Origin: a virus
Lineage: Duplodnaviria > Caudoviricetes
Reading direction: 5' to 3' (one strand)
DNA: 61,938 nt
IMG/VR virus record: IMGVR_UViG_3300025889_000121
Span: 1 to 61,938 of that record
Shown here piece by piece: positions 1 through 61,938 of the stretch. The notes under the pieces are model-generated. The model was not told where the DNA came from. It was given only the letters and a program-made list of their open reading frames with translations, and made no database searches. The translations under genes were made by a program, and so were the position numbers. How positions within the stretch are numbered: position 1 is the stretch's first letter; each line of letters opens with the position of its first letter.

Positions 1-172
1 TTTCTGTAATTAAATCTTTGCGAATACATCTGTAGCCGTTGTATTCTTTTTTACCCCTGTAATTTTTAATGTAGTGTATGTTTGCTTGAGTGCAGTTTTC
101 AAACGTGCCTCCAAATTTTTCATCGGGACCCAAATCACCTACTAAACTGATTATTAACACAAATTCCATCAT
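1..172 (-). CDS. Small hypothetical protein, truncated at window edge (MMEFVLIISLVGDLGPDEKFGGTFENCTQA...)
   Basis: Manual translation; ATG overlaps the stop of the upstream gene (ATGA coupling); hydrophobic N-terminus; not in ORF track. Confidence 0.6.
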   Translation of the reverse strand, partial: MMEFVLIISLVGDLGPDEKFGGTFENCTQANIHYIKNYRGKKEYNGYRCIRKDLITE

Positions 173-342
173 AGTTCTTTCCCACAAGACTCACAAAGAA
201 CAGGCTGACTCTCTGTCTTTTGCTGTTTATACCTACAATGCTTGCACCGTATTCCAAATATTCTATCATATCCGTCGTTAAATGCCTTGTTATCTGTGGG
301 TCTTTGTTTACTTCCTTTTCCTGCTTCATTATATATAGTCAT
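169..342 (-). CDS. 57-aa phage protein with C-terminal Zn ribbon (MTIYNEAGKGSKQRP...CKHC...CESC)
   Basis: Manual translation; coupled at both ends (TAATG, ATGA); two CxxC pairs. Confidence 0.75.
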   Translation of the reverse strand: MTIYNEAGKGSKQRPTDNKAFNDGYDRIFGIRCKHCRYKQQKTESQPVLCESCGKEL

Positions 343-962
343 TACCAAAAAGTCTCCAATTGTCCGTTTCTTCTAATTATGTGCCCTTGAAGAGTTATTC
401 TATATTCATTAGGCACAAACTCTTTTAGCCCTGCTATTCTATGAAGGGTAAGCCCATCATGTAGAATTAGTTCTTTTCTTTTGTATGGTAGATATTCTAT
501 TGTGTTTGCTTTAGTAATATATTCCATGCCACCACCTGACCTAGGCAAGTCTATGGCAACAGTGTAAGCATAAGCATCATCAATACCTGCACCTAAAGTC
601 ACATGTGGAAAGTCCTGGTGCCAATGCCCTGCTATATTTTTTTCTATAAATACTGGATCGCTTGGGAATATGTGGAAGCCTGGAATGGCTAAGTCTTCTG
701 TTAATACTACAGTCTCATCAAATATAAATGTTAAACTATCTAATAGTTTGCTGTATAGACCATAAAAGTTTTGAGCCAATAACTCATTTTGCCATTTAGA
801 TTCATCATAATATTCTTTTGTTTTACCATCTAAATATGCACTGCGGCCTAAAGTATAAAAAGGATACTCGTCAGAACGACTTATCCATAATTTAGTTAGC
901 TTATAAACTTTTTCTAAAATGTCTTTTATGTTTATATCTAAACTAATTTTTTTGTATTTCAC
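342..962 (-). CDS. Putative 2OG-Fe(II) oxygenase
   Basis: HQD...H facial triad (WHQDFPH; LHRI) and RITLQ 2OG-binding Arg. Confidence 0.7.
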   Translation of the reverse strand: MKYKKISLDINIKDILEKVYKLTKLWISRSDEYPFYTLGRSAYLDGKTKEYYDESKWQNELLAQNFYGLYSKLLDSLTFIFDETVVLTEDLAIPGFHIFPSDPVFIEKNIAGHWHQDFPHVTLGAGIDDAYAYTVAIDLPRSGGGMEYITKANTIEYLPYKRKELILHDGLTLHRIAGLKEFVPNEYRITLQGHIIRRNGQLETFW

Positions 963-1131
963 TATATTTTCGTTTCCTCTCTTTTGCCATCTTTAGCAGT
1001 TCTTTTTTTGTTTGATCATCTAAGTATAGCCATTGTTCTAAATCGTCATAAGTTCTATAGCAAGATGTGCACATATTAACCCCATCAATGAGGGCGTATG
1101 AACATACTCCATTGCAAGAACTATCTACCAT
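943..1131 (-). CDS. DUF1289-like Cys-rich protein
   Basis: SSCNGVC...CTSCYRTYDDLEQW pattern; start moved to the ATG at 1131. Confidence 0.7.
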   Translation of the reverse strand: MVDSSCNGVCSYALIDGVNMCTSCYRTYDDLEQWLYLDDQTKKELLKMAKERKRKYSEIQKN

Positions 1132-1159
1132 AATATCATACTCTTTTGTTAACTGTAAA

Positions 1160-1237
1160 GAAAAACGCACCACTAAAGGAAACTAGCAAAATGTGGTGCG
1201 TCTTAATGGCATGAATCGAGGGAGGATGCCCCATGCC
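1160..1237 (-). ncRNA. Candidate two-hairpin RNA/terminator with anti-RBS loops
   Basis: Stems 1208-1213/1232-1237 (extended by G-U pairs on the minus strand) and 1165-1173/1193-1201 followed by a U-tract; loops read CAUCCUCCCUCG and AUUUUGCUAGUUUCCUUUA. Confidence 0.55.
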
Positions 1238-1527
1238 TAGGCTTTTTTATTTTTATACTTTTTACCTACAACGTTTTTCTTTAAACTGCTGTCTTTGTTT
1301 CTTGGAAAAGAACTATTCTTATCAAAGTCTCTAACTCTTAAATTACTCATGGTGTTAGAGCCACCTTTACTTAAAGGTGTTTTGTGATCTACGGCTTTGC
1401 CGTCACCCTTTTTAACTTTGCCTAATCTTTCCATCATTCGTCTAGCTTTATTTCTAGCCACACGTTTTTTAATTTGATCAGGTTTGCTTTTATATTCTCT
1501 ATTTTCTTTTGCGTAATCTCGTGTCAT
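1237..1527 (-). CDS. HNH endonuclease-like protein
   Basis: VDHKTPLSKGGSN...NLRV...N motif. Confidence 0.8.
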   Translation of the reverse strand: MTRDYAKENREYKSKPDQIKKRVARNKARRMMERLGKVKKGDGKAVDHKTPLSKGGSNTMSNLRVRDFDKNSSFPRNKDSSLKKNVVGKKYKNKKA

Positions 1528-2198
1528 TATTTACCCCAATGCGGACATCCTTGAACAGGACAAAACTTTTTACATGCAAAGTTAGGTATAGGGTTAAACA
1601 CTTCCGTATCATAAGCAGTATCCATACGCTGTATTAACCTAGACCACTCTGCAAATATATCACTGATATTGGTATTATTATACTCCTGTTTTATTATATC
1701 TTTACACACTAAAAATATTAATCCTGCTTTTATTTTTTCTACTTCGGGAAAATGTTTAAATATAGCTAAACTAAGTAAACCAAGCTGTTTTGTATCTGCA
1801 TACTCACTGCTCTTTCCTGTTTTATAATCGATTATTGTAGCTAGTTTCTTGTCTTTGTCAAGTATCATTAAGTCTACTGCACCTCTCCACCAGACATTAT
1901 CATCAAAGAACCCACAAGGCTCTAATGTTTTTGTAAGGCCCAGTCTAAGTTCACAATGCTTTTCCCCTGGAATTTCTAATAGCTTGTCTATAATGCTTTG
2001 AAACTCCTTAAATTTTTCTGGCAGCGGAACTCCATCTCTTACGTATTCTTCCGCAGCTTTGTGAACTGCGTTACCATACAAGAAATGTTTTTGGTTAGGA
2101 TCTTGCTTTATGTCCTTAGCAACATACAAGTGATAATACTGCTTAGGGCACTTCTCAAAAGTTGTCGCACTTGAATACGACCATGTGTATTTAGCCAT
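1527..2198 (-). CDS. PD-(D/E)XK exonuclease (Cas4/RecB-like)
   Basis: WSYS...CP, G.AVH, RGAVD, IIDYKTG and C-terminal CxxCP...C. Confidence 0.9.
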   Translation of the reverse strand: MAKYTWSYSSATTFEKCPKQYYHLYVAKDIKQDPNQKHFLYGNAVHKAAEEYVRDGVPLPEKFKEFQSIIDKLLEIPGEKHCELRLGLTKTLEPCGFFDDNVWWRGAVDLMILDKDKKLATIIDYKTGKSSEYADTKQLGLLSLAIFKHFPEVEKIKAGLIFLVCKDIIKQEYNNTNISDIFAEWSRLIQRMDTAYDTEVFNPIPNFACKKFCPVQGCPHWGK

Positions 2199-4030
2199 TA
2201 TTTTGCATCCATATAGTTGTCCCCAACTCCTACTTCACAGTCGAGGGGTAAGTCGGAACACCATACTGGAGCCGTAGTCATGCACTCCTTGACGTATGAT
2301 ACGCAATTATCTACTTCATTTTCTTTGCATAACATTACAAGTTCATCGTGAACAGTCATAACTACAGGATACTTTTTAGATACTGCAACTAATTGCTCCC
2401 CAATTATGTCTCTGGCTAACGACTGAATGCAACGTTGAAAAGTTTTTGCTGGGTGTGTGTATTCAACTATTATGCTGTTGCCCATCTTCTTATCATATAC
2501 CCATGTTGCTCTACCATCTTCTGTTTCTATCTGTCTCAAGTTTGGCAAAGGCAATAGCATTTTATTAGGTTTTAGCATTCCTTGTTTTGAAATGCTTTCT
2601 ATTATTCTTTTGTTTCCCATACTATATTTCTTTCCTTTAGAAACAGCTTCTAACATCGATCCTGCTTCGTCCCAAGAATTAACTAGTAAAGGGTTGGATG
2701 CTCTATAGTTATAAACAATACCTTTAATCTCTTCTATATCTTTATCCACACCACCTTGAGTTAAGATAGCGTGCATTTTGTTAGCACCAACACCATAAAT
2801 ACCTGATAGATTAACAACTTTAAATATATAACGCAAGTCTTTGTCTACACTATCATAATCAATTCCCATAATTTCTGCTGCGGACATTTTGTATAAGTCA
2901 ACACCTTTGTTAATCAAATCTATCTTGTTGTAGTCTTGAGCAAACCAATAAGCAAGTCGTAATTCAATATTGCTCAAGTCTGATGCAACTATCTTGTGTC
3001 CTTCTGGAGCGCATATAGCTCTACGGAGCTCAGACATGCGGGGGAGATTTTGTAGATTGATTCCATCTACACCACTCCATCTATGTGATATAACTGCCCC
3101 AGAATATTTCAATGGAACAGGTAGGGTTCCCCTGTTTGCAATAGATATAAAGTTCTCTGTGCGTGTTTCTTCTATGGTTGATTTGTTTCCTATTCGTGCA
3201 GAGGCGAGGGTTTGTATATATGGATCTTCGTGTTCTAGCAGTGCTTTAAAACCTTCGTCTGTCTTAGCAAAAGCGTAGGTATCTTTCCCTGTGGTAGGGC
3301 TTTTTTTCATAGGGACTTTTACTTTCATAGATTTTAAAAGTTCTGCAAATTGAGGGTTACTCATTAGAACTTTTTTATCTACAGCAACGCTATCTAATAG
3401 TTCTTGTTTTCCTGTTTTTATCTTAGCTAAATGTTTTATAAGCAACGCTTTATTTATTTTTAGTTTAGGTTCAGAAAACATTCTTATAGTTAAGTCAATT
3501 AATTTTAATTCAGTAGATGTGAATCTATTGACTAATTGAAAAAACAAAGCGTAAGTTAATTCAACGTCATTCTTACAGTATTCACCGTATGCTTTTAGTT
3601 CATTATATTTAAAGGTTAATCTATGCTTACCTAACGCATCTAAAACTTCTGTTCCTTTTTCTCCCAAGTTATATAGACGTGCTAAGTTCTTAAGAGATAC
3701 AGACTCTGTTAGTCCGTGAATTATGATTCCCATACTCATGGTATCAAACAGGCCTTTTGGTTTTATGTCGAATATCCAACTTAAGATTGACGCATCAAAG
3801 CGCATGTTGTGCCCAAGCACAAACTTGTTTTCTAAATCATAACTATTGAGGAAGTCTTTTGTTTCTTGGTGAGTGCCTGTAAACCATACAGGTTCTTTAT
3901 CGGCTTGTTTTACAGAGACACCTATAACTTCAAATTGTGGATCTCTTATATATTCTTCTGTAGTGTATTTATTTAAGCCGTAGTTTTTATCGTAGTATGT
4001 TTCAAAGTCGATTGTTATTAAGTTCTTCAT
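2198..4030 (-). CDS. polA: DNA polymerase family A with 3'-5' exonuclease
   Basis: ExoI DFET, ExoII HNMRFD, INLQNLP, motif A DLSNIELR, motif B RYIFKVVNLSGIYG, motif C VHDE. Confidence 0.95.
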   Translation of the reverse strand: MKNLITIDFETYYDKNYGLNKYTTEEYIRDPQFEVIGVSVKQADKEPVWFTGTHQETKDFLNSYDLENKFVLGHNMRFDASILSWIFDIKPKGLFDTMSMGIIIHGLTESVSLKNLARLYNLGEKGTEVLDALGKHRLTFKYNELKAYGEYCKNDVELTYALFFQLVNRFTSTELKLIDLTIRMFSEPKLKINKALLIKHLAKIKTGKQELLDSVAVDKKVLMSNPQFAELLKSMKVKVPMKKSPTTGKDTYAFAKTDEGFKALLEHEDPYIQTLASARIGNKSTIEETRTENFISIANRGTLPVPLKYSGAVISHRWSGVDGINLQNLPRMSELRRAICAPEGHKIVASDLSNIELRLAYWFAQDYNKIDLINKGVDLYKMSAAEIMGIDYDSVDKDLRYIFKVVNLSGIYGVGANKMHAILTQGGVDKDIEEIKGIVYNYRASNPLLVNSWDEAGSMLEAVSKGKKYSMGNKRIIESISKQGMLKPNKMLLPLPNLRQIETEDGRATWVYDKKMGNSIIVEYTHPAKTFQRCIQSLARDIIGEQLVAVSKKYPVVMTVHDELVMLCKENEVDNCVSYVKECMTTAPVWCSDLPLDCEVGVGDNYMDAK

Positions 4031-4193
4031 CTAGTCCTTTCTTTTCTTTTTTACAGTAGCCCTGCAAGTTATACTCTCCCATTTGATTTGTATAACCACA
4101 CCACCACTTACCTGCTTGGTTAAATTTTGCAGAGTCGCCACATTTATGACAAACTGCTTTCCCTACCCCCATATCTATATTCCCTTTCTTCAT
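4002..4193 (-). CDS. Small Cys-rich hypothetical protein
   Basis: ORF overlaps both neighbours; CHKC...WWC. Confidence 0.6.
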   Translation of the reverse strand: MKKGNIDMGVGKAVCHKCGDSAKFNQAGKWWCGYTNQMGEYNLQGYCKKEKKGLDEELNNNRL

Positions 4194-4390
4194 ACCTTGT
4201 TTGCATATAACTCATGATCATTACGACATTCAATGGAGCACCACCTCCTGTTGTCACTTTCTTGTATAGGTTCGCCACACCAAATGCACTTGTTTGTGTC
4301 ATTGGTAGGTATCTTTGTGTCAACAGATTTGAGAGTCTTTTCTAACTGTCTCTCAAGTTCGTCATTAGCAACATCAGCTTCGTCTACCAT
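4190..4390 (-). CDS. DksA/TraR-like C4 zinc-finger protein
   Basis: N-terminal DEADVA (DxxDxA) and CIWCGEPI...WCSIEC. Confidence 0.65.
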   Translation of the reverse strand: MVDEADVANDELERQLEKTLKSVDTKIPTNDTNKCIWCGEPIQESDNRRWCSIECRNDHELYANKV

Positions 4391-4405
4391 CGGTCATACC
4401 CCAAG

Positions 4406-4433
4406 CACGTTTTCACAAAATTGTGAATTTGTG
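4406..4433. repeat. 28-bp palindromic element, copy 1
   Basis: CACGTTTTCACAAAATTGTGAATTTGTG, identical at 9564, 10575 and 12216. Confidence 0.95.
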
Positions 4434-4658
4434 CTACTTATCCCTAACTTTATTTCTTAGTTTTTGTAAGTAATAATCTGCTTTATCTAAATCTTCAACG
4501 CCGTTTTTTAAAGCAAATCTCCAAACGTATTTAATTACGTTAGCTACGCATACAGCAATGATACCAACAAGTCCTGTGGTTGCTGACTCAATAGCATCAA
4601 TACATTCTACCTTACCTTGAGTGTAATGAGAAGGCCTGTTTACGTTATCAGTTTTCAT
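4434..4658 (-). CDS. DUF3310 (SaV-like) protein
   Basis: DNVNRPSHYTQGKVECIDAI...NVIKYVWR...KNGVEDLDKA. Confidence 0.9.
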   Translation of the reverse strand: MKTDNVNRPSHYTQGKVECIDAIESATTGLVGIIAVCVANVIKYVWRFALKNGVEDLDKADYYLQKLRNKVRDK

Positions 4659-4959
4659 TTATACGTTGCTTTCCTGTAACATAAAACTCTAGCATATCAA
4701 CATTTGTTTCATCAATCAATAGGGATATACCACCTTGGATAGATATTTCTCTGAGGTTTTTTTGTTGGAGGGCTGTGGGTTTGTTGCCGTTGGCTTTACA
4801 TTCTATGCCAATAAACTTTCCTTTGTAGCATGCAATAATGTCAGGAACACCTGCACGCATGTAGCCACTGGCGATGGGAAAAAAATAGTATGCACCGAGA
4901 CGTTTTAATTTCTCAACTGCTTTATTTTTAACCCACCGTTCAGTAACTTTTTTTACCAT
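4648..4959 (-). CDS. VRR-NUC nuclease / Holliday junction resolvase
   Basis: GVPDII...FIGIECKA...PTALQ. Confidence 0.9.
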   Translation of the reverse strand: MVKKVTERWVKNKAVEKLKRLGAYYFFPIASGYMRAGVPDIIACYKGKFIGIECKANGNKPTALQQKNLREISIQGGISLLIDETNVDMLEFYVTGKQRINEN

Positions 4960-4964
4960 GTTAT

Positions 4965-5267
4965 CTAGGATAACATAGATTTTTGCTTTGCGATAGATTT
5001 TTGTATATCAATGTATTGATAAAGGTAAGCTATGTTTTTTGCTCTTTTGAGAATATCAAAAGCTTGCATCTTGCCATCAATTATTAATTTCAAATCTAGA
5101 TATTCTCTGTCTTTGTCATTCTCGATAACAAGATAAAAATCATTCTCACGCATACCAACACCTTTTACAATAACTCTCGGCTCAGCAAGTTTCAACAATG
5201 CAATCTTCTTTCGGTGCTCTTTTGGAATGTCTGCATTGTTTTCATCACTAGCGCGATATACTTTCAT
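4965..5267 (-). CDS. Hypothetical protein
   Basis: 100-aa ORF coupled to the upstream gene. Confidence 0.7.
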   Translation of the reverse strand: MKVYRASDENNADIPKEHRKKIALLKLAEPRVIVKGVGMRENDFYLVIENDKDREYLDLKLIIDGKMQAFDILKRAKNIAYLYQYIDIQKSIAKQKSMLS

Positions 5268-6109
5268 ATAAGCCCCATAATTTCGTTAACTTTGTTAGCT
5301 ACATGTTTACGTAAAAAATCATTCTCGCGTAAGTCTTGAGCATCTACACCAACAATAGCTTTTTCAAGTTCTTGACGAGCCGATTCTAATTTAGGATCTT
5401 TAGTAATGTTTAAGCTAGATAACAAACCTGTTAACTCTAGTGCATTAGTAACAAGGGTATCTCTAAATATTTTCTTATCTTCACCTTGCAATCTCTCAAG
5501 CATGTGTGCAAGTGTATCGTGCAATCTTGTCCATGCTGAATCCATAGCAAACTTAATCCTATCGTTGTATGCTTTTTCATACTGTTCTTTCAAGTCTTTT
5601 TTCATTTCGGTATTTATATTATCGAAATGATTAACCTCAGGAACAGGTAGAAACGTATACCCAATTTTGTATTTACTGCGTATTTCATCTGCTGCAGGGT
5701 ATTCACTTCTATCAAACAACGCACCTAGTTTGTATGCCATAGCATCTACAATCTTTGGATAGTTATTTATAAACTCATTGACGCGTTCTTGAAACAACTC
5801 TTGGTGTTCGTCCATTTGTTGTTTGTAATCAAAAAACTGTGTCATGGGCAACAAACGAATACCACCACTAGAAGACCATGGAAGTGTTTGTCTCATGTGG
5901 TAGTCCCTAATTTCACTAGCATGTTGCTGTATTTTTGCCAGTGCTTCAGACCCTGCCAGTAGGTGTTTGTTGTAGTTACCAGCTGAAGTTGTTGCACCTT
6001 TACTTACACTAACTTCTTTGGATACACCTTTATCTAGTTTTCTTGCAGTCCATAACGATATGTTAAGTTCAACAAGAACATTACTTGATGCAATATTTAT
6101 ATCACTCAT
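5264..6109 (-). CDS. Conserved phage early protein (DUF3150-like)
   Basis: ISLWTARKLD...TLPW...G.RLLP...LGALFDRSEYP. Confidence 0.7.
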   Translation of the reverse strand: MSDINIASSNVLVELNISLWTARKLDKGVSKEVSVSKGATTSAGNYNKHLLAGSEALAKIQQHASEIRDYHMRQTLPWSSSGGIRLLPMTQFFDYKQQMDEHQELFQERVNEFINNYPKIVDAMAYKLGALFDRSEYPAADEIRSKYKIGYTFLPVPEVNHFDNINTEMKKDLKEQYEKAYNDRIKFAMDSAWTRLHDTLAHMLERLQGEDKKIFRDTLVTNALELTGLLSSLNITKDPKLESARQELEKAIVGVDAQDLRENDFLRKHVANKVNEIMGLI

Positions 6110-6558
6110 GCTGTTACCCCCTCTCCTTTAAATATGTTTTCAAAATAATCAAAATCAAACTGCGTGTTTTCTACCTCTATATATCTTTGATTCATATCAA
6201 ATTCTACACAAATATCATCGATATTAGATATGTTAATGACTATTTCACCATAGCCACCATCGTTGTTATACCAATCAACACCTGTTTTATCTAGCATTTG
6301 GTAGCCTAAATCCTCAAGGGCGGCTTGCAAAGTTGTATCTTTAGGTTTGCCTGCGTCGTGATAATTTTCACTAGTCCACAAAATTGTAGTGATAGGTGTT
6401 GTTACATGCTTATCACTAGCGTCCATTAATGAAACAGAATCAATAGAGCCACTATCCCCTGCCCCTTCAAAAGTTATTACTATTTTTGCTACGTTGTGAA
6501 GCCGTAGCTGAGCAAACAACGAATCTATTTCTTTGTTTGTTACGATTGCTTTTTCCAT
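6106..6558 (-). CDS. Hypothetical protein (DUF6878-like)
   Basis: FEGAGDSG and DWYNNDGGYG motifs. Confidence 0.65.
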   Translation of the reverse strand: MEKAIVTNKEIDSLFAQLRLHNVAKIVITFEGAGDSGSIDSVSLMDASDKHVTTPITTILWTSENYHDAGKPKDTTLQAALEDLGYQMLDKTGVDWYNNDGGYGEIVINISNIDDICVEFDMNQRYIEVENTQFDFDYFENIFKGEGVTA

Positions 6559-7208
6559 TATTTTTCCTCCCTATAACTAATTTTAAACTCGTTAATCTCT
6601 CTATTAATCATGCGATTAATAATTTGTAGGCCTTCGTTTTCAGGATGCATAGCCGTATAGCCCTTCTTAACAATTTTACTTAATCGTTTTTCCATATCTT
6701 CACGAACAGGATCAGCTTCAGGCAATTGATATCCATGAGCACCCACATGGGGTCTCACTCCTGTTTCAATTTCTAAAGTTACAGGCATATCAGGTGGCAA
6801 GTTTTTTATGTTATTAAGTTCTGCCAAATTTTCCTCTTGACGCGTTGCATCTATATAATACTTTTCCTTATCTAAAAGGGCTCGTAAACTTAGATACTGT
6901 TCTACTTCTGTCCATATAGGATGGCTTGCTTTATAATTTTTAAATGTATGAGTCATATAGTAGTCATCTCTAATATGTGGGTGAAACTCTGCTGCATATT
7001 TCTCCCATAACTCTCTAGATAAAAATTTAGTCATAACCTCACTATAACCCGTTGCACCTGTCTCATAATACTTTTTGATGTTCTTTAATTGAGCATCAGT
7101 TAAAGTTGTTACATCAATTACTCCTTCAAGTTTTTTCATGTGTTGCAAATGTTTTTCAGGAACGTGAACTCCCATTTTAGTCTCCTTCATATTTAATAGT
7201 TTTACCAT
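6558..7208 (-). CDS. Hypothetical protein (true start probably ~7175)
   Basis: Long ORF in operon; GGAG RBS precedes the MGVH start. Confidence 0.7.
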   Translation of the reverse strand: MVKLLNMKETKMGVHVPEKHLQHMKKLEGVIDVTTLTDAQLKNIKKYYETGATGYSEVMTKFLSRELWEKYAAEFHPHIRDDYYMTHTFKNYKASHPIWTEVEQYLSLRALLDKEKYYIDATRQEENLAELNNIKNLPPDMPVTLEIETGVRPHVGAHGYQLPEADPVREDMEKRLSKIVKKGYTAMHPENEGLQIINRMINREINEFKISYREEK

Positions 7209-8325
7209 GTGGTGAAGTCAAGTCTGATGTCACCACCCATAATGTAGGGCAAGTCCAAACTCCACCCCAATCTTGTTCTACATAACCATCGGTGAAAACA
7301 ATGGTGGTCTCAGGTTTAAGTTTTTCACTACGTATATACTCATTGAGACAACCTACATGTGTTCCACCACCTCCACGTGGTTTAGTAGTTGCTTTCAGTC
7401 GTTGATACTCTCCCTCTTTGTATTGTTCCACACCTGCAACTTCGTGGTCCCAATACACAAGCACAACGCTTTTTGGTGTTACGTCTTCACATATAGATAC
7501 AATCTCAGACAAGAATAGATTTATTTCTTCTTGTCCAATAGAACCTGATGTGTCAACACCAATTACAATGTCACCTACGGATTCACCAATCATGGAAGGC
7601 ATGTATATATCTTGCGATACATATCTTCTATGTGGTTTGCGCCACGATGACTTGTCTTTTGATTTGCATATAGAGTTTACAAACTGCCTTAACTCTCTGC
7701 GCCAATCTACTTTCGGTTTTAAGAAGTCTGTCACCCCTCTTATTTGATTGCCTGCCATCTTGCCACGCAGGATTTCACCTTGTCGCAAGGCTTGATCGAT
7801 TTGCTCTTTGACTTTTTTAACTTCGTTATCATCAAGCGCCTCTGCTTCGTCAAACCCATGCTCATCAAGAACCACAGTTACACCATCGCTCTGTGGATTT
7901 TCTTTCTGCAATATGTCAAAGATTTGTTTGGTAGTCATGTTGTCAAACCTTTGGTCATACAAACCTGATTTAGGCATAGCTGCAATGTTTTCATCAGGGT
8001 CGGCATTTTTAATAGTAGCGTTAACTACATAATCAGCCGCCATGTTTGTAAGCATAGGGTTCTTCTTAAACAAATCTTTCCATATATGCATGTGTTGAAA
8101 TGCTTTGTGTATTGCCTCATGCAAGACAATAAAGTTTAGTTCTTTCGTTGGCAGTGTTTGTATCCAATCAGGATTGTAAGTTACATCTCTACCATTAGTT
8201 CCTGCTGTGGGAACTTTGTCAGAGAAATTAACATCACCGATAGACAACACACCAGAGAACAAACAAAACTCTTTGCTACGCATGATAGCAATGTGAGACT
8301 TTGTGACTCTATCTTGTGGTGTCAT
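7177..8325 (-). CDS. Metallopeptidase-like + VWA domain protein (DUF2201-like)
   Basis: HEAIH (HExxH), MIDAS DTSGS, GGGGT, FTDG. Confidence 0.9.
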   Translation of the reverse strand: MTPQDRVTKSHIAIMRSKEFCLFSGVLSIGDVNFSDKVPTAGTNGRDVTYNPDWIQTLPTKELNFIVLHEAIHKAFQHMHIWKDLFKKNPMLTNMAADYVVNATIKNADPDENIAAMPKSGLYDQRFDNMTTKQIFDILQKENPQSDGVTVVLDEHGFDEAEALDDNEVKKVKEQIDQALRQGEILRGKMAGNQIRGVTDFLKPKVDWRRELRQFVNSICKSKDKSSWRKPHRRYVSQDIYMPSMIGESVGDIVIGVDTSGSIGQEEINLFLSEIVSICEDVTPKSVVLVYWDHEVAGVEQYKEGEYQRLKATTKPRGGGGTHVGCLNEYIRSEKLKPETTIVFTDGYVEQDWGGVWTCPTLWVVTSDLTSPHGKTIKYEGD

Positions 8326-8483
8326 TCTGCCTCCTCGACTTCAAAGTCTGAACCTGCTACGTTTTTGTGCTGTTGATATTGTTCTAGTGCAAACTCACAA
8401 GCTTGTAGCTTACTTGTAAATGTTTTAACAACTTTACCAACACCTGTTTTTTGATACTCAACCACTAAGTATTCTTTTTGCAT
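8322..8483 (-). CDS. 53-aa hypothetical protein (MQKEYLVVEYQ...)
   Basis: Manual translation; AGGAG RBS; ATGA coupling to the VWA gene. Confidence 0.7.
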   Translation of the reverse strand: MQKEYLVVEYQKTGVGKVVKTFTSKLQACEFALEQYQQHKNVAGSDFEVEEAE

Positions 8484-8492
8484 GCTAATCTC

Positions 8493-9539
8493 CTAGAAGA
8501 ATTGTTTATTACGCATTGCCCAATCTACAAACTTCTTATTGGTCGCCGCGATAGGTTGTTTACTACCATTCATGATGTTGACTGCAAATAGTGCTTGCAT
8601 CTCCATAGGCAATCTTTCCATGTATGTTAGCCAAGGTTCAAAGTTCTCTTTCGTAATACCCATCAACTCACGCATGACAAGAATAACTTTAGCCGAAGGG
8701 TCGGAAGGAATGTTAGCTTTATCAGGTTGTTTGTATATTGATTCACGTGTAGGCAGTTCGTCAGCCAATGAGAAGAACGCAGCCATGTCTCTAGCAGCTG
8801 ATTCACCTATGGTGCCTGCAAGTGCAGCCATGGTTGTATCAACACCTAGTTCCTTACGTGCTTTGACAATATGTGAGGCCTTGTGCAAAGAACGTGGGGT
8901 AACAAATGCTTCTTGCTCTCTAGTTGGATCAAATATATACATGTTCTCTTTCTGAGATTTATCAAGATAACTAGCAAGACAATGTGGAAATTGTTTTACC
9001 CATGCAATAACTTCTGCTGACAAGTCATTACTGATTGCCCAATTAATCCATTCATCATCACTAGGATTGCGTAGATACACAGATGTGATTCTGTTCTTAG
9101 CATGTGCTTTGAGTGAATCGCCAACACCATCTGTCAACATGTTACCTGTTGAATAGACTATTGAGTCAGGGTGAAACTTAACTGAACCTAGTCTTCTCTC
9201 GAGCATGACTGGTAATAGCATGTTCTTGACTGGCTCACTTGCTTTAGTAATCTCGTCAAGCATGATGATTACAGGCTTACCATGATGTAGTTGAAATCGT
9301 TCGTTAGGGTAGAACGCTGTTGACTTTGTTTCATGATTCATTGCAGGCATAGCCAAGTCACCAAGGTCTAAATCTGCGCAATCAATGTATACAGGTATGT
9401 GGTCAGGATGTTTCTCTGCAAGAGTTTGCAGTATAGATGATTTACCAATTCCAGGCTGACCTTGCACGTGGATAGTGGTAGTAGTGCCAACGCTACTAAT
9501 TAGATTAGTTACGTCTGTTAGATTTACGGTTAGTTGCAT
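8493..9539 (-). CDS. AAA+ ATPase (MoxR/dynein-related type)
   Basis: Walker A GQPGIGKS, Walker B IMLDE, STGN sensor, TPRS. Confidence 0.9.
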   Translation of the reverse strand: MQLTVNLTDVTNLISSVGTTTTIHVQGQPGIGKSSILQTLAEKHPDHIPVYIDCADLDLGDLAMPAMNHETKSTAFYPNERFQLHHGKPVIIMLDEITKASEPVKNMLLPVMLERRLGSVKFHPDSIVYSTGNMLTDGVGDSLKAHAKNRITSVYLRNPSDDEWINWAISNDLSAEVIAWVKQFPHCLASYLDKSQKENMYIFDPTREQEAFVTPRSLHKASHIVKARKELGVDTTMAALAGTIGESAARDMAAFFSLADELPTRESIYKQPDKANIPSDPSAKVILVMRELMGITKENFEPWLTYMERLPMEMQALFAVNIMNGSKQPIAATNKKFVDWAMRNKQFF

Positions 9540-9563
9540 TGTAGTTTCCTTTCATAATAAATG

Positions 9564-9591
9564 CACGTTTTCACAAAATTGTGAATTTGTG
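9564..9591. repeat. 28-bp palindromic element, copy 2
   Basis: Identical to copy 1. Confidence 0.95.
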
Positions 9592-9593
9592 CG

Positions 9594-10547
9594 TTAAACA
9601 ACTGGTTCAAGAACTGATAGCTGTCGACCTTTAAAGTCTCTATCTATCGCCTGTTGAAGTAAGTTCAAACTAGGTAATTTCCATACGTGACGAAACCAAT
9701 CATGCTGAGCATGTTTAGTTATAAAATGAAGCATAGTTTTATAATGACTTTCGTCTGTAGTTTGATCTTTTACATCAAACTTATATTTATCATATGTTTC
9801 ATCAGTAATTGTTGCATTTAGTAACGGATATGCAGACTCAACGTAATCATGTAAATCTTTTAGTTTTGTCTTACGCAAAGAATTAAGCAGTTTTCTGTTA
9901 ACTTTGTATTTTGTTGGTTGCACAAATTGCTCAACGTTTGTTGGTTTGCCTTCGTAATCAAACGCATAAGGAATATTGTCAGCAACATCAAACCAAGAGT
10001 GACCGTTAATCAAAGATGAGCCATCTATGTTTGACATGCGCGCTGTAAAGTTAAGTGGTTGCTCACAATCTTTTTCATTAAAACCTTCAGGAACATATTC
10101 ACGCCAAGGAATTGAATAAAATATTTTCTTGGTGAATCTTGTATAATAGTTCTCACCTCCCCTACTTCCTACTATGTGATATCTACTTAGCTTCATAGTA
10201 AAATGGTCTGGGTAATAAAATAAGTCGTTGCTTTTATCAAAAGATTTTTTAAGTTCGTTTTCAAAATCCCTTTCTTCGCCGACAGGATGTCGAACATCAT
10301 ATGGCGAGTTACGACTAAGCGAGTAATATGGGTATTCAGCATCGAAATATTTTGTAAGATATACACTGCCGTAATGTTTTGTTATCATATTTCTGCTTGA
10401 TTGAAACTGCATTATAATGTCTCTCTCTTCTTGTGGTTCGTGTCGAGTAAAGCTAATAGGGTCCATAAATTGCCATAGTGGCTCTAGTTTTTCATACTGC
10501 AAAATCTTTGGTTCAGTATTCCAGTTAATACTTAAATCAAATGTCAT
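9594..10547 (-). CDS. Hypothetical protein
   Basis: 317-aa ORF with AAAGGAAACT RBS. Confidence 0.8.
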   Translation of the reverse strand: MTFDLSINWNTEPKILQYEKLEPLWQFMDPISFTRHEPQEERDIIMQFQSSRNMITKHYGSVYLTKYFDAEYPYYSLSRNSPYDVRHPVGEERDFENELKKSFDKSNDLFYYPDHFTMKLSRYHIVGSRGGENYYTRFTKKIFYSIPWREYVPEGFNEKDCEQPLNFTARMSNIDGSSLINGHSWFDVADNIPYAFDYEGKPTNVEQFVQPTKYKVNRKLLNSLRKTKLKDLHDYVESAYPLLNATITDETYDKYKFDVKDQTTDESHYKTMLHFITKHAQHDWFRHVWKLPSLNLLQQAIDRDFKGRQLSVLEPVV

Positions 10548-10574
10548 GATAGTTTCCTTTCATATTTTGTTAAG

Positions 10575-10602
10575 CACGTTTTCACAAAATTGTGAATTTG
10601 TG
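10575..10602. repeat. 28-bp palindromic element, copy 3
   Basis: Identical to copy 1. Confidence 0.95.
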
Positions 10603-10648
10603 CAGGGTTAGATTGCGTTTGTATGGGATAGACTACCCCCATTCTTAT

Positions 10649-10677
10649 AGTATACACTATTTAGTTAACAATGTCAA
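10649..10677 (-). promoter_or_regulatory. Sigma70-type early promoter
   Basis: TTGACA-17 bp-TATACT. Confidence 0.85.
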
Positions 10678-10678
10678 G

Positions 10679-10882
10679 TCATTTAATTAGCCCTCCTTTA
10701 TTATTAATGCCTTTCAAATCATCAGGATTGGTGAACAACATGTAGTTAGATTTGTGCATTGGTGCTACACAATGTTTTACTTTGTTAGCTTCGTTCTCAC
10801 CACAAGATAAACAGGTCTTGTATCCTAACTTGTGTCTACCTGTAGGCACGTGTTCCCCACAATTTATACAAACGTAGTTCAT
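10679..10882 (-). CDS. Zn-finger protein (DksA-C4-like finger)
   Basis: CINCGE...R..LGY.TCLSCGE...APMHKSNY. Confidence 0.75.
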   Translation of the reverse strand: MNYVCINCGEHVPTGRHKLGYKTCLSCGENEANKVKHCVAPMHKSNYMLFTNPDDLKGINNKGGLIK

Positions 10883-11121
10883 GCGACCTCCTCCTTATAA
10901 AAATTTATAGGTTGTAGTTCACAGTAACATTTTGTGTTTCTAACAAGCCATGTAGAGCATTCACCAAAGTCACTTTCGTCTTGTTCTTCATAATGAGAAC
11001 AAGTTTGTTGGCTCTCATAATCATGTCCATGTGGGCATGGGTGTAACTCGGTTATTTCCCCTGAACATACCTTGCTAAACACATTTGCATGGTCTTCGTT
11101 TTTTAAATCTAAAAACATCAT
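10879..11121 (-). CDS. Cys/His-rich hypothetical protein
   Basis: Coupled ORF in early operon. Confidence 0.65.
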   Translation of the reverse strand: MMFLDLKNEDHANVFSKVCSGEITELHPCPHGHDYESQQTCSHYEEQDESDFGECSTWLVRNTKCYCELQPINFYKEEVA

Positions 11122-11360
11122 TCGTCTTCCTCCTTTTCTATCTCCTCTATTTCTATCAATGTTTCATAATCATTACAACTTAAATTTAATTCCTCATATT
11201 TGTCTATCTCTCTTGTTACTGCAAGTGGCGTATACTTAAATTCAATGCCACCTGATTCGATAGCTTTTTCAACATCTTCTTCGCTTTCAGCCTCAACAAT
11301 ATATTCAGAGGTTGCCCACAAAGTATATTCTTGCTCTACCAAAACTCTATATTTATTCAT
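11118..11360 (-). CDS. Acidic hypothetical protein
   Basis: VEAESEED motif typical of phage early proteins; coupled. Confidence 0.75.
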   Translation of the reverse strand: MNKYRVLVEQEYTLWATSEYIVEAESEEDVEKAIESGGIEFKYTPLAVTREIDKYEELNLSCNDYETLIEIEEIEKEEDE

Positions 11361-11596
11361 TTCATTTCCTCCCCAAAGGTTGTGTCAATACATGCTTGAC
11401 CTGTTTTTAAATAGATATTACTGCCATACTCAGTGGCTTGAAAAGCTATACCTTTCTGACATACATAATCAGGTAGTAGTGGGTTAATCAGTGGTCCTAA
11501 TTCTTGCCACAAATATGTCACTCCCCACCCAATTAATATGCCCATGACTACACCTAAGAACATATCGCCATAACTTACTCCGTCTATTACTTTCAT
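11357..11596 (-). CDS. Membrane-anchored hypothetical protein
   Basis: One TM segment plus a Cys pair. Confidence 0.7.
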   Translation of the reverse strand: MKVIDGVSYGDMFLGVVMGILIGWGVTYLWQELGPLINPLLPDYVCQKGIAFQATEYGSNIYLKTGQACIDTTFGEEMK

Positions 11597-11730
11597 TAGT
11601 GTTTCTCCTCAGTTACTTCGTGAACGATACTGACTATCCCATTATCGTCTAATGCTTCAACGATTTGGTCAAACCAATCTTTAGCTGTGTCGATACTATC
11701 CTCGACTATGACTAGAAATTTTCTATCCAT
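11596..11730 (-). CDS. 44-aa hypothetical protein (MDRKFLVIVEDS...)
   Basis: Manual translation; GGAGG RBS; TAATG coupling. Confidence 0.65.
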   Translation of the reverse strand: MDRKFLVIVEDSIDTAKDWFDQIVEALDDNGIVSIVHEVTEEKH

Positions 11731-11763
11731 TTCAATTTTCCTCCGTTTTAACATATAACTCTC

Positions 11764-11931
11764 TTATAGTGTAGTTACCCATACAAGCATAGAAGCTGTT
11801 GTAAAACCAAGACCAAAACCTACGGCAAAAGATAGAATTATCTTGTCCCTAGCCTCGCGTGCATACTGCACCTTCCATAGCCAATTTTGTTTGGCACGTT
11901 TTGCTGATATATCTTCGTCAAATGTATACAT
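11764..11931 (-). CDS. Small membrane protein (MYTFDEDIS...)
   Basis: AAGGAG RBS before the ATG at 11931; C-terminal TM. Confidence 0.65.
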   Translation of the reverse strand: MYTFDEDISAKRAKQNWLWKVQYAREARDKIILSFAVGFGLGFTTASMLVWVTTL

Positions 11932-11943
11932 AGTTACTCTCCT

Positions 11944-11969
11944 TAAAAGAGGAGGCTTTCGCCCCCTGT
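11944..11969 (-). terminator. Hairpin GGGGGC-GAAA-GCCUCC with short U-tract
   Basis: GNRA-capped stem in an intergenic gap; weak terminator or processing site. Confidence 0.45.
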
Positions 11970-11971
11970 GA

Positions 11972-12196
11972 TTAAAAATCATTATCAAATTTAACTGATG
12001 CCTTAATTGTGTCTTCGATTGCCCAGTATAGTTTGTTACCATATTCGGTATCTCTTGTACCACCATATAGGCTATCAGGGTCGGGTTCGATACATCTAGA
12101 TTCAATACCTAACTCTGTTACAACACTCACAAAAACTTTGTGTGCGATATCGCAAATTTCTTCTAACTCTAACTTACATTGTTTTTCTACTTGCAT
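11972..12196 (-). CDS. Hypothetical protein (MQVEKQ...)
   Basis: AAGGAG RBS before the ATG at 12196. Confidence 0.7.
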   Translation of the reverse strand: MQVEKQCKLELEEICDIAHKVFVSVVTELGIESRCIEPDPDSLYGGTRDTEYGNKLYWAIEDTIKASVKFDNDF

Positions 12197-12215
12197 AATA
12201 GTCTCCTTGTATATA

Positions 12216-12243
12216 CACGTTTTCACAAAATTGTGAATTTGTG
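12216..12243. repeat. 28-bp palindromic element, copy 4
   Basis: Identical to copy 1. Confidence 0.95.
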
Positions 12244-12245
12244 TG

Positions 12246-12452
12246 TTAAAAAAGTGGTTCTCCATGCTTTGCAGTAAACTCATCATTGAGTTCTTTCGCA
12301 GTCTTGATTACCACATCTAGCTTTACTACTTTTAAATCAGGTTTGTTTGCAACAAACCACCCAGCCTCACGTTTTGATCGAAATCTACGCAAGGGTATTG
12401 CATCGTCATCAACGACTATGTGTGTGAACGGATATAGTTCTTCACTTGACAC
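12246..12452 (-). CDS. Hypothetical protein
   Basis: ORF in operon. Confidence 0.7.
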   Translation of the reverse strand: MSSEELYPFTHIVVDDDAIPLRRFRSKREAGWFVANKPDLKVVKLDVVIKTAKELNDEFTAKHGEPLF

Positions 12453-12810
12453 GATGGATGAACCTACTTTTAATCTTAATCTTACCTTCGCTTAGAAGTT
12501 GGTCGAGTTTGTCGGTCGAGTAAAATGCTTCTTGCAACATACAAGGCTTCCTCCGTGTGTAGCGTAGTTGATCGCCTGTGGCTCGGTAACTAGACAATAT
12601 ATTCAGATTAACTAGGTAAGGGAGAATATGTGTAAGTTGTCTGTGTTGAAACCCCAAGCGTGTGGTAATATCAGTTGGTGACATATCTATATCATCGTCA
12701 CATAGTAACTCTAGTATCATGTCGCGAACTTTTGAAAAGCGTAGTTCGGTGCCATCTACCTTTTTATAGATATGGGTTAATACATTATCCTTATTTGGTA
12801 TGCGCATCAT
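12442..12810 (-). CDS. Putative winged-helix DNA-binding protein
   Basis: MSPTDITTRLG...L..LV...IL pattern. Confidence 0.5.
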   Translation of the reverse strand: MMRIPNKDNVLTHIYKKVDGTELRFSKVRDMILELLCDDDIDMSPTDITTRLGFQHRQLTHILPYLVNLNILSSYRATGDQLRYTRRKPCMLQEAFYSTDKLDQLLSEGKIKIKSRFIHRVK

Positions 12811-12813
12811 AAG

Positions 12814-13053
12814 TTAGTCCTCACAGTTACCATTTATACAGAACCTGTTACCAGACAATATTTCTTCTTCGAGTTTGTCCATAGCATCGCGTTCAGCTTT
12901 GTCAGGCTCACCCTTATGTCTGTCGACAAGTGAAAGTATTGCAACAGCCATTTCTTGTCTGCCGAAGCACATATCGTCAGCTGTAGGTTGGGCTAGTTCT
13001 TCGTTGCAATATATAACTATCTCATCGAGTATTTCGTTAGCTTTGTTACTCAT
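12814..13053 (-). CDS. Hypothetical protein (MSNKANE...)
   Basis: AAGGAG RBS; C-terminal CINGNCED. Confidence 0.7.
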   Translation of the reverse strand: MSNKANEILDEIVIYCNEELAQPTADDMCFGRQEMAVAILSLVDRHKGEPDKAERDAMDKLEEEILSGNRFCINGNCED

Positions 13054-13229
13054 TCTAGGTCTACTCCTTTTTTGTTTATGTGCGTTACGCACGACCATGT
13101 GATAGTAGATAAGTCGTAATGTTTGGATAACATTTCTTCTATATCTGCATCAGAGTTGTTAATATGATGAAATGTAACTCGACCAATGCCGTCTATCACG
13201 ACTACTGATTTGCATGTTTCGGTGTTCAT
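13050..13229 (-). CDS. 59-aa hypothetical protein (MNTETCKSVVV...)
   Basis: Manual translation; ATGA-coupled at both ends. Confidence 0.65.
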   Translation of the reverse strand: MNTETCKSVVVIDGIGRVTFHHINNSDADIEEMLSKHYDLSTITWSCVTHINKKGVDLE

Positions 13230-13573
13230 ACCATTTTCTCTTCAATGACATCGTAACCTCGAGACATCCAACTTTTAGGTGTTATGTTTCGGAACCAATC
13301 TGATACAGTAGGTATGATGCCACCACAGTCTTCTTTGACGTGTTGTTCGCCTATGTATCTGACAGGGACTTCTTTGCCGTCTGAATTAGTGATTGTAGTG
13401 CCGAACACACGCTCGCACTCAAATATACCTTGTGCGTGGTGACGTAGTGCTCTATGTCTGAAATCGGCAAATGTTTCTTTAGTAGCATCGAACCAATCAT
13501 GAATCGGTTGATAGTCTGTGGGTTTGCCGCCCCACTTTTTGACACTTGTTAGTGCGTGGTGATATGTGTGCAT
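13226..13573 (-). CDS. His-rich conserved protein (DUF6915-like)
   Basis: HHA.SSVKKWGG...IHDWFD..K...HRALRHH...EQHVKED; start moved to the ATG after GAGGAG. Confidence 0.8.
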   Translation of the reverse strand: MHTYHHALTSVKKWGGKPTDYQPIHDWFDATKETFADFRHRALRHHAQGIFECERVFGTTITNSDGKEVPVRYIGEQHVKEDCGGIIPTVSDWFRNITPKSWMSRGYDVIEEKMV

Positions 13574-13591
13574 ATCGTTCTCCTCTCTGTC

Positions 13592-13619
13592 CACAAATTC
13601 ACAAAATTGTGAAAACGTG
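13592..13619. repeat. 28-bp palindromic element, copy 5 (arms inverted)
   Basis: CACAAATTCACAAAATTGTGAAAACGTG. Confidence 0.9.
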
Positions 13620-13664
13620 GAATGGTTAATAAATAAAAATGAGTTTCTTTTGCCCATTTCTATT

Positions 13665-13693
13665 ATTATACTACATCTAGCTGACAAAGTCAA
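13665..13693 (-). promoter_or_regulatory. Sigma70-type early promoter
   Basis: TTGACT-17 bp-TATAAT. Confidence 0.85.
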
Positions 13694-13694
13694 G

Positions 13695-13958
13695 TTAGTT
13701 CCAGTCCTCTCGAAGCTGTTTTATATCTACGACGTTGTTAACTTCGTTAGCTTTGTCCTCATTCTTTTTCTCATGGCGCTTGAGCTCTATTAGAAATAGT
13801 TTCCATAGTCCTGCAGGCATAGGGAACTTGCCTTTCTCCCATCTCGCCCATGTCTCTCTTGACACACAAACGTAATGTGCACAATCAGCCTGTGATAATT
13901 TTGATCGCAGTCTTACATTCTTTATTTCGGATATGCTTGGGGTGTGATATAGGCTCAT
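13695..13958 (-). CDS. XRE-family HTH protein
   Basis: IKNVR...LSQADCA...VSRETWARWEKG..PMP. Confidence 0.9.
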   Translation of the reverse strand: MSLYHTPSISEIKNVRLRSKLSQADCAHYVCVSRETWARWEKGKFPMPAGLWKLFLIELKRHEKKNEDKANEVNNVVDIKQLREDWN

Positions 13959-14176
13959 GACATCTTACCTTGTCTTGACTTTATCACCCTGCATTTAAGT
14001 TCAAATAGTTCCCAATATGCAAGTGGCATTGGTGTGTTTCCTCTCTCGTATCGTTGAAAAGTTCGGTTGCTAATGTGAAGCAAATTGCCTGCGTCTGTGG
14101 TTGACAGTTTTAAGTCTAGGCGCAAATCTTTTATTTCTTTTGGGGTGGGTGGTCGTAGTATTTTATCGGTCATCAT
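13955..14176 (-). CDS. XRE-family HTH protein (paralogue of neighbour)
   Basis: EIKDLR...LSTTDAG.LLHISNRTFQRYERG..PMP; start moved to MMTDK after AAGGAG. Confidence 0.9.
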   Translation of the reverse strand: MMTDKILRPPTPKEIKDLRLDLKLSTTDAGNLLHISNRTFQRYERGNTPMPLAYWELFELKCRVIKSRQGKMS

Positions 14177-14198
14177 CTCTCCTTTAGCTTGGATATTT

Positions 14199-14227
14199 AG
14201 TATAGCAACGCGACAGATTGTCGTCAA
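14199..14227 (-). promoter_or_regulatory. Sigma70 promoter of the XRE pair with an operator-like palindrome in its spacer
   Basis: TTGACG-17 bp-TATACT; GCGACAGATTGTCG at 14210-14223. Confidence 0.8.
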
Positions 14228-14317
14228 TACAGGTAAGCAAAATTTATATAGAGGCGACAGATTGACTAAATATATACGAGTATATATTTAATAGGAGATT
14301 TATTATGCGTAAATGTG

Positions 14318-14389
14318 ACACAGCGTTACAACACAGCGTTACAACACAGCGTCACACAATGAGACACAGTGTTGTGACGCAGCGTCACA
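14318..14389. repeat. 13-bp iteron-like repeats (ACACAGCGTYACA)
   Basis: Tandem copies at 14318, 14331 and 14344; variants at 14364 and 14377. Confidence 0.85.
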
Positions 14390-14458
14390 GACAGATTGTC
14401 GCGATTGCTTATTTTTTAATCAGTTGCGACAGATTGTCGCTTTTTGTGTCGATGGACT

Positions 14459-14808
14459 GTAATATTACTAAGTGCTTGATTTATATACAATATTACGGGT
14501 TTTAACTTCGTTAGCTTTGTTATATTATTACAGGGTAAGTTATTGATTTATAAGTAATATTACAGGTTTACAATGCCGTGTTTTGTATTCTTACAGCGTA
14601 AGTTATTGATTTTACAGTAATATTACATTATTACAGGTGTTTCAGCATAACTGCACTGCGCAGAGTAGATAAACGAAGCTAACAAAATAAAAAACAGTAT
14701 ATTTTTATACCTCCGTATACTATTTTTAACTGTAATAATGTAATAATGTAATAATACCCTAAATTATATATATAAAACATGCACTTATAATATTACAGGT
14801 AATATTAC
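14459..14808. promoter_or_regulatory. AT-rich array with IHF-consensus sites and GTAATATTAC palindromes (putative origin or packaging region)
   Basis: WATCAANNNNTTR matches at 14469, 14536 and 14599 (minus); GTAATATTAC at 14459, 14554, 14617 and 14799; (TGTAATAA)x3 at 14731. Confidence 0.6.
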
Positions 14809-14904
14809 GGACAAAGTCAAGCGTAATAATACAAAATGCGACAATCTGTCGCCTGCCTTGTATAGTTTGATCAACGCAGTTTACGAAGTTCTTTCGCTGT
14901 GCGA

Positions 14905-14948
14905 CGGTCATAGGTCGGTCATAACCTAACGGTCATGACCTCGGTCAT
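14905..14948. repeat. CGGTCAT x4 short direct repeats
   Basis: Copies at 14905, 14916, 14930 and 14942. Confidence 0.85.
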
Positions 14949-14965
14949 CAAAAAAATTTTGGGCG

Positions 14966-14992
14966 AAAAAAAAGGGGGGAAAAATCCCCCCT
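14966..14992 (-). terminator. Rho-independent terminator after gene 15011-15622
   Basis: G6/C6 stem followed by U8 on the minus strand. Confidence 0.8.
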
Positions 14993-15010
14993 AATTTTGA
15001 GAAAAGAGAA

Positions 15011-15622
15011 TTATTGTAAATTCTCTTTTTTGATAAACGCTAGTATTTTGGTTGCATTTTTTACAGCGTTTTCATTTTTGCTATTGAGCAATTTATTCAA
15101 TAAATCTTTGGTAGATTTAATGAAATCGCTATTATTTTCCTTAGCAATTTTCTCTTTTTCTTTTTTTCTAGCAGTTAAAACTTTGGTGATTTCATTCATG
15201 GTTTTACTATCTTGAGCAGAAATTAAATTTTGCTTCAAATCTGCATCAGAAATTTTACCATATTTTTCTGCCATAACTTTTTTAACTTCATCACGTCTAT
15301 TTTGCTCTGCTTGAGCTTTTTCAGTACGTGGCTTAACGTAACCTTCAGATTTAGCGAACTTCATAAAATCGCCCCAAAGATTTTGAGCATAGCCCATAGA
15401 GAAGCCTTTACCCAATTTCATACCATCAAGTACATGCTGTTGGACTGCATTAAAATGCTCTAATGAATTTTCATTAGTGAATAGCACCTGTAGAATTTCA
15501 TCATGTGCCTTGTCAACATCATTAACACCCTGCCAAATTATACTGCCTTGAGTGGCAAGTTTTTCGATAATGTCCTGAGTTAATACTGCAATAACATTAC
15601 TAGCTTTTTTTGAATTTTCCAT
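15011..15622 (-). CDS. Hypothetical protein, monocistronic; likely immediate-early
   Basis: 203-aa ORF with its own promoter, AAGGAAACT RBS and terminator. Confidence 0.8.
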   Translation of the reverse strand: MENSKKASNVIAVLTQDIIEKLATQGSIIWQGVNDVDKAHDEILQVLFTNENSLEHFNAVQQHVLDGMKLGKGFSMGYAQNLWGDFMKFAKSEGYVKPRTEKAQAEQNRRDEVKKVMAEKYGKISDADLKQNLISAQDSKTMNEITKVLTARKKEKEKIAKENNSDFIKSTKDLLNKLLNSKNENAVKNATKILAFIKKENLQ

Positions 15623-15657
15623 TTTTTAGTTTCCTTATTAAAGTTTTTTAAATTTTC

Positions 15658-15685
15658 CACATTTTCAGAAATTTATGAATTCGTG
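15658..15685. repeat. 28-bp palindromic element, degenerate copy 6
   Basis: CACATTTTCAGAAATTTATGAATTCGTG with TTCCAC/GTGGAA flanks. Confidence 0.7.
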
Positions 15686-15721
15686 GAACTAGTGATTGAT
15701 TAATTAATCAACCATATGAGT

Positions 15722-15750
15722 ATTATCTTATATTTGATTGACAATGTCAA
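15722..15750 (-). promoter_or_regulatory. Sigma70-type early promoter
   Basis: TTGACA-17 bp-GATAAT. Confidence 0.7.
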
Positions 15751-16192
15751 TCTATCTCAACCCTACCCATAGGGTATCGCCACGGTCACGCGCGGGACTC
15801 CTGGCTGGGGCGCTTACACTTTAATCTGCACAAATAATTACAAAATTTTTAAAAATCAACTGACCCCCACCCCCCTCTTATGCAAACACCCCCCGTCAAT
15901 GGTACCTTTACCTCCAGGTTATTTTTAAATATATATTTTTTCTGCAACTAACCTTTTATAAATCAACAACTTAATCTAAAAAATTCATACCACTGGCCAG
16001 TGCTATGTAAAAACAAATGCGAATGAGTCTCGCTACCACATGAAATAAAAAAGATAGCTACAATACGGGAATGAATATACATGAACTTATTATTGGACTT
16101 TTCTGCCTTTGGGTGTTTTGCCTATCAATGGTTGCATAAAATAAATAATTGCGTTATATTAGCAGCAACAACGTTATATAGACGCAAAAACT

Positions 16193-16774
16193 ATGCCTAT
16201 TTTAGTCACACCAGAGACGGGTTATCCGCTTCCTGACGATTTTGACGCGGAAACTCCCACGACTTTTAAAAAGAAAGTTGAGATTGCATCTAAAACGGCA
16301 AAAGTTTTAGAAGATGCGGGGGCTGAAATACCTACAAGCACACAAGAACGCATAGAAGCTGAAGATTTATTTAAAGCTTTTACAGATCCAGAACAAAAAA
16401 CCTCACTAAATGCTATAACAAAGAAAGCATTAGAGACTCCAGCCACAGTTCAACACCTATATAAACTGCTAAACGACTACGACCATCAAGTTGTAGAGGA
16501 AGCCGTGCAGTTACGTAGGTTTGTAACTAACAAATTAATAGAAGATGCCGACCATCCTGACGCAAGACACCGACTAAAAGCACTTGAGCTGCTTGGTAAG
16601 GTTTCTGATGTTGGGCTATTCAGTGAAAAAACAGAAGTTGTAGTTAAAAACGCCGCTCCTGAAGATTTAGAAAACCAAATCAAGAGTAAATTATTTAAAC
16701 TTATAGGTACTGGGCGTACAATAGACGCTTCGTTTGAAGATTTGGGTACTATTTCTGAAGAAGACGAAGAATGA
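16193..16774 (+). CDS. terS: Terminase small subunit (putative)
   Basis: Directly upstream of and overlapping terL; RLKALELLGK motif. Confidence 0.7.
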   Translation: MPILVTPETGYPLPDDFDAETPTTFKKKVEIASKTAKVLEDAGAEIPTSTQERIEAEDLFKAFTDPEQKTSLNAITKKALETPATVQHLYKLLNDYDHQVVEEAVQLRRFVTNKLIEDADHPDARHRLKALELLGKVSDVGLFSEKTEVVVKNAAPEDLENQIKSKLFKLIGTGRTIDASFEDLGTISEEDEE

Positions 16775-18315
16775 GCATAGATATTAGGGGGGTATCCACA
16801 CAAGAACTACAGCTTGCGCTAAGTAAAGTAGGTTCACTTCCTAAAAGTGAACAGATTGAACTGCATAAAATGTTAGAAAAGCTAGAAGAGCTGCAGAAGA
16901 TAGAAAAAAGCCAGACAACTTTTCTAGATTTTGTTAAAAATGTCTATCCTGGGTATAAGGTGGGCCCGCATCATGAAAAATTGGCGAAAATCTTTGAGGA
17001 CGTGGCTAACGGAGTTAAAAAAAGAGTCATTGTCAACATCGCACCAAGACACGGCAAGTCAGAACTCATCTCTTACCTGGCGCCAGCGTGGTTTTTGGGT
17101 AAGTATCCTGAAAAGAAAGTTATTATGGCCTCTCACACGGCGGATCTTGCGGTTAATTTTGGTCGTCGAGTCAGAAATTTGGTGGGTTCAGACGCTTATA
17201 AGGACATCTTCCCTGGGGTTTCATTGCAGGCTGATAGCAAGTCAGCATCGCGTTGGGGTACGAATTATAATGGCGAGTATTTTGCTATTGGTGTTGGTGG
17301 TGCTTTGGCTGGTCGTGGTGCAGATTTATTCATCATCGATGATCCACATTCAGAACAAGACGCCAAACTTGGAAAACCAGAAGTCTTCTTACCAGCATGG
17401 GAGTGGTTTCAATCAGGCCCTATACAGAGGCTCATGCCAGGAGGTGCTATTATTGTCGTTATGACACGTTGGTCAAAACTAGATCTAACAGGTCAAATAG
17501 TTAACCAAATGGTAAAGAATGAAGAGGTTGACGAATGGGAAGTTGTTGAATTTCCAGCAATAATAGATAATCAGTCAGGAGAAGAAACAGCACTGTGGCC
17601 AGAGTTTTGGCCGCTAGAGGAACTAAAGGCTAAGAAAGCCGCACTAGATGTTAGGTATTGGAATGCACAATATATGCAGAATCCAACCTCAGAGGAGGGT
17701 GCGCTTATAAAAAGGGAGTGGTGGCAGATATGGGAGAAGGAGAAACCGCCATCTTGTGAGTTTATAATCATGGCGTTAGACGCGGCGCAAGAAGCTAATA
17801 CTCGAGCTGACTTCAATGCGTTAACTACGTGGGGTGTATTTTTTAACGAAGAAACAGATAATTATAATATAATATTACTTGATGCAATAAAACAGAGAAT
17901 GGAATTCCCAGAGTTAAAGCAACTTTGCATCGAAGAATATAAAGAATGGGAACCCGATGCTTTTATTGTTGAAAAGAAATCTAATGGGGCTGCACTCTAC
18001 CAAGAGTTCAGAAGGATGGGTATACCCGTCGGCGAATTTACACCGGGTAAAGGGCAAGACAAGATTAGCCGCGTTAACTCCGTTAGTGATCTTTTTAACA
18101 GTGGCATAGTTTGGGCTCCTGACAGAAGATGGGCAAAAGAAGTTATTGAAGAATGTAACGACTTTCCATCTGGTGCTAATGATGACTTAGTTGACTCAAC
18201 GACATTGGCGCTGGCTAGGTTTAGACAAGGTGGATTTATTAGATTACCTTCTGATGAAGAGGACGATATTCAATATTTTAGAAGCGCAAGTCAAAAAAGG
18301 CACTATGCAATTTAA
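16771..18315 (+). CDS. terL: Terminase large subunit
   Basis: Walker A APRHGKS, Walker B FIIDD, MTRW, nuclease LDAA and NDDLVD. Confidence 0.95.
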   Translation: MSIDIRGVSTQELQLALSKVGSLPKSEQIELHKMLEKLEELQKIEKSQTTFLDFVKNVYPGYKVGPHHEKLAKIFEDVANGVKKRVIVNIAPRHGKSELISYLAPAWFLGKYPEKKVIMASHTADLAVNFGRRVRNLVGSDAYKDIFPGVSLQADSKSASRWGTNYNGEYFAIGVGGALAGRGADLFIIDDPHSEQDAKLGKPEVFLPAWEWFQSGPIQRLMPGGAIIVVMTRWSKLDLTGQIVNQMVKNEEVDEWEVVEFPAIIDNQSGEETALWPEFWPLEELKAKKAALDVRYWNAQYMQNPTSEEGALIKREWWQIWEKEKPPSCEFIIMALDAAQEANTRADFNALTTWGVFFNEETDNYNIILLDAIKQRMEFPELKQLCIEEYKEWEPDAFIVEKKSNGAALYQEFRRMGIPVGEFTPGKGQDKISRVNSVSDLFNSGIVWAPDRRWAKEVIEECNDFPSGANDDLVDSTTLALARFRQGGFIRLPSDEEDDIQYFRSASQKRHYAI

Positions 18316-18324
18316 GGAAAAATT

Positions 18325-20784
18325 ATGGCACAAGATATAAATAATGTAGATAAAGGGTTGTACGCTGCTCCTCAAGGTATGGAAGAGTTGGCAGAAATGG
18401 AACCTGATTTAGAAATTGAAATAGAAGACCCAGAAGAAGTTACTATACGGGCAGGGGGTATGGAGATTGAAATTGATCCTGATCGAATGGCAGATGATGA
18501 GTTTAATAAAAACTTAGCTGAAGACATCGATGAAGCTGATTTAGAAAATCTAGCAAGTGATCTTATTGAAGATTATGAAGGTGATGTAAGTTCTCGTAAA
18601 GATTGGCTAGATACATATGTTGACGGTTTAGAGTTGTTAGGATTAAAACTAGAAGACAGATCTGAACCGTGGGAAGGTGCATGCAATGTATACCATCCAT
18701 TAATGACAGAAGCTCTTGTCAAATTCCAAGCGGAGACTATGACAGAAACATTCCCCGCTGCAGGCCCAGTCAAAACACAAATTATAGGTAAAGAAACTCC
18801 AGAGAATAAAGAAGCCGCTGCTCGTGTTCAAGAGAACATGAACTTTCAACTTACAGATCGTATGGTTGAGTACAGACCTGAACATGAAAGAATGTTGTGG
18901 GGTTTAGGTTTAGCAGGTAACGCATTTAAAAAAGTTTATTATGATCTAAGCTTAGAGCGACAAGTCGCTATGTACGTTCCAGCTGAAGACATCGTAGTGC
19001 CATACGGTGCTTCAGACTTGGAATCTGCAGAGCGTGTTACTCATGTTATGCGTAAGACACAGAATGAGTTACGCAAACTACAAGTAGGTGGGTTTTACTT
19101 AGATATTGATTTAGGTGAACCTACTTATGACTTAGATGAAGTAGAAAAACGTATTGCAGAGAAGATGGGTTTTAGCGCAAGCACTGATAGTCGCTGGAAG
19201 ATTCTTGAGATGCATGTTGATCTTGATTTAGAAGGTTATGAAGATAAAAAAGATGGTAAGCCTACAGGTATTGCTTTACCTTATGTTGTAACCATTGAAA
19301 AATCTACATCAACTATTTTAGCAATTAGACGTAACTGGAATCCTGATGATGATACTAAACAGAAGCGTCAACACTTTGTGCATTATGGATATGTGCCAGG
19401 ATTTGGTTTTTACTGTTTTGGTTTAATTCATTTAATAGGCGCGTTTGCAAAATCAGGCACAATGATATTACGACAATTGGTAGACGCGGGTACATTATCT
19501 AATCTCCCAGGTGGTTTTAAATCTAGAGGTCTGCGTATTAAAGGTGATGATACTCCAATTTCACCAGCAGAGTTCCGTGATGTTGATGTTCCTTCTGGAA
19601 CTATCCGAGATAATATTTTACCGCTCCCTTATAAAGAACCTTCACAAGTTCTTAATCAATTAATGAATCAGATTATTGAAGAAGGTAGACGCTTTGCTTC
19701 AGCAGCTGATTTAAAAGTTTCAGATATGTCGTCTCAAGCACCTGTTGGTACAACACTTGCTATTTTAGAACGTACACTAAAAGTAATGTCTGCAGTACAA
19801 GCTCGCATTCATTATGCAATGAAGCAAGAATTTAAATTGCTTAAAACTATCATAAAAGACTATACCCCTGCAGACTACTCATACGAGCCAGCAACAGGTT
19901 CAAGAGAAGCTAAACGTGGTGATTATGATATGGTTGAAGTTATTCCTGTATCTGATCCTAATGCTGCAACAATGTCGCAGAAAGTTGTGCAATACCAAGC
20001 TGTTATGCAACTAGCACAACAAAACCCAGACATTTATGACAGAGTAGAACTAAATAGACAGATGTTAAATGTTCTTGGTGTTAAGAACGCAGAAAAACTT
20101 ATACCTAATCAAGAAGACATGAAACCAGCAGACCCTGTTTCAGAAAATATGAACATATTAAATAATAAACCTGTCAAAGCTTTCATTTATCAAGATCATG
20201 ATGCTCATTTACAAGTGCATTTAAACTTTATGAATGATCCTAAAATAAGAGCGCTAGTTGGACAAAGCCCTAATGCTCAAGTAGTTCAAGGAGCTGTCGA
20301 AGCTCATATAGCAGAACACTTAGCCTTTGAATATAGACGTCAGATTGAAGAACAACTAGGTGCTGATTTACCACAACCTAATGAAATAATGCCAGAAGAA
20401 CTTGAGCTCAATATATCTAGGCTTGCTGCTCAAGCTAGTGCCAAGTTGCTACAAAAAGATCAAGCTGAAATGGCTCAACAACAAGCTCAACAACAGCAAC
20501 AAGATCCGCTTATTCAAATGCAACAAAAAGAATTACAACTTAAAGAGCTTGAAATTCAAGGGCGTAATCAAAAACTTCAGGCTGATACAGCAATTGATCA
20601 AGCTAAACTTGAACTTGAGAAAATGCGTATGGATTCTCAAGAACGTATTGCTGGAGCTAAAATTGGCGTTGAAGCACAAAAACAAAAAGCAGAGATTGCA
20701 TCTAAAGAGTTTTTAGAAGGAACTAAATTAGGTGTTCAAGCTGTTCAAAATAAAGAGATGCAACAATCTACGAAAGGGGAATAG
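18325..20784 (+). CDS. Portal protein (P22-like, long Q-rich barrel)
   Basis: Follows terL; 819 aa; C-terminal Gln-rich coiled coil. Confidence 0.9.
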   Translation: MAQDINNVDKGLYAAPQGMEELAEMEPDLEIEIEDPEEVTIRAGGMEIEIDPDRMADDEFNKNLAEDIDEADLENLASDLIEDYEGDVSSRKDWLDTYVDGLELLGLKLEDRSEPWEGACNVYHPLMTEALVKFQAETMTETFPAAGPVKTQIIGKETPENKEAAARVQENMNFQLTDRMVEYRPEHERMLWGLGLAGNAFKKVYYDLSLERQVAMYVPAEDIVVPYGASDLESAERVTHVMRKTQNELRKLQVGGFYLDIDLGEPTYDLDEVEKRIAEKMGFSASTDSRWKILEMHVDLDLEGYEDKKDGKPTGIALPYVVTIEKSTSTILAIRRNWNPDDDTKQKRQHFVHYGYVPGFGFYCFGLIHLIGAFAKSGTMILRQLVDAGTLSNLPGGFKSRGLRIKGDDTPISPAEFRDVDVPSGTIRDNILPLPYKEPSQVLNQLMNQIIEEGRRFASAADLKVSDMSSQAPVGTTLAILERTLKVMSAVQARIHYAMKQEFKLLKTIIKDYTPADYSYEPATGSREAKRGDYDMVEVIPVSDPNAATMSQKVVQYQAVMQLAQQNPDIYDRVELNRQMLNVLGVKNAEKLIPNQEDMKPADPVSENMNILNNKPVKAFIYQDHDAHLQVHLNFMNDPKIRALVGQSPNAQVVQGAVEAHIAEHLAFEYRRQIEEQLGADLPQPNEIMPEELELNISRLAAQASAKLLQKDQAEMAQQQAQQQQQDPLIQMQQKELQLKELEIQGRNQKLQADTAIDQAKLELEKMRMDSQERIAGAKIGVEAQKQKAEIASKEFLEGTKLGVQAVQNKEMQQSTKGE

Positions 20785-20982
20785 ATGAATGTAGAAGAAT
20801 TCAAAGTTATTAGACAAAAAATTGCAGAAGAACGCTCTATTTTTGTTGATGACTTAGCAACTGGCAGAGCTGACACACATGCAGGCTATATGCACTCTTG
20901 TGGTGTCATTAAAGGCTTTGACATAATCGACGGGTTGATTGCAGACCTGCAAAAAAATATAGAAAGGGACAACGATGAGTGA
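20785..20982 (+). CDS. Hypothetical protein
   Basis: Coupled ORF between portal and GroES. Confidence 0.75.
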   Translation: MNVEEFKVIRQKIAEERSIFVDDLATGRADTHAGYMHSCGVIKGFDIIDGLIADLQKNIERDNDE

Positions 20983-21403
20983 AATCGCAACACTTAAAAA
21001 AGATATTGTCACGCTTGACGGCAAACCAATTAGTAGTAAAAAGGAGGAAGCTCCTGCAGAAGAACAAAAACCCACTCAATTACCTGAAGTCAAAGGCTAT
21101 CGCATTTTATGTGCGGTTCCTGTCGTAGATGAAAAGTACCAAAGTGGAATACTTAAATCAGACAAAACTAAAAACATAGAAGAACATTCAACTGTTGTTT
21201 TGTTTGTAATTAAATTGGGAAATATGGCTTATGCAGATAAGGATAGATTTCCAACAGGGCCCTGGTGTAAAGAAGGAGACTTTGTAATCACTAGAGCATA
21301 TTCTGGAACTCGTATCAAAATACATGGTAAAGAGTTTCGCATTATAAACGATGATACCGTAGAAGCAGTAGTAGACGATCCTCGTGGATATGAAAGAGCG
21401 TAA
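20975..21403 (+). CDS. groES: Co-chaperonin GroES-like protein
   Basis: P..GYRIL...SGIL...WCKEGDFV...YSGTRIKIHGKEFRIINDD. Confidence 0.9.
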   Translation: MSEIATLKKDIVTLDGKPISSKKEEAPAEEQKPTQLPEVKGYRILCAVPVVDEKYQSGILKSDKTKNIEEHSTVVLFVIKLGNMAYADKDRFPTGPWCKEGDFVITRAYSGTRIKIHGKEFRIINDDTVEAVVDDPRGYERA

Positions 21404-21938
21404 AAGGTATTCAGAATTTAGTGAATATGAAAAAAGGCTCTCAAGAGCTAGAAGTAAAAAATATTATTATAAGCATAAAGAAAAAATAAATGCTAAACAC
21501 AGAGCAACTCCTGTGTCAGACAAACAAAAACTGGCTAAACAAAAATGGGAGAAAACTGAAAAAGGCAGACTTTATAGAGCTTATGTAAGAATTAAACGAA
21601 AGACACTTTTAAATAATTTAACTGAGTTGGATGAGTTTTGTTTAAAAGAAGCATATCGTTTGTGTAAACTGCGAGAAAAACAAACGAAAATAAAATGGGA
21701 AATAGACCATATAGTTCCTGTTTCAAAAGGTGGTACTAATAAGTATCACAATATACAAGTTGTTCCTGCAGTTTGGAACAGACGCAAATATAACTTAAAC
21801 ACTAGTCTTTGGATTAGTGCAAATCAAGGAGATATGAGATGGCAGAAATCATTAACGAGATTCCTGACGAGCTTAAGGATGAAGACGAAAGTCAAGAAAT
21901 TGAGCTTAAGGATGAAGGAAAAGAGCCTGAAGAAGTAG
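21384..21938 (+). CDS. HNH homing-endonuclease-like protein
   Basis: WEIDHIVPVSKGGTNKYHNIQVVPAVWNRRK; basic N-terminus; overlaps both neighbours. Confidence 0.85.
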   Translation: MDMKERKRYSEFSEYEKRLSRARSKKYYYKHKEKINAKHRATPVSDKQKLAKQKWEKTEKGRLYRAYVRIKRKTLLNNLTELDEFCLKEAYRLCKLREKQTKIKWEIDHIVPVSKGGTNKYHNIQVVPAVWNRRKYNLNTSLWISANQGDMRWQKSLTRFLTSLRMKTKVKKLSLRMKEKSLKK

Positions 21939-22882
21939 AAGTCGAGGCTAAAGAAAAATCTAAAAAAGAAGTTAAGCCTAAACAAGAAGAACTAGATTTT
22001 GATATTGAGATAGAGGACGATACACCTCCTCAAGACAGAAATAGAGAACCTCTTCCTGAAAATATAAAAGAAGAGCTAGAAGCTGACGATTTAGAAGACT
22101 ATTCTGAAAGAGTTAAAAACAGAATGGCTCAACTAAAAAAAGCTTGGCACGATGAAAGACGTGCTAAAGAAGCTGAAACTCGTGAAAGAGAAGAAGCTTT
22201 TAAAATGGCTCAACGTTATATGGAAGAAAATAAAAAGCTTAAAAAGACTCTTTCAACTGGAGAAGAAGATTATCTTAAAACTCTTAGAGAAAAGTATGAG
22301 TCTGATTTAGCTGTTGCTAAAAAAGAATATAGAGAAGCTTATGATTCTGGCGATGCTGACAGAATGATGGAAGCTCAAGATAAATTATCTGAGGCACAAT
22401 TTAAGTTACACAACGCTAACGGAATGAAACCTCAATATTCCTCTTTACAAGAGGAAGAAAATAGTGTACAAATACAAGAAAATACTAATCAGCAAAATTC
22501 GTTTAAACCGGATCAAAAAGCATTAAGCTGGCAACAGAAAAATGTGTGGTTTGGTAAAGATGAAGAAATGACTAGCTTAGCGCTAGGGCTGCATGAAAAG
22601 CTTGTTAGATCAGGAGTTAATCCTGCTTCTGACGAATACTATCGTCGTATAGATGAAACGATGCATAAACGCTTCCCAGAATATTTCGGGGATGATACTG
22701 AATCGATTGGGGAAGAAAAACCTCAACGCAAACCCTCAACTGTTGTTGCTCCAGCAACGCGGTCAACTGGTCCTAAAAAAATCAGGTTGACTAAGACACA
22801 GTTAGCTTTAGCAAAGAAATTCAAGCTAACTCCAGAGCAATATGCACGCGAATTAATTAAAACGGAGAACGCAAATGGTTAA
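21839..22882 (+). CDS. Capsid scaffolding protein (putative)
   Basis: Acidic N-terminus, coiled coil, NVWFG, C-terminal LTPEQYA; upstream of capsid genes. Confidence 0.75.
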   Translation: MAEIINEIPDELKDEDESQEIELKDEGKEPEEVEVEAKEKSKKEVKPKQEELDFDIEIEDDTPPQDRNREPLPENIKEELEADDLEDYSERVKNRMAQLKKAWHDERRAKEAETREREEAFKMAQRYMEENKKLKKTLSTGEEDYLKTLREKYESDLAVAKKEYREAYDSGDADRMMEAQDKLSEAQFKLHNANGMKPQYSSLQEEENSVQIQENTNQQNSFKPDQKALSWQQKNVWFGKDEEMTSLALGLHEKLVRSGVNPASDEYYRRIDETMHKRFPEYFGDDTESIGEEKPQRKPSTVVAPATRSTGPKKIRLTKTQLALAKKFKLTPEQYARELIKTENANG

Positions 22883-23321
22883 AAGACAAGATAGAGAACT
22901 AGAAGTACGTGAAGAAACTGAAGTTCGTAATAAACAATGGGCTCCCCCATCATTGCTACCTGAAGTTAAAAAACAACCAGGCTGGGCATATAGATGGATT
23001 AGGATCTCACTTGCTAACGATGCTGATAACCTAAATGTGTCTACCCGTATGCGTGAAGGCTGGGAACCTGTGAAACATTCAGATCACCCAGAAGTAAATA
23101 TACCGGCAAATCCTGATTCAAGATTTAAAGATGCAATTGAAATCGGTGGTTTGCTACTTTGTAAAATGCCTCAAGAAATGGTAGATCAGAGAAATGCTTA
23201 TTATCAACAAAAAGCTAAGGATCAAGAAACAGCTGTTGATAATAACTTAATGAGACAGAATGATCCTAGAATGCCTTTGTTCTCTGATAAAAAATCTACT
23301 ACTTCTTTTGGAAAAGGTTAA
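22875..23321 (+). CDS. Conserved head-module protein
   Basis: PGWAYRWIR...REGWEPV...GGLLLCKMP. Confidence 0.75.
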   Translation: MVKRQDRELEVREETEVRNKQWAPPSLLPEVKKQPGWAYRWIRISLANDADNLNVSTRMREGWEPVKHSDHPEVNIPANPDSRFKDAIEIGGLLLCKMPQEMVDQRNAYYQQKAKDQETAVDNNLMRQNDPRMPLFSDKKSTTSFGKG

Positions 23322-23346
23322 AAATATTCTTTAAGGAGAAAATATT

Positions 23347-23937
23347 ATGGCAGCTTACGGATTAAAACCTGTACAGCGTGTTGATGGTATGCCCTATGCG
23401 GGCGCAACCAGGCTATATAAAATTGACCCTGCTGGTGAAGCAACTAACTTGTTCTATGGACAGGTTGTTAACATCGGCGCGGACGGTTATATTGCTTTAG
23501 CAACAGCCACTGGTGCAGACGCTACTACGAACAACTTAGGTGGTTCAGGCGTTGGTGCTATTGGTGTTTTTGTTGGTTGTGAATATGTCAACGCACAGGG
23601 TCAAGTTATATACGACCAATATTATCCATCAGGCACTGCTAATGGTGGTGACATTGTGGCGTATGTTGTAGATGACCCAAATGCATTATTTCAAGCAGAA
23701 TTAGATGAGACTGCTACGCAAACAATGGTTGGTACTAACACCACTTTTGCTACAGCGCAAACTACTTCTACTGGTTCTACCACTACTGGTGTATCTAACT
23801 CTCAGTTAGACGCAACAGTTGCTACTACAGCTAAAGCATTTAAAATTGTTGCTCTAGCTCCAGATGTATCAACTGCAGCAGTGTTAGTTAAGTTTAACCC
23901 AAGTTTCCATCGCTTCACAAGTGATGCTGGCTTATAA
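23347..23937 (+). CDS. Capsid decoration / minor capsid protein (putative)
   Basis: Immediately upstream of MCP; YGLKPV, GVFVGCEY, VVDDPN. Confidence 0.65.
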   Translation: MAAYGLKPVQRVDGMPYAGATRLYKIDPAGEATNLFYGQVVNIGADGYIALATATGADATTNNLGGSGVGAIGVFVGCEYVNAQGQVIYDQYYPSGTANGGDIVAYVVDDPNALFQAELDETATQTMVGTNTTFATAQTTSTGSTTTGVSNSQLDATVATTAKAFKIVALAPDVSTAAVLVKFNPSFHRFTSDAGL

Positions 23938-23949
23938 GGAGAATAAATC

Positions 23950-24861
23950 ATGGCAATTTCAAGAGCGCAGTTATTAAAAGAATTGCTCCCTGGCCTTAAT
24001 GCTTTATTCGGAATGGAATACCAGCGTTATGGCGAAGAGCACAAAGAGATCTACGAGTCTGAAACTTCAGAAAGATCCTTTGAAGAAGAAACAAAACTAT
24101 CAGGCTTTGGTAATGCACCTGTTAAAGGAGAAGGTTCTGCCATCTCTTATGACAATGCTCAAGAAGCTTGGACAGCTAGATACAACCACGAAACCATTGC
24201 TTTAGGTTTCTCACTAACAGAAGAAGCTGTTGAAGATAACCTCTACGACACTTTATCTGCTCGTTACACTAAAGCATTAGCACGTTCAATGGCTAACACT
24301 AAACAAGTGAAAGCTGCTAACGTTCTTAACAACGGTTTTAGTGGTAGTTATGTAGGTGGTGATGGCAAAGCTTTATTTGCTACAGATCACCCTCTAGTAA
24401 ATGGTGGTACTAACAGTAATACACAGGCAGTTGCTGCCGACTTAAACGAAACTTCATTAGAAAATGCTGTGATTCAAATCGCAGGATGGACAGATGAAAG
24501 AGGTTTATTAATTGCTGCTAAACCACGTAAATTAGTAATCCCACCAAACTTGCAATTCGTTGCAACTCGTTTATTAGATACTGAACAACGTGTCGGTACT
24601 GCTGATAACGACATCAACGCGATCAAGTCAAATGGTGCGATTCCAGAAGGCTATGCTATCAATCATTTCTTGACTGATACAGATGGATACTTCTTAACAA
24701 CCGATGTACCTAATGGTATGAAACATTTTGTTCGTACTCCATTAACTACATCAATGGACGGCGACTTCGACACAGGTAACGTACGTTACAAAGCTCGTGA
24801 GCGTTATTCATTTGGTTGGTCAGATCCCCTCGGCATGTGGGGCTCTCAAGGTGCTGCTTAA
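23950..24861 (+). CDS. Major capsid protein
   Basis: MAISRAQLLKELLPGLNALFG...DGKALFATDHP...YKARERYSFGWSDP; strong RBS; terminator follows. Confidence 0.9.
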   Translation: MAISRAQLLKELLPGLNALFGMEYQRYGEEHKEIYESETSERSFEEETKLSGFGNAPVKGEGSAISYDNAQEAWTARYNHETIALGFSLTEEAVEDNLYDTLSARYTKALARSMANTKQVKAANVLNNGFSGSYVGGDGKALFATDHPLVNGGTNSNTQAVAADLNETSLENAVIQIAGWTDERGLLIAAKPRKLVIPPNLQFVATRLLDTEQRVGTADNDINAIKSNGAIPEGYAINHFLTDTDGYFLTTDVPNGMKHFVRTPLTTSMDGDFDTGNVRYKARERYSFGWSDPLGMWGSQGAA

Positions 24862-24881
24862 TTTGTAAGCGCACTCCTCCT

Positions 24882-24917
24882 GAAAAACCCAGCTCCCTCT
24901 CGGCTGGGTTTTTCTTT
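24882..24917 (+). terminator. Rho-independent terminator after MCP
   Basis: GAAAAACCCAGC/GCTGGGTTTTTC inverted repeat. Confidence 0.85.
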
Positions 24918-24961
24918 ACCTAAAACTCATACATTTCATTAGATACTTTAATACTATCCTT

Positions 24962-24998
24962 TGTTACTATACGTCTAACTGTATTACATGTAATACAG
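24962..24998 (+). promoter_or_regulatory. Extended -10 promoter and perfect 20-bp palindrome upstream of pqqA
   Basis: TGtTACTAT at 24962-24970; CTGTATTACATGTAATACAG at 24979-24998. Confidence 0.55.
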
Positions 24999-25022
24999 AA
25001 TCTAAACTTAAGGAGAAACATT

Positions 25023-25094
25023 ATGTGGACTAAACCAGCAGCTACAGAAATGAGATTTGGCTTTGAAGTAACTATGTACGTATGCAACAAGTAA
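25023..25094 (+). CDS. pqqA: Pyrroloquinoline quinone precursor peptide PqqA (23 aa)
   Basis: [23 protein letters not shown]: canonical MWxKP...R.G.EVTMY with the ExxxY core; AAGGAGA RBS; below the ORF-track length cutoff. Confidence 0.95.
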
Positions 25095-25188
25095 GTATAT
25101 AATTTAAAAACTTATTATCTATTCGGTACGGTGGCTAGGAAACAGCCTGAACCGTTTAAAAGGGGTAATATTTTAAAAGCACCACATT

Positions 25189-25211
25189 AAGAGGCCTAGC
25201 GCCTCTTTTTT
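25189..25211 (+). terminator. Terminator of the pqqA cassette
   Basis: AAGAGGC-ctagc-GCCTCTT followed by T-run. Confidence 0.8.
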
Positions 25212-25212
25212 G

Positions 25213-25241
25213 TTGTATAATTACATGAAATAGCGTATGAT
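25213..25241 (+). promoter_or_regulatory. Sigma70-type promoter
   Basis: TTGTAT-17 bp-TATGAT. Confidence 0.55.
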
Positions 25242-25250
25242 TTTATTTAT

Positions 25251-25322
25251 CTGGGAACATCCAGCTTATCAGACTGCCCCAGCAGACGCATACACGACGG
25301 ATAAGCTTAACTTTGTATGGAG
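25251..25322 (+). ncRNA. Candidate structured 5' leader with two potential pseudoknots
   Basis: Stem AGCTTATC/GATAAGCT, inner CTGC/GCAG hairpin, CTGGG:CCCAG and CATACA:TGTATG pairings, the last abutting the GGAG RBS. Confidence 0.5.
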
Positions 25323-25330
25323 AAATCAAA

Positions 25331-25807
25331 ATGTCAAGTACAACCTTTTCAGGTCCAGTCACATCCACAGCTGGCTTTAATGGACCAGTCGTAGTAGATA
25401 ATACAACTCTTAACACAGGTGCTGCAGTTACAACAACACTTACTCGTGCTCAATCAGGTACTCTTTTTACTGTTGATGGTACAGGTGATATTGTTGTTAA
25501 TATGCCAGCTCTAAGCACAGATAACCCAGGTACAACCTATGAATTCTTTGTTACTACAGCAGTAGGTGCTGGTACAACAGTAACATTTGTATTACCAGGT
25601 TCAGCAGTATCTAATTTCTACGGTGCTTTATCTCTTATGGGTGGCACAGCTGCTAACCCAGCAAGTGACGTTGCAGGCGATACATTAACTTTAGTAAACT
25701 CAACAGCAGTTAATGCAAGAGTTAAACTAACATGTATCACTGATGATGGTGCTAACTCTACATGGAAAGCTGAAACACTTTCTACACCACTCGCAACTAT
25801 TGCTTAA
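25331..25807 (+). CDS. Virion structural protein (head fibre/decoration-like)
   Basis: MSSTTFSGPV N-terminus; Thr/Gly-rich beta protein; start moved to the ATG at 25331. Confidence 0.65.
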   Translation: MSSTTFSGPVTSTAGFNGPVVVDNTTLNTGAAVTTTLTRAQSGTLFTVDGTGDIVVNMPALSTDNPGTTYEFFVTTAVGAGTTVTFVLPGSAVSNFYGALSLMGGTAANPASDVAGDTLTLVNSTAVNARVKLTCITDDGANSTWKAETLSTPLATIA

Positions 25808-25820
25808 TTAGGAGGCTAAC

Positions 25821-26105
25821 ATGGCACAACAAACCGATGTAAAAGCCGCCACGCAAACTGGGGCAACAGGTACTCCTGTAGGACATCGTGCCAGAGTGAA
25901 GAGTATTCATTATCGTTCAACTGGTACCGCAGGTACTATCGTTCTAAAAGACGGTGGTTCTGGCGGCGCAACTAAGTTAACAGTGAATACTCCAGCCGTG
26001 GTAAGTAGTAACGATGTATTTATTCCAGGTGAGGGAATATTGTTTGAAACTGATGTCTATTGCGCATTAACCAATGCAGACGCAGTGACAATATTCTACG
26101 GTTAA
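25821..26105 (+). CDS. Small virion-module protein
   Basis: RVKSI...IPGEGILFETDVY...VTIFYG. Confidence 0.75.
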   Translation: MAQQTDVKAATQTGATGTPVGHRARVKSIHYRSTGTAGTIVLKDGGSGGATKLTVNTPAVVSSNDVFIPGEGILFETDVYCALTNADAVTIFYG

Positions 26106-26107
26106 TC

Positions 26108-26212
26108 ATGGAAGAAGAACCTGACAAGTCTTTGGAAAAAGAAAGTGAAAAATGCGAAGAAAAGCGTGAAGAACTAAAAAGACTGTGGGAAGCTCTAGGA
26201 GATTGCGTATAA
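26108..26212 (+). CDS. 34-aa peptide (MEEEPDKS...LWEALGDCV)
   Basis: Manual translation; fills the gap and abuts the next ATG. Confidence 0.5.
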   Translation: MEEEPDKSLEKESEKCEEKREELKRLWEALGDCV

Positions 26213-26509
26213 ATGGCAACGACTAAGAAAAAGGGAATGGGGATTAAAACTTCTGTAAAGTCGGGTAACTTTCGCCCGACTAAGCAGGGTGCAGGTATGA
26301 CGAAGAAAGGTGTCGCAGCCTATCGTCGTGCTAATCCTGGTTCTAAATTACAAACCGCTGTTACAGGAAATCCAAAAAAAGGTTCTAAAGATGCTAAACG
26401 ACGTAAGTCGTTCTGTGCTCGTTCTGCAGGTCAAATGAAAGATTTTCCAAAAGCAGCAAAAGACCCTAATTCAAGATTACGTCAAGCGCGTAGAAGGTGG
26501 AAATGTTAA
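26213..26509 (+). CDS. Basic conserved phage protein (DUF6321-like)
   Basis: GMTKKG...NPGSKL...RRKSFCARS...SRLRQARRRWKC. Confidence 0.75.
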   Translation: MATTKKKGMGIKTSVKSGNFRPTKQGAGMTKKGVAAYRRANPGSKLQTAVTGNPKKGSKDAKRRKSFCARSAGQMKDFPKAAKDPNSRLRQARRRWKC

Positions 26510-26510
26510 A

Positions 26511-26732
26511 ATGGAAAAAGTGCAAGAAGCTGTAGCAGTTCATTCAGCGGAGATAGATCATATGAAACGTGATATAGATCACATTATGGTAAAAGTTGAT
26601 AAGATGGATACCAAAATAGATAATATTGAAAAAGTGCTGTCTGAGCTTAGTGGAGGTAAGAAAGTCGCTATGTATATGTTCAGCGGATTTGCTGCTGCTA
26701 TAGCATTTATAGCCGGGTACTGGATGAAATAA
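26511..26732 (+). CDS. Coiled-coil protein with C-terminal TM (XhlA/holin-like)
   Basis: Heptad N-terminus and hydrophobic C-terminus. Confidence 0.6.
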   Translation: MEKVQEAVAVHSAEIDHMKRDIDHIMVKVDKMDTKIDNIEKVLSELSGGKKVAMYMFSGFAAAIAFIAGYWMK

Positions 26733-26733
26733 T

Positions 26734-26895
26734 ATGTTTAAATTTTTAAAAGAACTCTTTGTATGCAAACCAGAAGTAGCTGTTCAAACTGAAGAAGAAC
26801 CTGTAAAACCTGTGCAAGGCAAAAAGTTTGATGCTAAGAAACACAGAGAATACATTAAAGCTTTAGAAAGAGAACGCGATGCCGGCAAAAAGTAA
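26734..26895 (+). CDS. 53-aa hypothetical protein
   Basis: Manual translation MFKFLKELFVCK... Confidence 0.55.
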   Translation: MFKFLKELFVCKPEVAVQTEEEPVKPVQGKKFDAKKHREYIKALERERDAGKK

Positions 26896-27013
26896 AAAGC
26901 AAAAAAAGTTTATGCAAGCCGTGGCTAATAATCCTAAGTTTGCTAAGAAGGTAGGCGTACCACAAAAGGTAGGCAAAGAATTTACTAAAAAGAAAAAGAC
27001 TAGGAGAAAATAA
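26879..27013 (+). CDS. 44-aa Lys-rich protein (MPAKSKKQKKFMQAVANNPKFAKKVGVPQ...)
   Basis: Manual translation; abuts the next ATG. Confidence 0.75.
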   Translation: MPAKSKKQKKFMQAVANNPKFAKKVGVPQKVGKEFTKKKKTRRK

Positions 27014-27463
27014 ATGGGTAGTTCAACAAAGCAGCAAAAAGATGATCAAGTTATGGATGCTAAAACAAAAAAAGCAGCTGAAGACGTTAAGAAAAGAGAC
27101 ACAGAAGAAAATAGAAGTTTTAGAGAAAGTATACTTAACGCAATTACGCCGGAATTTTTAAAAACGCAAAAGAAAAAAAATAAAGATTTGGAAGATGCGG
27201 CAAAAGAGTTGCGCTGTGGTGGTCGGGTTCATAAAAAAGCTGAAGGCGGTATGCTAAAAACACCAGACAATCCAGGCTTAAAAAAATTACCTGAAAGTGT
27301 TCGTAATAATATGGGGTATATGAAAAAAGGCGGTAAAGTTAAAAAGGGTTATCATCGTATGCCAGATGGGAAAGTTATGAAAGATTCAGCTCATAAAAAA
27401 CAATCTAAGTGTAAACGTGATGGCATTTGTGTTCGTGGTAAAACAAAAGGAAGGATGGTGTAA
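27014..27463 (+). CDS. Basic putative internal virion protein
   Basis: xxxGG motifs; C-terminal RDGICVRGKTKGRMV. Confidence 0.7.
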   Translation: MGSSTKQQKDDQVMDAKTKKAAEDVKKRDTEENRSFRESILNAITPEFLKTQKKKNKDLEDAAKELRCGGRVHKKAEGGMLKTPDNPGLKKLPESVRNNMGYMKKGGKVKKGYHRMPDGKVMKDSAHKKQSKCKRDGICVRGKTKGRMV

Positions 27464-27465
27464 TT

Positions 27466-27825
27466 ATGGCTGATCCAGATAAAAAAGAAAAAAAGTCTTT
27501 ATCAGAAAGAATAAAAGACGCACAAAACGCTAAAGAAACTTTTGCTAGTGGATATGAACGTGGAGTTCGTTCTGGACTTAAAGGCCCTTTTAAAAGAAAA
27601 TTAGATGAGCTTCTAACTGAAGCATTACCTGGATATGTTAAAGAAGGGAAAGGGCATAAAGGGTATGAAAAAGGCGTAGAAGATGCTGCAAAAGCTAGAG
27701 AATATAAAGAAAAAGAAAAGAAAAAATATGGCGGTAAAATTAAAATGAAACGCGGCGGTTCAGTAAAAGCACATCGTGGTGATGGTATCTGTAAAAAAGG
27801 TAGAACAAAAGGACGCTTCATATGA
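27466..27825 (+). CDS. Basic putative internal virion protein
   Basis: MKRGGSV; C-terminal RGDGICKKGRTKGRFI. Confidence 0.7.
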   Translation: MADPDKKEKKSLSERIKDAQNAKETFASGYERGVRSGLKGPFKRKLDELLTEALPGYVKEGKGHKGYEKGVEDAAKAREYKEKEKKKYGGKIKMKRGGSVKAHRGDGICKKGRTKGRFI

Positions 27826-27989
27826 TGGCCTGTCGTGGCATGGGTAAAATTAAAAAGCCCGTTGCTCTTAAAAAAGGTGGCTCAGTTAAAGATGCTTGCT
27901 ACAAAAAAGTAAAAGCTCAGTATAAGGTATTTCCTAGCGCTTATGCTTCAGGAGCTATTGCTAAGTGTAGAAAAAACAGAGGAAAATAA
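27822..27989 (+). CDS. 55-aa basic protein (..KDACYKKVKAQYKVFPSAYASGAIAKCRK..)
   Basis: Manual translation; coupled at both ends. Confidence 0.75.
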   Translation: MMACRGMGKIKKPVALKKGGSVKDACYKKVKAQYKVFPSAYASGAIAKCRKNRGK

Positions 27990-28267
27990 TGGCAGTTCGC
28001 AAGACAGCTAAAGGCGCTGCACTTAAACGCTGGTTCAAAGAAGAATGGAAAGATGTAAGAACCGGTAAAGCCTGTGGTCGCAGTAAAGGAGAGTCTCGAG
28101 GTACTCCCTATTGTAGACCTAGCAAACGTGTGTCTAATAAGACTCCTAAAACATCAGGAGAGATGACCACCGCAGAGAAACGTTCGCGAATAGCGCAAAA
28201 GAAAAGCTTGGGGCAACCTGCAGGTAAACCCCGTAGAGTTGCGTCTCTTAAACGAAAAAAGAAATAG
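27989..28267 (+). CDS. Basic conserved viral protein
   Basis: LKRWFKEEW.DV..GKACGR...PYCRPSKRVS..TPKT. Confidence 0.75.
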   Translation: MAVRKTAKGAALKRWFKEEWKDVRTGKACGRSKGESRGTPYCRPSKRVSNKTPKTSGEMTTAEKRSRIAQKKSLGQPAGKPRRVASLKRKKK

Positions 28268-28276
28268 GAGATTATT

Positions 28277-28393
28277 ATGGAATGGAATTGGGAACACTGG
28301 GCAGCGTTAGTTGTCTGGACATGGGTTTGGGAAAAATGGGTTTCTCATCACTGGCATGACGTATGGGGATGGATGACAAGCTGGTGGCACTAA
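28277..28393 (+). CDS. 38-aa Trp/His-rich peptide
   Basis: MEWNWEHWAALVVWTWVWEKWVSHHWHDVWGWMTSWWH; AGGAG RBS 6 nt upstream. Confidence 0.7.
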   Translation: MEWNWEHWAALVVWTWVWEKWVSHHWHDVWGWMTSWWH

Positions 28394-28406
28394 TTAAATA
28401 GTTTCA

Positions 28407-28598
28407 ATGAACAAGAAAGATTTTATAACTTATTTAATTATTGTTTTTATTACAGCAGTGCTTTGGTATGCTGTAGAAACAAGAGCAAACGTTTTTTTAA
28501 AAAACGAACCTATATACATAACAGGTGATTCATGTGGTGGAAGAATGTATACAGACTGGCCCTGCATGAATCATGCTGGTTGTATAAAATTAGGATAA
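28407..28598 (+). CDS. Small membrane-anchored or exported Cys-containing protein
   Basis: Basic N-terminus plus TM; 3 Cys. Confidence 0.6.
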   Translation: MNKKDFITYLIIVFITAVLWYAVETRANVFLKNEPIYITGDSCGGRMYTDWPCMNHAGCIKLG

Positions 28599-28602
28599 TA
28601 AT

Positions 28603-29283
28603 ATGGCAACTTCAGGAACAACAACATTTAATCCAGATCTCAACGAGATTGTAGAAGAAGCATTTGAAAGATGTGGTGCTGAACTTAGAACTGGATATGA
28701 CTTAAGAACTGCAAGACGCAGTTTAAATTTGCTTACAGCAGAGTGGGCAAACAGAGGCGTTAATCTTTGGACAATCGAAGAAGGCACAGTTAGTTTAGTC
28801 TCGGGTACTGCAACTTATAATCTACCTACTGACACCATTGATATTATTGAACAAGTTATTAGGACAGGTTCAGGTACTACTCAAAACGATATTAATATTA
28901 ATCGAATCTCAGCTCCTACATGGGGATTAATTCCAAATAAAAATAGCACAGGCAAACCAATACAGGTGTGGGTAAACAGACAAGTAACTCAACCTACTAT
29001 TAATGTATGGCCTGTACCTGATACAAACAATTACACGTTTGTGTATTGGAAACTAAAAAGATTAGATGATGCAGGTAACGGTGTTAATACGCAAGAAATA
29101 CCATTTAGGTTTTACCCTTGTTTAGTTGCAGGATTAGCGTATTATTTAAGTTTAAAAATACCAGGTGCAGTAGATAGAATGCAAATGTTAAAACAAGAGT
29201 ATGAAGAACAATGGATGTTAGCATCTACTGAAGATAGAGAAAAAGCTGATTTAAGACTCGCACCTAGGTATCAGCATATATAG
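28603..29283 (+). CDS. Head-tail adaptor/neck protein (putative)
   Basis: EAFERCG...WANRGVNLW...WPVPD...CLVAGLAYY. Confidence 0.7.
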   Translation: MATSGTTTFNPDLNEIVEEAFERCGAELRTGYDLRTARRSLNLLTAEWANRGVNLWTIEEGTVSLVSGTATYNLPTDTIDIIEQVIRTGSGTTQNDININRISAPTWGLIPNKNSTGKPIQVWVNRQVTQPTINVWPVPDTNNYTFVYWKLKRLDDAGNGVNTQEIPFRFYPCLVAGLAYYLSLKIPGAVDRMQMLKQEYEEQWMLASTEDREKADLRLAPRYQHI

Positions 29284-29291
29284 GGGCAAAC

Positions 29292-29645
29292 ATGGGTAGA
29301 CGATATACCTCTGGCAAACATGCAATCGCAGATTGTGATAGATGTGGGTTTCAATATAAATTAAAAGAGTTAAAGTCTTTATATGTTAGAACTACAGATA
29401 CTCACATAAAAGTTTGTAAAAATTGTTGGGAACCAGATCACCCACAAAATATGCAGGGTATGTATCCTGTTGATGATCCGCAGGCAGTGCAAGATCCAAG
29501 ACCTGATACAAATTTAGTGGATTCGCGTAACTATCAGTGGGGTTGGGATCCAGTAGGACTTAATAATTCATTGCAATTAACAGGACTAGAAGATAATTTA
29601 GAAGCGACAGGGGCAATAGGAACTGTTACAGTAACAACTACTTAG
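29292..29645 (+). CDS. Conserved Zn-binding virion-module protein
   Basis: CDRCGF...VCKNCWEPDHPQ...DPQA..DPRPD. Confidence 0.75.
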   Translation: MGRRYTSGKHAIADCDRCGFQYKLKELKSLYVRTTDTHIKVCKNCWEPDHPQNMQGMYPVDDPQAVQDPRPDTNLVDSRNYQWGWDPVGLNNSLQLTGLEDNLEATGAIGTVTVTTT

Positions 29646-29654
29646 GAGTATAAT

Positions 29655-29822
29655 ATGAACAACGATAGAAAAGGATGTAAACCAAGTTATAAACAGCCTC
29701 AACCAGGACCCGCAGTTAATTCAAATGGCTATCCTGAAAAGGATGTCAAAACATCTGGTGTTAAAATCAGAGGTACAGGCGCTGCTACAAAAGGTACAAT
29801 GGCTCGTGGGCCTATGGCATAA
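29655..29822 (+). CDS. 55-aa protein ending RGTGAATKGTMARGPMA
   Basis: Manual translation; AGGAG RBS. Confidence 0.75.
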   Translation: MNNDRKGCKPSYKQPQPGPAVNSNGYPEKDVKTSGVKIRGTGAATKGTMARGPMA

Positions 29823-29831
29823 GGATAAACA

Positions 29832-30476
29832 ATGGCGGCTTTAACATATGCACAACTCGTAGCTGAAGTACAAAGCTATACTGAGAACCAGTTTAGTACA
29901 ACTGATATTGATACGTTTATTAAACAAGCGGAAGAACGCATTTATAATACAGTGCAGATTCCAGACTTACGACGTAATCAAGTAGGCACAACGACAACAG
30001 GTAATAAATATTTAACTACGCCTTCTGATTGGCTTGCAACTTATAGTTTAGCTGTGATTGATAGCAACAATGAATACACTTATCTTTTAAATAAAGATGT
30101 TAATTTTATAAGGGAATCTTTTCCTGATACGGACGCTGCTTTTTATGGGAAACCTAAATACTATGGTATTTTCGATGATAACACATTTATTCTCGGGCCT
30201 ACGCCAGACGATAATTATACTGTTGAGCTGCACTTTTTTTATTATCCCCCTTCTATTGTTACTGCTGGGACTACTTGGCTTGGGAACAATTTTAGTAGTG
30301 CTTTACTATATGGAACTCTTTTGGAAGCGGCTACTTACATGAAAGAAGAAGCTGATATTTTAGCTAATTATAATCAACGTTATACAGATGCTTTATCAAT
30401 GCTTAAACAACTAGGCGATGGTAAAGACAGAACAGATGCATATAGAACTGGACAGGCTCGATACCCTGTTCAATAA
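29832..30476 (+). CDS. Tail tubular/adaptor protein (putative)
   Basis: TYAQL...FIKQAEERI...GKPKYY...GPTPD...LLYGTL. Confidence 0.7.
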   Translation: MAALTYAQLVAEVQSYTENQFSTTDIDTFIKQAEERIYNTVQIPDLRRNQVGTTTTGNKYLTTPSDWLATYSLAVIDSNNEYTYLLNKDVNFIRESFPDTDAAFYGKPKYYGIFDDNTFILGPTPDDNYTVELHFFYYPPSIVTAGTTWLGNNFSSALLYGTLLEAATYMKEEADILANYNQRYTDALSMLKQLGDGKDRTDAYRTGQARYPVQ

Positions 30477-30488
30477 GAAAGGAGAGGT

Positions 30489-30764
30489 ATGAATATTGAT
30501 GGATTAATGAATTATGAAGTACATACAACGCATGGTCGAGGCCATACGCCCGAAGAAATAGCAGAGTTTGCATTAAGCAAAATCATGTATGTAAGTAAAG
30601 ATGCAAACCCTTTAATTAGGGATCAAGCAGAAGCTTTTAGAGACTATATCAGAAAGGTTTTGGTAGAAGCTCTAAAATCAGCGGTAGAGTCTGACCGCGT
30701 AACATTAGCGAATAGATTGCGAGAAGCAGGACATTCAGAAATAATTAAACTATTGGAGAATTAA
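30489..30764 (+). CDS. Hypothetical protein
   Basis: TTHGRGHTPEE...IRDQAEAF. Confidence 0.75.
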   Translation: MNIDGLMNYEVHTTHGRGHTPEEIAEFALSKIMYVSKDANPLIRDQAEAFRDYIRKVLVEALKSAVESDRVTLANRLREAGHSEIIKLLEN

Positions 30765-30765
30765 A

Positions 30766-31260
30766 ATGGCAATTTCACAAGCAATGTGTACGTCGTTTAA
30801 AGTGGATATCTTAAGTGGGGGACACAACTTTAATACGACCAATAGAGCTTTAAGTTCTAACACACAAGATACATTTAAAATAGCTTTGTATACATCGTCA
30901 GCAACATTAGGTGATAGTACAACAGCATATACAGCCCCATCAGATGGCACAGCAGATCCTACAGATACTAATGAAGTTACAAGTACAGGTACAAACTACA
31001 CTACAGGCGGTAATACACTTACTGTTGGTACAATACCTCAGTCTAGTTCAACAACAGCTTTTCTAGGATTTAGTAATACGTCATGGTCTAGTGCAACTAT
31101 TACAGCACGAGGAGCATTAATTTATAACTCTTCTAATAGTAATAAATCTGTAGCAGTTTTAGACTTTGGTGGAGACAAAACATCAACATCGGGAACATTT
31201 ACAATTAACTTCCCAACTGCTGATGCTACAAGCGCTATTATTAGAATAACTGCTCCATAA
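30766..31260 (+). CDS. Virion fibre/filament subunit (putative)
   Basis: FKIALYTSSATL...YTTGG.TL...ARGALIYN...VLDFGGDK. Confidence 0.65.
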   Translation: MAISQAMCTSFKVDILSGGHNFNTTNRALSSNTQDTFKIALYTSSATLGDSTTAYTAPSDGTADPTDTNEVTSTGTNYTTGGNTLTVGTIPQSSSTTAFLGFSNTSWSSATITARGALIYNSSNSNKSVAVLDFGGDKTSTSGTFTINFPTADATSAIIRITAP

Positions 31261-31272
31261 TAGGAGGTTAAT

Positions 31273-31788
31273 ATGGCTCTTGTTTTAAAAGACAGAGTAA
31301 AAGAGACCACAACTTCGACTGGTACTACTACCATTACGCTTGCTGGCGCCGTTACAGATTTTCAATCTTTTTCAGCCATAGGCGACGGTAATACTACGTA
31401 TTACACGATAGCTCTATCAAATGGAGATGAGTGGGAAGTAGGTCTAGGTCAATATACGGCATCAGGTACTACTTTATCTCGTGATACAGTCCTAGCTTCC
31501 TCTAACTCTGGTAGTTTAGTTAATTTTTCTGCGGGCACTAAAGATGTTTTTTGTGTGTATCCTGCAGGTAAATCCGTGTATTCTGATAGCAACGGAGATG
31601 TTGATGTGTCTGGTGAAATCACTGGACAAGAAATGACAGCTTCAAACGGATTATTTGTTAATAATAAAACAGTAGGCTCAGACTATACAATTCCTACTGG
31701 ATATAATGCAACGAGCACAGGCCCCATGACTGTAACTTCAGGCGTTACAGTTACCATTCCAACAGGATCAAGATGGCTGGTGCTCTAA
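31273..31788 (+). CDS. Tail-associated structural protein
   Basis: DRVKET...EWEVG.G...LSRDTV...GTKDVF. Confidence 0.7.
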   Translation: MALVLKDRVKETTTSTGTTTITLAGAVTDFQSFSAIGDGNTTYYTIALSNGDEWEVGLGQYTASGTTLSRDTVLASSNSGSLVNFSAGTKDVFCVYPAGKSVYSDSNGDVDVSGEITGQEMTASNGLFVNNKTVGSDYTIPTGYNATSTGPMTVTSGVTVTIPTGSRWLVL

Positions 31789-33072
31789 ATGTTTTCAGAC
31801 AGCCCTTTTTCTAGTGCCCCGTTTTCCTCACTAGGGGGAACATCAGTTGAGGTCGCTGTTACTGGCGTTACGGCTGAAGGTGTATTAGGAGAAGAAACAG
31901 TATCTGCTGGTGCTATTGTAGCGGTTACCGGCGTTACGGCTGAAGGTGTATTAGATAGTGTAACTATAACAGCAAGTGCTACTGTAAGTGTCACCGGAGT
32001 GACCGCTGAAGGCACACTTGGCGAAGAGACAGTCACAGGTGATGCAAGCGTCACTTTAACTGGAGTAACTGCCGAAGGTGTTATTGATGATGTAACCATC
32101 ACTGGCGATGCAAGCGTCACTTTAACTGGAGTAACTGCCGAAGGTGTTATTGATGATGTAACCATCACTGGCGATGCAAGCGTCACTTTAACTGGAGTAA
32201 CTGCCGAAGGTGTACTAGGCGATGTAGAAGTAGAAGTTGGTATTCCTGTAACAGGAGTTACTGCTGAAGGTGATATAGGCACAGCCACTGTTTCTGGTAG
32301 TGCTACTGTAAGTGTTACTGGAGTAACTGCTGAAGGCACACTAGGCGAAGAGACTATTTCTGGTGGGGCTACTGTAGATGTTACTGGCGTTACAGCTGAA
32401 GGCGTTATTGATGATGTAACCATAACAGCAGGCGCTACTGTAGATGTTACCGGCGTTACAGCTGAAGGAACCCTAGGCGAAGAAACTGTTTCTGGTGATG
32501 CTACTGTAAGTGTTACTGGAGTTACTGCTGAAGGCGTTATCGATGATGTAACCATAACAGCAGGCGCTACTGTAAGTGTCACTGGAGTTACAGCTGAAGG
32601 CACACTCGGTGAAGAGACAGTCACAGGGGATGCAAGTGTAACTTTAACAGGAGTTACAGCTGAAGGTGATGTAGGTGATGTAACAGTAGAAGTAATAACT
32701 ACTGTAGATGTTACAGGCGTTACAGCTGAAGGCACACTTGGCGAAGAGACAGTCACAGGTGATGCAAGTGTAACTTTAACAGGGGTTACAGCTGAAGGTG
32801 TTCTTGGTGAAGAAACAGTTACCGGCGATGCTATTGTAAGTGTTACTGAAGTAACTGCTAGTGGTGTTATAGGAACTGTATCCGTAACCAGTAATGCTAT
32901 CGTAAATGTTACAGGTGTTGTTGGGGTAGTTAATTTAAATACAGTGTTAGTGTGGACTGATATTGACGATAGCCAAAGTGCTGGATGGGTTGATATTAAT
33001 GACTCACAAACAAACAGCTGGTCAGATGTGAATACGTCACAAACACCAAACTGGCTAGATATAGCCGCATAA
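31789..33072 (+). CDS. Acidic ~22-aa-repeat structural protein
   Basis: 15 exact TGVTAEG cores; Trp repeats at the C-terminus. Confidence 0.85.
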   Translation: MFSDSPFSSAPFSSLGGTSVEVAVTGVTAEGVLGEETVSAGAIVAVTGVTAEGVLDSVTITASATVSVTGVTAEGTLGEETVTGDASVTLTGVTAEGVIDDVTITGDASVTLTGVTAEGVIDDVTITGDASVTLTGVTAEGVLGDVEVEVGIPVTGVTAEGDIGTATVSGSATVSVTGVTAEGTLGEETISGGATVDVTGVTAEGVIDDVTITAGATVDVTGVTAEGTLGEETVSGDATVSVTGVTAEGVIDDVTITAGATVSVTGVTAEGTLGEETVTGDASVTLTGVTAEGDVGDVTVEVITTVDVTGVTAEGTLGEETVTGDASVTLTGVTAEGVLGEETVTGDAIVSVTEVTASGVIGTVSVTSNAIVNVTGVVGVVNLNTVLVWTDIDDSQSAGWVDINDSQTNSWSDVNTSQTPNWLDIAA

Positions 33073-33081
33073 GGAGATAAT

Positions 33082-33285
33082 ATGATAGTAGAAGCAAAAA
33101 CTTTAGAAGACGGAACCGTCGTTAATAAATATGAAACTTATTTAGAGTGTGCAAATTGTAGTATGGAAGTTGATGCAGAAGAATATAATTCTGGTACATG
33201 TTCTGATTGTGGAGAACCTTGGAATGAAAAAAAACACATTACAGTCTATGTAACGAGTCTTCCAATGGGCGGAGAATCAAGTTAA
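33082..33285 (+). CDS. Zn-ribbon protein
   Basis: CANC...CSDCG; AAGGAG RBS. Confidence 0.75.
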   Translation: MIVEAKTLEDGTVVNKYETYLECANCSMEVDAEEYNSGTCSDCGEPWNEKKHITVYVTSLPMGGESS

Positions 33286-33311
33286 AATAATGATAATTAA
33301 AGGATTAAATT

Positions 33312-34457
33312 ATGCCTAGTACTTATTCAAATTTAAAAATAGAACTTGTTGCTACAGGAGAACAGTCCGGTACCTGGGGTACGACTACAAATACTAACTT
33401 AGGTACGGCAGTTGAAGAAGCTATTACAGGCTCTGCTAACGTTGCATTCTCAAGTGGTGATGTCACTATTTCTTTATCAAATACCAATGCCTCTCAAACA
33501 GCACGAAACTTACGACTTAATTTAACAGGCACGTCAGGCGGTGCTAGAGTTCTTACTGTTCCAGCAATTGAAAAACAATACATAGTTAATAATGGTCTTG
33601 CTGATGCTTGTACAGTTAAAAACTCAACAGGTACAGGGATTGCTGTTCCAGCAGGTAAAACAATGGTGTTATTTAATGATGGCACTAATGTTGTTGATGC
33701 CACAACACACTTATCTTCTTTAACTTTATCAACTGATTTAGCTGTAGCGGATGGTGGTACCGGTGCTTCTGATGCAGCGACTGCTAGAACTAATTTAGGT
33801 TTAGGCACGATGGCCACACAAAACGGTACTTCCGTTTCTATTTCTGGTGGATCTGCTACTGGGCTATCTAATTTAACCACTACAAACTTTACTGCTTCAG
33901 GCACAGCAACCTCATCAGGTACACTAGCAGTCACTGGAGGACTTACATTAGATGGTGCAGCGGGTACAGCAGGACAGTTTTTAACCTCAGCAGGAGCAGG
34001 CAATACTCCTACATGGACTACACTAACGGCATTTGTATCTGGCATGATTATGTTGTGGTCAGGTTCTACAGGAACTATACCTAGTGGTTGGGCATTGTGT
34101 GATGGAACAAGTGGCACTCCTGATTTAAGAGATAGATTTGTAGTAGGTGCAGGTAGCACTTATGCAGTAGATGCAACAGGTGGTAGTGCAGATGCTATTA
34201 CTGTTAGCCATACGCATACATTAACTGATTCTGGACATACTCATGGTGCTGGTAGTTATCAAATTAATACAGGTGGTGATGCTGCTCAAAATTCAACTAA
34301 TGGAGCTGTATTTAGGAGTACTATTCAAACAGCAACGTCAGTCACGGGAACGTCAGCTTCCGCAACAACTGGCATAAGTATTGCTTCAGCAGGCTCTAGT
34401 GGGACTAATGCTAATTTACCTCCTTACTATGCTCTTGCATACATAATGAAGACTTAA
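33312..34457 (+). CDS. Tail fibre with tail-collar-like domain
   Basis: GEQSGTWG N-terminal anchor; GMIMLWSG...PSGWALCDG...PDLRDRFVVGAG; NLPPYYALAYIMK. Confidence 0.85.
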   Translation: MPSTYSNLKIELVATGEQSGTWGTTTNTNLGTAVEEAITGSANVAFSSGDVTISLSNTNASQTARNLRLNLTGTSGGARVLTVPAIEKQYIVNNGLADACTVKNSTGTGIAVPAGKTMVLFNDGTNVVDATTHLSSLTLSTDLAVADGGTGASDAATARTNLGLGTMATQNGTSVSISGGSATGLSNLTTTNFTASGTATSSGTLAVTGGLTLDGAAGTAGQFLTSAGAGNTPTWTTLTAFVSGMIMLWSGSTGTIPSGWALCDGTSGTPDLRDRFVVGAGSTYAVDATGGSADAITVSHTHTLTDSGHTHGAGSYQINTGGDAAQNSTNGAVFRSTIQTATSVTGTSASATTGISIASAGSSGTNANLPPYYALAYIMKT

Positions 34458-34458
34458 T

Positions 34459-34539
34459 ATGCCTACACAACGATTACAATTTACAGATTGGCTACCAGAC
34501 CAGCCTGCTAATGTAGGCTCACTGAATGATGGAGCGTAA
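34459..34539 (+). pseudogene. 26-codon gene-start remnant (MPTQRLQFTDWLPDQP...)
   Basis: Manual translation; looks like the N-terminus of a longer tail gene cut short. Confidence 0.45.
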
Positions 34540-34543
34540 CTAA

Positions 34544-36925
34544 ATGGCAATTACAATTAATGCTTTAACAACAGGGATAGGCGGACTAGAAACTACAGCC
34601 GATGCAAGCGGATCGTTTTCGTTTCAATCAGACGGCACTACGATAGCCACTGTAACTTCTTCTGGTTTTAGTGTTACCGGCACATTTGATGCTGGAAGCC
34701 TTCAAGTAGGTGGTTCTGATGTTGTTGTAGATACTGATATAGGATCAACAGTTCAAGCTTATGATGCAGGTTTAACAAGTATTGCAGGACTTACAACCGC
34801 CGCAAATAAAATGATTTATGCAACTGCGTCAGATACGTATGCAGTAACAGATTTAACCGCTGCTGGGCGAGCTATATTAGATGATGCAGATGCTGCAGCA
34901 CAAAGAACAACATTAGGTTTAGGAACTGCAGCCACTACAGCTTCTACAGATTATGCGACTGCTGCTCAAGGTTCATTAGCAGATTCTGCCTTACAATCTA
35001 GTGACATTGGTTCTACTGTTCAAGCTTATGATGCTGATCTAACTACACTCGCTGGACTATCGTCAGCCGATGGAAACTTTATTGTCGGAAGTGCTACCGG
35101 TTGGGTTGTTGAAAGTGGAGCTACAGCTAGAACATCATTAGGTTTAGGAACTGCAGCAACTACCGCATCTACCGACTACGCTACAGCCGCTCAAGGATCA
35201 ACTGCTGATTCAGCTCTACAACCTGGAGATATAGGTTCAACCGTACAGGCATACGATGCAGACTTAACAACGCTTGGTGGTTTATCTTCAGCAGATGGAA
35301 ACTTCATAGTAGGGAGTGCTACTGGTTGGGTAGTAGAATCAGGTGCAACCGCTAGAACATCATTAGGGTTAGGCACAGCTGCCACTACAGCTTCTACTGA
35401 CTACGCTACAGCCGCTCAAGGTTCATTAGCAGACTCTGCCTTACAATCTAGTGACATTGGCTCAACAGTTCAAGCATACGATGCCGATACAACCAAAAAC
35501 GATGTGGCTAATACATTCACTGCTAATCAAACGATTAATGCTGACCTCACTGTAGACACAAATACGCTTTATGTAGACTCTGCTAATAATAATGTAGGTA
35601 TTGGTACGAGTAGTCCTAGTGCTCCTTTAACTATACAAAGAAATGGAACAACAATATCAGGTATAGATGCTTCTACAGCATTAAGTCTACAATCCACTGG
35701 AGCGTCTGGAAGTAGTACTCATTTAAATATATTATCTGGGTCTACTGGGTCTACTGGGCAGTCAGTAATAACATTTGGAGACGCTGATGACCCAGACATT
35801 ACCGCTATTCGACACAGAAATGCAGATAATTCTTTAGCATTTGAAACTAATAGCACAGAAGCAATGCGTATCACCTCTACTGGTAATGTAGGTATTGGTA
35901 CTAGTAGTCCTAATGCTCCTTTAAGCGTAGCTTATTCAAATAATACTGCTAACCCACAATTAGATATTGATGTTGGATTAACTGTTAGCAATCTTGGTAC
36001 TAGTGGTATAGCAGCTTTAAAATTAAGTGATTTAAATGGTTCTCTTGTTTGGGGTGATGGTAGTGCTGGTGGAGGATACTTAACATTTAGAGATAGAAAT
36101 GCAAGTGCAGAACGCATGCGTATCGACTCTAGTGGTAATGTAGGTATTGGTACAAGTAGTCCTAGTACAGCATTAGAAGTTAGTGGTACAGTTACGGCAA
36201 CAGCATTCAGTGGTGATGGTTCTGGTTTAACAGGTATTAGTGCTGGGGGTGGTTTTTCTAATGTGGATATTATTACTGCTTCTGGAACTTGGACTAATCC
36301 TGGTTCTGTTACTAAGGTTAAGGTTACTGTTGTCGGTGGGGGCGGGGCGGGTGCATCTGCTTATGGCGCTCCTGGTGATGTTTCTAATGGTGGCGGTGGC
36401 GGTGCTGGCGGTCACGCCATAGAATATATAAATATTCCTACATCACCCGTTCCTGTTACTATTGGGGCAGGTGGCACAACAGCCCCAATTCCTTATCCTA
36501 GTCCTTGGCTAGGAACTCCAGGCAGCACTTCTTCTTTTGGTGCTTATTGTTCTGCTACTGGCGGTGTTCGTGGAACGCAGTCAACTCCAGCTACAACTGA
36601 AGGTATTGGTGGAGAGGGTGGTACTGGATCAGGTGGATTATTAAATTTTACAGGACGACCAGGTCATCCAGGATATAGTAGTCCTGGCCCTACTCCCACG
36701 TCATTAACTGGTATTGGAGCTGGTGGGGCAAGTATATTTGGCGGTTATTCCACTCCAAATAGTAATCAAGGTCTGAATGGCAACAAATTCGGCCCTGCTT
36801 ATTTATATAATGGTTCACCTGGTGGCCTTTATGGTAATGGTGGTAAAGCCAATGGTTCACCTAGACCTACTGCGGGCTCATACCCTACTGCTGGCGCACC
36901 AGGAGTAATATTAGTAGAATATTAA
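34544..36925 (+). CDS. Tail fibre 1 (Gly-rich C-terminal domain)
   Basis: VQAYDA repeats, GNVGIGTSSP repeats, Gly-rich tip. Confidence 0.85.
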   Translation: MAITINALTTGIGGLETTADASGSFSFQSDGTTIATVTSSGFSVTGTFDAGSLQVGGSDVVVDTDIGSTVQAYDAGLTSIAGLTTAANKMIYATASDTYAVTDLTAAGRAILDDADAAAQRTTLGLGTAATTASTDYATAAQGSLADSALQSSDIGSTVQAYDADLTTLAGLSSADGNFIVGSATGWVVESGATARTSLGLGTAATTASTDYATAAQGSTADSALQPGDIGSTVQAYDADLTTLGGLSSADGNFIVGSATGWVVESGATARTSLGLGTAATTASTDYATAAQGSLADSALQSSDIGSTVQAYDADTTKNDVANTFTANQTINADLTVDTNTLYVDSANNNVGIGTSSPSAPLTIQRNGTTISGIDASTALSLQSTGASGSSTHLNILSGSTGSTGQSVITFGDADDPDITAIRHRNADNSLAFETNSTEAMRITSTGNVGIGTSSPNAPLSVAYSNNTANPQLDIDVGLTVSNLGTSGIAALKLSDLNGSLVWGDGSAGGGYLTFRDRNASAERMRIDSSGNVGIGTSSPSTALEVSGTVTATAFSGDGSGLTGISAGGGFSNVDIITASGTWTNPGSVTKVKVTVVGGGGAGASAYGAPGDVSNGGGGGAGGHAIEYINIPTSPVPVTIGAGGTTAPIPYPSPWLGTPGSTSSFGAYCSATGGVRGTQSTPATTEGIGGEGGTGSGGLLNFTGRPGHPGYSSPGPTPTSLTGIGAGGASIFGGYSTPNSNQGLNGNKFGPAYLYNGSPGGLYGNGGKANGSPRPTAGSYPTAGAPGVILVEY

Positions 36926-36940
36926 TTTTAGGAGCAATAA

Positions 36941-37222
36941 ATGAAAGCATTAATTGATACAACATGTATAAACAACGTTAGTTGGGTAACTGCGTGGACA
37001 TGGAATGCAGAAACACAAGAATATGATCCTACCTACAGTACAATAGAAGACACTCAACGTGTCGCAGAAGTAGTTGCAGATGATGCTACTTTTGAAGTAT
37101 ATCAAACATTAATATGGGTAGATTGTGCAGATGATTGTGTAGCAGATGAGTGGTATTATAAAGATGGGGTTTGTTATATAAAACCAGCTAGTGAACCTAT
37201 GCCAGACAGCCCACCAGAATAA
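36941..37222 (+). CDS. Tail-fibre accessory/chaperone (putative)
   Basis: Small acidic protein following a fibre; WVDCADD. Confidence 0.6.
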   Translation: MKALIDTTCINNVSWVTAWTWNAETQEYDPTYSTIEDTQRVAEVVADDATFEVYQTLIWVDCADDCVADEWYYKDGVCYIKPASEPMPDSPPE

Positions 37223-37256
37223 AAAGTTTTATTAACTGCTTAAAAAGGAGAAAAAA

Positions 37257-37490
37257 ATGGCAGAAGACAAAAAAACAACCATCACAATAGATGGTGAAGA
37301 TCATATATTAGAAAATATGACAGTAGAACAGCAAACAGTGCTTAACCACGTTGCTGATTTAGAAAAGAAAATTAAAGGGACTAGGTTTAACTTAGACCAA
37401 CTAACAGTAGGAAAAGATGCTTTTATTAAAATGTTAAAACAATCATTAGCAGAAACAAAAGAAAAAGCAAAAGAACCTGCTAAAACTTAG
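37257..37490 (+). CDS. Coiled-coil fibre chaperone (putative)
   Basis: ITIDG...NHVADL...FNLDQL. Confidence 0.6.
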   Translation: MAEDKKTTITIDGEDHILENMTVEQQTVLNHVADLEKKIKGTRFNLDQLTVGKDAFIKMLKQSLAETKEKAKEPAKT

Positions 37491-37499
37491 GAGACTTAA

Positions 37500-39536
37500 A
37501 TGGCAGTATCACTCAACGGCGACGGAACCATAACCGGGTTATCTACGTTAAGCTCAGTAACTATTACTGGCTTGACAAGTCTTACTACGACTGATTTAAC
37601 CGCGGATACCACTACGCTCGTCGTTGACTCTGCTAATAACAAAGTAGGTATTGGTACTGCATCTCCAAGCACAACACTTCAAGTTGTTGGTACGGCAACA
37701 GCTACAGCATTTAGTGGGCCTCTCACAGGCAACGTTACAGGCGATGTATCTGGTAATGCGGGTACCGTTACTAATGGAGTTTATACAACTGATATAGGAT
37801 CAACAGTACAAGCCTATGATGCAGACCTAACTACACTTGCTGGATTATCATCTGCAGACAGTAATTTTATCGTAGGAAGCGCAACAGGTTGGGTTGTTGA
37901 AAGTGGAGCTACAGCCAGAACCAGTTTGGGTTTAGGCACAGCTGCCACTACAGCTTCTACTGACTACGCTACAGCCGCTCAAGGTTCATTAGCAGACTCT
38001 GCAGTACAACCAAGTGATAATATATCAGACCTTACTAATGATTCTGGCTATATTACAGGCAATCAAACAATTACATTATCAGGTGACGCATCAGGTTCTG
38101 GTACAACTGCAATTACTGTTACAGTAGCAGACAATTCACACAATCATACTTCTGCTAACATATCTGATGCAACTAATGCAAATACTGCAAGTACTATTGT
38201 TAAGCGTGATGCTTCAGGTAACTTTAGTGCAGGAACAATTACCGCAGCACTATCAGGTAATGCAACTACATCAAGTTCAACCACAGGCTCGTCTGCATCA
38301 TGTACAGGCAATGCAGCGACTGCTACAACATTACAAACAGGAAGAACTATTGCACTTACAGGTGATGTAACAGGTACATCTGGCACATTTAATGGTAGTG
38401 CAAACTTATCTTTTGCTACTAATATTGCAGCCAATGCAGTTGGAGCTAGTGAACTTAATGTATCTGGTAACGGTACAGCAGGGCAGGCTTTAACATCAGA
38501 TGGTGACGGTACAATGACATGGGCTGATGTAGGCGGAGCAGCGTATGATACCCCAACAACGTCTACTGGTTATTTTGATGTACCGTCTGGTACAACAGCA
38601 CAAAGACCAGTAAGTCCATCAACTGGCATGATTAGATATAACACTACTGAATCTGAAGTGGAAACATACAGAGCAGGTAGTTGGCAACCATTCACAGTTG
38701 GTCCATATGTTGTTCCAACAGATTATTTAGTATTAGGTGGTGGCGGCGGTGGCGGAGGTAGAGGTGCAGGTGGTGGCGGCGGTGCAGGTGGAAATGAAGA
38801 GGGGTCATTAAATTTATTTCCTGGAACTGTATATACAGCTACTATTGCTGCTGGTGGAGCTGGAAGCACTAGTTATTCCGTAAAGGGTGGAACTGGAGGA
38901 ACAACTACATTTTCAGGAACTGGAATTACAACTATAACACAAGCAGGAGGTGGTGGAGGTAGCGGTACTCTTTCACCATTTACAGGGGATAATGGGGCAT
39001 CTGGTGGTGGTGGGTCAGGTTCTACTGCTGGTGGTCAAGGCAATGGTAGTGCTGGTGGTTTTGGAGGAACAGGAACTTCTGGAGTAGGGTTTGCTGGTGG
39101 TCGTGGTTGGGGTAGTTCTTATCAACCTGCTGGCGGAGGTGGTGGTGGAAAAACATCTGCTGGGTCAGATTCAGCTTATGCTGCTGGTGGAAATGGAGGA
39201 GCATCATTTAATAGTTCAATAACAGGAACTAGTATTGCTTATTGCGGTGGTGGTGGTGGAGCTAGTTGGAACGCTGGAACTGGAGGAACAAATGGTGGCG
39301 GTGGAGCAACAAATGGAACAACAGGGGCAAGTGCTTCTCATGCGACAGCAAATAGAGGCTCTGGCGGCGGCGGTGGTGGACAGAACGGTAACGGAGGAAA
39401 TGGTAGCTCTGGAGTAGTAATATTAAGTGTTCCTACCGCTAAATACACAGGAACTACAACAGGGAGCCCTACAGTTACTACATCAGGTGCTAACACTATA
39501 ATTAAATTTACATCATCAGGAACTTATACAGCTTAA
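37500..39536 (+). CDS. Tail fibre 2 (Gly-rich C-terminal domain)
   Basis: Shared VQAYDA module; PSGTTAQRP...GMIRYN; Gly-rich tip. Confidence 0.85.
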   Translation: MAVSLNGDGTITGLSTLSSVTITGLTSLTTTDLTADTTTLVVDSANNKVGIGTASPSTTLQVVGTATATAFSGPLTGNVTGDVSGNAGTVTNGVYTTDIGSTVQAYDADLTTLAGLSSADSNFIVGSATGWVVESGATARTSLGLGTAATTASTDYATAAQGSLADSAVQPSDNISDLTNDSGYITGNQTITLSGDASGSGTTAITVTVADNSHNHTSANISDATNANTASTIVKRDASGNFSAGTITAALSGNATTSSSTTGSSASCTGNAATATTLQTGRTIALTGDVTGTSGTFNGSANLSFATNIAANAVGASELNVSGNGTAGQALTSDGDGTMTWADVGGAAYDTPTTSTGYFDVPSGTTAQRPVSPSTGMIRYNTTESEVETYRAGSWQPFTVGPYVVPTDYLVLGGGGGGGGRGAGGGGGAGGNEEGSLNLFPGTVYTATIAAGGAGSTSYSVKGGTGGTTTFSGTGITTITQAGGGGGSGTLSPFTGDNGASGGGGSGSTAGGQGNGSAGGFGGTGTSGVGFAGGRGWGSSYQPAGGGGGGKTSAGSDSAYAAGGNGGASFNSSITGTSIAYCGGGGGASWNAGTGGTNGGGGATNGTTGASASHATANRGSGGGGGGQNGNGGNGSSGVVILSVPTAKYTGTTTGSPTVTTSGANTIIKFTSSGTYTA

Positions 39537-39547
39537 GGAGAATATAT

Positions 39548-39904
39548 ATGTCACACTACGCAAAAGTAAATAACGGATTAGTAGAACAGGTCATAGTCGC
39601 TGAAGCAGACTTCTTTGAAACCTTCGTAGACTCTAGTCCAGGCGAATGGATACAAACATCTTACAATACACATGGTAATCAACATCCAGAAGGCAGACCA
39701 CTACGAGGTAATTATGCTGGTATTGGTTATACCTATGACGCAACTAACGATGTATTCTACGCACCACAACCTTATCCATCATGGACACTAAATGAAACTA
39801 CATGGACATGGGAAGCTCCTGTGCCTATGCCAACAGATGAAAAGATATACACATGGGATGAAGATATAACTAACTGGGTAGAAGCAGACAGCCCACCAGA
39901 ATAA
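39548..39904 (+). CDS. Tail-fibre accessory protein
   Basis: WIQTSYN...RGNYAGIGYTYD...PQPYPSW. Confidence 0.7.
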   Translation: MSHYAKVNNGLVEQVIVAEADFFETFVDSSPGEWIQTSYNTHGNQHPEGRPLRGNYAGIGYTYDATNDVFYAPQPYPSWTLNETTWTWEAPVPMPTDEKIYTWDEDITNWVEADSPPE

Positions 39905-39920
39905 TAAATAGGAGTAACAA

Positions 39921-41456
39921 ATGAGTTCAATAGTTATAGCAGGCGATACCAGCGGAACCATAACCCTCTCTGCACCCGCAGTTGCAGGGTCTAATACCAT
40001 ATCGCTTCCAGCAGTCACCGGCACAATCTTAACAACGGCCTACACAGGTGCAGTTACATTTGATGGTGACTTTACTGTTGATACTAATACACTTCATGTT
40101 GACTCTACTAACAACCGAGTAGGTATTGGCAAAACAAACCCAACAACAGCACTTGATGTAGTAGGCACAGTCACTGCTACAGCGTTTGCAGGGGCATTAA
40201 CAGGTAATGTAACAGGCGATGTATCAGGTAACGCAGGAACTGTAACAAACGGAGTTTATACTACTAATATAGGTTCAACAGTTCAAGCTTATGATGCTGA
40301 TCTAACTACACTCGCTGGACTATCGTCAGCTGATGGGAACTTTATTGTTGGTAGTGCTACCGGTTGGGTTGTGGAGTCAGGCGCCACTGCAAGAACTAGT
40401 TTAGGGTTAGGCACAGCTGCTACTACAGCTTCTACAGATTATGCAACTGCTGCTCAAGGAACAACTGCTGATTCAGCATTGCAACCAGGAGACAACATAT
40501 CAACACTCACCAATAATTCAGGTTTTATTACAGGCAATGAAACTGTTACACTTTCAGGCGATGTTACAGGTTCAGGCACAACATCTATTACAACTACACT
40601 AGGTACAGTTGCTGTGAGCAAGGGTGGCACAGGTCAAACATCATATACTAATGGGCAACTTCTTATTGGTAACACTACTGGCAATACATTAACTAAAGCT
40701 ACACTAACTGCTGGCTCAGGTATAGCAGTTACTAATGGTGCAGGTTCAATTACTATCGCTTCTACTGGCGGCGGTGGATTCTCTAATATGGATGTTATAA
40801 CTTCTACTAGCACATGGACTAATCCTGGTTCTGTAACTAAAGTAAAAGTTACTGTTGTTGGCGCAGGTGGTGGTGGGGCACATGGTTACCCTGCTGGAGG
40901 AATTAATGGCGGCGGCGGCGGCGGTGGTGGTGGCACCGCTATTGAGGTTTTAACTATACCTACTTCACCTGTTCCAGTTACTATTGGTGCAGGAGGACAA
41001 GGAGGTAATCTTTATCCTGATGCAACTTGTCCAGGAGCTGCTGGTGGAACTTCATCATTTGGTGCTTATTGTTCTGCTACTGGTGGTGGAGGTGGTTCTG
41101 GGTCACCTAGTCCTTTCGCTGCTGGCGGCGCTGGAGGAGCTGGTTCTGGAGGCACAATTAACCTTACAGGTGGGGTCGGTGGATATGGAAGACCTCCTTA
41201 TGTAGGACCCCTTCAAATGGTTGTAAAAGGAAAAGGAGGGGCTTCTTACTTTGGTGAAAACCAAGGAATAGGAGGAGAAAACATTATGGTAAAAACACCA
41301 GCTAGCGGTACAGGTCTGCCTACTGCTGATGCTATAGGACAAGTAGGCTCAAATTATGGTAATGGAGGTTCATGTAATATGTATGGGGTTGGAAATCCAA
41401 CTCCAGCGCCAAATAGAGGTAACGGAGCAGCAGGTGTAGTGATAGTAGAATACTAA
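39921..41456 (+). CDS. Tail fibre 3 (Gly-rich C-terminal domain)
   Basis: Mosaic of modules shared with fibres 1 and 2. Confidence 0.85.
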   Translation: MSSIVIAGDTSGTITLSAPAVAGSNTISLPAVTGTILTTAYTGAVTFDGDFTVDTNTLHVDSTNNRVGIGKTNPTTALDVVGTVTATAFAGALTGNVTGDVSGNAGTVTNGVYTTNIGSTVQAYDADLTTLAGLSSADGNFIVGSATGWVVESGATARTSLGLGTAATTASTDYATAAQGTTADSALQPGDNISTLTNNSGFITGNETVTLSGDVTGSGTTSITTTLGTVAVSKGGTGQTSYTNGQLLIGNTTGNTLTKATLTAGSGIAVTNGAGSITIASTGGGGFSNMDVITSTSTWTNPGSVTKVKVTVVGAGGGGAHGYPAGGINGGGGGGGGGTAIEVLTIPTSPVPVTIGAGGQGGNLYPDATCPGAAGGTSSFGAYCSATGGGGGSGSPSPFAAGGAGGAGSGGTINLTGGVGGYGRPPYVGPLQMVVKGKGGASYFGENQGIGGENIMVKTPASGTGLPTADAIGQVGSNYGNGGSCNMYGVGNPTPAPNRGNGAAGVVIVEY

Positions 41457-41503
41457 ACGTACCTGAACCAGCAAATCCACCAGAATAATTAGAAAGGGAA
41501 AAA

Positions 41504-42625
41504 TTGACACACACAGCCGGGGTATTTAAAGAGAAGAAGTATATTCACCTAAAAGATTTTTTAGATGATCAGAATTGTGCAGAGCTGACACAAATACTAA
41601 AGCAAGCTGTTAAGGATGGCTTAACAGAAAAAGATAGTCAATGTCCAAAGTCACAAGCCGTGCATGGGCATCAAACATTTGACAAGTTATTAGAAGATTT
41701 ATTACCTCACTTTGAAATGGCAAGTGGACTCAAGTTATTACCCACTTATTCGTACGCTAGGTTGTATGCTCCAGGTGAGGAATTAAAAAAGCATACTGAT
41801 CGACCAGCTTGTGAGATTAGTGCAACAGTTACGCTAGGCTTTGATGGTAAGGTATGGCCTATCTTTATGGATGGGCATGCAGTCAATATGAAAGTAGGCG
41901 ACGCTGTTTTATATCGTGGACAAGAAGTAGAGCATTGGCGTGGTGAATACACTCAAGGTGAATGGCAAGCACAAGTATTCTTACATTATGTAGATGCTAA
42001 TGGGTCACACAAAGATGAGAAGTATGATGGTAGAGAAGCATTAGGTAAGCCTAAAGCACATCAACAAACTCAGCGTGTATTAACAGATTGTGCTGTATTT
42101 GAATCACATCTAACCACATCATTCTGTCAGAATATGATTACTGAATACAGTAAAGAAGAACATGACAAACTTGACCCTGTTATTGGTGGTAGTGGAGATG
42201 AAGGCACAGTTGATAAAGATATACGTGATGTTAAGCGTTTGATGTTGCCACAGAACCAAGGCATTGGCGGCATACTAACCTCAACCGCACTTAATGCTAA
42301 TCACTATTGGTGGCAATATAACATTACACATAGTAATCAAACAGAGTTTTTAATGTATGAACCAGACGGACATTACAATCCGCACGTTGATACATTTCAC
42401 ATGCACACCGATGAGACTAGGAAACTTACGGCTTTGGCTTTTTTGAATGATGATTTTGAAGGTGGAAAATTTTTTCTCAATGTAGGGGGAACACCATTTT
42501 ATCCTCCACAACAAGCTGGAACTGTGCTAGTATTTCCTTCATACATGGTGCATGGCGTAGAGCCAGTAACAAAAGGGGTTAGATATTCTGTGGTGACATG
42601 GATGGTAGGACCTTATTTTAAATAG
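41504..42625 (+). CDS. Tandem two-domain 2OG-Fe(II) oxygenase (prolyl-hydroxylase-like)
   Basis: Domain 1 HTD...EHWR; domain 2 HVD...HGVEPVTKGVRYS. Confidence 0.85.
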   Translation: MTHTAGVFKEKKYIHLKDFLDDQNCAELTQILKQAVKDGLTEKDSQCPKSQAVHGHQTFDKLLEDLLPHFEMASGLKLLPTYSYARLYAPGEELKKHTDRPACEISATVTLGFDGKVWPIFMDGHAVNMKVGDAVLYRGQEVEHWRGEYTQGEWQAQVFLHYVDANGSHKDEKYDGREALGKPKAHQQTQRVLTDCAVFESHLTTSFCQNMITEYSKEEHDKLDPVIGGSGDEGTVDKDIRDVKRLMLPQNQGIGGILTSTALNANHYWWQYNITHSNQTEFLMYEPDGHYNPHVDTFHMHTDETRKLTALAFLNDDFEGGKFFLNVGGTPFYPPQQAGTVLVFPSYMVHGVEPVTKGVRYSVVTWMVGPYFK

Positions 42626-42633
42626 GAGAAACT

Positions 42634-43119
42634 ATGTTAAGTATTTTATCGGCGATATTAGGGTTTGCTACATCGGGATTACCTAGTGTATTAGATTTTT
42701 TTAAGCAAAAGGGTGACCAAAAACATGAACGTGAGATGGCAGAAATTGAAATGCGGAGAGCTATGGAATTGGCTAAAGCAGGTTATGCCTCACAAGAAAA
42801 AATTGAAGAACTTAAAACTGACCAAGTCGAGATGGACACGTACGCTCAAGAGCGACTCGCGCTTTACAAGCATGATGAAAAACTCTCGAACGGCGCGTCT
42901 CCTTGGGTTATTAATCTCCGTGCTAGTGTTCGCCCCATTATCACCTATATTTTTATTGCTCTTCTCTTATTTGTTGATATTACCGGAATGATTTGGGCGA
43001 TAAAAAGTGGAACAGATTTTGTAACTGCAATGAACATTGTATTCAGTGAAGAAGAAATGGCTATCGTAGCTTCTATCATAGGCTTCTGGTTTGGAAGCAG
43101 AACGTGGGAAAAGAAATAA
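42634..43119 (+). CDS. Holin (3TM/GTA-type, putative)
   Basis: LRASVRPIITY...IIGFWFGSR; directly upstream of lysozyme. Confidence 0.75.
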   Translation: MLSILSAILGFATSGLPSVLDFFKQKGDQKHEREMAEIEMRRAMELAKAGYASQEKIEELKTDQVEMDTYAQERLALYKHDEKLSNGASPWVINLRASVRPIITYIFIALLLFVDITGMIWAIKSGTDFVTAMNIVFSEEEMAIVASIIGFWFGSRTWEKK

Positions 43120-43125
43120 GGATGA

Positions 43126-43596
43126 TTGATGAAAACATCGGAGGAAGGAATTGCGCTTATCAAAGCCTTTGAAGGCGTTGTTAAAAAACCTTACAGGTGC
43201 CCTGCAGGGTATTGGACTGTCGGTGTTGGTCATCTTATCACTCGTGATTTTGAGCTCCCTGATAGTTGGAATCGCTCAATGGGAGACGATGAAATCAATG
43301 ATTTACTACGAAAAGACTTATTAAAATTTGAAAATGGAGTACTTCGTTTGTTACATCCTGTGCAACCAAGTCAATCTGAGTTTGATGCTCTTGTCAGTTT
43401 TAGCTTTAATCTTGGTTTGGGGACATTTCAGCGATCAACGGTGCGGTCAGCTTTTAAACGTGGTGATAAAAAGAGGGCTGGAGAAGTTCTTTTAAAATAC
43501 CGTAGAGCTGGAGGCCGTATACTAAAAGGTCTTATTAGAAGACGATTTGCAGAACATGCACTATTAATGCGAGAAAATAAAGATGCCTTTAACTAA
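43126..43596 (+). CDS. Endolysin, GH24 lysozyme
   Basis: IKAFEG...Y.CPAG.WTVGVGH...FDALVSFSFNLG...GLIRRR. Confidence 0.95.
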   Translation: MMKTSEEGIALIKAFEGVVKKPYRCPAGYWTVGVGHLITRDFELPDSWNRSMGDDEINDLLRKDLLKFENGVLRLLHPVQPSQSEFDALVSFSFNLGLGTFQRSTVRSAFKRGDKKRAGEVLLKYRRAGGRILKGLIRRRFAEHALLMRENKDAFN

Positions 43597-45547
43597 ATTA
43601 ATATTTCAACCAGGAATCAACAAGGATAAAACTAATTACTCACAAGAAGGTGGTTGGTATGCATGCGATAAGATTCGCTTTCGTCAAGGCTTTCCAGAAA
43701 AGATAGGCGGTTGGGAAGTTCAAAACTTTAACCAATACGTTGGTGATGGGCGCAGTTTATATTCTTATAATACACTCACAGGCGATAGCATATTTGGTAT
43801 TGGTACTAACTTAAAAATGCATGTAGCTGCGGGTACGACAGTTTATGATGTAACACCTATTAGAGCTACATTAACGACACCTACAACAGATAATTGCTTT
43901 CAAACAGATGGCTCAACTACAACAGTCACTGTTAATATTACAGGACATGGCGCTGTTGATGGTGACTATGTAACTTTTAGTGGTGCGACAGGCCCTGTAG
44001 GTGGTGTACCTGCAAGTGAACTTAACGCTGAACATGTAATAACTTATGTTGATGCAAATACATTTACCATTACAGTAACAACTGCGTCTACCTCTGTTGT
44101 AGCTGCGGGGGGTGGTACAGCGATTAGTGCAGCGTTTCAATGGAATACAGGTTATGGTGTTGCTACACTAGGTTATGGTTGGGGTACAGGTACTTGGGGT
44201 AGAGGTACATGGGGTTCAGGTTCGACACTACCTATTTATTTACAGCCACGAACAATATTCCAAGATAATTTTAATAATGATTTAATCTTTAATGTTAAAG
44301 GTTCTTTTATATACTACTGGGTTTACAATAATAGTTTTAGTAATCGAGCAGTAAAATTAAGTTCTATAGCAGGAGCAGTAGCTGTTCCACAACAAGTTAA
44401 CTTAATATTATTTGCACCAACAGGTCATTTGTTTGCTATGGGTTGTACTGAGTATGATGCTGGAGCTGCTTCTCCTGACTATTTAGGTAACTATGACCCA
44501 CTTATGATTCGTTGGTCTAATGTAGATGCAACGGTAGGTCCTGAACCTGAAAAATGGCAACCGACGGCTACCAATACTGCAGGCTTTTTACGGATTAAAT
44601 CGGGTTCTGAAATTATTGCAGCAATTAATACCCGACAAGAAACCCTAGTATGGACAGACTATTCACTAACTTCTATTCAGTTTTTAGGTACACAAGAAGT
44701 GTTTGGCTTGCAAGAATTATCTGCATCTATCAGTATTATGGGCCCTAAAGTTGTAGCAGAAGCAAATAACATGGTGTTCTGGATGGGTAACGATAAGTTC
44801 TTTGTTTACTCTGGTCGTGTAGATACATTGCCTTGTACACTCAAACGTCATGTATTTGACAATATTACAAGAGAACAAGCAAGTATTTTCTTTGCGGGCA
44901 CAAACCGTGAATTTAACGAAGTTGTTTGGTTCTATATGTCGGGTAATTCTGGTGTTACAGATATTGATAGTTATGTTATTTACAATTATCAAGACCAAAT
45001 TTGGTATTATGGCTCATTAGAGCGTACAGCATGGATTGATGCTACGATTGCTGACCACCCAACAGGACTTAATGATGGATGGATGTATAGTCATGAAAAA
45101 GGTAATGACGACGGGCAACCATTGGGCGCTGCACCTGTAGGTATTAGTGCTTATATTCAGTCTGCTGATATAGATATTGGTGATGGCGATCAGTTTATGT
45201 TAACACGTCGTATTATTCCAGATGTTGACTTTACTGATTCTGATTTAAATAACTCTGTGACAGGCGCTGTTTTAACACCTGAAGCTACCATTACAGTAGG
45301 GGTTAGAAACTTCCCAGGTGCTACAGCAGCTACAACAGATGTAGCGGGTTCTACACTAGCAAGAGATGTTGTAACTGCGACTGCTCCTGCGACATCAACT
45401 GCGATTATTGACCAGTATACTAACCAAGTTTTTGTTAGGGCACGGGGTCGACAAATGAATTTTAAAATTGAAAGTGATGGTATAGGTGTGCAGTGGCAGT
45501 TAGGTATGCCAAGAGTTGATGCAAGGCCTGATGGTAGGAGGGGCTAA
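43583..45547 (+). CDS. Tail nozzle / DNA-stabilisation protein (P22 gp10-like, putative)
   Basis: 654-aa beta-rich protein; PGINK...RFRQGFPEKIGGW; C-terminal RPDGRR. Confidence 0.7.
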   Translation: MPLTKLIFQPGINKDKTNYSQEGGWYACDKIRFRQGFPEKIGGWEVQNFNQYVGDGRSLYSYNTLTGDSIFGIGTNLKMHVAAGTTVYDVTPIRATLTTPTTDNCFQTDGSTTTVTVNITGHGAVDGDYVTFSGATGPVGGVPASELNAEHVITYVDANTFTITVTTASTSVVAAGGGTAISAAFQWNTGYGVATLGYGWGTGTWGRGTWGSGSTLPIYLQPRTIFQDNFNNDLIFNVKGSFIYYWVYNNSFSNRAVKLSSIAGAVAVPQQVNLILFAPTGHLFAMGCTEYDAGAASPDYLGNYDPLMIRWSNVDATVGPEPEKWQPTATNTAGFLRIKSGSEIIAAINTRQETLVWTDYSLTSIQFLGTQEVFGLQELSASISIMGPKVVAEANNMVFWMGNDKFFVYSGRVDTLPCTLKRHVFDNITREQASIFFAGTNREFNEVVWFYMSGNSGVTDIDSYVIYNYQDQIWYYGSLERTAWIDATIADHPTGLNDGWMYSHEKGNDDGQPLGAAPVGISAYIQSADIDIGDGDQFMLTRRIIPDVDFTDSDLNNSVTGAVLTPEATITVGVRNFPGATAATTDVAGSTLARDVVTATAPATSTAIIDQYTNQVFVRARGRQMNFKIESDGIGVQWQLGMPRVDARPDGRRG

Positions 45548-46212
45548 TGTCTCATCAGAATATCCCCAAGGCGCCTAACTTAGTATTAACTGAGCCTGAA
45601 TATAATATACAGAATGAGTCGCAGTTTAGAAACCAATTGCGTTTGTATTTTAACCAGCTTGATGATACTAACCAGACATTATATGGCGGTGTAGGTGGGT
45701 ATCATCTTAACTTCCCTCACATCTCAGCCTATAGCGCGTCAGACTTGTATGCAACGGCAGATAATACAGCGACTAAAGTAGTGTGGTCAGCAGCGGATGA
45801 TGTGCAAGGGTTTACCTTAAATGCTAATAATACAGCTACCCCAGACCATAACGGTACATACAAGATTGAGTATAGCCTACAAGCGGTTAATACAGATAAT
45901 ACATCGGCGCATGATATAGTGTTTTGGATGCAGATTGATGGAGTTGATTTAGCAAACAGTGCGACCAAGTTTACAATAATTGCAGCTAAAAGTGCAGCTA
46001 ATCCCTCATACCAAACATTAGCAGGGTTTATAACATGGGAAGCTACTGCAGGAGAAGAAGTCGCACTTTTCTGGGCAACTGAGAAAGCTTATTCAACATC
46101 AGGCCCAGTTAATGGAGTTTATTTAGAATATGAAGCAGCCCAATCGTCACCTTATGCACGCCCAGCAATACCGTCTGCATATGGCCTAATACAATATATT
46201 GGGCGAGATTAA
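45547..46212 (+). CDS. Tail-associated protein
   Basis: QLRLYFNQLD coil followed by a beta domain. Confidence 0.65.
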   Translation: MSHQNIPKAPNLVLTEPEYNIQNESQFRNQLRLYFNQLDDTNQTLYGGVGGYHLNFPHISAYSASDLYATADNTATKVVWSAADDVQGFTLNANNTATPDHNGTYKIEYSLQAVNTDNTSAHDIVFWMQIDGVDLANSATKFTIIAAKSAANPSYQTLAGFITWEATAGEEVALFWATEKAYSTSGPVNGVYLEYEAAQSSPYARPAIPSAYGLIQYIGRD

Positions 46213-46267
46213 GGTTTATACGTAACACATTTAATGGTATTATACAACTTATATTAATGGATAAAAT

Positions 46268-47707
46268 ATGAACAATCTTCTAACAGCACAAGACCTAGCA
46301 CAACAAGGTAGATATGGTGATACTACGTTAGTTCATATGAACCCACAAGAGGTTCAAGGACTACAAAGTTTAGCTTTAGCTAACGGAACAACAATGACTA
46401 GGAACCCTAATACTGGTATGCCAGAAGCGTTTAGCTTAGGTGGTGCACTAGGTAGTCTTATCCCTATGGGCGTTGGAGCTGCGTTAACTCCGTTCACAGG
46501 ACCATTAGGTGCAGGTTTATTAGTAGGTGGCTTATCATATGCTATGACAGGAGATTTAGGTACAGGCATAATGTCAGGATTAGGTGCTTATGGAGGTGGA
46601 AGTTTAGCCGATACTTTTTCTAAAACAGGTCAAGCAGCGGCAATTACAGGATCAACCAATGCTGAATTAAACAAAGAAGCCTTATCAGGATTAACTGCAA
46701 AGCAAGCTACATCAGGTGCTGCTCCAGGGTATGGTGGGTATGATCCATTTACTCAAGCAATGTCAGGAAAAGCAGCGGGCTCTTTACCAGCGCTAACAAC
46801 AAACAGTGGTTTTTTAGCACAAAATCCAGTAGCTACGGCTAACTTAGGCACAAAAGCAACTCCAAAAATTTTACAAGGAGAATCTTTTGGAGATAAATTT
46901 ACTAGAATGGGACAAAACTCTCAAGACTATTTTGGTGATGTTGGTAGAGGTGTAAGCGATTTATTTGATACCAAAGCTTTAACTGATGTTGAAGGCTTAA
47001 CACCAGAAATGGAAAATATTAGAAAAGGCACTTCAGGTTATCAAAGATTTTTAAATGCTGGTGGTAGTGGTATGCAACTAGCTTCTGTCCCTGCAAGCGC
47101 TGTTATGGGTGGTCTAGAAGAAAAAGATATTTATGGAGAACCATTAGTAATTCCACCAGATAGAAGATTTTATGGTCCATATGGACAACTTAATTTAAGT
47201 GGTCCAACAGGGTTAAGATTACCAATGTATGCTAAAGAAGGTGGAGCAGTTAAAGGATATAAAGGTGGCGGTGGATTAGGGCTTAAAGGTCTTATGAATT
47301 CAGGAAACACACAGGGTACCATGACAAACACTTCTACAGGCGAAGTTACTGATATGTCAGGACAGTCTGTGTTAGATATGTTAAAACAAGCAGGCATTGT
47401 ACGATACGCTGATGGAGGTATGGCTAATTTAACACCAGATCAAGGTAAAATGTTAAATGGTATGGGTGATGGCGTATCAGATGATATACCTGCTAATATA
47501 GAAGGTGAACAAGAAGCTGCTTTATCAGATGGTGAATTTATTGTGCCAGCTAGAATAGTTTCTGAACTAGGCAATGGTTCATCAGATGCTGGCGCTGAAA
47601 AACTATATGCAATGATTGATAGAATTCAAGGTGCTAGAAAACAAACAATAGGTACTAATAAGGAATACGCTAAAGACACAAATGCGGAAAGGTACTTGCC
47701 TGCTTGA
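46268..47707 (+). CDS. Internal virion/ejection protein (putative)
   Basis: GRYGDT.LVH...NPNTGMPEAF, Gly-zipper, C-terminal GDGVSDDIPA...LSDGEFIVPA. Confidence 0.7.
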   Translation: MNNLLTAQDLAQQGRYGDTTLVHMNPQEVQGLQSLALANGTTMTRNPNTGMPEAFSLGGALGSLIPMGVGAALTPFTGPLGAGLLVGGLSYAMTGDLGTGIMSGLGAYGGGSLADTFSKTGQAAAITGSTNAELNKEALSGLTAKQATSGAAPGYGGYDPFTQAMSGKAAGSLPALTTNSGFLAQNPVATANLGTKATPKILQGESFGDKFTRMGQNSQDYFGDVGRGVSDLFDTKALTDVEGLTPEMENIRKGTSGYQRFLNAGGSGMQLASVPASAVMGGLEEKDIYGEPLVIPPDRRFYGPYGQLNLSGPTGLRLPMYAKEGGAVKGYKGGGGLGLKGLMNSGNTQGTMTNTSTGEVTDMSGQSVLDMLKQAGIVRYADGGMANLTPDQGKMLNGMGDGVSDDIPANIEGEQEAALSDGEFIVPARIVSELGNGSSDAGAEKLYAMIDRIQGARKQTIGTNKEYAKDTNAERYLPA

Positions 47708-48126
47708 TTGACACAACGATTGTTCCAAAGGAACATATAAAAATTATTTGGCATCAAATAAAAGAATATGCAGAAAAGTGTGCCAAGTATACTTACGGTA
47801 GATATACCGCAGATGATATATTAGAAGGTCTTTTAACTAAAGATCAACAGTTGTGGGTGCCTTTTAATGTAATTACTAAAGAAATTATAGGGTTTTGGGT
47901 AACAGAAGTAGTAGAGTACCCACAAATGAATGTGCTAGTTTTGCATTTTGTAGGAGGTAAAGACTTTCCTAGTTGGACAGAAAAAGGGTTTCCTAAACTA
48001 CAAAAGTTTGCAAAAGAAGCAGGGTGTAAAATTATGGAGTCTTATGGCAGACCAGGTTGGGAAGTTATGTGGAAAGACCATGGATATAAAAAACGTTTCG
48101 TGTTTTACGAATTACCAGTGGAGTAA
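47704..48126 (+). CDS. GNAT-fold-like protein
   Basis: FAKEAGC...GRPGW motif; lies among ejection genes. Confidence 0.55.
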   Translation: MIDTTIVPKEHIKIIWHQIKEYAEKCAKYTYGRYTADDILEGLLTKDQQLWVPFNVITKEIIGFWVTEVVEYPQMNVLVLHFVGGKDFPSWTEKGFPKLQKFAKEAGCKIMESYGRPGWEVMWKDHGYKKRFVFYELPVE

Positions 48127-48132
48127 ATTATT

Positions 48133-49293
48133 ATGATGTTTCATAAATTATTGTGGAATATATGTACAGGCTTTCAAGAGTTCTTTACATTTTATAAAGG
48201 CAAAGGCGGTGGTGGCGGAGGCTCACAGCAGACCACTTCGTATTCTACCAACTTACCTGAATATGCAAAGCCATTTTATGAAGAACTATTAAAACAATCT
48301 GGTAAAGAAGTATATAAAACTGACGCTTCTGGTAACGTTATTGGGGTACAAGATTATACTCCTTATACTGGTGATCGTGTAGCTGCATTTACACCAGAAC
48401 AATTAACAGTTCAAAAAGAAGTATCAGGCATGACCACTCCAGGTCAATTTGGTACTGCTACATCTCAATTAGGCACTGTTAGTGGCTTAGGGGGCACAGC
48501 AGCGGCTAGAGGGCTTGGTTTAGGTTTAGGCTATACTCCAGGTACTATTACTCCGTCAACAGTATCCACAGGCACATTTGATACCGCTGCAGCTAAAGCT
48601 TATATGGATCCATATACTCAAGCTGTTATTGATGTTCAGAAAAAAGAAGCATTAAGACAAGCTGGTATAGCCAAAGCAGGTTCTACTATGGGTGCTATTG
48701 GTCGAGGTACTTTTGGTGGTGCTAGACAAGCTCTTATGCAATCAGAAGCTGATAGAAATACACAAGACTTATTAGATAGAATACAAGCAGAAGGCGCTAC
48801 TAAAGCATTTACACAAGCACAACAAGCTTTTCAAGCTGACCAAGCACGACAATTACAAGCAGGTATGACCAATCAACAAGCCGGTTTACAGGCCTCTCAA
48901 TTAGGTCAACAAGCTCAACAGTTCCAAGCAGGGCTAGGTAAAGATATAGGTCTAGCTGGGCTACAAACAGGTCTAGAAGGCGCTAAAGCTATGGGTGCAT
49001 TAGGTGCTACAGAACAATTAGCTAACCTTGAAAGACTTAAAGCACAGGCGGCATCAGGTGCAGAACAACAAGCTTATCAACAAGAGATTGATAATATTAA
49101 ATACCAAAACTTTATGGAAGAACAAGACTACGCTCGCAAACTACTCGAGTATCAATCAAACGTTCTTCGTGGTACCGCAGGTGCATTAGGTTCTACACAA
49201 GTTGCTTATGCTCCAGCTCCTAGCTTTGCATCACAGATTGGTGGTCTAGGTTTAGCAGGGCTTGGTCTATACGGTTTAATGAATAAAGGATAA
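48133..49293 (+). CDS. Internal virion/ejection protein
   Basis: Gly/Gln/Ala-rich; YMDPY, GTFGGARQA; hydrophobic C-terminus. Confidence 0.7.
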   Translation: MMFHKLLWNICTGFQEFFTFYKGKGGGGGGSQQTTSYSTNLPEYAKPFYEELLKQSGKEVYKTDASGNVIGVQDYTPYTGDRVAAFTPEQLTVQKEVSGMTTPGQFGTATSQLGTVSGLGGTAAARGLGLGLGYTPGTITPSTVSTGTFDTAAAKAYMDPYTQAVIDVQKKEALRQAGIAKAGSTMGAIGRGTFGGARQALMQSEADRNTQDLLDRIQAEGATKAFTQAQQAFQADQARQLQAGMTNQQAGLQASQLGQQAQQFQAGLGKDIGLAGLQTGLEGAKAMGALGATEQLANLERLKAQAASGAEQQAYQQEIDNIKYQNFMEEQDYARKLLEYQSNVLRGTAGALGSTQVAYAPAPSFASQIGGLGLAGLGLYGLMNKG

Positions 49294-49298
49294 CTATT

Positions 49299-51062
49299 AT
49301 GATTGGGATTAGTGGATTAATTGCTGATAAAAATTTTAGGAAAATTACTGACCCTGATATAGTTAATATATTACAGGATCTAAAAAATCTGCCTGATAAT
49401 GTGCTTATGGGTTATGCACAAAACCCAAACGATCCTAAACAAACATATGCATTAAGTGTGTTGGTGTCTAGAAAAAATGCTAAAGATGAAGCAGCAACAC
49501 AACCACAATCTACTGTAAAAGATGATGTTATAGCTAGCATATCAGAACCACCAAAAGGTTTAAACACTTTAGCTTCAAATCAACCTGCTCCTCAAGGTAT
49601 AGGCGCTCCAGGCCCTACTCCTCAACAATTAACACAAGCAGGGGGTGTAACTAGACTAGTTTCAAACGTAGGTCGTAATTATGCAGGAGGAGGTATTGTA
49701 GCTTTTGCTGGTGAGGGTGGCAGTTTAGTAGATAGGGCTTTTGGGGTAAAAGATTCTTTTCAATTAAAACCAAATCAAACACCTTTTAATGTTATACCAA
49801 CTGCTAACAATAGCAAAACTATGCTTGATTATTATGAAAAGCAATTAGGTGCACTACAACAAGCTAAAAAATCTGGACTTCCTGGTGTAGTAATGGGTTC
49901 AGGAGAACTAGAAGCTACTGAAATGTTGCTTAAGAAAAGAATAGATGACATTAAAAAAAGCTCTGCTTTTAAAGATTTAGAATTAAATAAAGAAGCTGCT
50001 TTAGATCAGGCTGATTTAGGAGATGTTGATAAACAAGGTTCTATGACAGCTCCAGAAGACTATTTAAGTAAATCTACAGATGAAATTGTAAATACAAAAG
50101 ATTTATTACAACAAGCTGATAGAAATATTGATCAAGCTAAAATAGATGCTGAAAGAGAAGCTAATGAAAAAATAGCAGAAGAGCAAGCTAGAGATGCTAT
50201 GAAGAAAGAATATTCTGATAAGATAACTACTAACATACAAGACTTTATTAAAGATGCAGATGAAATGAAAAGCAATAAAGTTCTTACAAATCATTTATCA
50301 GATATTAAAAACATTTATAAAGAACAAGGTATTGATGAATCTATCTTTGGTCAAGTTGACACAATGAACAAAGAAGCAAAAGAAAGGATAACTAAAGATA
50401 GATTTGTTGCAAGCGATCTAGCTTTAATTGAAGCAGGTTTATTGGTAGCTTCAGGAGAATCGCCTAATGCTTTAAGTAACTTAGGTAAAGCTGCTCCAGC
50501 AGTACAAAACTATATTAAGAATATTCAAAGTCTTCGTGGTGAAGAAAGAGATCTAGCTAAAATGGAATTAATGGTTGCATCTGCTAAGACTGCTATGAAA
50601 CAAGGCATGGTAGACAAAGCTATGAGTTTATATAGTCAGCAAGAAACTATTAACAAAGGCATTGATATGGCTAAACTAAACAATAAACAACAAGCCAGAC
50701 GTGATGAAATTACAACACTTGCTAATATGGATATGCAAAAGATTAAAGAATCCGCTGCGTATAAACAAGCTATGGAAATATTAGAAAAACAAGAATCTGG
50801 CAAAGACACAAGACTTGAAAAAGATATAGAAGGCAGAAAAGAAATTGCAAAAATAAGCGCTAGTAAATCAGGGAACCTTGATGAAAAAACTTTATTTAAA
50901 GCAAGAGCCGATGCTTCTACTGAATGGGACAAAAATCTTCTATTACAAAAGCAATACCCTATTAAACAAGATTATATAAACTCTGTAGTAGGCTCAGCTT
51001 ACGGAGCTCCTACAAGCGCAACAAACCAAAGTAGTGGTACTATATTTGATGTAGATTATTAG
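49299..51062 (+). CDS. Internal virion/ejection protein
   Basis: Helical; YAGGGIVAFA motif; position in module. Confidence 0.65.
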   Translation: MIGISGLIADKNFRKITDPDIVNILQDLKNLPDNVLMGYAQNPNDPKQTYALSVLVSRKNAKDEAATQPQSTVKDDVIASISEPPKGLNTLASNQPAPQGIGAPGPTPQQLTQAGGVTRLVSNVGRNYAGGGIVAFAGEGGSLVDRAFGVKDSFQLKPNQTPFNVIPTANNSKTMLDYYEKQLGALQQAKKSGLPGVVMGSGELEATEMLLKKRIDDIKKSSAFKDLELNKEAALDQADLGDVDKQGSMTAPEDYLSKSTDEIVNTKDLLQQADRNIDQAKIDAEREANEKIAEEQARDAMKKEYSDKITTNIQDFIKDADEMKSNKVLTNHLSDIKNIYKEQGIDESIFGQVDTMNKEAKERITKDRFVASDLALIEAGLLVASGESPNALSNLGKAAPAVQNYIKNIQSLRGEERDLAKMELMVASAKTAMKQGMVDKAMSLYSQQETINKGIDMAKLNNKQQARRDEITTLANMDMQKIKESAAYKQAMEILEKQESGKDTRLEKDIEGRKEIAKISASKSGNLDEKTLFKARADASTEWDKNLLLQKQYPIKQDYINSVVGSAYGAPTSATNQSSGTIFDVDY

Positions 51063-51071
51063 GCGGTTTAA

Positions 51072-54000
51072 ATGCCATACTCAATATTAACTAAAGACGG
51101 TATACGAATAAACAATATACCAGATGATGTCCCTAAAGACGCGGAAGAGCTAAAAGAAAGAGTAGCAAAAGCTCGAGAAGAACGTCAATATCAAGAAGAA
51201 TTAAAACAAACAGAAACTGCTGGAACAATCGAGTCTTTAATAGGATCAACTAAAAGATATGTATCTTCTATGGGCACAGCTCTTGATGTAGGTGACACCG
51301 CTGAAGAAGCTGCCTTACAAGGTATAGAACGCCAACAAGATATAGCAAAAGATTACCGTCCTGGTATTGATATATCTCGTATAGGCAAACGCTATGAAAA
51401 AGAAGGTTTATTTTCCGCTGCTAAAGAAACATTATCCCAAGTCCTCCCTGCTACAGCTGAACAAGTTCCTATATTAACTTCAATGGGCGTAGGTGCCGCT
51501 GCAGGCAGCCCATTTGGCCCTTTAGGTATGTTAGCTGGATCATTAATAGCTCCTTTCTTAAGTTATGTTGGTTCCAACATGGAAAGAAGAGCATCTGAAC
51601 AACTTGCTGAAGGTGAAGAAGTAGACATAAGTAGAGGAAAAGCTGCTTTAACAGCAGTTGGTCAATCCGCTGCTGAACGTCTTTCTTTAGGTATGTCTGG
51701 TTTAAGTAGAGCTATAGGTATTAATGTTTTAGGTAGAGAAGTTGCTAAAGACGCAGTAAAAGATAGCATGAGTATGGCTATAACAAAAGGCGTTGGTAGG
51801 TATGCTTTAGCTGAAGTACCAACAGAAATAGCCCAACAAGCTATGGAAAGAGCTTATGCAGGACTAGATGTAACAGGCGAAGAGGCTATGAAAGAATATG
51901 GTGAGGTTGCTGCCGCTACTTTACTATCAAGCCCACTAGGTGCTTTTTCAGGATACAAAGGAGAAAGTCTAAATAGAAAAGAAATAAATAGCAGAGAGCT
52001 TGAAGAAAAAGCTAATTTAGCTGCTATTAGAGAGAATGCTGAAAGAGTAAAAAGAGAAGAAATAAAAAAACAAACAACAGAAAAGACTATTTATTCACTT
52101 CAAGAAAGTATAAATGATACTATGGAAGTATCCACTAAAGGGTTAGAATACTTTATAGAAACTAGTGACATTAAAAAGCAAATAAAACCTTTTGAAGATA
52201 GATTAGAAGTTTTAAAAGAAAAAGCTGATAACGCCGCTGCAGATATGAATGCTAGAGCAGTTAAAGACTATCAAACTCAAATGCTAAAGATCAGTACAAA
52301 TATTACTGAAAAAATTAACAAGTTTAAAGATTTAAAATTAGAAGATATACAAAAACAAACAAATAGAGCTATAAAAGGTAGGGAGTTTATAGCAAACGAA
52401 ATACAAGCTGCTAAAGACTTAAAAGCAGAAGTAGATATGCAGACAAAAACACCAGGCATAGCTACTGATACTTTATTAAGAAACTTTATAGGCTTGCAAC
52501 GCAGATCTAAAACATACAAAGAACTCCTAGGTAAGGATTTAAAAAACCCAGAAGTCTTTCAAAGCATGGTTAATATATTTAATGAATATGAACCTAACAT
52601 TAGACAAGGTAATTATGGTATATTTTTAACCAATCTTACCGATTACATGGAGAAAAATTATGGACAAGAAATGGCAAGTATCTATGCTGGAGAGCGCGAT
52701 GTTATACTTAACAGATCCAAATTACAACCCACCGAAGGAAATAAAGCAGTTAACAGACGTGGAACTACTGGGGATACAGGTGATGTTAGAAAGATTGATG
52801 ACGGAAAGAGAGAAGGCAACCTTACACTAGAACAAGAATCTAAAACACTATTAGATGCTCTTGATAAAAGAAAAACCGCACAAGAAACAGAAACCAATCC
52901 TGATTTTATAGAAGACGCTAAAGATGATGAAGTGTTTCTTACTAAAATGTTGGACCGGTTTTCTTCTAAAACACTCAAAAAATTACCTAAAAACTTAGGA
53001 AAAACTAATGAAAGACGGCTTGCTGGCATTGTTGCTGAGTGGGTTGGCGAGACTAAAAATAATCCTGAAGCATTACAAGACCCAGACACATTAAAACAAT
53101 ACAACGCTGCTGTTAAGCTTATTCAAACTTATGAGCCTAATTTAGCAAAAGGCATGAAGCTTTCTGAAATAACTTTAAAAGAACAACCGGCTACACAAAA
53201 AGAACAACTAGCTACAACACAAGAATTAATTCATGAACCTTATAGCGAAACAACCAATTTATCTGAATTTGAAGATTTAAAAAATCCAGACCTTAAATCA
53301 GTTGAAGAATTATTAGCTGAAGTAGATATTTTATATGAACAGTTAGAAGCAGCTAGAGATAAAATTAAAGGGCAAAAAAGACCTAGAGCAAAAAACTTAC
53401 AGGCAATCAACAAAATTGAAGGTGAGATGACAGATTCTGCGATGCGATGGCGTGTTGGTCAAAGAACTGGAGACCCTTATAACATCACCCCAACTAAATT
53501 AGGGACCTTATTTAATAGTTTTTTATTTGCTCCTAGTAAATACTCTAGAGATAACTTACAAAATCATATTAATGAACTTAAAAAACGTTCAGGCCCGTCT
53601 ACAGACGAATATCAAGAGTTTAATTCATTACCTGCAGATCCTGAATTAATTAGGACTGTAACGTTAGGCAATAAAACTTTACCTCAAGCTATTAATACAG
53701 TATTACGAGCTAAAAAAGATTTAAATCCATATGAAAAATACATTTTACAAAAAATAGCAGCGACTCCAAACATAGGAAATGTTAGAGTTAAAGAAGGCGT
53801 ACAAAGAGATGTAGGAAAAGCATATAGAGGATCTTTTTCTAGTCTTACTAATACTATAGGTTTAGAACCAAACGCTGCTAATATAATTACTATTATGCAT
53901 GAGGGTGTGCATGCGGCAACTGTTAGAGAAATAAGTAAACATTTAACTAAGAATGATAAAGTAATTAATAATTCTGTGTTAGGGCAAGATTTACTTAATA

Positions 54001-57000
54001 TGTTTAACACAGCTAAAGAAGCTGACATAGATAATGAGTATAGTGCTGCTTTCCAAAACGTTAGAGAGTTTGTTGCATACGGTTTGACAGATCAAGATTT
54101 TCAAAAGTTTTTAGCTAATACTCGCTCAGTTAACGTAGTTGAGTCTCGTATATCTAACATGTGGAATGACTTCGTTAACTTCGTTAAGAAACTTCTTAAG
54201 ATGGATGACATATCAAATACTGTTCTTAACGATTTGTTAACTGTTACGCCAGACCTATTCCAAGGACCCAATCCTACGCTTGTAGGGCCTACTGCTGGCA
54301 CAGAAACATACTATCAAGAAGCTGCACCAACAAACCCACTTGATCCCCCTAAACGAAATAGCACAGGCTTTTTCCAAGGCATGATGAATCAAATTACTAC
54401 ACCACATATACCAGAAAGCAGTGTAGCGGGTAAATTCTTAAAAGCTAGAGTAAAACTAGCTAACTTTGGTGGTGCTTTACAAGAAAGACTGCAGGATGAA
54501 GCAGGTGATATGGTGTTCTTAGGTGATCAAGCAAGAGCAGATATACTACTTGATCAAGCACTACACGCTACAGCAATTGCTGGACAAGCTGCTGAAACAG
54601 GTTTTGTAAGTTTTAATAGGTTTGGTTTTGCAGAGGTTACACCGGATGATAACAATATGAGTAGTATATTTAATACTATTGCTCAGTTAGCCAAAACATA
54701 TGGTGAACAAGAAGCACAAGATATGACACATAGATTTTTAGTCGCTAACAGGTTTTTAGGAGAAGAAGCAGCTAATAGAGAAAGACAAAGAATGGCAGAT
54801 GATGCTATAGATCAAGCAGAATATTTACTTAAAAATCAAAAAATAGAAAGAGATGCTAAACGTAGAGCTAAAGCGTTAAAAAGAAAAGCTCGAGCTTTAG
54901 AAAAAGATATTACAAAAATAACACCTGAACAACTTGCTGCATCAGAAGAAGTAATTAATCAGCTTGGTAATATAGAAGAGCTTCAACAAATAAAAGCTAT
55001 AAACTATAAAATGAATATTCAACATATTAATGTATTAGAAGAAGCTGGAGTATATAGCCAAGCACAAGCAGATAAATATAGAAACACAGCAGAGTGGTAT
55101 GTTCCTGTGTTTAGGGCGCTAGATGAAAATGATCCTGCAACAAAAGAATATTTTAGAGGCTTTGCAGATTTAGGTAGAGAGTTTGAATTTAAAGGGTCTG
55201 AAAAACAAGTTTCAAATGTTTTAGAAAACATGCTTAAAAAACATTTTTGGTCTGTCAACGCAGCTATTAGAAATCACGCAAACATAAAAGCAGCCAAAGC
55301 TGTAGCTTTAACAGACGAAAATGATGAGCTTGTTACTTATCGAAGATTAGCTTCTGTACCAAAAGATAAACAAGACAAAGCTACTTCTGTTTATATTGAT
55401 GGTGAGCAAGTATGGGTGATTCATGAAGATCCTTATTTTGCAATGGCTATTGAAGGTTCAGAAGTTCCTATTGACGATATGGGTAAATATGCTAGTTTCT
55501 TTAGTAAAACATTTAGATTAGGTATTACAGCAAACCCTATATTCCAAGCATATCAAGTGTTTAATGATGCAATAAGCTCTGCTTTATTTTCTGGTGTTAA
55601 AAATCCATTTAGATTAGCACTTAGAGTTTTAAATAGTTATAAAGAAGCATCTTTAAATCCTGACGATCCCATATTAAAAAGAATGGCTCAATTTGGGATT
55701 GTTGGTGGGTTCTATGGTTATGATAATAGAGATATAACTAAAGATTTACGAATTAGATACAAAATGCAAGATGACACTCTTGTAAATAAAATGTTAAGAG
55801 GGACCGATAAATTTGCTGCCAACTCAGACGTTGCTCAACGTAGAGCTTTATTTGAACAAACATTGTTAGAAACCGGTGGTGTAAGACAAGCAGATGGAAA
55901 CATTATAGGTGGTAACGAAGTTCTAGCTATTAATAGAGCTATGAACATTATTAACTGGCAACGTAGAGGTCAAAGCGGCACAATAAGATGGCTTGCACAT
56001 TTAGTTCCTTTTTTAAACGCTTATATACAAGGTATGGATGTAGTAGTTCAATCAATACGAGGAAGAAATATTGCGGGTGTTGAAAAAGCTAAAGCATTTA
56101 ATTTATTTATGGGCACAGCTTTTAAATTAATGGCAATGAACCTATTGTATACAATGGCTATGAATGGCTCTGATGATGAAGATGAGTATGAATCTATTGA
56201 TGATAGACAAAAACTAAGAAACTACTTTATTCCTGGAACTGACTTTAAGTTACCTATTCGAGCTGAGTTAGCTTTGTTAACTAAAGTTATACCTGAATTA
56301 ACTTACAATATAGTAGTAAGAGAAGGCACTGAGAATGAGTATGATGCTACAAAAATTAAAAAAGCTTTGTGGAACTCAATAACCGATGCCGCTTTAGGCC
56401 CTAATTTATTACCACAAATAATTAGACCCGCTGCAGAAGTAACGCTTAATTATGACTTCTTTAGAGATAGACCTATTGTAGGGTTAGGGTACCAAAAACT
56501 AGATAGCGAATTACAATACAATGAGTACACTTCTGAGCTTGCTAAAATATTAGGAGAGTTTGGAGTGTCTCCATTAAAAACAGATCATTTTATTAAAGGC
56601 ACTTTTGGTACCATGGGTAGTATGGCTTTATATATTCTTGATGGAGTTGCAAATCAATTGTTTGATTTGAAGAGACCCGCTACTCCTGTAGACAGAATAC
56701 CTATTGTTAGCCCTATATTAAGAAGCAAAGAAGGACAAGATTTTATTAATGACTTTTATGATTTATTAGAAACGTCTCAATCATTGACAACAAATGTAAA
56801 CAAGCTTGTTGCTCTTGGTGATGTTGAAGGGGCAATGAAAAAAATAGAAGATAACGAAAAGCTTTATATGATGAAAGACACTATTAATAGTATAAATAAT
56901 CAAATAAGCAAACTAAGAGACTATAGAAAAATGATTGTTTCATCAGATATGACTTCTGGAGAAAAACAAAAAGAACTTGAAGATGTTAGAAAAATGACTA

Positions 57001-57050
57001 ATGAGTTATTAAGAAATATAGCACAAGTTAGATTGCTGTCAGGACTATAG
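51072..57050 (+). CDS. Large polyvalent ejection protein (zincin-like domain + LPD38-like C-terminus)
   Basis: 1992 aa; HEGVH...EFVAYG; PFLNAYIQG and NYDFFRDRPIV. Confidence 0.75.
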   Translation: MPYSILTKDGIRINNIPDDVPKDAEELKERVAKAREERQYQEELKQTETAGTIESLIGSTKRYVSSMGTALDVGDTAEEAALQGIERQQDIAKDYRPGIDISRIGKRYEKEGLFSAAKETLSQVLPATAEQVPILTSMGVGAAAGSPFGPLGMLAGSLIAPFLSYVGSNMERRASEQLAEGEEVDISRGKAALTAVGQSAAERLSLGMSGLSRAIGINVLGREVAKDAVKDSMSMAITKGVGRYALAEVPTEIAQQAMERAYAGLDVTGEEAMKEYGEVAAATLLSSPLGAFSGYKGESLNRKEINSRELEEKANLAAIRENAERVKREEIKKQTTEKTIYSLQESINDTMEVSTKGLEYFIETSDIKKQIKPFEDRLEVLKEKADNAAADMNARAVKDYQTQMLKISTNITEKINKFKDLKLEDIQKQTNRAIKGREFIANEIQAAKDLKAEVDMQTKTPGIATDTLLRNFIGLQRRSKTYKELLGKDLKNPEVFQSMVNIFNEYEPNIRQGNYGIFLTNLTDYMEKNYGQEMASIYAGERDVILNRSKLQPTEGNKAVNRRGTTGDTGDVRKIDDGKREGNLTLEQESKTLLDALDKRKTAQETETNPDFIEDAKDDEVFLTKMLDRFSSKTLKKLPKNLGKTNERRLAGIVAEWVGETKNNPEALQDPDTLKQYNAAVKLIQTYEPNLAKGMKLSEITLKEQPATQKEQLATTQELIHEPYSETTNLSEFEDLKNPDLKSVEELLAEVDILYEQLEAARDKIKGQKRPRAKNLQAINKIEGEMTDSAMRWRVGQRTGDPYNITPTKLGTLFNSFLFAPSKYSRDNLQNHINELKKRSGPSTDEYQEFNSLPADPELIRTVTLGNKTLPQAINTVLRAKKDLNPYEKYILQKIAATPNIGNVRVKEGVQRDVGKAYRGSFSSLTNTIGLEPNAANIITIMHEGVHAATVREISKHLTKNDKVINNSVLGQDLLNMFNTAKEADIDNEYSAAFQNVREFVAYGLTDQDFQKFLANTRSVNVVESRISNMWNDFVNFVKKLLKMDDISNTVLNDLLTVTPDLFQGPNPTLVGPTAGTETYYQEAAPTNPLDPPKRNSTGFFQGMMNQITTPHIPESSVAGKFLKARVKLANFGGALQERLQDEAGDMVFLGDQARADILLDQALHATAIAGQAAETGFVSFNRFGFAEVTPDDNNMSSIFNTIAQLAKTYGEQEAQDMTHRFLVANRFLGEEAANRERQRMADDAIDQAEYLLKNQKIERDAKRRAKALKRKARALEKDITKITPEQLAASEEVINQLGNIEELQQIKAINYKMNIQHINVLEEAGVYSQAQADKYRNTAEWYVPVFRALDENDPATKEYFRGFADLGREFEFKGSEKQVSNVLENMLKKHFWSVNAAIRNHANIKAAKAVALTDENDELVTYRRLASVPKDKQDKATSVYIDGEQVWVIHEDPYFAMAIEGSEVPIDDMGKYASFFSKTFRLGITANPIFQAYQVFNDAISSALFSGVKNPFRLALRVLNSYKEASLNPDDPILKRMAQFGIVGGFYGYDNRDITKDLRIRYKMQDDTLVNKMLRGTDKFAANSDVAQRRALFEQTLLETGGVRQADGNIIGGNEVLAINRAMNIINWQRRGQSGTIRWLAHLVPFLNAYIQGMDVVVQSIRGRNIAGVEKAKAFNLFMGTAFKLMAMNLLYTMAMNGSDDEDEYESIDDRQKLRNYFIPGTDFKLPIRAELALLTKVIPELTYNIVVREGTENEYDATKIKKALWNSITDAALGPNLLPQIIRPAAEVTLNYDFFRDRPIVGLGYQKLDSELQYNEYTSELAKILGEFGVSPLKTDHFIKGTFGTMGSMALYILDGVANQLFDLKRPATPVDRIPIVSPILRSKEGQDFINDFYDLLETSQSLTTNVNKLVALGDVEGAMKKIEDNEKLYMMKDTINSINNQISKLRDYRKMIVSSDMTSGEKQKELEDVRKMTNELLRNIAQVRLLSGL

Positions 57051-57239
57051 TCTCCACACTCTTACACCCTGTATATCGTTTTCTATAACCACTTTCATAG
57101 CACAATCAAATTCTAATCTTTCTGCTTCTTTTAGAATAGCTTTTCTCGCTGCTTCTATATCTACAGCAGGTATAAATATAGATGTGCCTGGTTTAAAATT
57201 AGGCCAATCTATTTCGTAATCAGTACCATTAGTTAACAT
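57045..57239 (-). CDS. Small hypothetical protein
   Basis: W..F.PG.SIFIP...GVRVWR. Confidence 0.75.
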   Translation of the reverse strand: MLTNGTDYEIDWPNFKPGTSIFIPAVDIEAARKAILKEAERLEFDCAMKVVIENDIQGVRVWRL

Positions 57240-60078
57240 TTATAGGCATATCCATATTTAAATTTTGTGGTTGTAACTCTTCAAAATTCGTTGAGTCAAT
57301 CCATAAACATCTCACACTAGGACCACTTATATCTAATCCTTTATGTAAGACTTTAGGATGACTAGATTGTTTAATCGCTTTGCTTTCTTTTAATCCTTTT
57401 ACAAAATCTGTGTATTCTACTTGTTTTTCTTTTAAATAATCTCGCATTACAGCAACAGGTATGTATATAGTTTTAGTATCAGGTTCTGATCTTACTTTTA
57501 AACCTAGTGTGGGTTTGTGTATTGGTAGTTCTTGTATGCCCGCTCTATTATCTGCCGCATTGTTTATTACCAAAGTATAGGGTCGATTCGCTAGTAAGAA
57601 GTTACCTAGAGTTTCAATAGCATCAAAGTCTCTTTCTATTACTTCTTGTTTGTTCTTTTTGTATTCTTTAGCCATAGCTTCGTATACAGGTTCTATAGGT
57701 ATATTATGTATGCCTAATTTTTTAGCAATTATAGCACCTAAGAAAACTGCTGCAAATAACACAGAAAACTTTCTATCAGGACTAGGAATTTTAAACTCTT
57801 TATCTATTTTCTTTTGCAGTTCACCTAAACTCTTTTTAATTTGGTCAACGTTTTGTATAAGATATTGAGAATATACTTCGCCTGCATGCCCATAGTTTTC
57901 TATAAACAAACTTGTGTATTCATCTGCTTCTTCTTTTGTATACACAGTATCCATATCAATTGTCATTTGAAAGAACCTTGCAATATCACCACTAGCTTTT
58001 GCTCGTCTAGCTAATGTAACTGTTCTAAAGTCAGTGTTACTAGATACAACCAATATTAAGTTAAATGTTGTATCGTTTACCCTTTCTTTGTTAGCTCCTC
58101 CACTACCTAGTCTATTCTTTCCACGGCCTGTTGCAACAAACTTTAGCAATTCATGTAAGTTGTCCGGTTGTAGATTAGTCATTTCATCTACTGTTGTTGG
58201 TAAGTTATTCATATACCCTAATCTATTAACAATAGAGTTTTCAGTATCACCCCATAAGTTTATTAGTTTGGCGCCTATATCAGGGTTGCCTATAACACTT
58301 GTAATTGCTTGTAATATAGACGTTTTACCTTGACCAGATTCAGGATTATATAAGTTAACTACTGCAGATTTTTCTTTTTGTTTAAAGAAAGGCATTAAGA
58401 AAGAACCAAAAGCACAGAAGAAAGCAAATGCTCGTAGCTCCATGCCAGGTTTTTCATACATTGAAATACCTTTTTTCCAAAGTTCGTAGCTACCTTTTTT
58501 AGATAAAGTGCTATTAAATTCTTTTGTGTCTTCTGATACAGGCACATATTTAATACCAAAAGCACTGATTTCTCTATTACCAATAAGTATTTTGTTTTTT
58601 ATATCCCCTACATTCCAACCATATTGCTTATACATTTCAGAAGCTTTCTTAGTTTTTTGTTGGTTTTTAATGCAAGATATTATGTATTCAGTTAATAAAC
58701 TTATTCTTTTAGCGTTCTCTACTATGCCTGCGTCAACTAAAATTTGTTTAGCTTTATCAGGAGACAGAAGATCAGAAGTTCTAGCTATAAACTCTCTAAC
58801 CCCATCGTGTGGTAAATGTAATTTAAACCATGCGCTTTCGCCTGATGCTGCATCGTGTAATCTTTCTACTAAATAAAAGTCATGTTCATATATTAATAAC
58901 CCATCTTCATCATCTTCATCAACGTTTCGGTATACACCGCCATTTTTGCCCCTAAAATAAGGGTATGGGTAGTCAGGTATATGATATGTTACCTTTTCTT
59001 TTAACTCTTCACTAACGGCCTCTACAGCGTTTTCAGCGCCCTTTGCTCTAGCTATTATCCTTCCTAGTTGTATTGGGGTATTAATTTTGCCTTTGTGTTT
59101 GCAGTTTTTACACCCTTCAGGACGTAATGATTCAAATTGTTTACATGTGTGCGGAGCAGGTATTTGCTCTGCTTTGTCTACAGTTTTTTGGTAATCATAG
59201 TCAATATGACGTTTAGATATTGTGTGTATAGCTATTTCTCTATCTTCACAAAAATTAGCTATAGATAATCCTGATCGCCATAAGGGTTCTTCAACTGTAG
59301 TTTGATTGAGCATTATGTGCTCTAGTTGAGGACAGCCTTCTTTAGCTATAATCTTGTCAATTATCTTTTTGAATTTTGCTGAGTGATTACCTAAAATAGC
59401 TTTAGTTGCAGGATCTAAATCTCTTCTAGGTTTCTTTTGTGTTACAACATCTATAGGTATTAGATTAACTAAGTCATCAAATGCATACTGTTTACTAACA
59501 TTTAATACAGCAACATCTTTTGGGTTGTTAATATCTTTAAAGTTCTTTGTAGCAGGCACACGGAGTATTCTTGAAGTATCAGCTGTGCATGCATGATCAG
59601 CATGAAGCTTATGCTTTATGCACAAAAACTTAAACCCCTCTGCAACAGGTTTCCAAATCTCTTTGTCTACAGCCTCCATAAAAGGCCAATAGCAATGGAC
59701 GCCGTTGCCTGAGTCTACTATTGTAGGTTCAGGTAAATTGGTAGCATCTGTGAACGCTCTAAGCGCAACTAAAGCAGCATCTTTAGTTTTGTAGTCTTTA
59801 TACTTTCTTTTCTTTTCATCAAAGCCACAATCAATATCTAGCCATAGACATTTCTGTTCTTTAGCGTTAGCTGATTGTCTGTTTGCATTAGATAACCAAG
59901 TTGACATCGTGAAATATACATCTTGGTTATCCTTAAGAAAATTATTGACAACTGCGTTAGCTTTGTTCAATGTATCAACAAACTTAGGCTGAACTATGTT
60001 TTGTTGATCTTTTCCTACTATGCAATAATACCCGCTGTCAGGTAGTATGTGTTTTAAAAATTCTAATGATTGCATCAC
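57229..60078 (-). CDS. Primase-helicase (RepB/AEP-like N-terminus + DUF927 NTPase)
   Basis: WLDID, SGNGVHCYW, RILRVP, Cys cluster, Walker A SGQGKT, VDE. Confidence 0.85.
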   Translation of the reverse strand: MMQSLEFLKHILPDSGYYCIVGKDQQNIVQPKFVDTLNKANAVVNNFLKDNQDVYFTMSTWLSNANRQSANAKEQKCLWLDIDCGFDEKKRKYKDYKTKDAALVALRAFTDATNLPEPTIVDSGNGVHCYWPFMEAVDKEIWKPVAEGFKFLCIKHKLHADHACTADTSRILRVPATKNFKDINNPKDVAVLNVSKQYAFDDLVNLIPIDVVTQKKPRRDLDPATKAILGNHSAKFKKIIDKIIAKEGCPQLEHIMLNQTTVEEPLWRSGLSIANFCEDREIAIHTISKRHIDYDYQKTVDKAEQIPAPHTCKQFESLRPEGCKNCKHKGKINTPIQLGRIIARAKGAENAVEAVSEELKEKVTYHIPDYPYPYFRGKNGGVYRNVDEDDEDGLLIYEHDFYLVERLHDAASGESAWFKLHLPHDGVREFIARTSDLLSPDKAKQILVDAGIVENAKRISLLTEYIISCIKNQQKTKKASEMYKQYGWNVGDIKNKILIGNREISAFGIKYVPVSEDTKEFNSTLSKKGSYELWKKGISMYEKPGMELRAFAFFCAFGSFLMPFFKQKEKSAVVNLYNPESGQGKTSILQAITSVIGNPDIGAKLINLWGDTENSIVNRLGYMNNLPTTVDEMTNLQPDNLHELLKFVATGRGKNRLGSGGANKERVNDTTFNLILVVSSNTDFRTVTLARRAKASGDIARFFQMTIDMDTVYTKEEADEYTSLFIENYGHAGEVYSQYLIQNVDQIKKSLGELQKKIDKEFKIPSPDRKFSVLFAAVFLGAIIAKKLGIHNIPIEPVYEAMAKEYKKNKQEVIERDFDAIETLGNFLLANRPYTLVINNAADNRAGIQELPIHKPTLGLKVRSEPDTKTIYIPVAVMRDYLKEKQVEYTDFVKGLKESKAIKQSSHPKVLHKGLDISGPSVRCLWIDSTNFEELQPQNLNMDMPINVN

Positions 60079-60087
60079 CTTCTCACA

Positions 60088-60318
60088 TTATAAAGTTTCA
60101 ATTTCTTGAATTAGCTGTGTAACTAAATCCTCCTTGTTTTTTGCAGGCTTTGATTTACCTGTAAACCAATCATAGATGGCTTGTCGAGAAATCTTTAACC
60201 TTTCAGCTAGCTTTATAACGGAATACTTCTTTTGTATACATACAGCACCTAGTTTTACACCTAAACTAGGCTCTGCACTTTGGTTAGCTTCTATTACAAT
60301 TTGTGAATATCCTCTCAT
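60088..60318 (-). CDS. HTH DNA-binding protein (Cro-like)
   Basis: LAERLKISRQAIYDWFTG. Confidence 0.85.
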   Translation of the reverse strand: MRGYSQIVIEANQSAEPSLGVKLGAVCIQKKYSVIKLAERLKISRQAIYDWFTGKSKPAKNKEDLVTQLIQEIETL

Positions 60319-60326
60319 ACTACCCC

Positions 60327-61229
60327 CTATTGCCAATCAGAAACTAGGTCATCTAAACTAAGATCGCCTGTATCAGCTTTAGGTGGTTCAGCTTTAGGCT
60401 CCTCTGCTTTTGCAGGGGCAGGTTCAGGTTTTGTTTCTGCTTTAGGTGGTTCAGCTTCTTCAATTTGAGGAGCAGCGGGTGGTTGCTTAGTAAAAGCATC
60501 GCCCTCTTCCTCATCATTGTTTGTGCTTACAGTTAATGTAATTGCTCTTTTTGCATCATCAGAATTACTTTTTTCTGTGCATAATGCATACTCTTCATCA
60601 TTTAAAACTCTGATAGGTTTAAAACCTACTTTTGTGCTAGATGAATCCATGTCAAAAGACATACGAGAAACTACAGACATAAGGTTTTGTCCATTTGCTC
60701 TAACGTAATCTGTGTATTCGTGTAGTGGTTTACGTTCAGCAGAGCCATTACCAAAGATTGATTGTGCAGGTAGTGTTACTTGAAATACATCACCATGCAA
60801 ATCATCTGCTCTAACTACTGCAATACGTCTACTAAATCTACAAGCTTTAGTTCCGTTAGGACCAGAACCTTTTACATTTTTTGGACACTCGGCACATGTC
60901 GAAGATTGCGGACTGTTAACTGTAGGATCAGGTTTTACGCTGTCTTGAGTCCAACAAGCAGGTGGTGAAAGCTTTTCGCCTGGCTTGTATTCTCCTGCAA
61001 AATACATTCTGTGGACGCTTGGTGATGCGTTCACAATAACAACATCTAAATGTCTTGCATCAGATTTGTCGATCTCTTTACCATTCACCATTAGTCTAAA
61101 TACATTATTACGTATAGATATACGTTTAGATGTAATTGAACTGCCAGTGATGTTTTTAGTAAAGCCATCATCTCTTGGTCCAGTAGTAGCTACTGCACCA
61201 CTTTGAAATATATCTACTTCGGTGTTCAT
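60327..61229 (-). CDS. Putative ssDNA-binding/annealing protein
   Basis: P.CW...CAECP.N..GS...KAC Zn motif; acidic C-terminal tail ending in W. Confidence 0.6.
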   Translation of the reverse strand: MNTEVDIFQSGAVATTGPRDDGFTKNITGSSITSKRISIRNNVFRLMVNGKEIDKSDARHLDVVIVNASPSVHRMYFAGEYKPGEKLSPPACWTQDSVKPDPTVNSPQSSTCAECPKNVKGSGPNGTKACRFSRRIAVVRADDLHGDVFQVTLPAQSIFGNGSAERKPLHEYTDYVRANGQNLMSVVSRMSFDMDSSSTKVGFKPIRVLNDEEYALCTEKSNSDDAKRAITLTVSTNNDEEEGDAFTKQPPAAPQIEEAEPPKAETKPEPAPAKAEEPKAEPPKADTGDLSLDDLVSDWQ

Positions 61230-61636
61230 ACGTTCTCCTTCTTAGTGTTTTTGCGTATAGCGACTGTATATTCGCTCGTTGACTGTAAGCCAGGGGGCAG
61301 TAAATCAGGATTATCTGATATAAACTCTTTTACATTACCTTGGCAAAGTCGTTTTTCCATTAACTCTAATGCGTTGTGTTGCTTTAAAAAATCATACATA
61401 CTAGGCCAATCATTAGTCCAGTATCTTGTTTTTAAAGATCTAGTTAATGTTCCAACAGTGGTTTTAATACTTGATACGTTAAGACGTTCACAAACATCAT
61501 TCAATGCGTTTTGAACTTGTGCTCTCTTTTCTTTGATTTCTTTAATCTCAGATTCTAACGTAGCTATCTTCTCTCGCATATTGATGTCTGCTTGCATCAA
61601 ACGTTCAAGCTTGTTATCGTCTTCGTTTAAATCCAT
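61226..61636 (-). CDS. Conserved replication-module protein
   Basis: Coiled coil; SIKT..GT...DW..MYDF...LMEKR...PPGL. Confidence 0.75.
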   Translation of the reverse strand: MDLNEDDNKLERLMQADINMREKIATLESEIKEIKEKRAQVQNALNDVCERLNVSSIKTTVGTLTRSLKTRYWTNDWPSMYDFLKQHNALELMEKRLCQGNVKEFISDNPDLLPPGLQSTSEYTVAIRKNTKKENV

Positions 61637-61665
61637 TGCCTCTCCTTAAAATACTTGGACATTTA

Positions 61666-61694
61666 ATATTATAACCAAATATTAACTCTGTCAA
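61666..61694 (-). promoter_or_regulatory. Sigma70-type promoter
   Basis: TTGACA-17 bp-TAATAT (TATAAT also present at 15-bp spacing). Confidence 0.65.
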
Positions 61695-61697
61695 GTA

Positions 61698-61938
61698 TTA
61701 TATTCCTAATTCTTCTTTAAACAAATCAATAAGCTTATCGTGGTTTTTTATTTTTGATCTTAAATACTGATACAAACGTTTTTCGTTTTCTGATCCTTGT
61801 AAGTTTACAACGGTCATCGGATTCTTTTGTCCTGCTCTATCAATCCTAGCACAACATTGAATATAAGTTTCTACTGATGTGACAGGTGTCCAAAATACAA
61901 CTACGTTAGCTGCGTGTAGTGTAATACCATGAGACGCA
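61698..61938 (-). CDS. SF2 (SNF2-like) helicase, C-terminal part
   Basis: Manual translation ASHGITLHAAN...QCCARIDRAGQ (motifs V and VI); truncated by the window edge. Confidence 0.9.
   Translation of the reverse strand, partial: ASHGITLHAANVVVFWTPVTSVETYIQCCARIDRAGQKNPMTVVNLQGSENEKRLYQYLRSKIKNHDKLIDLFKEELGI

What the first reader, a model, noticed from the sequence alone, without database searches (positions are those of the whole stretch)
1160..1237. Candidate RNA with loops antisense to the phage's own early-gene ribosome-binding sites
Seen: at the 3' end of the polA-nuclease-HNH transcript (minus strand) are two hairpins. The terminator-like one has an unusually large 19-nt loop; its antisense equivalent is TAAAGGAAACTAGCAAAATG, an RBS-plus-AUG look-alike. 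AAAGGAAACTA is exactly the RBS of the AAA ATPase (start 9539) and of gene 9594-10547, and gene 15011-15622 has AAGGAAACTAAAAAATG. The other loop (CAUCCUCCCUCG) is anti-SD and complements AGGGAGGA upstream of the 6558 start. G-U pairs favour the minus-strand fold. Inference: a 3'-derived trans-acting RNA that shuts off translation of early mRNAs (or of host mRNAs) as infection proceeds.
Basis: partly seen in the sequence, partly recalled or inferred. Interest (0 to 1): 0.78.

Follow-up and report, generated by a model that had tools for sequence, protein, structure and literature searches.

The report
Phage operon-end RNA with CU-rich loops
The two hairpins are real and are a cut-down copy of a structured RNA that many related uncultured phages carry at the end of their DNA-replication operon, but its proposed role of silencing genes by pairing with their ribosome-binding sites is only weakly supported.

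Summary
On the minus strand, hairpin H2 (1237-1208) and hairpin H1 (1204-1162, 19-nt loop, U-tract) follow the stop codon of the pol-exonuclease-miniHNH operon. The quoted RBS matches exist.

H1's 11-nt match to two RBSs (10 nt to a third) is unusual (P about 0.001-0.02). However, the three RBSs share one motif. H2's 8-nt match is not significant. Duplex energies do not beat composition-matched shuffled loops.

Relatives carry a structured RNA of about 130 nt at this position, in 59 of 80 loci. It consists of an H-type pseudoknot, a long hairpin and a terminator whose loop CCUCUCUCG is invariant. It has 17 covarying pairs and no Rfam match.

A 90%-related contig (L154) bridges the homology. 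H2's stem is the pseudoknot helix and H1 is the family terminator, with two compensatory stem changes. Only the core UUCCUUU of H1's loop is conserved, not the 11-mer or the AUG look-alike.

CU-rich loop motifs appear to be selected across the family. They resemble the SD-binding CU/UCCC loops of LhrC, RNAIII and the icaR 3'UTR. Evidence for co-variation between loop and RBS is suggestive but confounded by phylogeny. No expression data were obtained.

Verdict: a real new variant of a known kind, with its function unproven.

The parts
1237..1527 (-). 96-aa mini-HNH gene (p96), the last gene of the pol-exonuclease-HNH unit. Its stop codon UAG is at 1239-1237.
   Evidence: ORF list. PHROG 4590 at E 3e-20, plus weak HNH families. 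Pfam HNH at E 0.0019, below the curated cut-off. A homologue follows the exonuclease gene in 79 of 80 related loci.
1208..1237 (-). Hairpin H2, with stem GGCAUG/CAUGCC. It is homologous to helix S2 of the family's H-type pseudoknot. The loop carries GGGCAUCCUCCCUCGAUU.
   Evidence: Fold. DNA alignment with L154, where GGCATG...CATGCC frames the pseudoknot's P1-3' strand and A-rich linker.
1217..1226 (-). Pyrimidine tract UCCUCCCUCG in the H2 loop (like motif A; contains CCUCC and UCCC).
   Evidence: It is partly sequestered by the upstream GGG. Its 8-nt complement AGGGAGGA lies at 6565-6572, which is not significant.
1162..1204 (-). Hairpin H1, the intrinsic terminator of the operon and the homologue of the family's terminator hairpin.
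   Evidence: Fold at -16.6 kcal/mol. With filters off, the CM aligns AGACGCACCAC..GUGGUGCGU to the family terminator consensus, scoring only 8.0 bits. The stem covaries with L154 (CAC/GUG to UAA/UUA).
1174..1192 (-). The 19-nt H1 loop AUUUUGCUAGUUUCCUUUA. Its core UUCCUUU (motif B) is shared with L154.
   Evidence: In a roughly 97%-identical strain, position 1187 changes C>G on the + strand, which adds a second UUCCU to the loop.
1175..1185 (-). The 11 nt of the H1 loop that are complementary to AAAGGAAACUA.
1153..1165 (-). U-rich tail (UUUUUCUUU) of the terminator.
1130..1159 (-). Promoter-like site TTTACA-18-TATTAT (10 of 12, TG-extended) directly after the terminator. The start codon of the DUF1289 gene p62 is at 1131.
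   Evidence: L154 and L093 have TTGCAT-N16/17-TATTAT at the same place.
9542..9552 (-). RBS AAAGGAAACUA of the AAA-ATPase gene (start 9539), the candidate pairing partner of the H1 loop.
10550..10560 (-). Identical RBS of the 317-aa gene (start 10547).
15627..15636 (-). RBS AAGGAAACUA of the 203-aa gene (start 15622).
6565..6572 (-). RBS AGGGAGGA of the 150-aa gene (start 6558), complementary to the H2 tract.
   Evidence: Within chance.
24874..24914 (+). A second CU-rich 3'UTR, after the major head gene. It has single-stranded CUCCUCCU, then a 13-bp terminator with loop CCCUCUC (AGCUCCCUCUCGGCU, close to the family motif).
   Evidence: -23.8 kcal/mol, z -5.95.

Best explanation
Positions 1153-1240 on the minus strand encode the 3'-terminal RNA module of the pol-exonuclease-miniHNH operon. 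This module is a reduced member of a structured RNA family that related uncultured phages carry at exactly this position. That family is not in Rfam.

H1 is the family's intrinsic terminator and ends the transcription unit. H2 is what remains of the family's H-type pseudoknot: helix S2 is kept, while the P1 strand and the A-rich linker have been replaced by a CU-rich segment.

Across the family the scaffolds vary, but exposed pyrimidine motifs are retained in loops. These are motif A (CCUCUCUCG-like) and motif B (UUCCUUU(C)-like).

The most likely use of these loops is inferred, not shown, and I put it at about one chance in three. It is anti-Shine-Dalgarno-type pairing with purine-rich RBSs of a few early genes. 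That would include the AAA-ATPase and its neighbour in this phage. The pairing RNA could be the 3'UTR of the long mRNA or a processed fragment, as with LhrC, RNAIII or the icaR 3'UTR.

Shown: the structure, homology, covariation and loop conservation, all by computation on sequence. Inferred: termination, RNA stability and any pairing.
For: Anatomy and fold.

Family. Downstream of the p96 homologue, covariance model R1 hits 59 of 80 exonuclease-derived loci. It hits 13 of 80 p96-derived metagenome loci. It hits once in each of 5 of 5 whole relatives.

Structure. 96.6% of cells are paired and 17 of 38 pairs show double changes. 0 of 500 shuffles reach this, and slid controls reach at most 50%. 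Many G.U pairs fix the strand.

Loop conservation. The core CCUCUCUCG is invariant or at least 90% conserved in 31 sequences. It persists on unrelated stems in other subgroups.

Homology of the window. L154 (p96 90% identical) aligns through GGCATG..CATGCC and ACGCAC..GTGCGTTTTTCTTT, with two compensatory changes in H1. L154 itself scores 27.9 bits, E 1e-4, with R1. With filters off, R1 places H1 on the family terminator.

No known family: 0 Rfam hits at gathering threshold in the window and in 8 relatives, and nothing meaningful at E<=10.

Evidence for pairing. H1's 11-mer gives P 0.001-0.02. Of 19 loci with a motif-A loop, 16 have GAGAGAG in the ATPase RBS. None of 5 loci without a CU loop has it. 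The window has motif B in the terminator loop and GAAAGGAAAC in the ATPase RBS. A 64-aa gene upstream of pol has AAGGAGAGAG in 19 of 19 loci that hold both the gene and the element. L154's loop keeps a complement to UGAAAGGAA.

Mechanistic precedent: LhrC passages, the icaR abstract, and c4 RNA passages in a review.
Against: R1 finds nothing in the window with default filters at E<=10. With filters off it scores only 8.0 bits on the minus strand, against 7.2 bits for a plus-strand alignment. The homology therefore rests on the single bridging contig L154 plus position.

Motif A in the window sits in H2, not in the terminator loop, and is partly base-paired. L154 has no motif A at all.

Loop-TIR duplex energies do not beat shuffled loops. 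Seven of nine loops tested have no unusual perfect match.

Ranking orthologue groups by energy does not single out the ATPase: its ranks are 4/94, 9/91, 9/92 and 36/81.

The SD consensus is AGGAGA in all four genomes.

The loop-RBS associations are low-complexity (CU)n against (GA)n matches within clades, so they are not independent events.

Three loci with motif A lack GAGAGAG, and one subgroup (L029 type) shows only weak complementarity.

Nineteen of 79 relatives with p96 lack the element, so it is dispensable.

There is no transcript evidence.

Gene starts come from my own crude caller.
Confidence: 0.55

Rival explanations
1. These are ordinary operon-end terminator hairpins. The RBS complementarity is a by-product of pyrimidine-rich loops meeting purine-rich RBSs. 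The family-wide CU motifs are kept for a reason other than RBS pairing, such as binding a protein (an S1-, Rho- or RNase-type pyrimidine binder, or a phage factor), setting terminator efficiency, or protecting the 3' end.
For: Energies are no better than shuffled loops. H2's match is within chance. Cross-genome energies show no specificity for H1. The 11-mer is not conserved in L154. Motif A does not contain the complement of the consensus SD AGGAGA. The invariance of an 11-nt loop across phages with 65-75% protein identity fits one fixed partner rather than drifting RBSs.
Against: H1's perfect 11-mer is rare by chance (P 0.001-0.02). G003's loop has a 10-nt perfect match to the RBS of the 64-aa gene (P 0.02). 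GAGAGAG RBSs are present or absent together with motif A. CU motifs recur on different scaffolds, which is how pairing seeds behave. No candidate binding protein was identified. The idea that Rho or S1 prefer pyrimidine tracts is recalled, not tested.
Confidence: 0.3
2. A discrete, stable RNA derived from the 3' end (about 80 nt, H2+H1) acts in trans as infection proceeds. It represses translation of early phage mRNAs (ATPase, 10547, 15622, 6558) or host mRNAs.
For: The H1 loop is predicted accessible. It has 11/11/10-nt matches to three early RBSs. The major head mRNA, an abundant late transcript, also carries CU-rich 3' elements, which would fit a dose that rises late. LhrC and c4 are precedents.
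Against: No evidence was found for a separate transcript or for processing. No convincing promoter lies upstream of H2: the scan lists none there, and by my own reading of the sequence the best candidate matches about 7 of 12. The RNA run gave no coverage. The statistics are as given above. The host is unknown, so host targets cannot be tested. The H2-6558 pairing is within chance and the tract is partly sequestered.
Confidence: 0.12
3. This is a cis-acting attenuator or riboswitch-like leader. The pseudoknot domain sits at or over the p96 stop codon. It senses a ligand, a protein or the terminating ribosome, and sets read-through of the terminator into the next gene. That gene is an SNF2 helicase with a UUG start in most relatives, and p62/p206 here.
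For: In relatives the SD of the next gene follows the U-tract within about 10 nt, leaving no room for a promoter. The compact H-type pseudoknot with an A-rich linker has the topology of small aptamers (topology; the comparison with preQ1-I is recalled). The p96 stop codon lies inside the pseudoknot strand in L153 and L154.
Against: The window has lost P1 and the long hairpin, and has a promoter-like site after H1, so this cannot be the function here. An invariant terminator loop is not expected of an expression platform. I saw no consistent antiterminator pairing across subgroups when reading the sequences. There is no Rfam aptamer match.
Confidence: 0.06
4. The plus strand is the functional one. 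On this reading it is either a small antisense RNA with GGA-containing loops (AAAGGAAAC, GAGGGAGGAUG) that titrates a CsrA-type protein, or a 7-codon mini-ORF behind the RBS look-alike.
For: The plus strand folds almost as well (-27.2, z -2.16). There is a 9 of 12 promoter-like site at 1112-1139 (+). A T-run follows H2 on the plus strand.
Against: The relatives' structure needs G.U pairs, which would become C.A mismatches on the other strand. The relatives' complementary loops (CGAGAGAGG) lack GGA. The T-run is the Lys-rich coding end of p96. L154 has no ATG in the equivalent loop. All R1 hits are on the gene strand.
Confidence: 0.03

Closest known systems
LhrC sRNAs of Listeria monocytogenes, and the UCCC-motif sRNAs RNAIII, RsaE, SprD and FsrA named in that paper (PMC4132741; abstract and passages read)
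   Same: Both have redundant CU-rich motifs displayed in a hairpin loop and in the terminator loop of a small two-hairpin RNA. In LhrC those motifs pair with the AG-rich Shine-Dalgarno region of targets. The window's H2 tract and the head-gene terminator loop contain UCCC/CUCCC.
   Different: LhrC is a stand-alone, chromosomally encoded, stress-induced sRNA with proven targets. Here the element is the 3' end of a phage operon mRNA, with no transcript or target data. The relatives' main motif (CCUCUCUC) lacks UCCC, and the host is unknown.
icaR mRNA 3'UTR of Staphylococcus aureus (PMC3868564; abstract read)
   Same: In icaR, a C-rich motif in a bacterial 3'UTR pairs with an SD region, blocks initiation and creates an RNase III substrate. 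This is a route by which a 3'UTR can act without being a separate sRNA.
   Different: icaR pairs with its own monocistronic 5'UTR. Here the candidate RBSs lie 5-14 kb away, partly in other transcription units, so the action would be intermolecular or very long-range.
c4 antisense RNA of phages P1 and P7 (review PMC12197685; passages read)
   Same: c4 is a phage-encoded RNA whose loop sequences are complementary to the RBS region of a phage gene and block its translation.
   Different: c4 controls the antirepressor in a temperate phage's immunity region. That it is cut from the same transcript upstream of its target is recalled, not read. There is no sequence or structural similarity, and no Rfam hit here.
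Rho-independent (intrinsic) terminators
   Same: H1 has a G+C-rich stem directly followed by a U-tract at the end of a gene block, with a promoter-like site after it.
   Different: The loop is 19 nt, where typical loops are 3-8 nt (the range used by the scan, which therefore missed it). The loop content is conserved in relatives, which plain terminators do not require.
Small H-type pseudoknot RNAs with A-rich linkers, such as preQ1-I-type aptamers and frameshift pseudoknots (recalled, not tested)
   Same: The relatives' 5' domain has the same topology: a 5-bp P1, a 6-bp S2 formed by the P1 loop, and a 6-nt A-rich linker.
   Different: There is no Rfam match. S2 is longer. The window retains only S2.

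Membership tests
Intrinsic (Rho-independent) terminator | A stable G+C-rich hairpin immediately followed by a U-tract on the transcribed strand | tested here: met
   H1 has a 9-12 bp stem at -16.6 kcal/mol, then UUUUUCUUU.
Intrinsic (Rho-independent) terminator | A short loop (about 3-8 nt) | tested here: not met
   The loop is 19 nt. The consensus scan with loops of 3-8 nt did not list it.
Intrinsic (Rho-independent) terminator | An RNA 3' end at the U-tract in vivo | not testable with these tools
   Only contig-level runs were available, and the RNA run laid 0 contigs.
New phage RNA family (model R1: pseudoknot, long hairpin, CU-loop terminator, downstream of the mini-HNH gene) | Position directly after (or overlapping) the stop codon of the p96 homologue, on the gene strand | tested here: met
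   H2 starts with the G of the stop codon. The relatives are placed the same way.
New phage RNA family (model R1: pseudoknot, long hairpin, CU-loop terminator, downstream of the mini-HNH gene) | Pseudoknot helix S2 (GGCRYG/CRYGYC) | tested here: met
   The window's GGCAUG/CAUGCC aligns with S2 of L154. S2 covaries in the family.
New phage RNA family (model R1: pseudoknot, long hairpin, CU-loop terminator, downstream of the mini-HNH gene) | Helix P1 and the A-rich linker that complete the pseudoknot | tested here: not met
   In the window the segment is replaced by GGGCAUCCUCCCUCGAUU.
New phage RNA family (model R1: pseudoknot, long hairpin, CU-loop terminator, downstream of the mini-HNH gene) | Long central hairpin (13 pairs, 10 of them covarying) | tested here: not met
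   It is absent in the window and in L154. It is also absent in L072.
New phage RNA family (model R1: pseudoknot, long hairpin, CU-loop terminator, downstream of the mini-HNH gene) | Terminator hairpin with stem consensus AGACGCGUCAC/GUGGCGCGUCU | tested here: met
   The window has AGACGCACCAC/GUGGUGCGUUU, which the CM places on the terminator.
New phage RNA family (model R1: pseudoknot, long hairpin, CU-loop terminator, downstream of the mini-HNH gene) | Motif A (CCUCUCUCG) in the terminator loop | tested here: not met
   The window's terminator loop carries motif B (UUUCCUUUA). A tract like motif A sits in H2 instead.
New phage RNA family (model R1: pseudoknot, long hairpin, CU-loop terminator, downstream of the mini-HNH gene) | A significant covariance-model score | tested here: not met
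   There is no hit at E<=10 with default filters. With filters off on 401 nt the score is 8.0 bits. The bridging relative L154 scores 27.9 bits. The window is therefore filed as a reduced derivative, not a full member.
CU-rich/UCCC-motif SD-targeting riboregulators (LhrC, RNAIII, RsaE type) | A pyrimidine-rich motif exposed in hairpin loops, including the terminator loop | tested here: met
   The H1 loop is 0.83-1.0 unpaired. The H2 tract is partly exposed.
CU-rich/UCCC-motif SD-targeting riboregulators (LhrC, RNAIII, RsaE type) | Complementarity to target RBSs beyond what composition gives | tested here: inconclusive
   By perfect match, H1 gives P 0.001-0.02. Energies are not better than shuffles. 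H2 is not significant.
CU-rich/UCCC-motif SD-targeting riboregulators (LhrC, RNAIII, RsaE type) | Co-variation of loop and target across relatives | tested here: inconclusive
   At clade level there is an association: 16 of 19 against 0 of 5, plus the window's switch to motif B with GAAAGGAAAC. The events are not phylogenetically independent.
CU-rich/UCCC-motif SD-targeting riboregulators (LhrC, RNAIII, RsaE type) | A stable RNA species and repression of the target | not testable with these tools
   No raw RNA reads were available, and the host is unknown.
Any Rfam 15 family | A score at or above the gathering threshold | tested here: not met
   There were 0 hits in the window and in 8 relatives. 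At E<=10 only chance-level matches appeared.
CsrB/RsmZ-type protein sponge (plus-strand reading) | Several GGA motifs in hairpin loops, conserved in relatives | tested here: not met
   There are two GGA loops in the window only. The relatives' complementary loops lack GGA, and their structure is strand-specific for the other strand.

The most novel reading that the evidence does not exclude
A large clade of uncultured aquatic phages encodes a modular riboregulator at the 3' end of its replication operon. Interchangeable CU-rich loop 'seeds' pair with the atypical Shine-Dalgarno sequences of a small early regulon (the AAA-ATPase, its neighbour, and a 64-aa gene). Motif A would pair with (GA)n RBSs and motif B with GAAAGGAAAC RBSs. 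Loop and RBS would switch together between lineages, and the window would represent one such switch. This would be a conserved, phage-borne analogue of LhrC/RNAIII-type regulation, built onto a pseudoknotted scaffold.
Probability: 0.25. Interest if true: 0.8.

Novelty: new variant of a known kind. Interest (0 to 1): 0.55.

Why it matters
Few regulatory RNAs are known from lytic or uncultured phages, and most known phage sRNAs come from prophages of model hosts. This work gives a concrete RNA family supported by covariation: 59 of 80 related loci, one copy per genome, and no Rfam entry. Its loop motif is invariant, and the candidate partners can be tested. If the loops do pair with RBSs, the family would show phage gene timing set by a 3'UTR, and would show how such seeds move between scaffolds. 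If they do not pair, the invariant CU loop points to an unknown RNA-binding partner. For this window specifically, the result replaces a striking but isolated sequence coincidence with a homology-based annotation.

Tried and rejected
1. No close cultured relative was found. Megablast of window 1-6000 against the phage collection gave nothing. The best tblastn hit for the polymerase was 31.6% (Rhizobium phage RHph_TM3_14A). The host was not identified. There are no tRNAs. The pseudoknot pattern gave 0 hits in 185,579 species' genomes.

2. Rfam gave nothing.

3. The full covariance model R1 finds nothing in the window with default filters.

4. I looked for relatives with the window's own H2+H1 layout. 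The p62 query found none by exact words. The p62 alignment query found 60 loci. Among the 43 distinct upstream sequences printed for them, only L093 (which stands for 2 loci) and L109 have the element upstream, both of the L002 type. The metagenome scan with p96 gave only L154 (usable) and L153 (cut at the stop codon). Co-variation of the H1 loop with its RBSs therefore could not be tested.

5. Public runs. RNA run X1 (share 0.05) laid 0 contigs. Runs X2-X4, from one study, hold a strain that is about 97% identical (29 differences in 901 nt). In 1132-1236 it differs only at 1142, 1153 and 1187. That rate matches the average, so there is no conservation signal. Because these are contigs, they give no ends or expression levels.

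6. I considered an antiterminator in which the pseudoknot 3' strand pairs with the terminator 5' arm. It fits the L077 and L040 types but not the L050, L005 or L002 types, judged by eye on the sequences. I dropped it.

7. The opposite strand of motif A resembles a PyrR-type binding loop. This is a recalled resemblance. There is no Rfam hit and the structure is on the wrong strand, so I dropped it.

8. I considered frameshifting or read-through at the pseudoknot next to the stop codon. The downstream sequence has indels and no coding pattern, so I dropped it.

9. I tested whether the SD consensus co-varies with the loop type. It is AGGAGA in all four genomes, so I rejected this.

10. MAFFT alignment A2 of the terminator hairpins alone aligned the loops but not the stems across subgroups. 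I built no second model.

Full report
**Where the finding sits.** The window is a complete IMG/VR virus record of 61,938 bp. Genes in 1-16,000 run on the minus strand. Upstream of the finding lie a family-A DNA polymerase (2198-4030), an exonuclease (1527-2198) and a 96-aa protein with an HNH-like motif (p96, 1237-1527). Downstream lie a 62-aa DUF1289 protein (start 1131) and a 206-aa protein.

**Checking the observation.** On the minus strand, the p96 stop codon UAG (1239-1237) runs into hairpin H2 (1237-1208, stem GGCAUG/CAUGCC). Three nucleotides later comes H1 (1204-1162), with a 9-12 bp stem, a 19-nt loop and the tail UUUUUCUUU.
- The 101-nt stretch folds at -27.8 kcal/mol with z = -2.68; 3 of 200 shuffles fold as well.
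- The plus strand folds almost as well (-27.2).
- All the quoted motif matches are present.

**Are the RBS matches more than chance?** I called genes crudely (94 TIRs).
- H1's loop has a perfect complement of 11 nt or more in 2 TIRs and of 10 nt or more in 3 TIRs.
- Against 5000 shuffled loops this gives P about 0.001. Against 5000 genomic 21-mers it gives P about 0.002-0.003.
- The longest match in any TIR gives P = 0.019.
- The three TIRs share one motif. Two of them (9539, 10547) also share an upstream 14-mer, TTGTGAAAACGTGC, which occurs five times in the early region against 0.5 expected. The signal is therefore closer to one event.
- H2's 8-mer is within chance (P 0.19-0.38).
- RNAduplex energies of either loop against all TIRs do not beat shuffled loops of the same composition (H1 top-3 p 0.05, H2 p 0.25).

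**Relatives.** No cultured relative exists. IMG/VR holds hundreds of relatives with 64-80% exonuclease identity, of which 80 were fetched. p96 follows the exonuclease gene in 79 of these 80.

Directly after p96, most carry a conserved element of about 130-160 nt. It has three parts:
- an H-type pseudoknot, with P1 CCGCA/UGCGG, S2 GGCGUG/CACGUC and an A-rich linker;
- a long hairpin;
- a terminator hairpin whose loop reads (C)ACUACCUCUCUCGGUG, followed by UAUUUUUA.

The structure is well supported on 31 distinct sequences. 96.6% of cells are paired and 17 of 38 pairs show double changes. 0 of 500 shuffles reach this, and slid controls reach at most 50%. Abundant G.U pairs fix the strand.

Covariance model R1 gave these hits:
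- 59 of 80 exonuclease-derived loci, always on the gene strand;
- 13 of 80 p96-derived metagenome loci;
- exactly one site in each of five whole relatives.

A strict pseudoknot pattern occurs in 31 viral contigs and in none of the species genomes. Rfam 15 has no match.

The loop core is invariant or at least 90% conserved. It reappears as CUCUCUCC-type tracts on quite different stems in other subgroups. That is the signature of a loop under selection.

**How the window relates to this family.** R1 does not detect the window. A metagenome contig with a 90%-identical p96 (L154) bridges the gap.
- L154 has an intact pseudoknot (P1 ACCCA/UGGGU, S2 GGCAUG/CAUGCC), with the p96 stop codon inside it.
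- The pseudoknot is followed directly by a terminator, AACGCACUAA[UCUUUAAAUUCCUUUCAG]UUAGUGCGUU.
- L154 scores 27.9 bits with R1.
- The window aligns with L154 through GGCATG...CATGCC and through the terminator arms. So H2's stem is helix S2, and H1 is the family terminator.
- Two base pairs of H1 changed in a compensatory way (CAC/GUG against UAA/UUA).
- With filters off, R1 likewise lays H1 on the terminator consensus. The score is only 8.0 bits, against 7.2 bits for a plus-strand alignment of the same stretch.

The window has lost P1 and the long hairpin. A CU-rich segment (UCCUCCCUCG) replaces the P1 strand and linker.

Between the window and L154, the terminator loop keeps only UUCCUUU. 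The 11-mer and the 'AUG' of the RBS look-alike are not conserved.

L002 (80% exonuclease identity) has both kinds of motif in one 21-nt terminator loop.

A strain about 97% identical to the window differs in the element only at one loop position, and that change creates a second UUCCU.

**A second CU-rich 3'UTR.** After the major head gene, the window has unpaired CUCCUCCU and then a 13-bp terminator with loop CCCUCUC. The relatives' head-gene terminators have ordinary loops.

**Do loops and RBSs change together?** The evidence is mixed.

For:
- Among 24 loci that hold both the ATPase start and the region after p96, 16 of the 19 with motif A have GAGAGAG in the ATPase RBS. The 3 exceptions have GAAAGC, together with UCGCUUUC at the hairpin apex. 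None of the 5 loci without a CU loop has either.
- The window, with motif B in its terminator loop, has GAAAGGAAAC. So does the closest ATPase relative, L233.
- A 64-aa gene upstream of pol has AAGGAGAGAG in 19 of 19 loci that hold both the gene and the element. L012, which lacks the CU loop, does not.
- The L005 type gives an 11-of-12 match to the ATPase RBS, by my own reading of the sequences.

Against:
- These are (CU)n against (GA)n matches within clades, so they are not independent events.
- The L029 type matches poorly.
- By energy, the ATPase ranks 4/94, 9/91, 9/92 and 36/81. Other early genes rank higher.
- H1 pairs as well or better with two of the three other phages' ATPase leaders.
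- The SD consensus is AGGAGA everywhere.
- Seven of nine loops tested show no unusual perfect match.

**Interpretation.**
- What is well supported is that this is the terminator and 3'-end module of the replication operon. It is a reduced derivative of a new, conserved phage RNA family.
- What is probable is that the CU-rich loops are functional.
- What is only plausible, at about one chance in three, is that they pair with purine-rich RBSs. LhrC does this: redundant CU-rich sites in loop A, in a single strand and in the terminator loop bind the lapB SD (passages read). The icaR 3'UTR does too (abstract read). So does P1/P7 c4 RNA (review passages read).
- The main rival is a fixed protein partner, or a role in termination or stability.
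- For the relatives, an attenuator role remains possible, because the next gene's SD abuts the U-tract there. In the window a promoter-like site follows H1.

**Limits.**
- The host is unknown.
- Gene starts come from my own script.
- The homology link rests on a single bridging contig.
- There are no transcript data.
- Supplements of the cited papers were not consulted. This matters little here, because only their mechanisms are cited.

Noticed in passing
window 24874-24914 (+): The 3'UTR of the major head gene (23950-24861) has single-stranded CUCCUCCU, then a strong terminator (13 bp, z -5.95) whose loop CCCUCUC, closed by CU/GG, nearly copies the relatives' conserved loop. The head-gene terminators of two relatives have ordinary loops.
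   Followed up: partly
window 4405-4418, 9563-9576, 10574-10587 (-); also 12215-12228 (-) and 13607-13620 (+): The 14-mer TTGTGAAAACGTGC occurs three times exactly and twice with one mismatch, against 0.5 expected. The copies lie about 15-40 nt upstream of early gene starts (4390, 9539, 10547). It is probably a phage-specific promoter or operator. The two 11-mer RBSs belong to this cassette.
   Followed up: partly
L052/L059 and 20 other related loci, about 3.4-4.9 kb upstream of the RNA element (e.g. G003 18929-19123): A highly conserved 64-aa ORF of unknown function (about 86-100% identical) lies just upstream of the polymerase gene. It has an unusual (GA)n Shine-Dalgarno sequence, AAGGAGAGAG. 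The window has no such gene.
   Followed up: partly
L050 5132-6688 and equivalents: In most relatives the gene after the RNA element is a 519-aa SNF2-family helicase. It starts with UUG about 7 nt after AGGAGA, and that SD follows the terminator's U-tract within about 10 nt. The helicase can therefore only be made by terminator read-through.
   Followed up: no
L153 and L154 (p96 end); also L155-L157 and L164: The stop codon of the mini-HNH gene is the UGA inside the conserved pseudoknot strand (GGCRUGAG). A terminating ribosome must therefore unfold the pseudoknot.
   Followed up: no
L005, L008, L015, L023 and others: The distance between the polymerase and exonuclease genes varies from 0 to about 1.7 kb among relatives. 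Extra ORFs are inserted there, and some polymerase matches are split. This hints at mobile insertions such as homing endonucleases.
   Followed up: no
window 800-1700, runs X2-X4: A strain about 97% identical to the window (29 substitutions in 901 nt, no indels) is present in three runs of one study at about 10x contig depth.
   Followed up: partly
window 1191-1214 (+): On the plus strand, the RBS look-alike in the H1 loop is followed by a 7-codon ORF (ATG...TGA). It is not conserved in L154, where no ATG is present.
   Followed up: yes

Follow-up and report, generated by a model that had tools for sequence, protein, structure and literature searches.

A stand-alone pqqA cassette after the major head gene of an HTVC023P-type phage, and its recurrence in phages of Methylophilaceae

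A phage of the HTVC023P type holds an intact, stand-alone pqqA gene directly after its major head gene, and by sequence this gene is an auxiliary metabolic gene candidate of clear identity and integrity. The window, that is, the whole stretch of DNA analysed, is a single, linear IMG/VR virus record of 61,938 bases with an estimated completeness of 98%. The pqqA open reading frame was confirmed as a previous sequence-only reading had written it, at 25023-25094 (+) with 23 aa and a strong ribosome-binding site (AAGGAG, 25010-25015). The peptide, proposed there to be PqqA, scored 42.4 bits against PF08042 (cut-off 21.1) and 45.1 bits against the NCBIfam equivalog TIGR02107 (cut-off 20), both about twice the cut-offs. 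The Glu-x3-Tyr motif is present as E15-V-T-M-Y19 and was invariant in 18 of 18 aligned copies, and with 23 aa and AAGGAG 7 nt before the ATG, the frame has the size (about 20 to 30 aa) and the own translation start of a PqqA. By profile, motif and size, the open reading frame is identified as PqqA. PqqA is reported to be the necessary precursor of PQQ; PqqE and its chaperone PqqD cross-link the Glu and Tyr of the peptide, and PqqB and PqqC finish the cofactor (PMC9851590). Profile models of PqqB, PqqC, PqqD, and PqqE found no match in the whole window and were positive in two host genomes, in line with the earlier statement that no other pqq gene is present; the PQQ methanol/ethanol dehydrogenase family likewise had no match in the window, the same model being positive in both host genomes. 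As for its candidacy as an auxiliary gene, pqqA sits between the head gene and the structural genes of a 98%-complete virus record, it was found at the same place in seven other contigs, in the complete genome G035 and in the contig L191 described below, and it is a close homologue of a host gene, with 82-89% nucleotide identity to Methylophilaceae pqqA.

The cassette and the frame in which it lies comprise the following features.

23950-24861 (+): major head (capsid) protein gene, the upstream neighbour of the cassette
24882-24918 (+): terminator 1, a GC-rich hairpin (24882-24914) plus U-run that follows the head gene; conserved in the relatives L010 and L014
24962-24970 (+): possible extended -10, TGtTACTAT, putative and read from the sequence
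24979-24998 (+): perfect palindrome of 20 nt that folds as a hairpin with an 8-bp stem, close behind the predicted transcript start (near 24977)
25010-25015 (+): ribosome-binding site AAGGAG, 7 nt before the ATG and within the host-like stretch
25023-25094 (+): pqqA, the 23-aa PQQ precursor peptide (PF08042, TIGR02107)
25095-25188 (+): 3' UTR of about 95 nt with a structured element (core 25130-25162), predicted as a long hairpin
25189-25213 (+): terminator 2, the cassette's own, from a scan call (25189-25207) and the fold
25216-25221 (+): perfect TATAAT of the next gene's promoter, after terminator 2
25263-25307 (+): leader stem-loop of the next gene (motif 25273-25294), which belongs to the frame of the slot and lies outside the cassette
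25331-25807 (+): variable downstream gene, 158 aa, of no family (no PHROG match)

The cassette had been described as lying between the head-gene terminator and the next promoter and as having a terminator of its own, and both descriptions held. Terminator 1 folded at -19.8 kcal/mol (z -6.5), with 0 of 200 shuffles as good; it was missed by the terminator scan, perhaps because its U-run falls inside the extended stem. Terminator 2 folded at -11.8 kcal/mol (z -4.0), again with 0 of 200 shuffles as good. The claim of an extended -10 stood in part. The element is readable at 24962-24970, with 4 of 6 positions matching TATAAT plus the TG, and aligned relatives have TATAAT or CATAAT near the site, but the promoter scan, whose matches were not above chance, called no promoter on the + strand near pqqA; an extended -10 upstream of the gene is plausible on these sequence features. 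The fold energy of the 5' palindrome was unexceptional (z -0.5). Reading of the alignments, however, found a short hairpin of differing sequence between the -10 region and the ribosome-binding site in 8 of 8 HTVC023P-type pqqA loci, and it is only this positional recurrence with differing sequences that would speak for a role of the hairpin. The 3' UTR together with the terminator gave a z of -2.1, with 6 of 200 shuffles as good. Its motif is common only to the window and one relative (L010/L272) and was not found in host orphan copies of pqqA, and for this reason the element was rejected as a general pqqA-associated RNA.

Downstream of the cassette, TTGTTGTATAAT at the next gene's promoter was conserved in L014, L010, L006, and L012. 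The leader stem-loop that follows has an 8-bp outer and a 4-bp inner stem, and 4 of its 12 predicted pairs had compensatory changes in 10 sequences. The leader motif occurred in 21 of 327 loci, some of them without pqqA, and it had no Rfam match; it may be an element that affects translation or stability in HTVC023P-type late genes.

The phage status of the window was supported by a PHROG and profile scan of its proteins, which placed a large terminase and a portal upstream of the head gene, and assigned the product of 23950-24861 (+) as a major head protein (PHROG 371, E 8e-23). The head protein is 67-70% identical to annotated capsid proteins, with values of 66.8% for HTVC023P, 65.2% for HTVC027P, and 69.7% for MinM2, Pag-Yong1, and Pra-JY27. 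The large terminase is 49.3% identical to that of HTVC023P and 50.6% to that of HTVC027P, and about 50% also to those of DSL-LC04 and 023Pt_psg01. By head protein and terminase, the nearest relatives are HTVC023P/HTVC027P and DSL-LC04, and the genome, at 61.9 kb, falls in the same class of about 60 kb. Judged from these values, the phage is a distinct lineage of the HTVC023P-type group, the identities being low enough for a separate genus-level lineage. Its other genes include a family-A DNA polymerase, a DUF927 primase-helicase, a PD-(D/E)XK nuclease, and glycine-rich tail fibre proteins; neither an integrase nor a further host-like metabolic gene was found among the 30 window proteins scanned, and neither a tRNA nor an Rfam family was found in the window. 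Two further regions were recorded, namely a DUF2201 metallopeptidase/VWA-like protein adjoining an AAA_5 ATPase at 7177-9539 (-), and a 2OG-Fe(II) oxygenase domain protein amid tail genes at 41504-42625 (+). Among the database records, OQ594354, OL906435, and PP438419 all have 65,014 bases and match the head protein and terminase of the window with the same statistics, and each was deposited under a different cyanobacterial host.

The slot after the head gene was then compared among relatives. More than 600 IMG/VR relatives of the head protein were found, the best 80 at 82-92% identity, whereas the genes on either side of it reach only about 35-45%; the head protein appears as an unusually conserved capsid within an otherwise fast-diverging phage group (L002-L081). 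A homologue of the gene after pqqA (25331-25807) was present in only 2 of the 80 relatives. The sequence-only reading had called for a survey of this locus in related phages. Among the 70 related loci in which 400 nt or more follow the head gene (ten loci with less were left out), pqqA was found in 7, always just downstream of the head gene. A quick maximum-likelihood tree built from the head protein placed 7 of the 8 rows with pqqA, the window included, in one 9-row subclade (SH-aLRT 84) and L056 elsewhere; two changes suffice to explain the distribution of pqqA on this tree, and only 1 of 500 label shuffles was as low. Outside the subclade, none of 12 long relatives, of which six are 99% complete or more, had a PqqA anywhere in the genome, both positive controls being matched. 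Two subclade members, the short contigs L002 and L015, are without pqqA at this site, and the gene is therefore dispensable. L015 has the head gene, one terminator, a promoter-like element, the conserved leader, and the window's next gene, but no pqqA block; in the window, this frame additionally contains a block made of the second terminator, the 5' hairpin, the ribosome-binding site, pqqA, and the 3' UTR. This comparison confirmed at the sequence level what had been supposed, that pqqA is a self-contained, cassette-like insert.

To trace the source of the insert, one genome per prokaryote species was searched with a degenerate pattern for the 11-residue core of the peptide. The core variant occurred in at least 120 bacterial stretches. 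By name, 91 of the 120 listed belong to genera of Methylophilaceae/Methylophilales/OM43, 25 are labelled only at a higher rank, and the remaining 4 have other names (an Acidovorax MAG with two contigs, a Rhodocyclaceae, and a Pseudomonadales). Judged by these names, the core variant occurs, among the matches listed, almost only in Methylophilaceae, and the peptide is of the Methylophilaceae type, in line with the resemblance stated in the earlier reading. The peptide of one Methylotenera MAG (L143) is exactly that of the window, and the common host variants are one residue away. A script counted 87 pqqA copies in the first 80 host loci. Two complete Methylophilaceae host genomes have one pqqBCDE set each and 3 and 4 pqqA copies, in agreement with the 3-12 copies reported per Methylophilaceae genome (Beck et al. 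2014, PMC4109929). In Methylopumilus, with a genome of 1.3 Mb, every one of the three copies is remote from pqqBCDE, and so are three of the four in KH-45; the window pqqA also has no pqqBCDE neighbourhood, and this feature is thus not family-defining.

The window is similar to host DNA only over about 24990-25104, which covers the ribosome-binding site and the open reading frame, at 82-89% identity; the promoter region, the 3' region, and the terminators had no similarity to host loci in the alignments. Host orphan copies consist of a ribosome-binding site, a 23-aa open reading frame, and, no more than about 25 nt further on, a GC hairpin followed by a U-run. The window copy is thus like the host orphans (PMC4109929) in its 23 aa, its core, and its layout as a mini-cassette of ribosome-binding site, frame, and terminator away from pqqBCDE, and unlike them in its unrelated flanks, its own 5' hairpin, its 3' UTR of about 95 nt, and its AGA codon for Arg11. 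These likenesses suggest that the ribosome-binding site and the frame were captured by the phage lineage from a Methylophilaceae host.

Selection on the captured gene was examined in an alignment of 14 phage and 4 host copies. Across these 18 copies, the 11 core codons had 8 variable nucleotide columns, in which all changes were synonymous, and amino-acid changes were found only at positions 4, 6, 8, and 20-23. The codon for Arg11 is AGA in 7 of the 14 phage copies and CGT in all four host copies. The pattern in these sequences shows selection on the peptide and not on the nucleotides. A side observation concerns a rare variant with Ser4 and Lys6, which is common to the HTVC023P-type contig L012 (5450-5521) and the unrelated OM43 phage MEP301 (L087, 2501-2572), and which may point to an exchange between phages or to a common source in a host.

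These data bear on the question of whether the gene is a neutral passenger, one of the numerous dispersed host cassettes picked up by illegitimate recombination and carried for a while without benefit. The 3-12 dispersed host copies (PMC4109929), the variability of the slot after the head gene, and the two subclade members without pqqA would all suit such a passenger. We nevertheless consider it unlikely, because 14 of 14 phage copies are undamaged and preceded by a purine-rich ribosome-binding site, the variation of the core codons is purely synonymous with half of the phage copies shifted to AGA, pqqA recurs in several unrelated lineages at differing genome places, and it was kept across a subclade in which the neighbouring genes have diverged to about 35-48% identity. 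Alternatively, the host-like stretch could serve as a homology handle for recombination with host pqqA copies, by integration or DNA exchange, and not for peptide supply. About 100 nt are indeed similar to multi-copy host loci, and in several carrier phages pqqA adjoins the recombination genes Erf and YqaJ. However, the identity is just 82-89% with no long exact runs in the alignments shown, no integrase is among the 30 proteins scanned, and it is the peptide that is under selection, with the whole frame and its ribosome-binding site always kept; we regard a recombination role as very improbable.

With regard to the host, the sequence-only reading had proposed an OM43/Methylophilaceae-type methylotroph. 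The peptide variant upheld the Methylophilaceae part, whereas OM43 was disfavoured. Of 20 public runs holding the stretch, which stem from 16 studies and are perhaps not independent, 15 were labelled freshwater, 2 aquatic, 2 estuary, and 1 marine, and a freshwater member of Methylophilaceae is therefore the more likely host than marine OM43. One locus does not fit readily. L191, a 12-kb contig (C455) of assembly G043, encodes a head protein 86% identical to the window's, pqqA at 3606-3677, and the same leader, the relative's region being 2527-4327. G043 (3.3 Mb, at least 455 contigs) is filed as a Gammaproteobacteria bacterium; it had no PqqC, no methanol dehydrogenase over cut-off and no second pqqA, and its 16S is clearly unlike those of the two Methylophilaceae compared. 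Either L191 was binned wrongly, or it is a genuine exception. Together with the 4 otherwise-named MAG matches among the 120 listed, it is the evidence for a host among other Gammaproteobacteria, in which the peptide would serve PQQ-dependent sugar or alcohol dehydrogenases, or nothing. Yet PqqA would be unusable in G043, which has no PqqC, a 12-kb contig among at least 455 may reflect binning or co-assembly, and the peptide variant as well as every cultured carrier phage point to Methylophilales. A host that is not a methylotroph thus seems quite unlikely. As for the peptide itself, small phage peptides can be regulators, and this one could in principle tie up PqqD/E or act as a signal or decoy, lowering host PQQ. 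Nothing specific points to such interference, and a peptide identical to the L143 host copy and one residue from the common host variants should act as a substrate, making interference the least probable of the explanations considered here.

The window peptide was further searched by tblastn against 50,697 phage records. Only 12 records matched, comprising 9 cultured Methylophilales phages, 1 uncultured podovirus, and 2 'Acinetobacter phage' contigs. The cultured carriers, about 9-10 records, are Venkman, P19250A, MEP301, MEP401, MEP402, and four Melnitz isolates; HIM624-A, phiMB624-A, MEP431-434, Venkman EXVC038S, MG-MTP1, and RSA-MFP1, which are named in NCBI taxonomy, were unmatched and are perhaps absent from the collection. 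The PqqA of the cultured phages is intact, has 23-24 aa and a ribosome-binding site, and is 73-91% identical to the window peptide. These phages resemble the window in carrying an intact stand-alone PqqA, and a profile search of Venkman and Melnitz found no PqqB-E; they differ in belonging to other phage lineages and in the genome places of the gene, which lies among recombination genes, beside tRNAs, or at the genome end. In the records of Venkman, P19250A, MEP301, and MEP402, nothing is annotated over pqqA, and in those of Melnitz (L084, 2461-2556) and MW202481 (L085, 2067-2195) a 'hypothetical protein' on the wrong strand covers it. Gene callers thus either skip pqqA or call the wrong strand, and so it was missed. 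Conversely, 23 named phages have the window's head protein, with hosts that include SAR11, Roseobacter, cyanobacteria, and Caulobacter, and none of the 23 is among the 12 pqqA-matching records. The 'Acinetobacter phage' contig inspected (MD-2021a, L088, CAKLQF020000010.1) has a whole pqqABCDE operon beside ppk and was set aside as probably bacterial DNA.

In IMG/VR, at least 120 stretches had the peptide-core pattern. Whole-record HMM searches of the 40 contigs of at least 10 kb out of 80 IMG/VR loci listed found no PqqC, no PqqE over cut-off, and one methanol dehydrogenase. The window's head-protein type was present in 8 of these 40 contigs, and 5 of 6 near-complete pqqA-bearing genomes (36-44 kb) belong to other lineages. 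By these searches, pqqA alone is the rule among the listed pqqA-bearing viral contigs of at least 10 kb, and pqqA, on the same sequence evidence, follows the host rather than the phage lineage, recurring in unrelated lineages of Methylophilaceae phages where annotation has missed it. It is quite possible, although we propose it tentatively, that stand-alone pqqA is a signature auxiliary gene of Methylophilaceae phages, captured independently by at least four or five unrelated lineages: the 36-kb Venkman/P19250A/MEP301-like, the 44-kb MEP40x-like, the 62-66-kb HTVC023P-type, and the T4-like Melnitz phages, and the phages of Lake Baikal.

That pqqA might already have been noted in viruses was suspected in the earlier reading, and the suspicion proved right, leaving the novelty lower than assumed. 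PqqA was published in 2020 for T4-like Methylophilaceae viruses of Lake Baikal, population VP_266 (Coutinho et al. 2020, Microbiome 8:163, PMC7678222), and in a 2026 paper pqqA, pqqD, and pqqE of viruses are counted among the phosphorus-cycling genes (PMC13188868); a literature search on phage or viral pqqA found no such report beyond these two. VP_266 is like the window in its phage PqqA, its predicted Methylophilaceae host, and the interpretation as a booster of methanol oxidation (PMC7678222). The Baikal phages differ in being T4-like and in also having a methanol dehydrogenase, with a partner population that has radical-SAM and SAM-cycle genes, whereas the window, a 62-kb HTVC023P-type phage, has pqqA by itself, at a defined site behind the head gene. 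In the papers on Venkman, MEP301, MEP401/402, and Melnitz, 'pqq' occurs in the main text only where PQQ is a medium supplement, although the supplements could mention it, and the HTVC023P-type metagenome paper contains neither 'pqq' nor 'Methylophil' nor 'OM43'. Phage PqqA itself is therefore already published, and the unreported part is its breadth across unrelated lineages of Methylophilaceae phages.

Given an intact and selected peptide of host type, we consider it likely that the phage PqqA is functional and feeds precursor peptide to the host PqqBCDE, keeping methanol-derived energy running. One PqqA peptide is spent per PQQ, and the hosts themselves multiply only pqqA; for these reasons, the phage copy is read as the supply of one consumable. 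Under this supply reading, one lineage within the HTVC023P-type group would have taken the ribosome-binding site and the frame from a Methylophilaceae host, and they would now lie behind the major head gene in a monocistronic mini-cassette, made up of a weak promoter, the 5' hairpin, the ribosome-binding site, the frame, and its own terminator, that mimics the dispersed orphan pqqA cassettes of the host. During infection, the phage copy would provide the only consumable of the pathway, longer-lived host PqqD/E, PqqB, and PqqC would convert the phage peptide to PQQ for the host XoxF/MxaF methanol dehydrogenase, and methanol-derived energy would go on after host transcription fails. Transcription of phage pqqA, its processing by host enzymes, and its benefit to the phage are what we infer here. 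In an OM43 strain, xoxF was reported to be transcribed more highly than any other gene (PMC5120137), and this implies that much cofactor is needed.

Several points weigh against the supply reading. The hosts already own 3-12 pqqA copies (PMC4109929). In acetic-acid bacteria, extra pqqAB dosage is reported to have raised PQQ by 29% only, with a cited single-gene ranking of pqqB above pqqA, so that the gain from extra pqqA dosage would be modest (PMC7936290). Within our own data, L002 and L015 are without pqqA, L191 lies in the non-methylotroph assembly G043, and the promoter is weak and without a scan call. Furthermore, PQQ is a catalytic cofactor that is unspent in turnover, which counts against a need for new PQQ in a short infection.

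Contigs of four metatranscriptome runs were compared with positions 23900-26200. The head gene and the next gene had exact-match contigs, which may include DNA in the RNA libraries, and the cassette flanks at 24901-24977 and 25132-25208 had no cover in any of the four runs. In run X11, a contig with a word depth of about 4,800 covered 24978-25131, with the substitutions 25053 A>C, 25055 A>T, and 25061 C>T, and it diverged upstream of 25011; by these substitutions and the loose end, this RNA contig stems from another pqqA copy and not from the window's. It has host-like synonymous codons, and the head-gene contigs had depths of tens to low hundreds, contig depth being a poor measure. Some pqqA copy thus seems very abundant in the X11 metatranscriptome. 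The RNA contigs of the next gene start at 25297 (X11 and X16, from two studies) and at 25290 (X18). Both positions fall within the leader stem-loop and hint weakly at a 5' end or a site of processing there.

The cyanophage psbA offers an analogy, as the phage there carries a copy of the fastest-consumed part of the host's energy-harvesting machinery and leaves the rest to the host; psbA, however, encodes a protein subunit, whereas the product of pqqA is a peptide that is sacrificed as the substrate of a cofactor pathway. To our knowledge, pqqA, at 69 nt, is the smallest known auxiliary gene. If stand-alone pqqA is a signature gene of Methylophilaceae phages, the supply of precursor peptide, and not the enzymes, would be the labile bottleneck of methanol oxidation in infected cells, and the 69-nt gene would be a practical and cheap marker for assigning uncultured phages to methylotroph hosts. 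In coastal and fresh waters, Methylophilaceae (OM43, LD28/Methylopumilus, and Methylotenera) rank among the major consumers of methanol, and the methanol dehydrogenase that they use depends on PQQ. The question is open to experiment in four existing phage-host culture systems, and if phages do top up the sole consumable of PQQ synthesis, viral infection would directly shape C1 turnover.
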